NCBI GenBank assembly: GCA_035221665.1
Contig: CM069174.1
Coordinates: 10,726,001 to 10,790,000, forward strand
Direction: 5' to 3'
Source of the DNA: Okamejei kenojei
Taxonomy: Eukaryota
Length of the DNA: 64,000 nt
Below, piece by piece: positions 1-64,000 of the stretch (the stretch's first letter is position 1; every line of letters begins with the position of its first letter). The notes beneath the pieces were generated by a model, which worked only from the letters and a program-made list of their open reading frames with translations, was not told the origin of the DNA and ran no database searches. A program made the translations under genes and the position numbers.

Positions 1-80
1 AGCCATGATCATATTGAATGGCAGTGCAGGCTCGAAGGGCTGAATGGCCTACTCCTGCACCTAATTTCTATGTTTCTATG
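1..80 (+). mobile_element. CR1 LINE 3' end with (TTTCTATG)n tail
   Basis: agccatgatcatattgaatggc...ggcctactcctgcacctaatttctatgtttctatg; the same tail ends the long CR1 copy near 53140. Confidence 0.85.
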
Positions 81-81
81 G

Positions 82-219
82 AGTGCCTTTCCCAAGGACG
101 ATGATCTGTTTGCAGACTATTACATGGAGGAGAGCACATACGAGTTTTGTGGACATGTTGTAAAGATCACCGAGAAGTTCAGCGCTGACCTGGGAATTGC
201 TGGTTCAGTCTGGGAATCT
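82..219 (+). pseudogene. EEF1AKMT3: EEF1A lysine methyltransferase 3 (METTL21B)-like exon 1; orphan or possibly pseudogenic
   Basis: Translates SAFPKDDDLFADYYMEESTYEFCGHVVKITEKFSADLGIAGSVWES, then GTAAGT donor at 220; matches METTL21B N-terminus ([45 protein letters not shown]). Upstream of TSFM as in human. No downstream exons found. Confidence 0.75.
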
Positions 220-1318
220 GTAAGTGTAGTGGCCTGAAAGTTGATGAAGCTGAGAGAAAGAACTCCTTTTGCAACTGCTCTATCCACCCCACTGAGCTGC
301 TGTATTGGCTCATTTTTTCTCGCTGAGCAAGAAGGCTCCGTGTATAACCCCCAGCTCTGTGCCTCGAGCAAAGAAATACAGGCAGGCAGTACCATGAGAG
401 TGCAGATGTTGGAATCTGGAGCAACAAACAATCTAATGTTAGACACACATTCCTCCTACTGGGCTATCTGACCAGCTGAGTTCCTCCAGCAGATTTATTA
501 TACAAAGAGCCTGCCGCACTGGTCTCTCAGATGTGGGATGTCCTCTCTGTTTGCCTATGCATGTGCATCCCACATGACTATTTGAATGAAAGGGGCCACA
601 ATTCCTCCTTTTTCTCCTAACCAACCCACTCCAATATTTTGTTTGTGGCTTCCTGTGACAGGCAAATGTTGCCACAGCATTTGCCTATGTAACAGGAGGA
701 GCTGCACTCGAGGGTACGTCGTTGTGAAGCTTTATGGGCAAATTAAGAACATGAGCAGATGGTATGCAAATGTAATAACTAGGAACTGCTGGTTTATACC
801 AAATATGGACACAAAATGCTGGAGTGACTCAGCAGGTCAGGCAGCATCTCAGGAGAACATGAATGGCTGATGTTTACCAACCATGCTCAATCTGCCCCTC
901 CTCTCTCCCAGCTTTCTTCCCCCCACCCTACAATCAGTCTGAAGAAGTGTTCCAACCCAAAACATTACCTGTCCATGTTCCCCAGAGATGCTGCCAGACC
1001 CACTGAGTTACTCCAGCACTTTGTGTCTGTCTTTGATTTGCAAATGTACTTTCTTTTTGCAACACACCTGCTGTAACATCAGTTAATTCCAAACTGAATT
1101 GACTGATGGAAGGTCAGTCTGGCAATAGCTGCTCCCATTAATCATCCCTTCTCCTCTCATGGAGGTGTTTAAACATACGTGGTGACTAGAGGTAGCACAC
1201 TCGCCTTTAACTCCTTGGGTTGTGAGTTCAACCACTCCAGATCTTCAATCACTTTCAAAGCTGCCGTCATTCAAATGGTGCATTAAATTGAGGACCACCC
1301 TCAATTTAAGTCAGACTC

Positions 1319-1935
1319 ATCATGCAACAGCGAAAGCAACAGGTGTCCTAAACTTCCTGAGGTGCAACTTCCATCATTGTTCAGCTTCTGTCAAGGAGAA
1401 GCTGTATTTCACCCTCGTTAGACCTCATCTGGACTATGCATCTTGGGACCCATACACAGATAAAAACATTTCATCCATCGAGCGTGTCCAAAGACAGGCC
1501 GCTCGATTTGTTACTAACACCTATGATAAAGAAGCGAGTGTCACCAAACTTCTGAATTCTCTGGGGTGGAACCCTCTCCAAGACAGACGTGAAGCTCACC
1601 GTTTGACCTGTTTTTACAAAATGTTAAATGGTCAGCTAGACATAGATCACAAGACCTACACCAACCCCAAACCAATTAGGAGCAGACGAGGGCATTCGAT
1701 CCAATTTGTGGTCACAGCCACAAAGACAGATGTGTACAGCAATTCATTCTTCCCACACACTATTAAAGCATGGAATAATCTCCACCAAACCACGGTTGCC
1801 CAGCCAGATGCAACTAAATTTAAAGTGGCACTTTCATCCCAATAACCCTCTCTGGCTTAACCCCTCCCTTCACCGCCTCCAGTTTAAATTCCAGTTGGAA
1901 TATTTTGGAGGACCAAGTAACCAGGAACCAAGAAC
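1319..1935 (+). mobile_element. 5'-truncated CR1/L2-group LINE, ORF2 C-terminus with (AACCAAG)n tail
   Basis: Open frame KEKLYFTLVRPHLDYASWDPY...IERVQRQAARFV...SFFPHTIKAWNNL typical of LINE ORF2 ends; short 3' copy at about 14146-14230 (-). Confidence 0.8.
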
Positions 1936-2520
1936 CCTCCTACTCTCTCCAGTAGAACTAAAAAGATCCACACTATGGATGCTGAAATGCTCATGTAGAG
2001 AGAAACAGGCAATCTCCATGGAGAGAGAAACAGTTAACATTACAGGCATGAGACTCTGTGGTGACCCAGCATTTTTGGTTTTTAGTCCAGGGAAGAACTT
2101 GGTTCAGGAGCCATTCAGTAGGCTATCTGGCGCAGGGTTAACGGAATAAATGGCCTCCTTCTACATCGTATAGATGTATATAGAAATCCAGCCTCTTCGT
2201 TTCAGGCAAATTGAATAACTTTGTTTGAGCAGTGAGGTAGCACTTGGAGAGGGAGTTGGAGACCAGCTACCTGCCACAGCTGTGTGAACAGGCAGCCAGC
2301 TGAATCAATATGAATGACCTGGATATTTATTCAGCTTACTCATACAGTCGTGCACCAGTGAAGACTAATGTAGCTTCCCCCCAAACCAGCACTGGCAGTG
2401 CAGCAGAATATTAAAAAAAACCTGTCAACAGTAACTAAAAAAACGTTTTCTCTTGCTCGGGTGCCAACATGCGTTGAGGGACCTATCCATTTGCCTTAGA
2501 TGCCCTCCAAAGTGTCGACC

Positions 2521-2921
2521 ATGGATTTAAGAGAGAGTTAGATAGAGCTCTAGGGGCTAGTGGAGTCAAGGGATATGGGGAGAAGGCAGGCACGGGTTAT
2601 TGATTGGAGACGATCAGCCATGATCACAATGACCCGACACAATGATACAACGTCGCACATTGACCTGGCACAGACCTATTTGCACTTTATACTGTTTGTA
2701 CTGTTTTTTTTTAATCTTGTTTCTCTGGGTGTCTATATTTTTAGCTAATTAAGTTATTACATTGGATGGGAGCTGCATACCAAATTTGGTTGTACCTCTG
2801 TGCAATGACAATAAAATATATTATTATTATTATTATTATTATTATTATGAATGGCGGTGCTGGCTCGAAGGGCCAAATGGCCTCCTCCTGCACCTATTTT
2901 TTATGTTTCTATGTTTCTATG
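2521..2921 (+). mobile_element. CR1 3' UTR interrupted by a second retroposon tail ending in (TAT)n
   Basis: CR1 tail sequence splits near 2632 and resumes near 2848 after a (TAT)n run. Confidence 0.65.
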
Positions 2922-3623
2922 ACCAACCAGACAATCTTAAATGTGTCGGAAGGAACTGCAGATGCTGGTTTACACTGAAGATAGACACAGAATACTGGAG
3001 TAACTCAGTGGGGACAGGCAGGTTCCCTGGACAAAGCGAATGGGAGACGTTTCGGGTTGAGACCCTTCTTCTGACAATCTTAACATGTAGGCAATGTGAA
3101 TCAGGCTGTTTGACCATTGGGGCAATCAGAGCTGAGCTTGCGCTTGTCAATGACCAGGAGCAGGGGCTCTTCTTTGCTTTCTACTCTTTCCCCTGTCACC
3201 GCCCCACAACCCAGAGTCTTAAGCCAACTCTAGTATTCCCATTGCTGCTTGGGGTGATTTTCTAGGGCAATGTAGCGCAATTAGACTTGTCTTCAAAGGT
3301 TAGAGGAATGAGGAAATAATAGTGATAGCGGGATATGAAGGGATTTGAAAGCAAGGAACGGTAAATAATTATGGATAAGGAAATAAAATGAATGGTTTGT
3401 TAAACTGTGAGATGTTGGTGGAGGGGAGAAGCTGGCTTGGACACCAAAAGTATTAAAATAATCTTGGGTTACACAAAAAGCTGGAGAAACTCAGTGGGTA
3501 AGCATCCAGACCCTTCTTCAGCACAGTTGCAGAAATGGGTTTCTTAGAATCTCCATAGAAAGATGCAGGCGAGGTTATGAGCTCAAATTCCACAACATGT
3601 TGAATTCGTGGCAAGAATGGTGT

Positions 3624-3757
3624 NNNNNNNNNNNNNNNNNNNNNNNNNNNNNNNNNNNNNNNNNNNNNNNNNNNNNNNNNNNNNNNNNNNNNNNNNNNNN
3701 NNNNNNNNNNNNNNNNNNNNNNNNNNNNNNNNNNNNNNNNNNNNNNNNNNNNNNNNN
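3624..3757. other. Assembly gap (N run) flanked by TA/CA microsatellite
   Basis: 134 N bases. Confidence 1.
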
Positions 3758-3769
3758 AAAAATAAACAC

Positions 3770-3801
<32 letters not shown>

Positions 3802-3909
3802 TACATATGTACATGTATAATATATATATACATATATGTATATATGTGATAGACACAAAAAGGTGCAGTAACTCAGCGGGACGTATGTGTACGCATGTAT
3901 CAGAGGGGA

Positions 3910-4300
3910 AACACAAAAAGCTGGAGAAACTCAGCGGGTGCAGGAGCATCTAAGGAGCGAAGGAGATAGGCGACGTTTCGGGTCGAGACCCTTCTTCAGA
4001 CTGGTCATGGATCAGGGAAACGAGAGATATAGACGGTGATGTGAGAGATAAAGAACAATGAATGAAAGATATGCAAAAAAGTATCGATGATAAAGGGAAC
4101 AAGCCATTGTAAGCTGTTTGTGGTGTGAAAATGAGAAGCTAGTGCGACTGGGGTGGGGGAGGGAGATAGAGATAGAGGGAATGCCAGGGCCCGAGGGCTG
4201 AGGGAGAGGTGGGAGGGGGAGGAGACAGCAAGGGTTAACAGAATTGAGAAAATTCAATGTTCAAGCCCAAAGGATGCAGACTCCCCAAGCGGAATATCAG
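3910..4300 (-). mobile_element. Penelope-like element 3' fragment with hammerhead-like core
   Basis: Near-identical to 52138-52491; minus strand reads ctgaagaagggtctcgacccgaaacgtc; related to the end of the GIY-YIG element at 40330-41160. Confidence 0.7.
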
Positions 4301-4319
4301 AGGGGAAATGTTGTTTCTG

Positions 4320-4740
4320 CTTCGACAGTCATGTCGATTTCAACCAGTAGAGGGAGCCACCCGAAATTCAGAGCAACATTCAAAATGCGACCTCGCTTGA
4401 GTTCTTTGGGCTAGATGTTGTCGAGGTTTGTCCTTGCCGGCTCCCCTTCGTGGTTCTCTTCCGCCGGCGGGGAAGCCGCAGCTTGCTGCCTTTACCCCGG
4501 CATCATGCTCGTCCCGTGTGCTCTGCGGACCGCTCGAACCCGCATCTGCAGGGTAAAAAAACACCAAACTCTCTACTCGCTACCACTTTAACGATGAGCG
4601 GTTGTAATAAAATCCCGGTGGAAAAAATCCTTGTAGAAGGCCGAAGTAAAACTAATGTGCTGGGGAGACGATGGGCAAATGGTCAGGGGTTGGGCACTCG
4701 CTTTTAAAGCAGGCCCAGCACTAAGTAAAGACGCGTGATG
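4320..4740 (+). promoter_or_regulatory. CpG-rich TSFM promoter/first-exon region
   Basis: Local CpG enrichment around TSFM exon 1. Confidence 0.6.
4505..4552 (+). CDS. TSFM: Mitochondrial elongation factor Ts, exon 1 (alternative in-frame ATG at 4415)
   Basis: MLVPCALRTARTRICR, Arg-rich presequence-like; GT donor at 4553; phase 0 to exon 2. Confidence 0.7.
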
Positions 4741-5294
4741 CAGTTATTTGAAATAAAACAGAAATTGACAGAAGAGACAGAAAGGTTTGGGGCAAACGGA
4801 ATTAGTGTGGTTTAATATACAATATACAAGCACAATATACGTGTGGTTGTAATCTGTGTGGAAATAGATTATTTGAAAGAGGATACAAGGAACCCCAGAT
4901 GCTGGTTTACAAAAAAAATAAAAAATGTACAATCAATCTGAAGAAGATACAGGGATAGAACAGGTTTAGAGAGATATGTGCCAAACACGGGCAGATGGGA
5001 CTAGTGTAGATGGGGCATGTTGGTTGGCGTGAGCAAGTTGGGCCACTGTTATAGACTCATACAGCTTAAAAAACAGGCCCCTTTGTAAAGACACCATAAT
5101 AGCCACCTCCTGTGCTCTATATGTCATGATCCTCTTTCTCCTATAGTGAGCGGTAACAATCCTGAGAGCGAGTGTTGGTCAGGATCATGACCTTTGACTG
5201 AATGAGGTAGCATGCACCGCGGGAATGAAGTTAGGCTGCAAATGTGTAGATTAAAAATTGTTCATGTCAGAGATTTTGTTCTTATCTTCACCAG

Positions 5295-5450
5295 ATCTTC
5301 TCTACCCAACCCGTCCAGTTTCTCCACTGTTCTGGGACTAGATCAATAGCAACAGATAAAGAGCTTCTCATAAAACTCCGGAAAAAGACAGGATACTCAT
5401 TTACAAATTGTAAGAAGGCCTTGGAAAATTTCAACAGTAACCTTCAGCAG
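5295..5450 (+). CDS. TSFM: EF-Ts mitochondrial, exon 2
   Basis: AG/GT bounded; IFSTQPV...[31 protein letters not shown] (UBA-like domain). Confidence 0.95.
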
Positions 5451-5821
5451 GTACGTGAAGGCTGAATGGCCTACACCCCGCTTACATTTCTTACGCTGTA
5501 AGACCCCATTGTTTCAATGATGCTGATTGAGGGACTGGCTCAAATAGCAAGGAGCATTACCCCCTTTTCTCCCTTACTGGAGAGAATGGACAGGGATTTG
5601 ATTTATGTGATTTTTAAAAAATAGACAAGAAACGTGGTAACAGCAGAATCCCGTGCTCAAATCCAGACAGCTTGTAAGCCAGGAAGTGGAAACAGAAGGT
5701 GGGTGGCTGGGTGGCGGGAGTCCATTGAGTTAGTGAGGGGCAACTCCAGACCATCGTCTTTCCATGGATAAAGCGATGTACCACTGGATAACTGCTTGTC
5801 AATGATGACCTCTTTTCAAAG

Positions 5822-5950
5822 GCTGAAGCCTGGCTGCATGAGCAAGCCCACAAGGAAGGATGGAGCAAAGCTTCTAAACTACAAGGCCGGAAGACAAAGG
5901 AGGGTCTGATTGGATTGCTCCAGGATGGGAACTCTGCTGTCCTGGTGGAG
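5822..5950 (+). CDS. TSFM: EF-Ts mitochondrial, exon 3
   Basis: [43 protein letters not shown]. Confidence 0.95.
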
Positions 5951-6580
5951 GTAAAGACTTACAAGTTTGGACATTACTCTGTGTAGTAAATGTATCAAAT
6001 CAGAGAATACTACAGCACTGAAGGATCCTGCCTGTATGTCCCTTTAAAATAACTCTCCAATCAATCCAACCCCTCCTGCTGTCTCCCCACAATCTACTCA
6101 TTTTCAGATGTTCATGCAATTCCTTTTGAAGTCCCATTAAATCTCCCTGAACGTGAGCCATTGCAGTAGGTGTGGGAACCTATTAACGGACTACGGTGTC
6201 TGTTAAAGTAGTGGTGGGGAAATTTCATTTGAACTAGTTAAAATGGGAGGCAGTAGGATGGGTAACCGGAACATACAGACATCAATAAAATTGAAGAACC
6301 AGAGTGCAGTTGACAGTTTAAAAAAATATATGATGTTGAACACGTTGCCGTGGCATTGCAAGCAGATTCAGTAATACATTTTTTCAAAGGGAATCTGAGA
6401 CGTACTTTAAAAGATATAAAAAAACTGATGGGCTTTAGGAAAGAGCAGGGAAGTAGAACTCATGGGATTACTGTTGAGAGCGGACATTGGTGTGATGGGC
6501 TGATTGAACTCCTGTGCTGTACAATTTTACTCCCTTGTGGGAATCAATTGGATTTTTAAAACATGTCTCATCCCTTGCAG

Positions 6581-6703
6581 GTGAATTGTGAAACTGACTT
6601 TGTTGCCAGGAATGTAAAGTTCCAGCAGTTAGTGCAGCAGACAGCCACTGCCACGCTGGAACACTGTCGCTCCAAGCAGGTGACCACCACTGATTATACC
6701 AAG
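6581..6703 (+). CDS. TSFM: EF-Ts mitochondrial, exon 4
   Basis: VNCETDFVARN EF-Ts signature. Confidence 0.97.
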
Positions 6704-6896
6704 GTTTGTCAAGTGTTTCTATCTCTCTCTGTCTCTTTTCTAATCGTGTCTATGCCAGCAGATACTCCTCACTGTTTTTTCTGTTTTCTATTGAACAGAC
6801 CGAGCAGTCCGTACCTCCACGACAGCTTTTGGTTTGATCTTGATACCCACATTGAAAGGGTACATAAGCCCAGAGGGCAGAGGTGTACATTAGATC

Positions 6897-7310
6897 ACAA
6901 GACATAGGAGCAGAATGAGGCCATTCGGGCCATTGTGTCTTGTCTGCGTTCAATCATAGCTGATCTATTTTCCCCTCAACCCCATTTTCCTGCCTTCTTT
7001 CTCCCTGTAACCTTTGACACCCTTACTAATCAATAATAACCTATCAATCTCTGCTTTAAAAATACCCAATGACTTGGCCTCCACTACCATCTGTGACAAT
7101 GAATTCCGTAGACTCACCACCCTCTGACCAAAGACATTCCTCCTCATCTCCATTCTAAAGATACATCCTTTTATTCTGAGGCTATGCCTTCTGGTCCTAG
7201 ACTCTGCCACAGAGGATGTGAACATCCTCCTAGGCCTTTCATTTTGAGGTAGGTTTCAAAGAGATCCCTCCTCATCCTTCTAAACTCCAGCAAGTACAGG
7301 CCTCGAGCCA
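6897..7310 (-). mobile_element. CR1 LINE 3' fragment in a TSFM intron
   Basis: Minus-strand SRTRRHSLRIKG...QRVVSLRNSL plus CR1 3' UTR. Confidence 0.8.
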
Positions 7311-8026
7311 GGAGATTTAAACTTGGAGGTTTAAGGACCCTCAAAGTGGGATACAGATGGAGTTTAACCAGCCAAACACGTGCAACTCAACTGTTCAGAT
7401 CACTGGGAAACCTCTCGCTGCTGATCCTGCCATTACCTCACATCACACCTGAAATACTAATTCTGTGGCACTCTTGACAGATGCTGACCTGAGCCAGCAT
7501 TTTGTGGGAATTTTGTTTCAAATTTCCAGCATCTGCAGTATTTTTTTGTTTGATGCTGGAAAAAAAATCCTACCTTGCCACTCAAGATACAATGCTCCCA
7601 GAATTCCTGCAAAGTTCAATGCCCCTTGTGAGTTCCCCAAAAGGCAATCTGTGGAGAATGGCCACACTATTGGGGACTGACCACTTTTCCTAGCTGCACC
7701 CTTCACCATCCTTGTATTGAGGCAGCTTTAGATTGTTCAGTGTTTCTCTCTGGGGAAAATGCCAACGTGCCAGTATCACAAAGCAACGGCAGGAGGTTTT
7801 GCTCCTCAGATACACCAAGTGGAAACCTAGCACTGCCACCTAGAGAGAGGGAGCAGGCAGGGAAATGGTGTCACAAGTCATCCTGGGCTGCTCTCAATAA
7901 ACCCCTCCCTTAATTCTGTCCCACACACTCCAGCTCAAACTGTTTGCCCAAAGGATGGGTGCTTCCAATTAATAAGTGACAACTTTACAAATGTATGTAT
8001 TGAAAATGTTGTTTATTACTCTGCAG

Positions 8027-8111
8027 AATTCCCTTACGGCTGAAGAAATAAGCCAACTGAAGACTGCTGTGGACAGCCGCGCTCTTGCTGACCAGCTCGC
8101 CCTGGCTATTG
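8027..8111 (+). CDS. TSFM: EF-Ts mitochondrial, exon 5
   Basis: NSLTAEEISQLKTAVDSRALADQLALAI-G; phase-1 donor GTAAG. Confidence 0.92.
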
Positions 8112-8194
8112 GTAAGGTTGGAAGTGCAGACTTCGACCAATTTGTTATTTTGTTGTTCTCCTTGGGTGACACAGGCATGGTATTCTTGGTCAAT

Positions 8195-8430
8195 GTAGTT
8201 TAGAGATACAGCATGGAAACAGGCACTTTGGCACAGGGAGTCCACGATGACCACTGGTCACCCGTTCACACTAGTTTGATATGATCCCACTTTCACGTCC
8301 ACTCCCTATACTCTAGGGGCAATTTACAGAGGCCAATTAACCTGCATCCCTGCACATCTTTGGGATGTGGGAGGCGACCCACGCGGTTATAGGGAAACGT
8401 TCAAATTCCGCACAGACAGCATCCGAGGTG
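8195..8430 (-). mobile_element. tRNA-derived V-SINE (HE1-like)
   Basis: Central domain ctcccacatcccaaagatgtgcaggg...ggttaattggcc; related copies at 32722-33005 (+) and 58755-59065 (-). Confidence 0.7.
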
Positions 8431-9205
8431 GTTCTCCAGTGAATATTTTCGATGTGAATTCTATGGTCCCGGTGGTTTAGTACAGATTCTAGAGTGACTG
8501 AGAGCGAGAGAAAGATTTGCATTTCACATCCTTGGCACATTGCATTAAAAGCACAACATTGGTTGTGATATCAGAAACATCACATTCGGAGGCAAATATT
8601 TTGCAGAAGAACAAGTGTTGGAGCGGGACCAGAGTCTTGGTTTTAGCGTACTCAGGGTGCAGGGCAGAGAGGAAATGTAGGAGTGATATTTGTAGCATTC
8701 ATAGAAGGTGGAGACGTACCTGGTTGCTCCGCTGGGGAAGAGGTAAAGGATTGGCCAGATGGTTGGACTTCTTCCACCTGGTGTTAACATCAGGTGCAAG
8801 ATGTGTTGAAGTTTGCATTCCTCCACACTGACCTGCATCTCGATATACTCCACCACATCTTCATCACTTCCCAACCTTCTCCCATTATCATGTGGTAAAG
8901 CTGACCATTATATTAAAAAAACACACTAAATGCTGGAGTACCCCTGTGGGTCCGGCAGCATCTCTGGAGGACATTTCAGGTCAGGACATTTCTTCATACT
9001 CTCTGCTGAATTACTCCAGCACATTGTTTTTTTTTCCCTTTATAAACCAGCATCTTTGTTTCTCCATTATATACAAAATTTGGTTTGTGGTATCCTCTTC
9101 CTAACCCCGAGATCTCTGTTTACTTGGCTTTATTTATGAAGATTCATTCTGCTTTATAAAACATTTTGATGTTTTTTTTTTTTGTAAATCAAATCTGTTT
9201 TCAAG

Positions 9206-9624
9206 GTAACCTTGGTGAGAACATGGCAATCAGAAGAGCAGCCTGGGTGGCTGTACCATCTGACTGGTACATTGGCAAATACGTGCATGGACAGCTACTA
9301 GCTGATAGCCCATCCCTCTCAAAGATGGTGTTTGGAAAATATGGCGCATTAGTGATCTACAGGGCTGTGGAACAGAATTCCAAAGTTAACGTCTCTGAGG
9401 TAGGCCGCAGGTTGGGACAGCATATTGTAGGAATGATGCCTCTGTCTGTAGGCTCCGTCGATGACCCGCCCGGTGATGATTCAGAAACCAAATTGTTGGC
9501 TCAGCCTTTCCTGCTGGACCCTGGCACCACAGTGGGGCAGTTCCTGCACACAAGTGGAGTGTCGGTATTGGACTTTGTACGGTACGAATGTGGCGAAGTA
9601 ACTGAGGTGGCAGAGAGTGTATAG
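9206..9624 (+). CDS. TSFM: EF-Ts mitochondrial, last exon
   Basis: [15 protein letters not shown]...LGQHIVGM...DFVRYECGE...stop; AATAAA at 9684, 9841 and 9863. Confidence 0.97.
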
Positions 9625-11974
9625 TTGGAACATTGCAGACCTGGAAATCAATAACTTCCTCATTGGCTATTTCTCCATGTCCAAATAAAATATCAAGCTC
9701 CAGCCCATTTAGTATGGATGTTTCCATCTTTCTTAATTCTTCTTGCCGTTTCAGTTGTTTGTCATATGTACTGAAAACTGAACAATGCAATTCCTACTTG
9801 TGGCAGCATTCCAGGTCTGCCAATACAGTACTCAGAACTTAATAAACATAAAGAAAAAGTTCAATAAATTAAAAACTAATATTTGTATAAAAAGAGCCTA
9901 AAGTCCTTCACGCTACCAAAACAGTTTGTAGATAATTACCTCTCGAGTTGGGTCTCTCAGGCTGGCGGTTCTATGGAAATCTAATGCAAGGTACAGTTGT
10001 TCAATGTGAGGCTGGCCCAGCCTGAAAGACCCAATGCAAGAGGCTTTTGAGTTGTCTGTGGGGTGGATCCACATCACTAGTCAAATACAACATCCACAGC
10101 CATGAACTATCAACGAGTGGTTACTGGTGAGTTTTCAGCATCAAGAAGTGTTCCTTGACTTTAGCTCAGGCAGGGGCAAGGTAATCATTAGTGCCCTCGC
10201 CAGCAGCCAGATTGAAATCAATGAGCTCAGCCAGAACCAGTGTTTAAAAGGAATGCAAAAAGTATTTATTCAAGAGTTTTTTTTTAAAAACGCATCCGAC
10301 GATACCTACCAGTCCAATGGCACTGTACTGCTCATTTGTAATGTAGGACATACAACTGTTAAACTGTGCATTGCATGCACTAACAATCACCAATGATTGA
10401 ATGACCACATTGTTTTAATGATGGTGGTTGAGAGATTTGAATATTGATTCCATACCCTGGAGCAACCTCCTCACACTGCACTTTGGTGAAACAGCACCAT
10501 AGGTTCCTTAACATCCACCTGGAAGTGTAGATTGGACCTCCATTTTGAATGTGATGTTAAATACACATCTACAAAAGCACAGTGCCTCCTGGCTTGTTCT
10601 ACTCTCCCCTAGAGTGGGATTTGAACTTACAACCTTCTGAGTCAGGTGAGAGTACTATCCACTGAGTCACGCTGGAAGCTGCAAACTTCTTGGATTGTAT
10701 TATTGACTGCCACACCATCCAATGAACTGATCAAACAAAATATAGCTGACTACTATTGTCTCTTTCATTTGAACATTGACAGTGCGAATGTTAATATTTG
10801 TGCAATGTAGTAGCAGGATATACGTTATGCAGCTGTCTTAAGTGCTTGGAATTAACAGCTCGTTATCTCATGGGACAACAAAGGTGAGCTCAGCTTCCCA
10901 GGCAAATAATAAGCAAAATAGAGTCTGTCAACAGGTGCACGCTTCAGCCCTGCCGTGGTTAGTGTGTGTTAACAGTTCAAGATAACCGCAAAGAGAGAAT
11001 TAGTGTGAATTCTTGCCTGGTCAAGGAAGGTAACGAGAGGCAAATCCTCAACTCTGACCCTATTGTGTTTGGAACTGGCACTAGGTGCAAAAACAATAAA
11101 GAAGGGTCTCAACACAAAATGTCACCCATTCCTTCTCTCCAGAGATGCTGCCTGTCCCTCTGAGTTACTCCAGCATTTTGTGTCTATCTTATATTTATTT
11201 TCCAATTAAGATTCCCTGCTCTTATTCCCCTTTCCAGTCATAGCAACAGCTGACACATGGTTATAAACCATTTCTTTGTTAATAATCAATATCTGACACT
11301 TGACAATTCAGGTGGTCATTCAGGCACAGGACAGCCACGCTGTTAACGAAGTTGGTGGCTAACCACTCAGAGATACCGAGGGCATTGTATTCCTGCCCAT
11401 GCAGCTACCCTCCCTCCCACTTTAGTCAACGATACATGGAATAGGAATGTTACCGAGAAATAATGTGATGTGTTCCATCAAGTACCACAATATGAACACG
11501 TATGTAAAACCTGTGACCAAAAGCTCAGCTTGACATCTGTACAAAAAAAAATGCTACATGTTTACATTACAGTGAAGTAAGCACAGACAAATTGATGGCT
11601 TTGAAACTATTTTATTTACCACTGTTACTGAGTTAAGACTCAATGGAAGCAGTTTCTGAAATCCCATGCCCGATGGGTTGCGGCAGAAGCTGTGCACGGC
11701 CTGACTAATTTCTAATAGCCAGAAATGAGATGCTTAGCTTCTCACTCTGTTGCATTATTCAAATTCTGTCGGTATAGTTGGTGCAGCTTTTGCTAATTTA
11801 AAATTTGACTAACTCACCCATTCCACTCAATGCAGAACCAAACAAAACATTTAGTACAAAAACAAGAGGGTAAATTATGTAGGATAAAGGAGAGAGTATA
11901 AATTAGGAGAGATTCAACTGTTGCAGTGCGATTTCAGCTGGAATAACGCAAGGCGTTCATGATGAACATTGGAT

Positions 11975-12239
11975 GCGAACTACTTGCGAGCTGGCTGCAG
12001 ATTAGTCGAGAGTTTGTGATGTGTATGTGAGCTGGCTGTGTGCATGCAAGTCACTTGCGGACCATTTGCGAGCTGCCTGCCTGTTTGCGAGCTGGCTGCG
12101 GACTAATTGCGACTTGGTCTGCATGCAAGCGGGTTGCGGACTAATTGCGAGTTGGTTTGCATGCAAGCTGGTTGTGGACTAGTTGCGAGCTGCTTGCGGA
12201 CTATTTGCGAGCTGGCTGCCTGCACACGAGCTGGCTGCA
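11975..12239. repeat. CpG-containing degenerate minisatellite
   Basis: Recurring ttgcgagctggctgcggacta units. Confidence 0.8.
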
Positions 12240-12924
12240 ACAAAGTGCAATTGATTTATCAATAAGACAACTTTGGATCAAAGTACACATTTTATATGTA
12301 TATTTGTTTATAATATTTGAAACGTGGTACTGTAAAACATTTTAGATGCAGGGAACTAAATGTATATATTAGGGCTTTGAACTGAAATGTTAGACTTAAA
12401 TTAGGAATTTCAAGAGTGGAAGACATGACACATGTATTTATTTGGCATCAGTGATATTTTGTTGTAATCCCTTGCTCCTGAAAAAGGATGGGTGTTGTTG
12501 TTATTTGACAGAGTGTTTAAACTGACAAGTTACAATAACTCATCCCTCAAATTGTTATCTTAATAAATCTTAAAGATTTCTTAAAGAGAAATAGGGCAGT
12601 TAAAAGATTTCTTCATTCCTTGAAGTGAATTTCTGCAGAAGGCCTTAGTGGAGATTTGGAAGAAGTCACAGACATGGTGCTCAGTGGATCTGCTGTGATA
12701 TTCCATGGTTCTCCTTTATTGCCATTTAGTCTTGGTGATGCATAAAATTATCTAGGCAAGTAAACAATAAAGTTTAAATATTTGTAAGTCGAGGTAAAGT
12801 TTTTAGTGAATGGTTTATAGAATAGATGGTGTTTGTCTGATTCGCTGTTCTGGGTGGTTTGGAGATATTCCCCAAGCTAGAGCGACAGGATGCAGTTTGC
12901 AGATGCTCTACAGTTCTCCTTCTT

Positions 12925-13038
12925 TTAGAACATTCCTTTTGACTTCTTCAAGTTGATCTGTTTCCAGCTGGGCAGCGCAGCAAACACCTCTCTTGACAGG
13001 CCAAAAACCAGTTTGAAATCTTGGTCTGACAGGGAGTT
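12925..13038 (-). CDS. AVIL: Advillin coding exon 19 (villin headpiece, stop)
   Basis: [37 protein letters not shown]. Confidence 0.95.
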
Positions 13039-13911
13039 CTGTGAAGGAAGTTTATGGGTTCAGTTTGAATTCTCTCCAGCCGTCAGTAACTTTCTCACCC
13101 CGTTGCACTGGGCACCCCTTTGAAAGTTCTCTGATCATTTTGGGGTTATTTAATGACACAGGTTTGGCTGTGTCATTGACAGGTTCCTCCCCACAAGGAA
13201 CTAAATTTTCTTTCCATCAACCTTGTGGCCTTTGCCCCTCTCATCCCCACAACAACCCACTCGGAACCCAGGTGCAGGTTCCTGCAGGATGTTCCTTGCC
13301 CGTCCCTTCCATTGGAGATAAATACTTAGATGTTCTATGTCGAGTTAGCTGATGCAAGTTTGCCGAGGCAACTGGGATGCTTCTATTGGCCTCTGTTTTG
13401 GGGCCTGGATTCCTACCTCTGATCCTCAACAAATAGTAGTTTAGACCCACCCCTGGTGAAAATAAGCAAGTGCAGTTGCTCAGTGTGTGGAGCCTGATCC
13501 ATCATTTGTGTAAGGTGTAGAGATGATCAGCTGTACGAGATGCATACATGAGGTTTACAGCATCAGCGCCAAAGGCTGCCGGCACACGCGGCAAATACTA
13601 CTTTGCTATTATTATCCTCAACAGAAGTAGTTCCCAAAAGAACATCACGTGGTACAGAGCAAGTATTCCACCACTTAATGTTGGCTTCAATGCCATTACC
13701 CGTGTTAAGAGTTTTTTTTAATCCTCGCCTCAAGATCACCCATCCCCATCAGCTTTCTCTCAAGCCCCTTGGCCTCCATGGATTAGTTAAGACGTGCACT
13801 TTGTGTTCATCACACTGGAGGCAACTAACAAAAGCAGATCCCACCTTCTGTCATGCCATGTGCTTTCAGTCTCTTACACTCCCAAGTGTCCATCCCTGTA
13901 TCTGGACTAAC

Positions 13912-14028
13912 CTCTTTGCTGGTTGGGTCGACACCTTCAGGCAATTCATGTCTTTGTTTGTTAATCAGTGCCTCTGGTGGGTAGTGCTTGTGGGTAGCTG
14001 CACAGTCTAAATCCACCTCAGCTAAATC
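13912..14028 (-). CDS. AVIL: Advillin coding exon 18
   Basis: DLAEVD...YPPEALINKQRHELPEGVDPTSKE. Confidence 0.93.
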
Positions 14029-15165
14029 CTGCAATAAATACGGTTTATTAATGGATTTGTTACTTTTTTAAAATCTCCACTTAAGATAGCCCATCATATA
14101 ATGTTAACTCTATACATCCACAGATTTTAATAGATTAGTCCACTTTTCTTGGTTCTTGGTCCTCCAAAATATTCCAAATGTAATTTAAACTGGAGGTGGT
14201 GGAGGGAGGACTTAAGCCAGAAAGGGTTTTTGATCCTGTAAAATTGTTCAGGTGATGAATCAAATTTACATTCTCTCTTCATCTCGATATTTCTTGATGC
14301 ATCCACGTTATTGATCTTGGCCTCGCATATACTCAGCAACCAAGCCTCTACAGCCCTCTGGGGGAACCAAATTACAAAGCTTCGCAACCCTCTGCATATT
14401 AATAGATTGAAGAGCAACTGGGTGGAAAATAAGGGGAGAAATAGATTTGGTGCAAAGCCAGGAGAATAAGATTGATCCATAAAGTATTTGCCTCTAATTA
14501 TCTTTTTTGATGCTAAAAGTTTATCTGCAACTTTGATTTGGCCTGTGGCATTTTACAGTAAAACAAGTCACGAAAGAGAATGGTCACAAGAGGAAATAAA
14601 ACCACCGCAGATCATATTACATTTTATAGTCTGTTACTTGCAGATTTGTGTACGACTCCAACTTGCCGAGGGTAGAACAGCACAGAGGATGAAAAGACTG
14701 AGAAGTCAAACCACCAAGCAGATGATTGAAACTTGTTTTAGTAGCCAAGAGATGGCAAAACTGAGAGAAATCAAGTTGGTGGGGTACAGGAATGGATGAT
14801 TTACACAGCAAGAATATTGCAGATTTAGGTACGGTAGGATAGTGGTTATGTTACTGAGCAAGTAACCAAGGGCCAGTACTGATGATCTCAAGACAATAGT
14901 TCCAGTGGGAATTTGAATTCAATTAATATATATTTTTAAATGGAATAAAAATGTAATCAATCACATTGACTACAAAACAATGTCCTTCAGGGAAGGAGAT
15001 CTCCCTTTATCCAGTCTAGCTCATTTCGGACTGCAAACCCACAGCATTGTGGATGACTCAGCAAGGAAACAACTGGGAATGGACAACAAATGGCAACACT
15101 TACATCCCATGAATGAACAAAAAAAAATTCCTAGACTTTGAAATGGTGAACCGAAGGATACTTAC

Positions 15166-15234
15166 AGTTGTGATCTGGACAATCGCTGCAGTGTCTCCAA
15201 GCTCTTTTTTCAATTGTTCGTATGTTTTACCACC
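15166..15234 (-). CDS. AVIL: Advillin coding exon 17
   Basis: GGKTYEQLKKELGDTAAIVQITT. Confidence 0.93.
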
Positions 15235-15806
15235 CTGGAAAAGACATTAGAACACAGGTATTGTGAGCTGGACTCCGAATTCGAGGGATAAGCTTACTTG
15301 GTTGAAATGAGCACCTCCAGTTCATATTTCTTTCCTATCCATTTAAAATTGAACTGGGCAATTAGATAGCATTATGTACTAAATCAGTGACAACAGTTTA
15401 GGGAGGCCTTGTTTTAAAGTTAGAGTTGATGTCACCTCTAGATATTGCTAACTGTTATAGAGTAATACAGCATCGAAACAGGCCGGTCTGCTTTTGCGTT
15501 CCAGCAGAGTATTGCTCCCAGGTCAATTCTCAAGCACCCATGTACTAATACAATTGAATTCATACTTGCATCTCAACTTGAGGCGACTATCAGAGTATAA
15601 AAAACTTAATCTGGATATTTTGGGGAAACGTTTACAACCTCCTGTGTCATTAATGCTTTCTCTACAAATTAGTGCTACAGTCTCTGGTATATTGTATGCG
15701 TCTAGCTTAGAGTCTGCTATTCTAAGCCCTGGTAGCGATGCACAGAATGTTGTTCTCCTGCCACTGAAAGTCTACGACAGACAGCCAAGGCTCTGAAGTT
15801 CCTTAC

Positions 15807-15995
15807 ACTACATTTGCTGATGTCCCATCCCACAAACCAGCCGGTGAACGTTGGTGGTTCAAAGCCCTGCTTGACGATGAATATGGGGGTGTCGATGTCC
15901 CGGCCGCTGGGGTGAGTCTTCAGGTACTCCTGCGCGGTTGTCAAGGATTGCTCTTTTTCCGTTTCATTTGCATTTTTGCCGATCCACAGAAAAAT
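15807..15995 (-). CDS. AVIL: Advillin coding exon 16
   Basis: [14 protein letters not shown]...[14 protein letters not shown]. Confidence 0.96.
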
Positions 15996-16369
15996 CTGCA
16001 GAACAGCAAGGGGCAGGAATCCAAGCACGATTAAAACAAGTCAGACTTAGAGTCACAGAGTGATACAGTGTGGAAACAGGCCCTTCGGCCCAACTCGCCC
16101 AACCATGTCCCAGCTACACCAGTCCCACTTGCCTGTGCTTGGTCCATATCCCTCCCAACCTGTCCTATCCATGTACCTGTCTGTTTCTTAAACGATGGGG
16201 TAGTCCCAGCCTCAACTACCTCCTCTGGCAGCTTGTTCCATACACCCACCACCCTTTGTGTGAAAATGTTACCCCTTGGATTCCTATTAAGTCCTTTCCC
16301 CTTCACCTTGAACATATGTCCTCTAGTCCTCGATTCCCCTACTCTGGCCAAAATCTTTTTGACCACCTC

Positions 16370-17043
16370 ATCTACCTGCGACTCGACCATCCAGGAACCA
16401 TGCACCTGTACTCCTAGATCCCTCTACTCTGTAACACTACCCAGAGGCCGACCATTTACTGTGTAGGTCCTGCCCTTGTTCGAGATCCCAAAATGCAACA
16501 CCTCGCACTTCTCTGTATTAAATTCCATCAACCGTTCCTCCACCCACCTCCAGATCCTGCTGCAATCGTTCACAACCATTTTCACTATCTGCAAAACCAC
16601 TAACATTTGTATCATCAGCAAACTTGCTAATCTTGCTCTGCATGTTGTCATCCAAATCATTGATGTAGATGACAAACAGTAACGGGCCCAGCACCGAACC
16701 CCGAGACACACCACTAGTCACAGCCATCCAGTCTGAAAAACAACATCCCACCATTACCCTCTGCTTGCTTCCATGGAGCCAATTTTCTATCCATTCAGCT
16801 ATCTCCTTGGATCCCATGCAATCTAACCTTCCAGAGCAGCCTACCATGTGTAACCTTGTCGAATAACTTACTGAAGTCCATGTGCACAACATCTTGGTCA
16901 CGTCTTCAATCAGATTTATGAGACACGACCTCCCACGTACAAAACCATGTTGACGATCCCTAATCATCCCTTGCCCATCCAAATACCTGTATATCCTATC
17001 CCTCATAATACTCTCCTGTAACTTACCAACTACAGATGTTAAG
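16370..17043 (-). mobile_element. Degraded CR1 reverse transcriptase fragment in an AVIL intron
   Basis: QHGFVRGRSCLINL...[21 protein letters not shown]...KFADDT. Confidence 0.9.
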
Positions 17044-17497
17044 TTCAGATTTAAGCTTTCAAATTCCCACAGGGTCTTTCAGCTCCCGGTTCTTTAGCTC
17101 CAAGTAAACCCCTCCTCCCCACAGACTGAGCAAAGATGGCAGATTTCTTGCACCGGAAGGACATTATGAAATAAGTGGCTTTTTAACGACATTACAGTCG
17201 ATTTTAAAGAGATGAGCTCCAATTCCAGATTGATACCATTTTTAAAATTTTAATTTTCCCAGCGACTGTGGTGAGATTCAAACTTCTGTTATTGGTCTCA
17301 GACTCTTGTCTATTTGTCCAGTAATTCATTCCCTCACGAGATTGAAGAGACATACTCAGGATAAAGACCTTTGCCTCAGTGGGATAGATTGGCCCTTCAT
17401 CCTAGTCGATTACAGACTGGCTGGGCACAGAAAGCCAGTAATCTCACTTTCAGGTAACTACTTGACAACTGCATTTCCACTGGTCAGTTCCATTTAC

Positions 17498-17642
17498 CTG
17501 ATCCCATGTATCCAAGAGCATGACATCATCTTCACTTAGGTCTTCCTGAGTGAAATTTGTGATCTCTTCTGCGATGAATCTCCCCGTTTTGTTGGAACAT
17601 TCAAACAGACGGGATTGATAATCCACATTTTCCTCTTGTAGT
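17498..17642 (-). CDS. AVIL: Advillin coding exon 15
   Basis: [22 protein letters not shown]...[11 protein letters not shown]. Confidence 0.96.
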
Positions 17643-18447
17643 CTGCACAGGAATAAAAGTATTCTTCACAATGGACAGAGATAATTTGCAGAACACGAGC
17701 ACAGTCCCATTTCCTATCATGAAGGGTCAGCATATCCTCAACTACCTTGCAGGGGGGTGAGGAGGAGGAGGAGGGAAGGGTGCTCCTGGCTACTGTTGAT
17801 TCCTGGAATCGTATTAGCTAGGTGTTCCAAAGCACTGGTGAATCAAATTATAAAAGAGCTTCCGTCATAAACATCATGAAGCAGTGGAAATGAGGAAGAT
17901 TGGAAATAGTTGCCCCCCCCCAAAGCTTGGAGGCAATGCTGTTGCCACTGCTCGCTCAAGCCAAAGCCCCGGCTCCACCTTCTCCAAAAGAAGTTCAGTA
18001 ACCAAGAGGCAGGGATTTTAAATAACTGGTCTAGTGGTTAGAAGGCCGATGAAAAACGCTAGCAGAGGTGTAGAATTCCCTGCCTGAAAGGGTGGCGAGG
18101 CAGAAACCCCTCCACACACGAGCAGGACGTGTATGTGGACTTGAAGGACTGGCCTGCAGGACAAGACCCAGAGTGGCTGTTCTCAATTGCCATGGACACA
18201 CTAGGCTGAATGGCTTAATTCGAGTCAAAGAGCCAATTGCTATCAGTGGCCTGCAAGGGGTCATGAGAGAATAATAGTCAGAGACGGGGTAGGACCTCAA
18301 TGATGCCCATTCCCTGGATGGTCGCCCGCTTACACTTCCTATCTGAGTGCTGAAAGGACACATAACCAAAGTAGCAACCCAAGGAACTTTAGCTCAGCTG
18401 TGAGAAAGGACACGAAGAAAACAATGGTTGGAAGATTCGCCTTTTAC

Positions 18448-18593
18448 CTTTTGTCATTTGCATAAGGTGCCTTTCCACCAAGCGCTTCCCAAAATTCCAA
18501 TGGTTCTTGGCCCTCAGCAACAGTGGCCTCGTTTCCATTGGACATAATGGCAGCCAATTCCTTTGCCATTTCACGTTCGTCCCCACTGGAGCC
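18448..18593 (-). CDS. AVIL: Advillin coding exon 14
   Basis: [14 protein letters not shown]...[22 protein letters not shown]. Confidence 0.96.
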
Positions 18594-18775
18594 CTACAAA
18601 TATGAAGAGAAAAATCTGAACCAAACCCTTAAACTTCCAGCAGTATTATTTCCCGATTGCAGCAGCTCTAACTATAGATTGAGGATTGAACCAATAAAGT
18701 TAGCCATGCCAAAAGGGGTTGCTCTTATCCCAAGTTTGGTTGATATTGTGTCACTTGTAGTTTCAATTCTTTTAC

Positions 18776-18955
18776 CTTCCCAAACCACAGGTAGCGAATT
18801 GTTTTGGTCGTTAGAAGAAAAACATCATTTGAGTTCAAGGATGAAGCGTAGGGCAGGACCTCGAATGCTTTGCTGCTAGACTTATCGAAGCTGTGGATCT
18901 GAAAAAGTCTGACGAGCGGCTCTTCTTGTTGGCCGCTCTTCCTCGAAGTGCCCCC
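18776..18955 (-). CDS. AVIL: Advillin coding exon 13
   Basis: [21 protein letters not shown]...[12 protein letters not shown]...YLWFGK. Confidence 0.95.
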
Positions 18956-20191
18956 CTAATAAATGATCAAAAGATAACACTTTGTAAATGAGCACGGTAG
19001 TTATTATTATTATTTTTTTTAAATAGTAGTTCCTCCATTCATAAATTGGTTGACAAATACTTGGTGATACAACAACCCAGTTCAACAGTGAAGATTGAGA
19101 ACAAGTTTGGGATCCATTTGAAAAAAAATGAGATGGAACTCATGCTGTGTAGGCAAAAAATAAGAGTACAATTTAAAAAAAAAAAAATCACAGTGAGACC
19201 AACTCTCAAACAGAATAATGCACCACACAGGGCAAACAGCCTATTGTATCTGTACCAACGTATTGCTCAGGCAAAACAAATGTAATCCTATCTTGCATAC
19301 ACATGCAGGACTACAGGAAGAGTGCAACTATAAATTGTTTGCATTCTACCCCATAAAAGGACACCGTCTCTCTCTACTGTCAACAACATACAAGTTTTAA
19401 ATCAATCGCTTGCATTAGTTTGTGTATATCCTGCCACTTAATTTAGAGCTGTTTGTTCAGTCAGCAGCATATATCTTTTAGTTGGCAGAGGTAAATAAAA
19501 GTATATAATTCACCTTTGACCTTTCACATTTCCCCCCTTTTCGGAAGGTTTTGGCACAAACCAGAATATGGGTCAACATGTCCTCCATGTGCAAGTTGGC
19601 TAATTGATTGTGAAGGGCATTACCAGCCAAGTCTGACACCCATGGCCCCGTCACCCATGACTCTGCACATGGCCTTCTGCCCGATAATGATTAGACTCTT
19701 GGCTGATGTTTTATTTTTCACATAGGAAGTAAATGATGACTCGCCTCTATAGCCCAAGGTCAGTGATTTAGACAAACTTGCATTTATATTCTGCATGACT
19801 TCTCTCAGATGCAGCCTTTACGAACAGGGAATTATTCTGACATGAAGACTATTTTCATTGGCAATATACAAACCAAAAAGGCCTATCAAGTAGCAAGAAG
19901 AATGGCTGTTTTTAGTGGTGTTGGTTGAGAGAAGAACCATGGAAGGGTCTCAGCTCATTGTGCTTTGGGACCTTTAACAACTACACAAAGCACCATAGGA
20001 ATTATCCAAGACCTTGGTTAAATATCTAACAACGTGGCATTGCCTTGGTTCAGGTCACTTGTGGCGACCTAAACAAAGGCAACCGATTTAATGTGACTTG
20101 GGATCAAATCTGGAAAAACATTATATTCAGTTCTGTGCCACTGTTAACCCTGATTTTAATCCCATACGTCCATATTAAACCAGCTACTTAC

Positions 20192-20350
20192 TTCAAAGAT
20201 GATCAGTTTGCCCTGGAAGATGGTCATGAAGTGCCGTGGCTCCTTCCCCATGGTGACCCGAACCTGCACTGGTTTATCACCGAACCTCTGGTCAATCTGG
20301 ACCGCCTGATATGCTGAGGCAGTCAATTCATCTTGTGTGGCATGACGACC
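20192..20350 (-). CDS. AVIL: Advillin coding exon 12
   Basis: [17 protein letters not shown]...[27 protein letters not shown]. Confidence 0.96.
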
Positions 20351-22042
20351 CTAGGAGAGCAGTCACTAACTTGGTTAAAGATACTCATAACTCGAGTTAT
20401 TGCTCACCAGTGCCTGGAAATTGGACCACCCCGTTATGGTAAGCCAAATGGGTGCTGCAGGAAGCAATGGTGCACAACTGAATGGCCCCCAAACAATTGG
20501 AAAACTGGAGAAAACCACCATTTAAAAAAACAATCTCTGGGGGTGGTTTTCACCCCAAATCTTGCAGAACTTTACATGCGCAGTTCCCAACAGCAGCTGA
20601 CTGTGCAGCTCACTGCTACTGTGTCAATGCCACACAGACTGCTCTTAAATGTACACTCTTCACAACAGCAGAAAGCATTACAGTGGAAGAGAGGGAAATT
20701 GGCCTGAGGCTTCAGGGGGAAAACTAAATAATTACTTTTGCAATGCGATGGACTAGTCCACCCAAAGGCCAAGCCATTGCTAGTAAAGGGTTCAAAGCGC
20801 CAGTAATCACAGAATTTTAACTACACATTATAGAACCACTGGTGACCGATTATTGTATGTGCTGCCGGGGGACAAAAGTGGTGCAGACACAAATCTCAGC
20901 AGAGGCTGTGGGCAAAACATCACTGCCCCAGTGGGAACTCTTAATTCGTTTATCTTTGCCAACTTACCACAGGAGATGCTCTTCATTTTACTGATTATAG
21001 CAAAGACGGTTGTCAAAGGATACAGCAGAATGTAGATCAGTTGGAATTTGGGACAGAAATGGTAGACAAATGTGAGGGAGTGCATTAGAGGGTCGAATGC
21101 AAGAAGTACAAAGTAAGTAAAAATGTTGATGTACAGAGTGATCTTGGGGCACAAGACCAGAGCTCCCCAAAATTGGCAGCAGAAGTGGATCAGGTGTAAA
21201 GTAGGTGTATGGAATACTTGCCTTCATTGGTCTTAGCATTTACTACAAAAGTCAAGAAGACTTGTTGCGGTTATATAAAACTGTAGTTAGGCCGTGTTTG
21301 GAGTGTTATGTGCAGTTCTGGTCACCACACTATAGGAATAATGTGGAGGCTTTAGATGCAGTAAAGGTTCACCAAGTTATTGTCAGAATGGGAGTGCATT
21401 ATCTATAAGGTGATGGTGGACAATGTTGGATTCCTTTCCTTAGAGCACATGAGGCAGAGGGGTGACCTGGTAGAATTATGAGAGGCATAGGTTGGGTAGA
21501 TAGTAAAGTCTTACCCCCCCCCCACCCCCCCCCAGATAGAAACATTAAATAGAGGGGACAAATATAAAGGGCAAGATGGGGACATTTAAAAGGAGAAAAG
21601 CGAGCAAGATTTTAAAGAAAAGTATAAGTGGCTAGAACATGATGTTTTAGTAATGGTGAGATAATGATCACCACAAACACGACTAGATTATCTTAAGAAC
21701 CATCTGGTTTACTAATGTCTGCTGACCTTGCTTTGTATGGGTGTCTCTAAATGCCTTGTGAAATGGCCCAGCAAGCACCCAGTTATACCAGTACCATACT
21801 GGTTCAAATCATTATAATTAACAGAAACACATCATAGCTATTATTTCTATTTCCTCAGGAATTGGGCAAATCATGGATGCATCAGGACAGAGTGCAAAAG
21901 CCTGGCATCTTGAAAATGTGTTGGTTGCAAAAATGAAATGAGTACGCAAACTGGACACTAAGCACAACTTAAAAGTCACAACTGGAAGTCTGTTGTCGGT
22001 TGGTTTATGATGTGTTCTTGTGCATGTTTCAAATAACCATAC

Positions 22043-22180
22043 CTGCCAAATGTAGAGGATAAAATGCTCCTTCCTATTCACTAGATAAGTGTACAAGATC
22101 AGATAGCAGTCGCCGCCATAGAAATATCCATATGTGTTTGGGTCCACGGGAACCAGTTCAAGGTTCTCTATTCTCCAAAC
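22043..22180 (-). CDS. AVIL: Advillin coding exon 11
   Basis: [32 protein letters not shown]...LYIWQ. Confidence 0.96.
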
Positions 22181-22858
22181 CTACAATTAAAAGAGCAAGT
22201 CAGAGTTCATTAGCTTCGTGGCCAGAGGAAGCAGAGGGTGTATGTTTAGAAGAATGAGAGGTGACCACATTGAAACTAAATTCTTACAGGGTTTAACAGG
22301 GTGGGATATGGAGGATAGACACAAAGTGCTGGAGTAACTGAGTGGGTCAGGCAGCATCTCTGAAGAAAAAGGATGGGTGACCTTTCGGGTCAAGACCCTT
22401 CTTCAAACATGGATTTATGGAGGAGATATTTCAGCTGGTGGGGTAGTTTAAAAATCAGTGTCACTACCTCAAAATAAAAGGCAGGTTACTTTGGACTGAA
22501 ATAAGGAGACATTTCTTCTCTCGTGTGATGGTGAATCTTTGGAAGGTGTTTCCAAGGAGGACTGTGGCAGCTCGATCAATGATTCTACTTAGAACTCAGA
22601 TCAATAGATTTCAGATGACTGAATGATGGGATATGTGAAAAGGTAGGAATATTGATGCCGATTATCTTGTTGAAAAGTGGAACTGGTCTGAGTGGCCGAG
22701 GGGCATGTACCTACTCTAATATCTTACATCCATTGGTTTTTACATCAGACATCTATCTTTACAGTTTCAATTCATTCATCTGGAACAATGTCTTCATTGG
22801 TTCCACCATCTTTATACTTCACGGCTCTCAATGCTAATCTTTAGTAATAATACTGTAC

Positions 22859-22959
22859 CTCAGTTTTCCCTGTACCATCATCAACCATCCTCTCTTGAGC
22901 AGCCATCACCGGAATGGCATGCATTCGGGTAGCATCAAACTTCTGTTGGCTAATCTTGG
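22859..22959 (-). CDS. AVIL: Advillin coding exon 10
   Basis: [33 protein letters not shown]. Confidence 0.95.
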
Positions 22960-23443
22960 CTGGAAAGGGAACAGATGCAGCAAAAGATTAGCAATGTTAT
23001 GAACTCCTAAAGAGTAACACGGGCCTAGGTCCCGGCCATTCAGCCCATTTTACCATGGCTGATCTTAACTCTGTCCATTCCCCTTAGTTCTATATCTACA
23101 TTGGACTTTTAAGGCTATATATATATATTTTCTGGATTCTGTGCATCAGAACCATAAATGGTACTCCGCATGGTCAAACCAGGCCTCTGTATGGATGTAG
23201 TAAACGTTTTTTCGCCCCATTAGATTCTAGATTTCCAGTTCTTTGTGCACCATTCCATGGGAAGGGCCGGATTGTCAATGCAAAGTACTTCCGAGAACCA
23301 CTCACACAAAGGTGGCAGTCCCATATTTCCTGAGAAGTCCCTGTCATGCTCATTGTGACCCACTCCAAGTCATACCCCTGCTGAAATTTGCAGTTACACT
23401 TAAAGACCAAGAAACTATGATTTGTACATGACAGCTACAGTTA

Positions 23444-23914
<471 letters not shown>

Positions 23915-24931
23915 TCAAACTAATAGGTAAATGGATTAGGGGGAAAACAAAGGAACATTTTCTCCACTCAGTAGGTGGTATTGGTATGGTTTCTTATTTT
24001 CTCATCTCAGTCTGAGGGGGGGGGAGAGAGAATGGAAGCCAAAACTTTCATTACATTAAAAAAAAAATGTCTGGATGTACTGCAGCTCTATGGACTCAGA
24101 GCAGGTAGGTGGATTTAGACTGGGTTGCACTGACTAGCATGGATACGACAGGCCAAATGGCCTCTTTTGTCATTGTCCCCCCCCCCAAATTCTATTCAGT
24201 CTGGTTCTATTCGTAATTTCCGACCAGGGAACGACGAACTTCAAGTAGCTCAGGCGATGGAACCAGAGCAAATTTTCAGCTCTCGCATTCAGCAGGCATT
24301 GCAGAGTGGGCAATGAGTATAGAAGTTGGGACATTATGTCACAGTTGTACAAGGCATTGGTGAAGCCACACTTGGAGTACTGGGTTCAGTTTTAAATCAT
24401 ACTGCTATAGGAAGGGGTGCCATTAAGCTGGAAAGAGTGCAGAGAAGATTCACAAGGATGTTGCCAGGACTCGAGATACAACATTTATAGGGAGAGGTTG
24501 AGAGATAGAGAGAAAATAGTTGAGAATTCCCACTACACAAAACCACATCTGCATATCTTTAAGAAATGAGTGTTGAAATAAATTAAAGTATCTTTCTCCC
24601 TCCCCCCCCCCCCCCCCAATCTAAATTCTGCAAGATACATTTTTATTCCATATCTCTGACTATCTCAAAACTTTGGGTCACGATCTGCAAATTCTGCTGG
24701 GGTAAATTTCTCTTTCCCAAACAGGTGAAACACACGCTGCACAAACGAGGTTTACCTCAGGCTAACACTGGACTGCACATTCACTTGCACAAGCCATACT
24801 GAAAAAAGTGAGAAGTCAGTCACCAAAATATCATCTGGACGTTTGCAAATTCACAATTAAAGTACAGCCACCCACAATGGTCATTGGAAGGATCACCATC
24901 TAAACACTGCAGTCATTTCTATTGTACTTAC

Positions 24932-25030
24932 CAGGGCTCTAGACATTGCAGCCCGTTTTTCCATCTTTGTAGCTCGTTTTCCTTTCCAGACATAAATCTT
25001 GGTTCCACCTTGGTCCAGAATGAAGCAATC
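24932..25030 (-). CDS. AVIL: Advillin coding exon 8
   Basis: [33 protein letters not shown]. Confidence 0.96.
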
Positions 25031-25358
25031 CTGGAAGATATTGAACAGGTTCATATTTTTAAATGCAAGAACCCCGTTGGAAGTAATATATATGACCACT
25101 GTACATAGGATGCAAGTTTCATTGGAAGTCCAACAAGGTCTTGAGAATAAAACTCAATGAAAATGTCCACATATTTCCTCCGTTACTTACTATCCCTGCA
25201 GGTAGCAGTCTGATAACAGTTGCAAGACTGTCAGTGTTAAATCGTGGCTAAAGACCTAGGGCTTGTGACATGTGGTTCAATTAGTTGGTATCAGCAATAA
25301 AGAGGACAGTGGAAAGAGAAGAGCCCTACCATGTACGGCTAATGTGCTGGGTACTCAC

Positions 25359-25437
25359 ATTGTGATCTAGCATGTCCTGGTCGAGAGGCCTTGTGGCAAC
25401 TTCTGTGACCTTCATTTGTCCATCAGCATCTGAAACA
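25359..25437 (-). CDS. AVIL: Advillin coding exon 7
   Basis: VSDADGQMKVTEVATRPLDQDMLDHN. Confidence 0.94.
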
Positions 25438-25640
25438 CTGAGTTATCAAGTTTTGTTTTAAATTGGTGCTTGCAGCTATCATTTAGTTTGAAAGCTATAC
25501 AAAATAATGCAGCAGTGCTCCAATCCAGTTCACCATAGAATAATAGATACATACTTCATAAATCTACTGTACTATATAAAACATGCTCCATGCAATATTC
25601 TATATTTACAATTTTATACAAAAACCACACCCAATCTTAC

Positions 25641-25846
25641 TGGTAGAGGCTAAGGTTGGCCTTCTGCTGCTGATCTGCTTTCTCATCAAGTGTTGATGGG
25701 TTAATTTTATTTGTCCTTTCCCCAAGAAACTTTGCCAAAACCTTCATCAGCTCAGGAGAATTTGGTTCCTGGTCGCCTTCGATTACTCCGATGCCTGCAC
25801 GCCCACCTCGCTCCCGATCTCTAATATCCTTCGCGAGTTGCATGCC
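25641..25846 (-). CDS. AVIL: Advillin coding exon 6
   Basis: [25 protein letters not shown]...NLSLY. Confidence 0.96.
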
Positions 25847-26889
25847 CTGTGTCAAGAGCAAACGGGAGTTCAAAAGAACCATTAACTAGTGTAATTTCTG
25901 TGAGGAAGGGCTGTGTTTATAGTCTCTGGACATCCCAAAGCCTTTGAAATCAACATATTTTTCCAAATATTTGTAGTGTAGGAAGCACCCCAGCTTATCT
26001 GTGCAAAGCAAGTTCCCACACACAGCAATGTGATAATAGTTAGAGCCTCTGTGTATCTTTTATATCCACTTGATGGGGTGAAGGGAGATTTCATTTGGTA
26101 TCTGATCGGAAAGACAGTGAGCACACCTGCAATTCTGCAAGGAGAGTGTCAAATTGTGTTCAAGGTCACTGGAGTGGAGCCCAAACCTCCCACCTTCTGG
26201 CTCAGAGACGAGGGTGACACCCACTGAACTATGGCCGACAAATAAAGATGCCAGAGTTAAGTAGCAGGGGATCTCACTGCGCAAAGAACCAGCACAGTCA
26301 CATTTCATATCATCTGGAAAATTGAACCAGCATTTTGGATCATGAGTCACCGTTACGACTCTAATGGATATTCTGTGCTGGAGTGCATGTGATGAGCGCA
26401 ATTCCCTGTGCAACGTCCTTTTGGAGTATTGTGAGAGCACATGGATGCCATGGTCCTGAGGACTTGCATTGTACAACGCTGTATTACTCCTGCAGTGTTC
26501 ACCTGAGAGGCCCTCAACACTTGTCAAAACCCTTGCATTCTCCCTACATTACATTAAACCCACAACACCCCCAGATGTTCAGGAAGGACTAACTGGGTCC
26601 TCATTCACCACCACCACAAGCCATCGCAATGCAATTTGCTACTGGCAGATCTCCTGACCTCCGGTCACCGCACTACCACCCCTCCTCCCCAGTGCCAGTG
26701 TGATCTCTCCTTCACCCACACAATTCAAACACAACCACAGAGAAGTTAGTTAAGGCAAAAAAAAAAAAAAAAAAAATGTACAACAGTTAGTTTGTATTGA
26801 CCAGGATAGAAGTAATTTCCACACCCCAATGCAACAACACCATTCTAAGATATCCTTTAGGGTGCATCAGTACTTCAAAGCAGTGGTAC

Positions 26890-27000
26890 CTTCAACCGTT
26901 CCATTCTGTTACTCTCTGGCCCATTCCACTGAACAATGACTTTGCCAACATCCAAAAGAAAGACATCACCCAAGTTGAAACTCTCCCAACTCATTTCAAC
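26890..27000 (-). CDS. AVIL: Advillin coding exon 5
   Basis: [37 protein letters not shown]. Confidence 0.96.
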
Positions 27001-27352
27001 CTGTAAGCAAGAGCACACATTAGAGCACTTATCGTTCATGGTAAGCTCCATTATTGGTCATCTGCAATAGGCTGGATAGATCAGTCAGTTGAGATTTGTA
27101 GTCAAGACCCCAGAAGGTGTTTTCATCTTTTGGGGGCATTTATAACAAGCACCACAGAGTGTGTGGTGAAATGGGAGATCCTCCAAATGCATGATACTGG
27201 GAAAGAACACCACTGTCAATGCACAGTGAAGATCTTTCTTGCAATCAACCTTCTCCGGCAAAATACATAGTCCAGAGAGATGCCCATGCCTAAACTATGG
27301 TCTTGATACAGCGAACGTTTACCCCACTTGGCTGCCGGCAGAACTGGAGTTA

Positions 27353-27565
<213 letters not shown>

Positions 27566-28170
27566 TCATACACAGCACAGGAGTTTCCAAAGCTGGTGGG
27601 TAAGCATGATAGCAAGGATGTTCGAGTTTTGCAGAGTAAAAGTAGAGGATCAAAAACCTTTTTTCACCGAGCTGCCAATCTACACGGGATCCACTGAAGC
27701 CATATCCAGTAGGCCATCCATGAGATATTATCAGAACACGTAGAATTTCACTTCACCATTAACCTAGGAACTCACATTTGGCTCAATTTGTGGTGTAGAA
27801 GGATGTGTCAGGAGCAGCCCCATTTTCACCACAGTATCATTGAAACACCTAGGTCAGTTGATAAAAGGTCAGTAACCAAAACACCAGCTAATTTCCTCTC
27901 CAATTAAGGGGCACAGGGGCTTTTGTAATCTTCCTTCCACTTTTCTATAATTTTGAAACAAGATTTTCATTTTTTTGCCAGTGGCTATGAAAAGGAAGTG
28001 AAACTTCTGTACATTGTGTAGCATTTGGTAAAAGCTGCACAATGCAGAACAGAGCAGAATTAGCTCACAACCCAAGCAAAGACAGCAATGTACACAAGTA
28101 AAAATACAGTAGAGCTCAGAGAGGCATAATGTCTCTCAGTCCCCCATTCACAGCACGAGAAAGGACGCAC

Positions 28171-28367
28171 ATGATACCACTTTTGAAGTAACCCTTGAAG
28201 ATCTCCGACTCGTGCCCTTGCACTTCTCGATGCTGCTCTGGACTTCCATCGAGATAGTCATCCAACTGCATGGTGTTGATTGCAGCTGCGCCCTGCTCAT
28301 CCTGCGATGACTCCAACCCAATCCAGTAATGGATGTCACGCTTGAAACCACTGGCAACATTCTGTGT
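28171..28367 (-). CDS. AVIL: Advillin coding exon 3
   Basis: [55 protein letters not shown]. Confidence 0.96.
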
Positions 28368-28424
28368 CTACATGATAGACGAGAAGATTAGATTTCCAAC
28401 TCGAACAACCAGTTAGATTTCCAT

Positions 28425-28800
28425 CATGTACTGACCTCCTCACCATCGAAGGGAACCGCCTCGAAAGAGCAGTCAGCATCAACAAAGACCCATCCACACC
28501 ACCCTCTCATTTCACTGCTGCCATCCAGAAGGTGATATAGAAGTCCGAAAACCATGACATCCAGGTTCAGGAACAGCTTCTTCCCAATGATCATCCAGCT
28601 ATAGAACACTACAAACACTAAAAATTTCAAACTACAAACAGTCTTGGTTGCACTAGGGACTTTGAGCTTTTGTTTTGTGTTATATTGGGTTTTTTTTATT
28701 GAACTCCTTTTTTTTTGTCTATTATGTTATCTGCTGCAAGTACAAATCTCATTGTTCAGTTTTGGTGCATATGACAATGAAACACGACTCTTGACGACTA
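28425..28800 (+). mobile_element. Degraded Rex1/Babar-like LINE 3' end
   Basis: aaagacccatccacacc...ctgctgccatcc...aggttcaggaacagcttcttccc pattern (KDP.HP..LLPS..R.RNSFFP). Confidence 0.55.
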
Positions 28801-29660
28801 AAGTATTTTTTTAGGACCATTATAGATAAAATGATATAAAGCTATGCAAGGAGATACAAGGGCATGTGACTGAAAAGGTTGGTCAAAGAGGCAGGTTTGA
28901 GGAACATCTTTTGGGGAAAAAGAAAGGAGGAAGAGAGGGTGAATGAGAGAATTTTGAAGCTTAGGTCGTTAAAACTTGGAGGCATAGGCCCCAGTGCTGC
29001 AGTGATTGAATTCAGGCATGCCAGAAAATGTGGTTGCAGAGATTTCCAAACTATAGGAGCTTAAGGCTATTTTAGAGATTGAGAGGTGCAAGGCAATGGA
29101 GGGATTTGATAATGAGGGCGGAAATACAACCGTCACATAGGTTACATACAGAGTGCTGTGAAACCAATACAATACTTAGTCAGGGACTGTCTGAATGGGA
29201 CAACACAGACATAGCTTTATTGTGCAGTCATCTTTTTTTAAATTTTAATTTAAGAAACATTTTGTTGGGATCTGGGTATAATATTTATGCAGAGCAGGAA
29301 GGAATTTACTCTGTCTCATCTATGTTATCCATGCTCCGGAACTTTTAACTGAGCCTTGAAGATGGAGCTTTACTCTGCATCCAACCCATGTTTTAAGTTC
29401 CCACCATTTGCCTTTAATGTACAAGTATTCCAAGCTTTAAAGCCGTTTAATTTTTTCTACTGAAATGAAAGGAAATATTTTTATTTCTTAAATACAGAAT
29501 GGCAAATACACGATTTGAACAAAATCCAATGTGCTGTCCCTGCACATTTTTCATTCTCCATCACTAACTTTTATTGCATTAATAGGCATAAAAAGCCAAC
29601 TCTAAAACAGGTCTATTTGGTTAATTCCATTTCTAATGTTGAGAAACCAGATCAACTTAC

Positions 29661-29735
29661 CGCCAGAAGGATGTAACAATCACCATTAAAAAAATTGCCA
29701 TAAACCTTCTGAGGGACAGGCACCAATTCCAGTTT
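29661..29735 (-). CDS. AVIL: Advillin coding exon 2
   Basis: KLELVPVPQKVYGNFFNGDCYILLA. Confidence 0.95.
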
Positions 29736-30686
29736 CTGATAAAATTAAATAGGTCAGTATTAACAGAGAAAAGGTAATAATGAAATACAAGACTATTAAA
29801 AAAAGATGCTCAATGCCAGTATTTTATGAAGCTTGAAAGCAATAAGGGTGCAGTTGGTTTTACATATGTAGATCAACTATTGGTGAAAAAAGCTTTAACT
29901 TTGCATTACGGTCTCCTAATCCCTAAACAAGCCTCCGCACATATTTGTTCTCCATTGCGTGCCAGGTACCAGCATATGCATTTTAAACCACCCTTCTGAA
30001 ATTTGACACCATTGATCTCATGTTCCTTGTTGCATGCACGAAGACCAAGTATCACGGGAATTCAGCAAATCATTTTTCAGCAAAACCCAATTTACAGATT
30101 GATTCTGGCACAAATCCCATTTACATTTGTCTGAAATTAGACAATAGACAATAGATGCACGAGTCGGCCATTCGGCCCTTTGAGCCAACACCGCCGTTCA
30201 ATGTGATCACGGCTGATCGTCCACAATCAGTACCCCGTTCCTGCCTTCTCCCCATATCCCCTGACTCCGCTATTTATAAGAGCCCTATCTAGCTCTCTCT
30301 TGAAAGCATCCAGAGAACCGCCCTCAGAGGCAGAGCATTCCACAGACTCACCATTCTCTGTGAGAAAAAGTGTTTCCTTGTCTCCGTTCTAAATGGCTGA
30401 CTCCTTATTCTTAAACTGTGGCCCCTGGTTCTGGACTCCAACATCGGGAACATGTTTCCTGCCTCTAGCGCGTCCAAGCCCTTAACCATGTTTCAATGAG
30501 ATCCCCTCATCCTTCTAAATTGTTATTACATTTATGCTAGACTTACAAGTGCTAACTGAAGTTGCAGTGCTTGGAGGTTGAGGGGGGGGGGGGGGGGGGG
30601 GGGGGAGGGGAAGACAGAAAGCATAATGGGGAAGTCAACTCCCTTCATTTGTTTACAGACCTCTTGGACTCAATGTGCTAACTCAC

Positions 30687-30752
30687 CTCAATTCTCCAGA
30701 TCAGGATTCCAGGAGTGTCGGTGATAACTTTGAAAACAGTTTCCAATGACAT
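30687..30752 (-). CDS. AVIL: Advillin coding exon 1 (ATG at 30752; acceptor at 30765)
   Basis: MSLETVFKVITDTPGILIWRIE; the 19 exons join in phase to 2454 nt (817 aa plus stop); six gelsolin domains plus headpiece; convergent with TSFM as in human. Confidence 0.93.
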
Positions 30753-31527
30753 GATGAGTCGGATTCTGCAAATCAACAATTTTTCCTACAGAAAGAAACA
30801 ATGCAGGCCGAGCAGGATTACTAACCCTGAATGAAAGCATTTCTGGAGGTTTGACAACATAATCTGTGTCCCACTGCCCCATCACCTGTGTATAAATCTG
30901 TCATTTGTCCTTATCTAACTGCGCGATTCATCACTCTCGGCCAAACTATCTTTTCTCCGATTTCAATATTTTATATCTAAGAGTTTAAAGAAAATTCAAA
31001 GCTATTACATTTTTTTGTCCTCATGAATTTCCGCCTAGATTGCTCACAGGAATATCCTGGAGATCAATATTAAATTCCTAGAACACGGTAGGAACCCGAC
31101 AAAGAACTGAAACAGTTAAATGAAGCTCAAAAAAAGGCAAAGTACTAGAGAAAGGCAACGGGTTCGACAGCATCTCAGGACAACATGGGTAGGTGACATT
31201 TCAGGTCGGAACCCTATATGGCTTCTTTTTGAAGAGTGAACGTTCCCTTAACCTTACCCACAACATCCCTATTTCCCTAGGGGAGTATTTTAACAATTAT
31301 ATTGGATATATTACACAGCATTCAAACTTCACCAGATATTTTGAAAAACCATTGTGCACATGCAGGTGATTTGTTTTCTCTCCAACGATTGATTATTAGA
31401 TGAACCAAGGCATTAGCTGTCCCGCTTTGCACTCTTCTGAAACAATTGCCAGCTTGTTTTCCTCACGTACCCAATGCACTTCCCAGTAGAAATGAAAACT
31501 GAAAAGGTTATTATAAAAACACGTTAC

Positions 31528-31740
31528 CTCAAATGATTTGCTGTAGATCACAGGTCAAAATTCGGCTGCAGCCTGGAATGAGAGGAAAGCAGAAGGAAGA
31601 GACAGACACAGATACACTTGCAGGCAACTGCAATCCAACATCAAATGTCATTGATCCAGCAGTTCTGGGCGTTGCCATGTATTTGCATCTGCTGGATCTA
31701 TAAGGGAGGGAACAAAAGAATCTATTAATTCAAACACACG
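31528..31740 (-). promoter_or_regulatory. Putative AVIL 5' non-coding exon and promoter
   Basis: GAG|GTAACG donor at 31527; octamer ATTTGCAT at 31681-31688; TATA-like CTTATAGA on minus strand near 31700. Confidence 0.4.
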
Positions 31741-32422
31741 TAAGTCTGACCAACTGCAAGGCCATTGATTTATCTTGCTCACTGAGCTCCCACAGCATTA
31801 CTTGCAGGTAATCAGGTGGTTGGTTGCTGCCTGTCCTTTGAAGGCCACTGGTTGTCAAAGAACAAGCTGCTGGTGGTTGGGGGGGGGGGGGGGGGGGGGG
31901 GGGGGGAGAGAAAAAGAGGAATTGTTAGTGCTTTGGGTTAACACAAGGGAGAGGGAGATGGAGAGGGAGACGGGCTGATAAGCGTATGTGGACGAAGGGA
32001 TGGGCAGATAGAGCAAGGTGGGGGAGGGAAGGAAGTGAAAGACAGAGACAGGTGGAGGCAAACAATGAAAAAAGGGGAAAAAAAAGGTTGCTGAAGGGGA
32101 GGTTGAAGCTGATGACGGCTCTTGATAAGCAGGGGTACAAAGGCTACCAGTGCTGATAAGCAAGGAAGGCAAAAATGGGAACCATTAGGGGAAGGTAAAA
32201 AAGGTAGATGGAACCGGGGGGGGGGGAAAGAAGAGGGTTTTTTGTAGGTGAAATGTATGGGTTTTAGTTTATGTTCCCTCCCCTCTCACTTCTTTATGCT
32301 GTCATCTTCCCTCCACACTACGAGTCCTGATGCAGGGTCTCAACCCAAAACTTGACCAGGACATATCCAAGTGCTCATTATGCCTCCTGCCATCTGCAGA
32401 TCAATAGCTGTAGTACATTGTT

Positions 32423-32633
32423 TAAGAAGGAACTGCAGATGCTGGAAAATCGGAGGTAGGCAAAAGTGCTGGAGAAACTCAGCGGGTGAGGCACCATCTA
32501 TGGAGCGAAGGAAATAGGCAACGTTTCGGGTCGAGACCCTTCAGTCTGAAGAAGGGTTAGGGCCCGAAACGTTGCCCATTTCCTTCGCTCCATAGATGCT
32601 GCCTCACCCGCTGAGTTTCTCCAGCATTTTTGT
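32423..32633. mobile_element. Inverted pair of Penelope-derived short repeats
   Basis: gctggagaaactcagcgggtgaggc...gcctcacccgctgagtttctccagc forms a foldback. Confidence 0.75.
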
Positions 32634-33950
32634 CGTGCTGTAGTACATTGTTCTGTAGTATACCTGGCCAGTTTAAACACATTTACAAATCTGTAGCAAA
32701 GTTTCAGCAGACATATTAACCATAGGAGTGGTACAGCTAGTAGAACTGCTGCCCCACAGCTCCAGAGATCTGGATTTGATCATGACTTCGGGTGCCATCA
32801 ATGTGATTTTGCACGTTCTCCCCATGACCACGCAAGCTCCCACATCCTAAAGGCGTACAGGTTTCTAGGTTAATTGGCCTCAGTAAAATTGCCCCTTGTG
32901 TGTAGGGAGTGGATGATAAGTGGGTTAACATAGAACTCGTGTGAACGGGTGATCGATGGTCAGTGTGGCCTTAGTGGGCCGTAGGGCCTGTTTCCATGCT
33001 GCATTTCCAAAACCAAATGAACAAAGCAAATTTATAGAAACAAGGAAGCGCAGATGCCGGTTTACAAAGAAAGACAAAATGCTGGAGTAGCTCAGTGGGT
33101 CGGGCAACATCAATGGAGAACATGGACGGGTGACATTTTGGGTCAGAATGATTGTAGCGGGGGGGGGCGGGGGGCGAGGAAGTGAAAAGAAAGCTGGAAG
33201 AGATGAGGATCAGGACAAAGTCTGGTAAGAGGTTGTTCTGATAGGTAAATGGTTAGATAAAGGCCAGAGATGTAAAATAAAACAAAAGGTGGTGCGAGAC
33301 AAAAGGATTGAAGAGTTGTGAATTGTGTAGTTAGTGGAAGGAATGCAAGTGGAAGGGCGAATTATGAAGCTGGAGAAGCAAATTTATATTTACATTCCGT
33401 GCCTAGGCTGTTATTGTGGCCTCATTATCATATCCACATGCATCTGCACTGTGACTCAATGGCAGTGTCATTGTGCACAGTGCAAAGCCTTGTTAGTCTT
33501 GGCGTTAGACCACAAGACACGGGATCGGAATTTGGTCCATCGAGTCGAGTCTGCCATTCAATCGCGGCTCATCTATTTTTCCCCTCTCAACCTAATTCTC
33601 TTGTCTTCTCAAAGTGACCTTTGACGCACTTACTAATCAAGAATCTATCAATCTCTGCTTTAAAAGTACCCAATGTCTTGTGCTCCACAGCCACTGGTGC
33701 CAACAAATCCCACAGATTCACCACCGCCTGGCAAAAGAAATTCCTCCTTATCTCCATTCTAAAAGACAGGTCCTTTTATTCCCTCAATGGTTTCTTTATT
33801 ATCACATGTACCAGGATACAGTAAAATATTTTTGCATATAGGTCAGCAGGTCTATGCCCTCTGGTTCCAGACTCTCCCATTACTGGAAACATGCTTTCCA
33901 CATCCACTCTATCTAGGCCTTTCATTGTCCAGTAGGTCCATGAGATCTTC

Positions 33951-33981
<31 letters not shown>

Positions 33982-35972
33982 CCCCACAAGACATAGCGTT
34001 CAGTCCATTGAGGCCACTTCAACATTCAAGCATGACTGATCTATTTTTCCTTCTCAACACCATTCTCCTGCCTTCGCCCTGTAACCTTTGACACCCTTCT
34101 TAATCGAGAACCTATCAATCTCCGCCTTAAAAATACCCAATATCTTGGCCTCCATAGCCATCTGTGGCAATGAATTCCACAGATTCACCACCCTCTGGCT
34201 AAAGAAATTCCTCCTCATTTTGAAGGTCCGTCCTTTTAGTCTGATTTCCTTCATACTTCTAAAATCCAGCAAGGTCAGGCCCAGAGTCATCAAATGCTCC
34301 TCTTACGTTAACTTCCTCTGGACCCTCTCCAACACCGGCACATCCCTCCTCAGAAACGAGGCCATAAATCTGCTCACATATTCCCAAATGTGGCCTCACC
34401 AGCACCTTCTAAACCCTCAGCATTACATCCTTGCTTTCATATTCTAGTCCCCTCATAATGAATGTTAGCATTGCACGCACACACTTCCTCCGTCTGCTGG
34501 GGCAAAATCCTGCGGACGTTTATCAGCACCATGTTCAAAAATAGAACAGTCGTTCATTCATGGTCTGCACTACTTCCAAAGAAAAGTGCCCACCACCACC
34601 CTTGCAAAGGTCAATCCAGCACAAGAAATGTCATCAACATTTACAACTGGGTCGTGAAGTGAAAGTTAAACATGTCATTCTAAATTGCATTTGCAAACAC
34701 TCAATGCAAAGGTGCTCGGCACCCTTTTATAGTATTGCTCATTTATGCAAATTTTTTACCAGCAGCTTGCCATTTACTTTGACAGGCAAATACACCATCA
34801 GTACCATTTTTTTAAACCCATCACCCATTCCAAGCAAACTTGAACCATGAATTAAAACAAATGAAGATAGAGACACACACAAAGCTGGAGTAACTCAGCG
34901 GTGCAGGCAGCATCTCTGGAGAGAAGGAATGGGTGGCATTTCAGGTCAGAACCCAAAACATCACCCATTCCTTCTCTCCAGAGATGCTGCCTGTACCGCT
35001 GAGTTATTCCAGCATTTTGTGTCTATCTTATGTGTCAACCAGCATCTGCAGTTCCTTCCTACACAATTAAAACAAATGATCCAGCCAGGTACCCAGGAGC
35101 TGAAACCCCAGACATACCTGGTCTTTGAAGAATTCTGGAACATCCATCAGAAGTTTTCAGAGTACGGTTGTGTTGTTTTGATTTTCAGTCGTGCTCAATT
35201 CCAAAACAGAGCTCATGAAGAAGGGTTTTGGCCTGAAACGTTGCCCATCTCCTTCGCTCCTTAGATGCTGCTGCACCCGCTGAGTTTCTCCAGCCTTTTG
35301 TGTACCATCACCAACGTTCAATTTGGGTTTCTATAGAACAATGCACCATAGGGTACAGGATAAAAAGCAAGAAACAGAGAGATAAAAAGGACTATTTGCA
35401 CTACTTCTCAATGACAAAAGCCGACACACCAAGCATATTGAGGAAGTGCTGCACTGAGTTAATGGGATGATAAAGCAAAGCTTAGACTGCCCTCTCAGGT
35501 GATCTCCAATAATGCTATGGCATTATTTTTGAAAAATTAAATTATCAGTGGTATCCTGGCCAATATTTATCTCCAAATCAAAAACATATTTGCTTGGTGG
35601 GAGCATGCTATGCTTAAAACTGGCTGCAATTCCCACATTTAGAGAAAATTGGCAAGAGCTGAAAAAGTTTGGGAAGTACAAGGTTGTAAAAGATACTCAT
35701 AAATGCTGGTTCTTTTTGAGCTGTAGAATTCAATACCACAGTTAATCGTTGAAAAAAGTTATCCCTATTACATTGGATAGGTGGATGACAGTGATGGGGA
35801 AAAATAGCAGCAATTATAACTACCTGTTTGGACAAAGGTAAACGCCAAGAGAGTAGTTGCTTTGAATGGAAGATAAACACAAGAAGCTGGAGCAACTCAG
35901 CAGGTCAGGCAGCATCTCTGGATAAAAGGAATAGATACTGTTTCGGGTCGAGACCCTTCTTCAGATTGTCAT

Positions 35973-37585
35973 CACGTGTTCTCTGGCTGCCGAGGGAACA
36001 GAAGAGGAACTGAAAATATATCAAAGCGAGGAGTCAAACTCAGTTTCATTCTTTCCTTGCCCATCTTGCTGGAGTCTAGTTGCACAGGCAACATTTGACT
36101 TCAGTGGTTGACCTACATGGGAACTTGGAATATGCTGGCATGCTATTCAATTGGAATATCATCAGACCCCAGCCAACACAAAACTACCTCAACCACATAT
36201 ACTTTCCAGGTGTGGTTCAAATAGGGTTCAGGCCGATTACCCAAAAGGGCTTTCCATAATCTGGGACTGGCAACACACTACTTGATAGTCCATTTATTTG
36301 AAAAGCTAAGATCCACGGAGGCTTTAGTAATCCTTTCTTTCAGGAGATGAAATATTGCATCAAAAAGCATCCAGTTACTTTGCTACACTGAAGTATTTGT
36401 TGAGAACAAGAACACACACACAGAACATAATTAGTACTGTTCCTCAGTTCCCATCCCAGAGCCCATTTAAATAGTTTCCAAGTCATTTTCTGCAAGATCT
36501 TCCACTATTGGCTGGTTACAGATTTGATGGTACAGTCACAGTGAACCTGGGCAAGCACCATTACACAATATGTCAGGCATTCTTCTTGCTGGACAGAACC
36601 ATGGAAAATCCAAAATGGTAGAATACACAACCATCTTTGGAGATGCAATAAAGACCATCTCCTGACACAAGTCATCGAGAATAGACTAAGTTAAACTAAC
36701 AGCCTATCCTGGATTACTTGAATCAGGCAATAGCCAGACCCCAATTTCAAAATAATCCAGCTCTTCACTGGTTGAAAATTATTATTATTATTTTTTTTTT
36801 TCAAAAGGACTACTGGAGTAAAACAGTCCAGCCATTCCCTCAAAGACAGAAGCAAAATAGTATTTTGAAAATACTATTTTGACAGGAATCAGTAGTTTTA
36901 ACATCTACTAGATGGGGAGGGGGGGGGGAGTGGTCTGTATGGAGATGGATTTGCAAACTGCTACAGGGCTGCATCTTCTACTGGATGAGTACGTAGCATT
37001 TCCCTATTCGTCTCACCTAGTCCACTAGAGCCCCAACAATCAGGGCAGGTTCAAGCCAGGCAGAGCTGGGTGCACACAGCAGACTCACTTACCAAGCTAA
37101 TCTCGCTTGCTCTCACTCCCATCACATTATTGTTTCTGTGATCCTCTCTCACATACCATTCTCGTCATTTTCAAGTTACAAACAGTTCTCAGGAAAGGAA
37201 TCCTTTTGTAATCCAGGGACTGCCTGTGTTGTGAAGAGAGACCTCTCTGGGGAAAAACAGATGAATTCTGCTTCAAAATGTTACAATTCCTTTTAGTGAT
37301 AGTTTAGCTTGCTACTTGGGCAAAGTACCAGTCTTTAAAAGCCGACCAATACCATCAGAGCATGAAGGAATTATGAAAATGGGGAGTAAGAGAAAGGTGT
37401 ACTTGCCAAATGATGTGCCACTTTCTTTTGAGGTGACCGGTCGTCAAAACCTTGCAACAACCGGCTGATATTCCAAGTGTAGCAGCAACAGAAAAGAGCA
37501 CCAAAGGTATTCATGCCATGAGATTTGGTCGCCAACAGGTTGCATTTGAAGTCTGCACATAACCAACAAGGAAGCTTGGAAAATC
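35973..37585 (-). pseudogene. CTDSP2: Eroded CTDSP2-like (small CTD phosphatase) gene hosting miR-26
   Basis: Exon 37407-37585 reads KSHGMNTFGALFCCC (cf. KPRGRNIFKALFCCF); about 36380-36546 frameshifted QPIVED/LQKMTWKLFKW...SVAK (cf. RP.VDEFL..MGELFEC..SLAK); about 35973-36075 DSSKMGKE...QPENT (cf. DLSRLGRD...HPENA); no DLDET exon found; syntenic position next to AVIL. Confidence 0.6.
36653..36735 (-). ncRNA. MIR26: miR-26a-type precursor hairpin; mature 5p at 36701-36722
   Basis: Exact TTCAAGTAATCCAGGATAGGCT with complementary 3p arm TCTATTCTCGATGACTTGTGTC and paired basal stem. Confidence 0.96.
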
Positions 37586-38691
37586 CTGTATTTAAAAAAA
37601 GTCAAGTACGTTCCATATTTTTGGAGAGTAACACATACAGATTATGGACCATCAACACATACAAATAAATCTGAAATGGCTATAAAGTATCAATTCAATT
37701 AACTTTATTTTTACGTTTGGAAATTTAGTTTCAAAGTACACCTTGAGATATCCGGAAACTACAAAAAAAGATTCTTTGTTTTTGGGACAGAGGACAACAG
37801 CTATCTCCCAAGAGTCCCACCTGTCAAATTAATAACCAGTTAAAAGAGTCTCCTGAAAACCCACATGTAACTCGCATGTCTAACCATCCCACCCCTTGAC
37901 CGGCTCGTCTTTTATCCCAGAGAAGATTTTTTTTTTTTTAATCCACACTTTGTATTTACACCATCCTTAATACTGGCTCATCCCTTTGTAACAGTCCTTC
38001 TTCCTGCTGCCCCCCACTTACATTGGCAAGTGCTCCAGTTCTACTATATCAATCAGTTGCTGTTACAGCTAGAGTCCACCAGAGAGTGCATTAGATAGAG
38101 GACTGAAACCCTAGTTCACACACAGAACTGAAGCCAGAAAGAATTGCAGCTGCTTACAATCTCAGGGTCTGATTACATCAAATCCAGCTTTTCTGCTTCA
38201 AGAATCCCATTTCACCACTTAAAATGTAATCAAAGATTATAATGGAAATAAACTGTGTGATCAAAACCAGTTATTAATCCAATGTGAAGTTGCACTTCAT
38301 AAGCAGTGCTCCAGATTGCAACCAAGAAGAAAATTCATGTTTATTTTCTAAGGGCGATTCCTTTGGCATCTGACTCAAGTACCATTTTGCTTTTTTCAAA
38401 AAAAATCCCAAGTAGATTTATAAAAGACTGCAGAGCACATTTCTCAGGTTTGCGAATAGAAATAACCAATTTCTTTTGGTAAGAATAGACAAACTTTTTT
38501 TTTTTTTTTTAAATTACATCCAGTAGCGATCTTGGGAACACTTTAGGGTGAAGCTCCAAAAGAAAATGATTGTAGGCACAGGATTGTAAATTTCAGAAGT
38601 ATAAACACATCTGCAACTTGGGTTAAGAAAACTGTGCACTCTTAAAATACAGTGGCCCAATCAAACAAATTGTTCAAGACAGCCGACCTAC

Positions 38692-38790
38692 CAGTCTGAA
38701 GAAGGGTCTCGACCCGAAACGTCACCTATTCCTTTTCTCCAGAGATGCTGTCTGACCCGCTGAGTTACTCCAGCTTTTTGTGCCTATCTT
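38692..38790 (+). mobile_element. Penelope-derived short repeat with minimal hammerhead-like motif
   Basis: CTGAAGA-AGGGTCTCGACCC-GAAAC-GTC. Confidence 0.7.
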
Positions 38791-40329
38791 TAGCAATTTA
38801 ATGAATGTTCGTCTCTTCCTATGAATTGTGCTCAAATAAATTCATCCACTCTTAGCTCTCAAATCCCACAATGTAGGATGGAATTAAATTTAGCAACCGA
38901 TTTGGGATGGTTGCAACGGGCTCATACATTGGCACACATTAGATTTGCCAAAAATTAAATTTGGTATTACCCCTATTTACCCACTGGAGTCATCATGATG
39001 TTACACAGTATTTGAAACATGCACTGAGGAATGTCAGGTGTTGACAAATCCCTAGTCGATACACAAACCAACGAAACAGTTGGGTAATATGAGGATACAG
39101 TAAGCATCTATGGAGTGGATGCCACTTAATGACAGATTTCAATTGTTAAAGTTGATGACAGTCAATAATAAACACCCAATCTATAAACAGTAAATTGAGG
39201 ACCTAGTTTATAAATTTCCTCTGAATAAGGCACACTGTACTCACTTAATCCAGTCTTGGCTTGCCTCCATTTTGAAAAGCTTTTCAGAAACATAAATGTA
39301 TAAAATAGTGGCTGCAAACCCAGCCTGTTCATACACCAGAATCAAACAGTCGAAAAGTATCATTCATCCAAATGACTTTGCTCACCCCTGGCTCCCTTGC
39401 TGCCAGACAACAGACTGACAATCCACAGTAAATGAAGCAATGTTTCTGCTGGCCAGGCTCATCGGTTAAACTTGGACCGATGGACTTTGGCTCTATGATG
39501 AAGTGTTTATGCCAGAACTCCGCTGCCAGTATCATTTACCTAGCAAATATTATTCCAAGGTTGACTTTGGATAAAAGCTTGATTATCAAGGAAGGAAGGC
39601 CTATATTAATGAGAATTCATCACCAGATTCAGATAGATCTTGATTGGGGCTATTTCAATCTCAAACAGTTACTGGGATTGGAGAATTACAGAGTTATGTG
39701 GATCTTATGAGAAAAGATAGTTGTCTCGCCACTAATTTATAATATTTTTAGATCTCTGTTACAACCGCAACCCAATCCACACCTCTCAATCAATGTTGAT
39801 TCAGCTATTGATTCAATTTCAAAACATCTCTTTAAAAAAAAAAAAAAATCCCTTTATGGCTTCAATAAAGTATTTGTAAGCTTCCCAAATTGCTCCAATT
39901 TTCTAAGAACTGCACAAAATAAAAAATGCAATAAATGCTCAGGTCAGGCCACATCTGTGAAGAGAAAAAGAAAAAACTGATCTTTTAGATCATGACTTCA
40001 TTAACCAAAAACATTAATTATTTCTCTCTTCAGATACTACCTGGACTACTGGGCATTTTCAGCATTCACTTTTTAATTACAGATTTCCAACAACTACAAC
40101 TTGCGTTTCCAATAACCTATTTTGGTTGGCTTAACATCTTGCCCAAGGCTGTGCCTTCAACAGCCTACATACAGAACCAAAATACAGGTGCAGAACATAA
40201 CTAAAATTCAGGCCTAGTGTAATCTGGGTAGCAAACCTGGGACATTATTAGCCCTACAAATCAATACCACAGATGAAAGTGTATTTAGTGAACAAGCCAT
40301 TCAGCTGGTAAACCATCAATAACATTATT

Positions 40330-41160
40330 GGGTCTCTTCTATACCCGTGACTCTGCTCTCTCTCCCCATCCCCCAACTCGCAACAAGGGCAGAGTCCCCC
40401 TTATCCTCACCTTCCACCCTACCAGCCGTCATTTACAACAAATAATCCTCCCTCATTTTTGCCACCTCCAACGTGACCCCACGACTTGCCAAATCTTCCC
40501 ATCTCCTCCCATCTGCTTTCCGCAGAGACCGCTCCCTCCGTAACTCCCTGGTCAATTCGTCCCTTCCCACCCGTACTACCCCCTCTCCTGGCACTTTCCC
40601 TTGCAACCGCACTTTACCCCCCCCTCGACTCCATTCAAGGACCCAAGCAGTCTTTCCAGGTGCGGCAGAGGTTCACCTGCACCTCCTCCAAACTCATCTA
40701 TTGCATCCGCTGCTCTAGATGTCAGCTGCTCTACATCGGTGAGACCAAGCGTAGGCTTGGCGATTGTTTCGCCGAACACCTCCGCTCAGTTCGCAATAAC
40801 CAACCCAATCACCTGATGGCTCAGCACTTCAACTCCCCCTCCCATTCCGAATCTGACCTTTTTGTCCTGGGCCTCCAAGGCCAGAGTGAGAACCAGCGTA
40901 AATTGGAGCAGCACCTCATATTTTGCTTGGGCAGTTTGCACCCCAGTGGTATAAGCATTGACTTCTCTAATTTCAGGTAGTCCTTACTATCTCCTCCCTT
41001 TCTCAGCTCTCCATCAGCCCACTGGCTCCACCTCTTGCTTTCTTCTTCCCCCACCCTCACATCAGTCTGAGGAAGGGTTTCAGCCCGAAACGTTGCCCAT
41101 TTCCTTCGCTCCATAGATGCTGCCTCACCCACTGAGTTTCTCCAGAATTTATGTCTACCA
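40330..41160 (+). mobile_element. Penelope-like retroelement 3' portion with GIY-YIG endonuclease
   Basis: RVPLILTFHP...; FTCTSSKLIYCIRCSRCQLLYIGETKRRLGDCFAEH...HFNSPSH; followed by the same terminal repeat as the dispersed short copies. Confidence 0.9.
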
Positions 41161-42135
41161 TCAATAACATTGGATCCCCAAAGTCAACATCCCCTTTGCA
41201 GTCATCCACACTATCGAATTGCAAACGACTTCCCATTCACTCCCAATGCTGTTTCTGACAAATATTTTTCTAGAATACCTTTTCATTCTAATCATTATTT
41301 TGCACAAACCAACCCATATCCCAACTCTAATAATTATCCAACTGCAATTTAAGAATAAAATTAGTAAAAACAAATTATTTGGACATAAAATGTGTGGTAC
41401 AGAAATGCATTGCGTTTTGCTTTCTAATTTCTTTAAGTTTGTCCCAGGTGCAACATTTCTTGTCAAAGTATTTTGTACAGATTACAGCGTAGAGATACAC
41501 GATACAAAGTGCATACATCAATATCCCAGTGAAAGGACTCTTTGTCCTGGCGATGTTACTAATTAGGCTCCCATACAAAGCTCACTCAATTACTAGAGCA
41601 TGCGTGCACAGCTTTCTAAAAGAGAGAACAAACTACCTTCAACGAGGAGGAACTGTCTCTTAGCCATTAGCACTGACATCACACCGAAGTGACTTTGTCA
41701 ATGGGCTCTTCAACGGCATAGTTGGTCCCTATCCAAAACCAGGCTCAGAAGTGACTAGTCATCAATTACGCAGACTCGTTTGCCTCTCTGCCACTTATTT
41801 CATAGCAAAGATTATAGAGCTCTGCTCTATGATGTTTGGTGCTGACTGATAGCGGATATGTCCCCTCCATTTGCCACAGCCGTCAACTGCCAGCTTGGCA
41901 CAGAGCAGGCATCACATTGTGGTTCCACTCACAAACTATGGAACTTAAAGACCACCCAGTAACAGCTGTAGCGGCGATCCACCTACCCTATTATTAACAC
42001 TTCAAAAAAAGACACACAAAATCTCATCCGAAGAGGCTGGTTGTCAATGGCAGCGACCACAGTAATTGCAAGGATGCATTTGTTGTAGGGTATAATTTCT
42101 AGATGGGTTGCACAACTTGCCTCCCAAACGTGTGA

Positions 42136-42432
42136 TGCCCCTGTCCCACTTAGGAAACCTGAACGGAAACCTCTGGAGACTTTGCGCCCCACCCAAGGTT
42201 TCCGTGTGGTTCCCGGAGGTTTTTGTCAGTCTCCCTAATGGTCGAAAGTGGTTTCCGTTTTAAAAATCGGTAATTTTTTAGTCGAAGCCGGTTGCGATGC
42301 TAGTTGAAGGTGGTTGCCGGATGACAAAAACCTCCGGGAACCGCACGGAAACCTTGGGTGGGGCGCAAAGTCTCCAGTGGTTTCCGTTCAGGTTTCCTAC
42401 GTGGGACAGGGGGCGCAAGTGGGACAGGGGCA
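42136..42432. mobile_element. MITE with long terminal inverted repeats (PIF/Harbinger-like)
   Basis: tgcccctgtcccac...gtgggacaggggca, arms about 90 bp, flanked by TGA/TTA. Confidence 0.8.
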
Positions 42433-42439
42433 TTAGTTT

Positions 42440-42630
42440 CGCTCCAAAGAGCGTCGTTCCGCTCACCGAGCGACGGCGCGGCCACCACGAGCAGGCGCGA
42501 GGAAGCCTCCTCCGCCCCGGAGCGCGCGCGGGAGAGCGAGCCCAGCCCTCCACTGCCCCACGAGGCCACGTTGTTCGACCGCTTGGCTGCGGAGCGGCAA
42601 AGGCGCGCAGCATCGCGAGTCACCTCAGAT
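42440..42630 (-). promoter_or_regulatory. CpG island; candidate first exon with GTGAGC donor near 42466
   Basis: Very high GC/CpG content, GC box ccgccc, minus-strand donor. Confidence 0.55.
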
Positions 42631-45600
42631 AGTGTTTTACTTACACTGCTAAGAAAGTTTATGATGCAAACCATTTCCTAAAGATGACCTTTGATGGGGG
42701 GGGGGGGGGGGCAACTTTAAGGTGCCTCACGCCTGCTCTCGTTTTAGAAGGGGAGAGGAAATCGTCTTCAGCGCGACGCTCCATTTGAAGTAAACTTGCT
42801 TTTGGCATTAAAAAGGCAAAACTCGAAAGGAGCATCTGCCACTTCTCATGTGCGTCAGCTATGCAGATGATCCGTCGACCCTTGACAGTCCCGCAGTTGG
42901 GGCTTTAATGGCAACTAGCATTTGTACACCGTCTTTAACGTAGTAAAATGTCATCAGATCAATTTGACACGGACCAAATAGAGGGAGGCATTGGGTCAAG
43001 CATCATCATCCAAGGTAGGTTTAAGGAATGTCTTGCAACCATGCAACACGGAAATAGGCCCTTCGGCCCCACTGTTCCATGCCGACCAAGATGCCCAATC
43101 TAAGCTAGCCTGCTTTTAGCCCATATCCAATTGTATTTTAAATGTTGTCATAATACCAGCCTCAACTACGTGCGCTAGCAGCTCGTTCCATATACCCACC
43201 ACCCTCAGTGGAAAAAGTTGCCCCTCAGCTTCCTATTAAATCTCTCTCCTCACCTTAAACACATGTTATCTCGTCCTTGATTCCCCTACTCTGGATAAAA
43301 GACTGCATTCACCCATCTATTTTCACCATAAGATCACCCCTAAACCTCCTGCACTCCAAGGTATAAAGTTCTAGCGTGCCTGGTCTCTCCCTATAGTTCA
43401 GGACCTCAAATCCAGGCAACATCCTCGTAAATCTTCTCTGCACCCTTTCCAGCGTGAAGGCATATTTCCCATAGTAGGGTGACCAAAACTAAGAACAATA
43501 CTCCAAGTGCAGTCTTATAAAAAGTGGTGGTGGGACGATGGAAAATGGATGGAGTTGCTATTAATATGACCATTTAATAAAAATCCAGTAAAATAAAGAA
43601 AGCTGCAAATTAAAATTAGGTTTTGTGTGAACCAGACACCCGATGAATGCCCCACAATGCCACCAATTGCCTGCACTTCAGTCATTTTCTATTTCATTGT
43701 GCATCCCAAGCTGGATCATAGCCCACACTAATTGCAGGGGAAAGATCCAGTTACAGAACTGCACGCAAGATTAACGCACATAAGCTCAAGCTGGTGGTCT
43801 GGCCTCCAAATACCAAAATAAATTATAGTTAGAAACCATTGGAGTTTAAAATCACTCAAACCCATCACAAATCACTTATTTGTAATGCTCCATATACCTA
43901 CTATGCCACTTTTAGATCTTGAGATATAAAAAGGAGGTAGGAGACAAAAGTTTCTACCTTTAGGAAATGGATTTCCTTCAAGGCTGCTGAGTGCACATGT
44001 CTGCAAAAGCAAAAGCAAAAATGATGTTTATCAAAAGACCAAATCAGTGGCACAAGATAGCCATGAGAAGCACCACAACCCCCGATGGCTTGGTGGAAAG
44101 AAACTGTACACATTTTATGCTACTACACAAATACATTACTACAGGCACACCTCCCAGAACATTACCCAGAGTGAGGCACAGGATAGAATACATGATCCGA
44201 ACAAAAGGGACATTATCAACAATTGTGATAGTAAGACTTAAAGAAATATGCAGTACTGTATGTACATGGATTGATAGAGGGAAAGATTGGCAATACTGGA
44301 TTGAGGTGTTCAATCTCACATGGAATGATTCTTTATCTCATTCAGAACAAGCTTCACAATCTAATTTTCTTTTAAAAACATTTCATTTCAAAAGATTCTG
44401 TCATATTCCTTGATGGAATTGGAATTCAGTTCCATGGAAAACCACAGCCCCCCCATTCCTCACTAAATTAACCACACTTCTGCAAGGAAAACCATGATTA
44501 TTAATGATCAGAAAGTGCATTGCAGATAGGGAATGACTGTACTCCCTCAACATGCTGCACTGTCCAGCACACCTCACAAGTTTGTTGTATTTGAGACCAA
44601 TTGCAGTATCCCCAATACCAAAACTCCGACCAACAATCTCAATTCAAGTCAGAACTACATAGGTTAAAGCTCCATTTGGGAAGAATTTTAAGTATTCAAA
44701 AGTGGCAGGCTTCATGTTCTAGGTGTCATATTTTTGGCAATCCAGCAATCCATTTTGGCCGATCCACCATCTCACAGAACAGATCCCACAGCATTGTTTT
44801 GCAAAAGTAGTGTCCTTTAATTAATTACCATTACTAAAACAGAATAACTAATCACTAATCTCATTGTTATTCTTGGGAGTTTGCCATGCACAATTGTCCA
44901 ATTTATTACATCAGGATCTGTAATTAAGAAAAACAAAAGTACCTGGGAAAAAAAGACTATTGAAATGCAAATCTATTCCTTTTAAACCTGTCAAAATTAG
45001 CCAAGAAACCAGAAACAAACTTGTGATTTCCTTTATCTCACTTTGCCTAACACTGAACATTTGATGCTAATTTTTCATAGGTATGGAGCATATCTAACAT
45101 AGCAACAACTATTCACAGGTGCTTAAGTCTTTGTCTGGCTAAGAAGCCATTGGCTGCATGCATAAACTGACCCAGGGGTTAAGAAAATACCCAGGCCCGC
45201 ATGATTAGATCCCTCCACACATGTAATATGATGAAGGGAAAGAGTAACATTATTTGTCAGAAACTAAAATGTCCTTAGCCTTCCATGGAGTATTTGGGAA
45301 ACCCTGCTGGTCCCAACCATAGAGGGGTGATTCCAATTGTGGTAAACACTTTTTGTTTTATTTGTATCAAAAGGGTACTTTGTTACCAGATACATGAGTG
45401 ATAAACATTAAAATGCATTTTTCCTCTCTCTTCCCCATATCTTATTCCACTCCCCTTACCTATTTACAACTGAAACACTTGAATATCCCTCAGTGAGCGA
45501 CAGGGTTCAATTTAGCTAATAATTCTGCATCGCCCCTTAAAGGAGCCTCAAGCTTGCATTTCTTATAGCACCAGAAAGAGACCAGTTTATGTTAAAAACA

Positions 45601-46184
45601 AGACTTTGCGCACTGCCAAAAAAAGCTTCAATTTAAAAAAAATTGGGAAATTGAGGATTCTTAAATATATTGGGTCAAAGAAAATGAAGTTTGGAATTAC
45701 AAGGGCAGAAGAAATAGCAAGATGGTAATCGAACACCCAGGTAAACGTTAAAAAAGTGAAGGGGACATTCACGTTAAACAATGACAGTTATTCAGTATCC
45801 TGCAATTCAGGAGCAATGTTCATGTGGAAATGATTTTCATTTTAATAAGATGTGGAAAATTATTCACCAGTTAGAGAGAAAAGCTTGCAAAGCAGAGGGT
45901 AGGTTTAATAGAATTTGGAAACGTTCACCATAAACAAAGAAAACAAAAATAACATGTTAAATAGAGCCCTAAATCTCTGGCCTTAATGCTGATGTTCTAC
46001 AACTATAAACATACCCTATCCCTGATTCTTAAATTAAAAAATATATATTTTGCTGCAAATCGCTACACTCTATTACACTCAAATGATTAAAACAAACACG
46101 TGGATACACTAACAAAAAAAAGTGGATGTACTGCACTTTTTTGAACACAAAGGGAGGAGACGACATACAAAGTTCCTTCCTCAC

Positions 46185-46790
46185 CTGCATTCCATCGCAT
46201 AGGTGAGAGATGCGCCTCGTTACGACTTGCTAGTCTTAAACTCTCTTTTCCGTCTAGTCGCCTAGTTTCCCCACCGGCGCAGTCCGATCCCAAATACCTC
46301 CATCTACAACGAAATTACAGTTCTACCTCCTCCATCCAGTACCCTCCCACCCCAACAACAGGGACAGAGAAAGGAAACGAAAACAAACCGAATAAATGAG
46401 TCCGTAACAGTTTCAAGGCGCCCGGGTTTCCAGTAAACAACCTCCCACACGAACAGGGTCCCAGCTCTGCTCCAGACATACCAACCGCAAAGCTTGTCTC
46501 CCTCAGAGTACAGGCATATACAAGTCTGCTTCCTTGTTGGGTTGCACTATGCCATACCTGAAAGAATGCTTTTTTTAAATTTATTAACAGTTTTAAAAAG
46601 AGACAGATCAGCGCTTGGGATGGCTTGAAACTGCAGTGAACCTTTTGATTGGATAATTGGGAAAGCTGGTATCTTAAAGGGAAAGATAGGCGACTTTGCC
46701 ACATTTCAACATAGGATTCCAACACATGATTCTCGAGGATTGTTTACGTGCCGCGTGCGACTCGTTGCGAGAAAGACGCGTAGCTACTAT
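46185..46790 (-). promoter_or_regulatory. Second CpG-enriched candidate promoter/first exon
   Basis: CAG|GTGAGG donor at 46184; CpG clusters at 46195-46290 and 46730-46785. Confidence 0.45.
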
Positions 46791-47914
46791 AAAAATAAAT
46801 TACTGGGGGAACTCAGCGGGTCCAGCAGCATGCGTGAAGGCAAATAGATCGCCGACATTTCGGGAAGATACCCTGGATCAGGATCGATAGTCATAGTGTA
46901 GAGGGAATAGCCAGTCCATTGGTGAGAGGGAAGGGTGAGACAGAGATAGGTTATAGGTGCGAGCAATGAGGGGATGGGATGATGGTGAGATGGAGAAGGG
47001 GAGGGGGGAGGGGTGGGGGGGGGTGTCGAGACAAGAGAATGGTAGGTAATGGGTAGAACCAGATAAGGAAAACAAAGGGGGGGGGAGAGATAGAAGAGAT
47101 TATGGAGATGGCAGAAATGCATTCGTACAAGTTAGTAGAAGTTACTACAATCCTGTCATAGTACTTTGCAAGGTGAAAGGACAATTATTTGGTTGACCAA
47201 TGTTTGTATGGCTGTTGTGAAATCAACTCTTGATTAGGACCATTAACTCTTGGTAACTGTTAAATTATAGAAATTAACCCATGTCAAAGGCTCCAAACTT
47301 GTGTCCCACTACACAGGAATGTGCTTTTTCCTCTTACCACCCCAAAATCTTCTATAAATAAAAGATCGAATAAAAATATTGGGCATCATGCAATTCAATT
47401 TTGACTTTGCCCAGAGTAGATCATGCTGTCGATCATTTCCAGGTGAAATTGCGCTGGGCACTTGCATCGTCTATTCATGTTAATCTGCCTGGCAATTCCT
47501 TGCTTCAGGTGTGTGCCAAATGATGTCATTATTCATATAATGTCAGATTCTACCTGTGCCAAGATAGCCTGGAGTAGAAATCTCTACACCACAACTGTCA
47601 TGGAACAGTCTAAGTGGAATTTGGAATGCATTACCATGTAGAATTTATTTTCTATTGAATGTGGCAGTCTGCTGACATCAGGAGACCTGACTTGGCACCT
47701 TTAGAAATCACTGCAAGTTGCTCAAACATCTTCTATATCCACGGAATATGTTGCGACTGAAAGTAAGTGTTTTTTCCAGCATTTAGGTGCTGAGATACGT
47801 ATTCAAGGATGCTTCAGCAGTGACATGCTGTCAGCACTCCATCACTGGAGAGGTCATTATGGCCATGGCTGCTACTAGGGTGAGTTGGGCACCTCGGAGC
47901 ATAAGGCAAAGACA

Positions 47915-48195
47915 TGCCAACCAGCTTATTCCTACAAAGTCTTCAGAGACACCACATTCCACCTGGACATCACTGCTGTACAGTGTATTCAAGGCTCAGC
48001 TTTTCCAAGGGTGTCATCATTGAGCTATGTGACATTCTACAGGAAGACCGTCTGTTATGCTCTCATGCTCTCCATGAAAGTCAAGTTCACATTGACTCTC
48101 AACTTCTTCACTGCAAGATCTTTCCAAGCAGTCACAGCAAATCTCTTCGATGTCTCACAAGTTGTTCCTCACTGCTGCATCAGAGAATTATTTGT
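47915..48195 (+). mobile_element. Frameshifted PIF/Harbinger transposase remnant
   Basis: Across frames: YKVFRDTTFHLDITAVQCI / RLSFSKGVIIELCDILQED / LSMKVKFTLTLNFFTARSFQAVTANLFDVSQVVPHCCIRE; resembles the HARBI1-type N-terminal HTH region. Confidence 0.7.
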
Positions 48196-48434
48196 AAAGA
48201 AATTATTTCAGTTCGGAACAGGTAGTATCCTGATCACTGGGATCTCCCAGAGATGCTGGCCTCTCATGTGTACGTTGCCATTGATTGAGTTCACATGCCC
48301 ATAAGGGCTTCCCTTAATAACCCAAACTTCCTTATGAAAGAAAAGATTTCTGTTCCCTCAATGTGCTGGTGATTGTGAATCACAAGAAGAACATGATGCA
48401 TGCCAGGTTTCTAGGAAACATTTGTGATTCCTTT

Positions 48435-48741
48435 ATCCTGAGGGAGGTCAGGTCGGGGGGAGTTCCCCCTGCGACGGGTACCATGTAATCCTGTGCTACC
48501 TGCTCCATGGTCGGATAGTCAGCGACTAAACCATCTACCCCACCTGGCTTGCCAGGTGAGGAGGGGGCTGTAGAGCCCCAGCAACACCAAAAACAAGTCC
48601 TGTCAAAGGGCGGATGAGCTCCTAGCGAGCCAACAGCCATCCACACTTCAGTAGAAGTGCGATCACTATCGTACATAGCATTGTAAGGCTACGTGCCCGT
48701 TGATGTTTTCAACAATGATGATGATGATGATGATGATGATG
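48435..48741 (+). mobile_element. Putative RTE-related non-autonomous retroposon with (GAT)n tail
   Basis: ggcttgccaggtgagg...aaaaacaagtcctgtcaaagggcggatgagc resembles RTE 5' UTRs; microsatellite tail. Confidence 0.45.
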
Positions 48742-51323
48742 AGGGAGTCCACACTCCAGACATTTACATTGCCCATTACACTGGATTGGACCCTGGGAAA
48801 GAAAGGCTGAGCCAGCATTTAATTGCCCATCACTAATTGTTGTGGAGAAGGTGGTAGAGAGCTGCTGCCGTGACCCACTGAGGTCCTTGAGATGTGGATG
48901 TGCTTGCCCACAATACTGATAGGGAGGAAGTTCCAGGATTTTGACCCAGTGACAGTGAGGGAACAACAATATATTTCCAAGTTAGGACGTGTGTGGCATG
49001 GAGGGCAACTTCCAGGTGATGGTGTTCCCATGTTTTTGTTGCCTTTGTTCTTTTAGCTGGTAGAGGGCATGGGTGTGGTAGGTTTCTTTCCACAAGGAGC
49101 ATCAGTGAACCAGATGAGAGTTTACAACAATCATGGCATTTCATGATCACCATTGCAATCACTTTTTTAATTGCTGATTTACTTACCTAGCTGAATTTAA
49201 ATTCCCCAGGTGCCACTGTGAGAATTGAACACATGCCTCCTGATCAGTGACCCAGGACGCTGGATTACCAGACCAGGAATGTAACCACTAAGTTAGAGTG
49301 GGGAACAGTTTGTACTGTACTATAGAGTGGAGAATAATATGCAAATTAATCTTTTACATCAAAGCTTGGCCAGCAGACTTCATTTGAACAATGGGAGGTA
49401 TTTATAACGTCGTTTCAGCCATGTGGAAACACTAGGGTCTCAACCCAAAACGTTGTCCGTCCATTTCCCTCAACAGATGCTGCCTGACCCACTGATTTCG
49501 TTCACCAGTAAGTTCAGCTATAGTCTAGGTACCTACCCATGAGGAAGCAGGGGAGGGAAATTAAAGCCAGAGCTCCTTGGATAACCAACAATGGACTAAA
49601 AGTAGAGAGTAATATAGAGCAGAAAAATACAAGCATACGAGAAAAGCACATGTTCCCCCCAGTGTGGGGGCGGGGGCACTCTAGTTTTAGAATCCTCTGC
49701 CCAGGGGATAAGCCTGTGTTCGTTTGTCTGTTTGTTCGTCCGTTCAGGTGAAGGCGCCATGCACACGGCAGCCAGCCAAACAGTCGCTTGTCTTTTTCGT
49801 TGTGTTTTCACTTTTAATTTAATTTAAATTTTTTGTGTACCTTGTTGTGTGTTGTTGACTGTTGGCAGACCAATTTCCCTCCGGGGATGAATAAAGTTCT
49901 ATCGTATCTTATGAAAACCTGGCTGATTATGTAAGATAAGAGGAGAAGCAAATCAAAAAGGAAATAAGAGACCAAAGATAAAATATAAGACTGGCAGCAA
50001 GTATAAAAGGGAACCTTAGTAATTTATGATTAGGAAAATGGTTGTAAGAGATGGTAATGAGATCAATCAGAGACCAAAGAGGAAATCTGCTCATACGCCA
50101 GATGGCATGGATGAGATGCTAAAACATTGTTTTATATTAGTCTTCACCAAGGAAAATTATACTGCTGGAGAGTCCCGAGCCAAAAGATCACCTATCCGTG
50201 TTCTACAGCGTTACTGCCTGATCCACTGTTACTCAAGTACTTCGTTTTTTTTATAAAGTAGCATCTGCAGTTCCTTCTAGCTCCAACAGATATTGCTTGA
50301 TGCTCAGCACAGAAGACGTAATTGAGATTCTGTATAGGCAAAAAGTGATAAAGAGGAAGTTCTAGAAAGGCTAGCTACATCTAAAGAAGACAAATCACCT
50401 GGTCCATCTGCCATGTATCCTACGTTGCTGAAGGAAATAAATGAGGACATTGTAGAAAACATGCCCATAATCTTCCAAGCATCTGTAGATTAAGGGTTGG
50501 TGCCTGAGGACTGAAAAATTGTAGATGCTATATCCTTTTTCAAAAAGTTTGTAACTACTGTATAGACCATTCTTTCTAACATTCATGGTGGCAAAGTTCT
50601 AGAATTAATAAGGACAGAATTAGCAGTCATTTGGACAAATGTAGATTGATTAGAAAGCCAAATTTTGTCAACTAACTTGATTAGGTTTTTTGCTGAAATA
50701 ACAAAGAGGATTGATGAGTTGATGTGGTATATATTATATGGCTTGTCATCAAGGTTCAAGCCATGCAATAAAAGGAGCTTGAACAGCAAGGATAGAACAT
50801 TGACAGGAAACGTAGTGAAAAAGTGCTTTTTTGTACTGAAGGGAACTGTATAGTGGAGCTCACAGAGGCAGTACTAGATCACTGCTTTTCTTCATGTATG
50901 TTGGGAACTCTGGGAGTTAATGATTTGGATCTATGGGTACAGGAAGTCCCCAGGTTACAACAGGGCTCTGTTCCTGCGAACTGTTCATAACCCAAACTGT
51001 TCTGTAAGTCAAAAGTTAACAACAGTGTGTGAGAGAGGGTCACAGAAACAGCTGGGACAGGAGGGCAAGCAGGCAAAGGAGAAGTGGTTGCCAGCTGGCC
51101 TCACTGATTCAGTGAGTGAGTGAGTGAGTCTGCTCTGATCCCCGCTTCGCTCAACTGCCCATCCCCCAATTGTTGCAGCTTGTAGGGTGGTGGTGAAGGC
51201 ACACAAACATGCCCAGATCCCATGTGGCTTATGATGCCTGCAGGCCCACAATCAGCTCTCAAGTCCTGGCAACATCCTCGTAACTCTTCTCTGCACCCTT
51301 TCCAACCTGATAACATCTTTCCT

Positions 51324-53142
51324 ATTTTTCACTTTTCAAGAAAGGAGCGAGAGTGAAAACGGGGAATTACAGACCAGTTAGCCTGACTTCGGTGGTGGGA
51401 GAGATGCTGGAGTCAATTATTAAAGAGGTAATAATGGGGTATTTGGATAGCAGTAAAAGGATTAGTCCAAGTCGGCATGGATTTATGAAAGGAAAATCAT
51501 GCTTGACTAATCTTCTGGAATTTTTTTGAGGATGTGACAAGTAAAATAGATGAAAGGGAGCCAGTGGACATAGTGTATCTTGACTTTCAGAAAGCCTTTG
51601 ATAAGGTCCCGCACGGGAGACTGGTGACTAAAATTAGAGCACATGGTATTGGGGTTAGGGTGTTGACATGGATAGAAAATTGATTGGCAGACAGGAAGCA
51701 AAGAGTAGGAGTGAACGAGTCCTTTTCAGAATGGCAGGCAGTGGCGAGTGGAGTGCCGCAAGGCTCGGTGTTGGGGCCGCAACAGTTTACCATATATATT
51801 AATGATTTGGAAGAGGGAATTAGGAGCAACACTAGCAAGTTTGCGGATGACACAAAGCTGGGTGGCAGTGTGAACTGTGAAGAGGATGTTAGGAGGTTGC
51901 AGGGTGACCTGGACAGGTTGAGTGAGTGGGCAGATGCGTGGCAGATGCAGTATAATATAGATAAATGTGAGGTTATCCACTTTGGCGGCAAAAACAAGGG
52001 GGCAGATTCTTATATCAATGGGGTTAGGTTAGGTAAGGGGGAGGTACAGCGAGACCTGGGTGTCCTTGTACACCGGTCACTGAAAGTTGGCGTGCAGGTA
52101 CAGCAGGCAGTGAAGAAAGCTAATGGAATGTGGGGGTTACACAAAAAGCTGGAGAAACTCAGCGGGTGCAGCAGCATCTAAGGAGCGAAGGAGATAGGCG
52201 ACGTTTCGGGTCGAGACCCTTCTTCAGACTGGTCAGAGATCAGGGAAACGAGAGATATAGACGGTGATGTGGAGAGATAAAGAACAATGAATGAAAGAAA
52301 TGCAAAAATGTATTGATGATAAAGGCAACAAGCCATTGTAAGCTGTTTGTGGTGTGAAAATGAGAAGCTAGTGCGACTAGGGTGGGGGAGGGAGATAGAG
52401 ATAGAGGGAATGCCAGGGCCCGAGGGCTGAGGGAGAGGTGGGAAGGGGACGAGACAGCAAGGGTTAACAGAATTGAGAAAATTCAATGTTCAAGCTAATG
52501 GAATGTTGGCCTTCATAACAAGAGGATTTCAGTAGAGGAGTAAAGAGGTTCTTCTGCAGTTGTATAGTGCTCTGGTGAGACCACATCTGGAGTATTGTGT
52601 ACAGTTTAGGTCTCCTAATTTGAGGAAGGACATCCTTGTGATTGAGGCAGTGCAGCGTAGGTTCACGAGATTGATCCCTGGATGGCGGACTGTCATATGA
52701 GGAAAGATTGAAAAGACTAGGCTTGTATTCACTGGAGTTTAGAAGGATGAGGGGGAATCTTATAGAAACATATAAAATTAAAAAAGGACTGGACAGGCTA
52801 GATGCAGGAAAAATGTTCCAATGTTGGGCGAGTCCAGAACCAGGGGCCACAGTCTTAGAATAAAAGGGAGGCCATTTAAGACTGAGGTGAGAAAAAACTT
52901 TTTCACCCAGAGAGTTGTAAATTTGTGGAATTCCCTGCCACAGAGGGCAGTGGAGGCCAAATCGCTGGATGGATTTAAGAGAGAGTTAGATAGAGCTCTA
53001 GGGGCTGGTGGAATCAAGGGATATGGGGAGAAGGCATGTTTGGTTATTGATTGGGGACGATTAGCCATGATCACAATGAATGGCGGTGCTGGCTCGAAGG
53101 GGCGAATGGCCTCCTTCTGCACCTATTTTCTATGTTTCCATG
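51324..53142 (+). mobile_element. 5'-truncated CR1 LINE (RT domain to 3' tail) with a nested insertion
   Basis: NYRPVSLT...LDFQKAFDKV...[10 protein letters not shown]...KFADDTKL...SRTRGHSLRIKG, then TTTCTATG tail; several stops and frameshifts. Confidence 0.95.
52132..52491 (-). mobile_element. Penelope-like fragment nested in CR1
   Basis: Flanked by direct repeat aagctaatggaatgt (52117-52131 and 52492-52506). Confidence 0.85.
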
Positions 53143-53521
53143 TAACACAGGGACCAAAACTGAACACAAAACTCTAAATGTGGCCTCACCAATGTCTTAT
53201 ACAACTGTAACACGACCTCGACTCCCAAAGAATTCATCTATACTCAATGTAGACACAAAAAGCTGGAATAACTCAGCAGAACAGGCAGCATCTCTGGAGA
53301 GAAGGAATGGGTGACGTTTCTGGTTGAGAACCTTCTTCAGTTCGGTTACAGAAATAAACCAGGAAATTGAGACATCCTGATCTCTCAAAGGATTTGGTCC
53401 TTCAAATATATACTACGGCGCATATCTATACTAAACAATACTCTGACTGTTAAGGCTAATATGTAGACCAAAAGCCTCCTTGACCACCCTATTTGGTAAA
53501 CTAACATCTGACTGATGCCAT

Positions 53522-54215
53522 TTTCATGCCATTTTCAAAGAATTATGTACCTGCACTGCTAGATCCCACTGCTCTGCAACACTCCCCAGAGTCCAGCCAT
53601 TCACTTTGTTAGACTGCCCAAAATGCAATACCTCGCACTTCTCTATGTTAAATTCCATCAACCATTCCTCAGCCCACCTGCCGAACTGATCAAGATCCTG
53701 TTCCAATTTTTGACAATCGGCTTCACTATGTACAAAATGTACACTTTATGTATAGTTTAGTGTCATCTGCAAACTTGCTAATCATGCCTTTTATGTTCTA
53801 ATCCACATCATTGATATAGATGACAAACAGAAATGGGCCCAAAACTGAACCCTGAGGTACACCACTAGTCACAGACCTCCAGTCTGAGAAGCAACCTTCC
53901 ACCCTCTGCTTCTCATGAAGCTAATGTTCCATCCAGTCAGCTATCTCTCCTTGGATTGCATGCAATTGAACCTTCCAGAGCAGCCTACCATGAGGAACCT
54001 TGTCAAATGCCTTACTAAAATCCATATATACTATGTCTACAACTCTGCCCTCATCAACCTTTTTGGTCACATCTTCTAAAAAAACTCAACCAGATTTGTG
54101 AGATACGATCTCCCACGTACAAATCCGTGCTGACTATCTCTAATCAGCCCTTGTCCATCTAAATGCATGTATATGTTATTCCTCAGAATACTCTAGTAAC
54201 TTTCCAACCACAGAT
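53522..54215 (-). mobile_element. Degraded CR1 RT fragment
   Basis: Homologous to 16370-17043; WAEEWLMEFNIEKCEVLHFG. Confidence 0.85.
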
Positions 54216-57200
54216 TTCCCTTCACAAGGTGCAGTCGGGAATGGGCAACAAATGGTGACATCAATATCTCAAGAAATAATTATGTACTTGTTTTTTATCA
54301 CTGTTTAAGCAAGAAGAAAAGTGACCAGGCTTGTATGGTAACTCAACTTAATTGAACTAATGTCACTGACAAATGGCCTCCTTCCAAGTCTGAGCAGCCA
54401 ACACAAGCAAAGCAGTTATGTTTTTTATCAAGAGCTGGATGCTAGACCCTCACATAAAAACACTCTCCTTGAACACAGGGTGTTTGACAAAACAGTACTG
54501 GGGAAAAAGAGGGAACATTGGCCTTGATCCGGCCTTTGTCCAATCTCACATTTTCCTTTTCTGTCTGCCCCCAGCCCCCCCGCCCCTCTCTTTCTCTCTC
54601 ACACTTCCCTGTTATTCCTGAATGGAGCATTACCCCTCCTGGGCCTCACAATCTTTCGTGAAGCCAGGCTGGAGTTGTGTTGCTGCCCAGTATGCAGGGG
54701 TGGAGTCACATTGACTTCCTGGAAATCATATGACTGTCTGGCTGAAGTAAATAACAACTGGCACTCTGAATTTAAAGATGCGGACAGACTATGCCCCACC
54801 TTCAACCCCCTCCCACCCCTGTGAAGGGCATGCCACAGTCACCACATGAGTCAAGCTATGTTTTCTGCTGTTCTGGGTAATAAACGATGTGTGAGAGCAA
54901 TGATAGAACAAACAGGTGCTTTTGATTTCTTTAGAGTTCCAGGATTGATAGTATCCTTTAGTATCTTTAGAGTTCCAGGATCAGTTAGATGATATTTTGG
55001 TTTTGGGCTTGGTTTTCTTAGTTGAGCGCTTATCCTGGAGTTATAGCACAAGTATATTTGTGTTTTAATTGTAATTCATCAATGTTTAGAGCTACTCTGA
55101 CATACTCTATCCCTCCAGAAAAATGTTTTGTGAAAGTTACCAAGACGTTGATGAGAAAACTCATTTTTGCTTGTTCATTCATTCATGATTGAGGGCCTCA
55201 TGTATTTGAGGACAAAGTGAGTGTTACACAAGGTCAGTCCTGGCTTTATTAACCTGAACAAAAGAGGAAGGTTTGGAGTCAGACTTTTCACTAAAATGCT
55301 GGCAACAATAATTGTATAGAGGAATTGATGTCAGAGAGGGTCAGTGCAAATGGCTACTGGTTTCTAACACTAAAGCAGAAAGGGAGAGCAGAATGGAGGA
55401 TAGTGTGTTAGGAACACAAAGGACAGTGGAAGTACCCGAAAATGAAGTTTTCTTAATCTAGGTCTGACAAGCAGAAAGGGGAAGATGTGACTGGTAGTGG
55501 AAGTGGTGAAAGATGTTATGCTGGATGCGGAGGCTAGAGGAGTGAAAGGTGAGGACCAGGGGAACTCTATCTTTATTTTATCTGGGAGAGGGAAGGTGAG
55601 AGCAGATGTGTAGGAAATGCACGTGAAGAAAATTCACTGCCTGAAAGGCTAAGTACGTATTATACAATTTACGCATCTTTCCAAATCATCAGCAAGGAAG
55701 AAATTAGCGATGGTGTTGGGAGCTTTAAGAGCTCCCTCTTGTGAGTAAAGATATTAATGCTACTTCTAAAAGACAATTTTTGGAGGAAAAAAATCTGCAT
55801 TTCTATTGGGTAGTTTTAATTCTCCAATTTCTTTTTAAGCACGTTTTTAAACATTTGATTTCATCCCCTTTGTGGGAGTCTGGTTTGAGAGTGGACTTGA
55901 TTCATAGATTCTATGCCCTTCCGAAATCAAACCTAAATGTACTTATCCTTTGTAAATCCCAGCGTGCTCTGCCCTACTGTCACTTGTTCAAAATACGTGA
56001 ACTCCCTTCCTGACAGCATTGTGGGTATACCCATGCCTCAAGCACTGCAACGGTTCAAGAAGGCAGCTCACCCCCACCTTTTTCAGGCAATTAGGAATGG
56101 GCATAACTGCTGGCTCAGCCTAACAAACCCATACCGCTTCAATGAACAACAAATATCTTCTGCCGGGGTTCAGATCCCACTCCTTCTCCAGATTTACCAT
56201 CTAATTTTAATAATTTACATTACAGTAACAGATTGAGCGCTATCACATTGTTCTTTGTAGGAGCTTGCTGTTCACTAGTTGGGTTGTGTGCATTCTACTT
56301 TCCAACTGTGATCATACTTCAAGAGTGCTACATTGGCAGTAAAGTGCGTTGTGATGGCCCGAGTTCTTGAAAGGCACGGTAAAAGCAAGTTGGATACACA
56401 AGAGACTGCAGATGTTGGAATTTGGAGCAAAACAGGTAAAAACAAAATTTTCTTTGTTTTCACTTTAAAGTATTCAACTTATTTTTCTGATTATAGGCTT
56501 GCTTTACCCAGGGCAATCTGTTTCAAGAAATGTTGAGTGAAATTTATTGATTGATCAGGAAGCATAGCATAGCTCCTCAGCTCTTCTATGAAACAGTGCT
56601 ATGGGATCTTTCATGTCCAACTGAGCAGACAGAGCTTTGTTTAATCATATTTGAAAGGTGGCACTTCCCTCAGCACAGTTCTTCCGACACTAAGGCACTT
56701 CTTCAGCACTCCCTTTCCAGCACCGCCCCTCAAGCAATTAAACAAACTGCTGGAGGAACTCAGCTGGTCAAGCAGGGTCTGTGGAGGGAAAGGACAGTCG
56801 ACATTTCAGATGAAGACCCTTCCTCTGGACTCTCAGCCCAAAACGTCAACTATCCGTTTCCCTTCATAGATCCAGTGAGTTCTGAAGAAGGGTCTCGACC
56901 CGAAACGTCGCCTATCTCCTTCGCTCCTTAGATGCTGCTGCACCCGCTGAGTTTCTCCAGCTTTTTGTGTACCCCCGAGTTCCTCCAGCAGTTTGTTTTT
57001 AGCATCCTTTGTTACTGGCTCTCTTAGTATTCCTTCAGCCTTGGCCCTCACACGACTTGGTCCTCCTTCAGCACTACCCCTCTGTTAATGCTGCACTACC
57101 TCAGAACTATCTTCTCCAACAGTGCGGTGCTCCCACAGCACTGCTTTTCTTTCAGTGCAGCACTCCCTCGATCCTACCTTCCTCAACAAAATGGTTCTCC

Positions 57201-59730
57201 CTTGGTCCCATACTGGAGTGTCAGATTAGATTTTTCATGCTCCAATTGGGGAGTTGGTCTTGAACATTCAACTTTCAGCCATAACTGCTGTCCTTAGAGG
57301 AACAGCTACTCTTTGAGATTTTTCTTGCTTCTATTTTCCTCTTTTAATTATATCTTTGTAGATATTATTTTCATTTTTCTTTAGATACGTTCTCAGGTTG
57401 TTTTAGGGACCATGGGTATACAGATTAGTCGCAGTTAGGCAATTAGTTGGGAATCTACAGACATTGTAAGGTGATTAAGGGAATAGTATGAAACGCGAAG
57501 TGCTGGAAGAACTCAGCGGGTCAGGCAGCATCTGTGGAGGGAATGGGTGTACGACGTTTCAGGTCAGGATGCAGGAACACTAGTTCAGCTGTTACATTAG
57601 AGAGCCAGGGGTCATGCTTTCACAACAATGGATCTAATTTGAATGTTAGGTCCTTTTTTCCACTTGTCATTCATCTCATTACTGCTTATGGCAGCACTAA
57701 AATTGACAGCCACATTTTCTACATTACAATGGTGACGACACTTCTAAAATATTTCACTTGCTGTACAGCATTTTGGAATGCCCTAGATTGTGAGGGAAAA
57801 CATGAAATGGTAGCTTGTCCATCTTTAATAAGGAATTAATTTGTAGAGCCCTGACGTGATTATTGTGGAGAGATGCTGTACGTAGATCAACAGGCTGAAA
57901 ACCCCAGTATTTGTAAATCCTCTTTCCAGGGACAACACAAGTAAATCTTGCGCTGTCCACAAGAGGAAGTGGAAGCTTGTTGATTCAATCATCAATCAAA
58001 GGAAAACAGAACTTGCATTTATAACATCTTGTCACATTTCTGAATATTATCCAACCAATCTGGTATTTTTGAACTACAGTTATTGGTGCAATTTAGACAA
58101 ACAAATCGAGAAATCTGTGCTTTGTAAAATTCCACAAACTGTACATAAGCTGAGGAACAGATCGTGATTTTGTGGACCCTTTGTGGAGGAATATTGTCCT
58201 AGGACTGTGGGAGTTCCGAGATAATGTAAAACCCCAGCCATCATTTTGTCAGAACGTTTTTCAAATGTCTAGAGTAGCTGTAATAAACTGACCTGCCAAA
58301 ATCAAAATATTGCAGATGCTAGAAATCTGACATAATAACTGAAATTGCTAGAAATCCTCAGTATCTATGGGGAGAGAAAGAGTTGACTTTTGGACCTGAA
58401 CCATTAACTCTATTTCTCTGTCCATTGATAATCTCAGTCCTGCTGAGTATTTCTAGCGTTTTTGTTTTTTTTAAACTGAGTTTTGGGCATTTGCATGTGC
58501 TGATTACGATAAAAGATTCAGCACGGAAACAGGCCCTTTACCCAACGCCTCCCATCATTCACTTGTTCACACCCATCTGTGATGAGGTGGTGAAGGGGCT
58601 GTTACAGAATGGTTGATCATGGGACATGCTCCGTCTCCTGATTGTAGCTGAGTTATTCAGTGATCCGCCTAATGTGCTGCTCCACATCTTGAGGGTTGGA
58701 GCACTGACAGATTTCAGTGCGAGTCCTGGATGGCAGGTCCAGGTGAGCATTATTTTTAGAGATACAGCACAGAAACAGGAAATTCAGCCCACCTAGTCCA
58801 TGCCATTCATCATTCACCTGTTCACACTAATTCTGTGTTATCCCGCTTTCACATCCACTCCCCGCACACTCTGAACTATTTTCTAGGCCAATTGACCTAC
58901 ATTTTGCATGTTTTTGGGGCATTGGTGGAAACTGGACAAATGGAGGAAATCCACGCGGTCATAGGAAGAATGTACAAACTCCAAACAGACAGCACCCGAG
59001 GTAAGGATCAAACACGCGTCTCTGGTGCTATGAGGCAGCGGCTTTACCAGCTGCACCACCGTGCATTGTCTGAGCTACTACAATAGCTTTCCATTCACAT
59101 TTTATCATACTCTTACTCAGTGTGAACACCTTCCATTTTCTCTTTTGGTTTTTGTTCTTCTTTAGCTTTGATTGTTTTCTGCAGAACCCTTTTTCAGCAA
59201 CTGACTGCTCCACAATTAGTATCTTTTAAGCCCCTGAGTATGTTTGAGGCCTCAAGGTTCATGAACAGACACTTGTCAGCTGGTATTTACTGAGATCTTT
59301 ATTATACTTTCATTACACATAGTCTTTTGCAGACATTTATACAAATAAACCTAAAAACATTAAATGTTAGAAATAGTTATACTCATTAGTGGACTGTAAC
59401 AAGCTCTAGCAAAATGAAAAGTTTGAAATCTATGGATATTAAATAGTTTAAATATCTTATTATACATATTGAATACTTTGTTGAAAACAATCAAGTAGTC
59501 AGATACTTCTGCAACAGTTCAATTTCATTTTTTAAACTGAGTAGATGAAGTATAAATGTTTAAGAAGGAACTGCAGATGCTGGAAAATCGAAGGTGGACA
59601 AAAAGCTGGAGAAACTCAGCGGATGAGGCAGCATCTATGGAGCGAAGGAAATAGGCAACGTTTCGGGTCGAAACCCTTCAGATGAAATATAAAGACCTGT
59701 TGGCTATTTTACTATGAGAGCAAAGCATAA

Positions 59731-60108
59731 ACCCAGAGTTTAAAGCAGAATTGCTTTTAGATTTCTTGTTTGAAAGGATTTTTACTTTGATGGAAAGGGT
59801 CCTGCTTTCACGACCCAATTCACGACCTTTTTTACTCGTGGACAATTTTCATCATGCTAGAAAAACGACCCGACCTACTTGATGCCATGAGTACCTACGA
59901 CTAGCATCACGGCCCGCTACAACCTACCTACGACTTCCTATGACCTACCTACGACCTCGTGCTGCGAGTATGAGTCAAGGGCAAACTCGACAGAGGTCGT
60001 GAATTGGGTCGTGAAAGCAGGACCCTTTCCATCAAAGTAAAAATCCTTTCAAACAAGAAATCTAAAAGCAATTCTGCTTTAAACTCTGGGTGAAAGTGGG
60101 ACAGACCT
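59731..60108. repeat. MITE-derived structure with a perfect 98-bp inverted repeat
   Basis: 59731-59828 is the exact reverse complement of 59994-60091; residual TIR gaaagtgggacagacc follows. Confidence 0.92.
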
Positions 60109-60258
60109 TTAAATTGTAAAGTTAATTGGAATTGGAAGATCCAGATATCTGCTCTTTCAAATCTTTATGTGTAAAATGGGCCATATTGTTCAACACAAAC
60201 TGGATATTGTTTATTTTTCTATGGATAGTTCCTTGACAACCAGTTGCCTTTACTACAC

Positions 60259-60462
60259 TCAATAGTCTTCTGTACTATGGTGATTTGAAGGGTTTCCTGA
60301 TGGATGGCCGAAGACACGAGCCACCAAAGATGAGAATGATTGAAATCTCCGTAGAGTAACAAACATTGTGCAGTCCAAAATCCAATCATTGATCTGAAGC
60401 ACGTCTGTGGCACTGTTGTCTGTGACCTTGTAGTCTGTAGCATCGGTGCTGTTGTCCGAGAT
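60259..60462 (-). CDS. IL23A: IL-23 p19-like cytokine, last exon (helix D)
   Basis: tttcag acceptor; ISDNST...NDWILDCTMFVTLRRFQSFSSLVARVFGH...* versus human [28 protein letters not shown]. Confidence 0.8.
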   Translation of the reverse strand: MSDNSTDATDYKVTDNSATDVLQINDWILDCTMFVTLRRFQSFSSLVARVFGHPSGNPSNHHSTEDY

Positions 60463-61751
60463 CTGAAACATAAAAGTATAAAAAATTAACGAAGATGCAA
60501 AAATGATAGTACAAGTAGCTTGATATCTCATATAGTTTAGTGATTTTTCAGAATGAAGGTGTTACTGATGTTTATTGCCCATCACTAATTGCTCTTGAGA
60601 ATGTGATATTGAGCCAACTTCTTGAACAATTGCAGTGCTTCTGGTGATGATGCACCCTCTATGTTTGGGGAGGGAGCAATATGAAGGAACAGTGATATAT
60701 TTCCAAGTCAGTATGACGTGTGATGATGGGTAACCTGCAGGCTGTGGTTGTTCTCTTGTGCTTACCCATGTGTTATTGGTTTTGGAGAAACTGTCCAAGC
60801 AGCCTCGAAGACTAATTGCAGTGCACTTTGTAGATTGCATACTTGCAGCCATGGCACACGAGTGGTGGAGGGAATTAATGTTCAGGGTGGTGGATGGGGT
60901 GCCAATCAATTTTGTGGCACCCCATCCAGGCAGGTGGAGAGTGTTCCATCACACTCCTGACTTGTGGCATGCAGATGATGAGTGGCTTTAGGGTGTCAGT
61001 AGAAAGGTCACTTGCCACTTGCCTCTGCTGAGCATTTATGTGACTGGTCCAGTTGAGTGTCTGGATAATGGTGACCCTCAGGATATTGATAATGGGGCAC
61101 TCATCAATAGTAATGCCTTAGATTGTCATGGCCAGGTGGTTAGGTTTTCTTTTGTAGAGATGGTCATTGTCCGACTCTTCTATGGTGCAATGTTACTTCT
61201 ATTTTTCAGTTCATGCCTGAATTTTATCTAGGTATTACTGCATGCATAAATAGACTGATTCATTTTATAATGTTCAATTCAATTCACCACCCAGTAATCA
61301 GTGAACATCTCTACTTCTGACCTTATGATGGAAGGAAGTATGTTGATGAACCAGCTAAAAAAATGTTATCATTTATGGTTGTTTGGTCCAAAGCTACATC
61401 CTTCAAATGAGACTTCTTGATCCAACTGTTCTCAAGCTATTGCACAAATAGGTTGTGTTATCTTTCTATAATTAATACATCCCGTAATCTATGTTTATTT
61501 CCCTAGCCACTGAAATTGGACCTTGGCTTGAGAATTTTCAAAATAATACAATCATTTAAAGCAATACACAATCCGGGGTTTCTTCTCAAGGCATCAAGGC
61601 TTGGAAAATCTGTTGCTCTATGTTACAAAAAAAGTAATTTAGTAAGCTTGGGATGGAGTCAGGCACAACTTAAAAATCCACAATCAATCCTTCACACCTT
61701 GCAAATTACCATCCTATCTCCAAATGTCTTGTTTGTAGAATAACATATTAC

Positions 61752-61901
61752 CTTGATTGACTTTAGGAGATCCAAGGAAATTTTTGAAAGATTATTCGCA
61801 AATGTCCAAATGTCACTGTGTTTTGATGCTCTCACTTTTCCCAGTTGGTTAAACTGATTGTGGTAATATAACAAGCCTTCCTTTATTTTCTTCAGGCAGG
61901 T
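61752..61901 (-). CDS. IL23A: IL-23 p19-like cytokine, penultimate exon (helices B and C)
   Basis: ctctttcag|TCLKKIKEGLLYYHNQF...LSKISLDLLKSIK|gtaata, 150 nt, phase 0; versus human FCLQRIHQGLIFYEKLL. Confidence 0.82.
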
Positions 61902-63018
61902 CTGAAAGAGTAAAAAGGGAATGTTACTACGAGTAGAACCAATGTTTTAGGTATTTGCCTGTGTCCATGCTAACATCCAGTCCCATAACCCAAAAACTAA
62001 GCAATTTCCACGAGGGCCTCTGAATATCAATGGCAGTGGCAACACAACGTTTGTAACATAGTGGCCACTTTTAGTGAGTGGTTAAGCATTTGAATGGACC
62101 GAGCCAGAGAGTTTCTTCATTTGTAAGGATTCACACCATGGAACCATATGCAGAGTGGCAGTGGGGACATTTCTGTAAACACAAATTGTGCACTAAATTC
62201 ATCCTCCGCATGACTCTTACAGAAGCCAGACAAAGAAACAGTGGAAGTCAGCAATATCAGGGATTGTCTGTCAAAGCCTGCAAGTTTCATGTTGTGCTAT
62301 ATGGTGAGAAATGTATACATTGATCAAAAGGAAGAAAAGCATTTCAGAGCAATGGAGATTGGGGGGAAAGGTGGGATTGAAATCTCACTATATTAAATCA
62401 TTCAAACAACAAAGATCCTAGCACTGATCCTTGTGGAACACCACTGGTCACTGACCTTCAATCAGAAAAATGCCTTTCTACCGTTGTCTTTTATTCCATT
62501 TGTTTTGTCCTGTTAACCAAGGACCACCATTAAACAACTCCACAATTTCTGTGAGCCAATCCTACTCAGGAAGAGGAGGGGAATGGAAATAAAGGATTAT
62601 CAAAAATGTTTCTTTTTAATATCATGGGGTCAAACTACAATAAACCAGAAAATTAATAGATGAGATTAGTCTTCAAGCAAGTCAAAATATCCAGCACTAA
62701 CCAGAGCACAATGGTTTAAATCAAATCATATGAATAGGAATGTGGGTAGGATTTATTCCCCTATTGGTTTGTCAAGATGATTCGTCAGAGAGCAACCAGA
62801 GCATCCTACATTACAGTGGGACAAGAGTCCCATCAACCAGCTAAGGTTTCTTCTCTTCAGGACATCAGTAAGCCAGATGGGCTTTTCTAACAATTCACCA
62901 GCTTCATAGTTATAGAGACTAACTTTTCTCTAAAAATAACCACTCCTACAGCTGCACTTTCAGTCATTACTCCAGCAACATGACAAATCTACTGCCAATC
63001 CTGCCAGTTGCAGCTTAC

Positions 63019-63120
63019 CTCCGGCACAGTCCTGAGTGTGTTGGGGTCACAGTTGTCACTGATTTCTATGCGTGGGATATTGTCACTGCCATTCAGCTGA
63101 AGATTTTCCGAACAGCCCTC
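63019..63120 (-). CDS. IL23A: IL-23 p19-like cytokine, exon 2 (AB loop); exon 1 apparently outside the window
   Basis: ggcag|EGCSENLQLNGSDNIPRIEISDNCDPNTLRTVPE|gtaagc, 102 nt, phase 0; versus human [21 protein letters not shown]. Confidence 0.82.
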
Positions 63121-64000
63121 CTGCCGAGAAAATAAAATCAAAGTTCTGATTATTGTGTTTGTGACTCAAACATGCTACTAGTTATGTGCGAAAGAACTGT
63201 AGATGCTGGATAAAATCGAAGGTAGACACAAAGTGCTGGAGTAACTCAGCGGGTAAGGCAGCATTTATGGAGAGAAGGAATGGATGATGTTTTTCGGGTC
63301 GAGACCCTTCTTCAGACTGATGTCGGATGCAGGGTGGGAAGAAGTGTAGTCAAGATAGCTATGGGAGTCAGTGGGTTTGTAGTAGATGTCGGTCAGTAGT
63401 CTGTTACCTGCGATGGAAACGGTGAGATCTGGACACGGTAGGGAGATGTCTGAAATGGTCCAGGTGAATTTGAGTGCCGGATGGAAATTAGTGGTGAAAT
63501 TAGGGGCTACTAGTTAGTTGTTCATGATCATAGTATTGAAATCTGACACAGTGCTGTTTGCCACTTAACCCAGTCACAGCTGCAAGTCTGAATCTCCTAA
63601 CATCCAAAGACCACTAAGAAATACTCTTGTGTTGTTTTGTTGAATTCACAACCTCCCTGTCATCCACCTAACCCCAATCTCTATCCCGTTAGAACTCTGC
63701 ACAACAACAACTTGTGTTTTTCGAGGATGTGTAAGCAACACAGATGTCAAATAAATGAACCAAATCAGGAGTTCTTTAGGTAAGTTACCAAAGGCTCGGT
63801 CAGAGAGAATCAAAACAAAATTCCAGAATGCACCGTGTCAACTCACCAAGACTCAGACAGCACCTTCCAACCCCATTACCTCAACCAGCTAGAAGGACCA
63901 GGACAGCAAAAACATGAACATCACCGCCTGGAAGTTGCCCTCCCATCCCCCACCGACCTGACTTGGAAATACATTATCGTTCCTTCACTGTTACTGGATC

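Follow-up and report, generated by a model that had tools for sequence, protein, structure and literature searches.

A fossil CTDSP exon beside an intact miR-26 hairpin in Okamejei kenojei: an old phosphatase pseudogene as the probable host of a microRNA

Genes and Features at the Locus

The window analysed here is a stretch of 64,000 nucleotides (64 kb) from Okamejei kenojei (assembly GCA_035221665.1, contig CM069174.1, positions 10,726,001 to 10,790,000), and all coordinates below are positions within it. Two of its genes are apparently intact: TSFM (mitochondrial EF-Ts; 5792-9621, plus strand), recognized by Pfam and by its match to 1xb2_B (E 3.8e-50), and a villin-family gene with a headpiece (12928-30752, minus strand), which consists of eight gelsolin-repeat ORFs plus VHP and has its ATG at 30752. 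Upstream of the latter lie a fossil CTDSP exon 2 and a miR-26 hairpin. The only assembly gap in the window (3624-3757, 134 N) is far from this fossil locus, and no N occurs in the 35.9-47 kb interval.

Each of the known CTDSP paralogs is located upstream of a villin-family gene, with VIL1 and VILL flanking the two other CTDSP paralogs, and only the AVIL/CTDSP2 pair is known to adjoin TSFM; it is therefore TSFM that decides the identity of the locus. The villin-family neighbour is presumably AVIL, according to this synteny. The observed order fits CTDSP2, since the fossil lies in tandem upstream of the villin-family gene, which is tail-to-tail with TSFM. The name CTDSP2 is thus probably right for the fossil; it depends on synteny because the proteins compared included no CTDSP2 N-terminus.

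On the other side of the locus, the Pfam analysis of the 139 ORFs in the 46.9-64 kb region yielded two reverse-transcriptase fragments (51.3-51.7 kb) and two weak chance matches. Besides those fragments no protein-coding gene was recognizable among these ORFs, including ATP23, the next gene in human.

The miR-26 Hairpin

The pre-miR-26 hairpin (36655-36733, minus strand), with a miR-26a-type 5p arm in the miR-26a-2 position, is the sole Rfam match in the window. It matches the mir-26 family RF00244 with 72.8 bits, above the cut-off of 57 (E 3.2e-16), and the covariance-model match is full length (model positions 1-81 of 81). The predicted fold has a free energy of -40.6 kcal/mol (z -5.4), and none of 200 shuffled sequences was as stable. 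The canonical position of the CNNC motif for the Microprocessor is +16-18; in the window hairpin it is found at +19, borderline late, while the basal UG (-14), the apical UGU and the GHG (+3..+5) are in place, so that three of the four motifs occupy their canonical positions. The mature miR-26-5p (36701-36722, minus strand, 22 nt) is identical at 22 of 22 positions to the miR-26 probe printed in PMC5825903.

The sequence-only reading had described an intact and perfect miR-26. The intact hairpin is borne out by the Rfam score, the fold and the exact mature 5p; the word perfect applies to the guide strand, because the 3p arm departs from the Rfam consensus at three positions and has lost one base pair. 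Taken together, these features suggest a hairpin that is still under selection and may be expressed.

Matches to the miR-26 7-mer seed occur on the minus strand at 11484, 37608 and 38381. The first of them is placed about 1.4 kb past the headpiece exon of the villin-family gene and might fall in its 3' UTR, and the other two are inside the host intron.

Reference Proteins and Search Design

The reference set was built from an SCP gene on a contig filed under bacteria, for which 120 matches were listed. The 80 named vertebrate proteins were kept, after dropping 13 unnamed, 25 invertebrate or protist and 2 odd entries, and a profile of 73 proteins was obtained by removing 7 mis-predicted or odd rows. 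All 80 are CTDSP1, CTDSPL or cyclostome proteins by name and motif; among the matches listed, these vertebrate proteins included no CTDSP2 and no chondrichthyan sequence. The tests were consequently made against paralogs, and any likeness to CTDSP2 is understated. Unnormalised frameshift-aware scans were biased towards CpG, their top matches being in CpG islands, and composition-normalised models were used instead.

Four contigs in bacterial MAGs (L006, L008, L009 and L011) contain SCP phosphatase genes of eukaryotic type, some of them apparently with introns, and are probably mis-binned eukaryotic contigs. The best solved relatives of such eukaryote-like SCP genes on bacterial-filed contigs are CTDSPL and CTDSP2. 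Eight others (L003, L005, L007, L010, L014, L015, L017 and L018) correspond to bacterial NIF-like HAD proteins of about 160-210 aa with a DLDETLVHS motif.

The Fossil of Exon 2

The fossil CTDSP exon 2 (37402-37585, minus strand) is located 670-850 nt upstream of the hairpin, on the same strand. Its segment 37583-37407 reached a mean Smith-Waterman (SW) score of 39.8 against the N-termini of the 73 vertebrate CTDSP1/CTDSPL proteins, compared with 20.7±3.1 for 2166 window segments, and was outscored by one of these 2166, a poly-Pro run. The version of this exon in P0001, a translated contig ORF described below, beats 300 of 300 shuffles against the same N-termini, with none scoring as high. In a frameshift-aware scan of the window the exon-2 core ranks 2-4 of about 1050 peaks, and a glocal alignment covers 37556-37405. 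The proposal of an N-terminal CTDSP exon upstream of the hairpin thus stands. The surviving patch, FxxLFCC (37505-37485, minus strand), contains the N-terminal Cys pair of CTDSP/SCP proteins.

Two acceptors precede this patch: an outer one at 37585, used by P0001, and an inner AG at 37552 (phase 1), which is probably the ancestral one. Counted from the inner AG, the leucine of LFCC is codon 20, compared with codon 21 in the paralog consensus. The stretch from this acceptor to the G-K end measures 151 nt, and the same stretch in human CTDSP2 measures 149 nt, which would imply one net frameshift before the 3' end of exon 2.

The fossil region (35973-37600) has 0% cover by window-shared repeats, compared with 9-30% in its flanks, and borders a SINE-like copy at 35865-35972.

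Loss of the Catalytic Exons

The catalytic signature of the phosphatase could not be found by any approach. DLDET is absent as an exact peptide from the six frames of the whole window; two peptides with one mismatch occur outside the locus, at 7266 and 30503. As DNA with up to two mismatches, it gave 9 matches in the window (14.4 expected by chance) and none in 31-51 kb. The DxDx(T/V) motif of the NIF domain (PF03031) was not found at the locus. Neither tblastn with the 80 vertebrate CTDSPs, that is, with paralogs CTDSP1/CTDSPL as queries, nor hmmsearch --max detected an intact CTDSP exon in the 64-kb window or a significant match in the locus. Every alignment of the phosphatase frame at the locus contains stops and frameshifts, with no continuous spliced frame. 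These searches agree with the original observation that no DLDET catalytic exon is present.

Exons 3-5, including the catalytic DxDxT exon, would be expected at 36740-37400 (minus strand), where nothing is statistically detectable. In each of six settings the exon 4-5 model does no better than chance, being matched by 82-166 of 200 shuffles. Two catalytic-motif candidates picked by eye (37026-37009 and ~37044-36950) were not significant and were rejected.

Downstream of exon 5, the two post-miRNA exons with frameshifts noticed in the first reading have a plausible order and strand, but they do not rise robustly above chance. The candidate exon-6 remnant (36437-36546, minus strand, frameshifted) is not significant alone (735 of 2370 null segments score as high), and the candidate exon-7 remnant (36200-36385, minus strand, best patch 36250-36200) is marginal (79 of 2904). 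Frameshift-aware chains of the downstream exons were equalled by 21-59 of 300 and 8-110 of 200 shuffles, depending on the parameters, although the alignments repeatedly choose 36501-36457 and 36250-36200, in the correct order. By eye, the latter patch reads LWKAL..N.P..Y..H against LRKTL..DNSP.SY..H in chain 2q5e. With paralog queries, then, of the exons flanking the hairpin, exon 5 is undetected and exon 6 lacks significance. Pfam and NCBIfam assigned no family to the three read-through frames of 35900-37700 (minus strand), Pfam found no NIF in 33 short segments (three chance matches, E 0.18-0.73), and the exon-7/8 frame gave no PDB match. These post-miRNA remnants are marginal: plausible, but unproven.

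The absence of catalytic exons would have another meaning if an intact CTDSP2, as a duplicate or retrocopy, existed elsewhere and only the parental copy had decayed, in which case the protein would not be lost. The scope of the analysis was the 64-kb window, and a ctdsp2 knockout in zebrafish is reported to cause craniofacial cartilage defects (PMC11818092), so that a true loss may be costly. On the other hand, the close paralogs CTDSP1 and CTDSPL, whose catalytic halves are nearly identical, could cover the function, and no positive sign of a second copy was seen. A relocated gene is accordingly considered unlikely.

Upstream Exons and the Transcription Unit

P0001 is a 119-aa ORF on a 1113-nt contig, found by phmmer with the exon-2 ORF. 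A search with alignment A1 recovered it as the only one of eight candidates, and a word-based search with the exon-2 ORF yielded 0 of 8 candidates. A further match, P0002 (E 5e-4), was rejected as a repetitive chance match.

P0001 maps to the minus strand of the window in three ordered blocks, 46547-46485, 46305-46183 and 37592-37413, with identities of 81, 95 and 90%. Both introns, of 182 nt and 8.6 kb, show GT-AG joins, the second of which reaches the fossil exon at 37585, in phase 1. Upstream exon A (46486-46557, minus strand) is defined by this mapping and has an uncertain 5' end. Upstream exon B (46185-46303, minus strand, 119 nt) corresponds to P0001 residues 21-61 (95%), with an AG before it, a GT after it and a phase-1 join. 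In the window this 119-aa frame is interrupted, with GTG at the P0001 start and TGA at codon 15; over 116 residues, 11 differ, each by a single-base change.

The simplest reading of the junctions is that P0001 derives from a spliced RNA of a close relative, which would place in that relative a spliced transcript over the fossil, as expected of a lncRNA derived from a lost coding gene. Because P0001 links upstream exons to the fossil exon, this locus is likely to be transcribed and spliced; it reaches 46.55 kb or beyond and is probably not an assembly error. The extent first proposed, 35973-37585, does enclose the fossil and the hairpin, but the unit goes on for about 9 kb beyond it. P0001 ends before the hairpin, and continuation of the RNA through miR-26 is therefore an inference.

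A CpG-rich stretch at 46100-47000 (CpG o/e 0.86-1.09 in four 300-nt intervals) may represent the promoter region of the host RNA. At the opposite end, an AATAAA (36293-36298, minus strand) is a candidate 3' end, with others at 33800 and 33780. Candidate splice sites on either side of the hairpin are a donor at 37092 or 37016 and an acceptor at about 36546. Within the long intron of the host, 42138-42412 is self-matching, probably an inverted-repeat element, and adjoins a CpG-rich stretch to 42900 with a GC content of up to 0.66 and ORFs without a Pfam family; the whole 42138-42900 region may represent a transposon or else a further promoter. A 167-codon frame at 40477-40977 (plus strand), to which Pfam gave no family, presumably resembles a fragment of a GIY-YIG retroelement endonuclease.

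Tested together, exons A and B did not resemble exon 1 of the CTDSP paralogs (290 of 300 shuffles score as high), and the idea that exon B is a fossil exon 1 was rejected on that ground. This dissimilarity would fit a different origin, in which CTDSP2 disappeared by deletion or erasure, a new transcription unit captured miR-26 and the exon matches arose largely by chance. All the remnants but one are indeed marginal or absent, and it has been described that lncRNAs at fossil loci often take new promoters (PMC5577775). But no segment of the window outside low-complexity sequence matches better than exon 2, whose strand, side, phase and acceptor register are all as they should be, and about 660 nt are left where exons 3-5 belong, all of which makes such a capture very improbable.

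P0001 also bears on whether the decay is an artefact of assembly or belongs to a special chromosome, a degenerate Y-linked copy coexisting with an intact X copy. Part of human chromosome 12 is reported to be the homologue of the elasmobranch X (PMC10620051), and the elasmobranch Y is reported to be degenerate (PMC12318234). Against mis-assembly, the locus has no gaps, the decay consists of scattered substitutions, both neighbours are intact and an independent dataset, P0001, holds the same decayed exon at 90% identity; mis-assembly is thus an unlikely cause of the exon loss that the earlier reading had considered. Shark Y-specific regions, as far as described in PMC12318234, are gene-poor and repeat-rich, unlike the fossil with its 0% cover by window-shared repeats. 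The probability assigned to either form of this explanation is minimal.

Uneven Decay and a Possible Peptide

Exon 2 and the catalytic exons have not decayed to the same degree. The erasure of the catalytic exons (exons 4-8) implies about 0.45-0.8 substitutions per site, so the loss is probably old and is predicted to be widely shared, and exon 2 implies about 0.15-0.3. In living paralogs the opposite holds, the catalytic exons being far better conserved than exon 2. Neutral decay was simulated in 24 settings of 60 runs, including 240 zero-distance control runs, and the observed pattern (exon 2 kept, catalytic exons erased) appeared in 1 of 1440 runs, a figure from a crude model with uniform decay and no large deletions, judged on a patch picked for its likeness. 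RNA-level constraint, a two-step loss or luck may explain the asymmetry.

The host could still encode a short Cys-rich exon-2 peptide with a palmitoylated membrane-anchor motif, or a regulatory uORF. Besides the better preservation of exon 2 and the rarity of this outcome under neutrality, it is the Cys pair that survives, a palmitoylation site in SCP1 that is also conserved in SCP2/3 (PMC5404917). An in-frame ATG at 37514, six codons before the LFCC leucine, opens a frame of 47 codons if unspliced, which is common to the window and P0001, while the 119-aa frame is broken in the window. Several points weaken this proposal. Nine ATGs lie upstream in exons A-C, 15% of minus-strand codons sit in equally long stop-free runs, and P0001 was discoverable only with an open frame. 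Moreover, exon 2 of the window and of P0001 differ at 5 of 57 residues and exon B at 2 of 39, so that exon 2 is not the less divergent of the two, the Atlas and Pfam recognize nothing, and the choice of patch and the crudeness of the simulation apply here too. A surviving peptide is therefore given little weight.

An equally doubtful extension is that CTDSP2 was split by function, with the enzyme lost early in cartilaginous fishes and the locus keeping miR-26 together with a membrane-anchor peptide. If so, CTDSP1/CTDSPL might face competition from the anchor peptide for palmitoylation or for sites at the membrane, and, should the locus also be X-linked, the dose of miR-26 would differ between the sexes.

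An Old Pseudogene as Probable miR-26 Host

The best reading is an old pseudogene turned into a miR-26 host RNA. It is probable, though some way from certain, that this is the ancestral CTDSP2/miR-26a-2 locus, in which the phosphatase frame died long ago and the transcription unit was kept for miR-26. That a protein-coding host became a probably non-coding one, as first proposed, is favoured by the exon-2 fossil, the absence of a phosphatase exon from the window, the intact neighbours and the spliced product of the relative. Against it are the marginal post-miRNA remnants, the undetectable exons 3-5, an exon B unlike CTDSP exon 1, the poor fit of uniform neutral decay, a transcript side that depends on P0001, an ORF of a 1113-nt contig, and a scope of 64 kb.

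According to this old-pseudogene model, Pol II would start in the CpG-rich region at about 46.2-47 kb, and two short exons would be spliced to fossil exon 2, as seen in P0001 of the close relative. The host RNA would run on through the hairpin, which Drosha and Dicer could crop by means of the retained motifs to release miR-26 with a canonical 5p. Selection would act on the hairpin, the promoter and some splice signals, presumably retaining them for miR-26; with selection confined to these elements, the catalytic exons would erode to near noise. The locus would then yield miR-26 without a co-produced phosphatase mRNA.

Comparison with Known Systems

In duplicated miRNA clusters, one paralog locus may have a coding host and another a non-coding one, such as SMC4 and DLEU2, or MCM7 and MIR17HG. 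The window locus shares this arrangement with them; it differs in that its lost host is still recognizable and the loss is lineage-restricted.

Like the CTDSP2/miR-26a-2, CTDSP1/miR-26b and CTDSPL/miR-26a-1 pairs, it has a hairpin downstream of the FxxLFCC exon on the same strand and a villin-family neighbour, but it lacks the phosphatase frame and DxDxT. It is also compact, exons 2 through 7 covering about 1.4 kb; in human CTDSP2, the distance between the upstream donor region and the hairpin is by itself described as about 1.6 kb (PMC6125624).

An intronic miRNA has also outlived its protein-coding host in medaka, where miR-499 is reported to be expressed without MYH14/MYH7b (PMC3716903). 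There the host is described as wholly absent, its loss having followed a teleost duplication, while the window retains a fossil exon within a spliced RNA; and, unlike that case, the CTDSP host has been reported to be targeted by its own miRNA. Mammalian lncRNAs are said to descend often from coding genes that were lost and that they hardly resemble any more (PMC5577775); the window locus is alike in having a spliced RNA in syntenic position whose resemblance to the lost gene is short and weak. Those examples are mammalian, with enhancers or uORFs credited for their retention, and the main text of that paper contains no match for microRNA, miRNA or host. By analogy, the window locus would work like medaka miR-499 and the lost-gene lncRNAs combined. 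The type of event is thus already known, which makes the surprise moderate.

Feedback and Possible Sex Linkage

The CTDSP hosts have been reported as targets of their own miR-26 (PMC6125624, PMC4159003), and the resulting negative feedback has been described (PMC6125624, PMC5825903). Without a phosphatase mRNA from this locus, self-repression in cis has no target, and repression of CTDSP1/CTDSPL in trans may remain. As a hypothesis, then, the feedback loop would be uncoupled, in line with the first proposal.

In human, Gli1, Stat6 and Stat2 are near CTDSP2. The elasmobranch X, which corresponds to part of human chromosome 12 (PMC10620051), is reported to carry these three genes and to lack chromosome-wide dosage compensation (PMC12318234), and X linkage of the fossil locus is plausible by this analogy. 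The terms ctdsp, tsfm and avil are absent from the one or two supplement text files consulted for each of three shark sex-chromosome papers, including PMC11406177, ctdsp is not mentioned in the accessible part of the bioRxiv preprint 10.1101/2025.02.26.637739, and PMC8321539 mentions neither mir26 nor ctdsp.

Biological Meaning

No report of CTDSP2 loss in cartilaginous fishes was found in the literature searches made, although genome annotations or miRNA databases may record it. The CTDSP/miR-26 pair is a standard case of an intronic miRNA that represses its own host in neurogenesis (PMC6125624). A lineage that discarded the enzyme while keeping the miRNA and its transcription unit would be a natural experiment showing which of the two partners is preserved by selection, and would offer a datable case of a coding gene becoming a miRNA host RNA.
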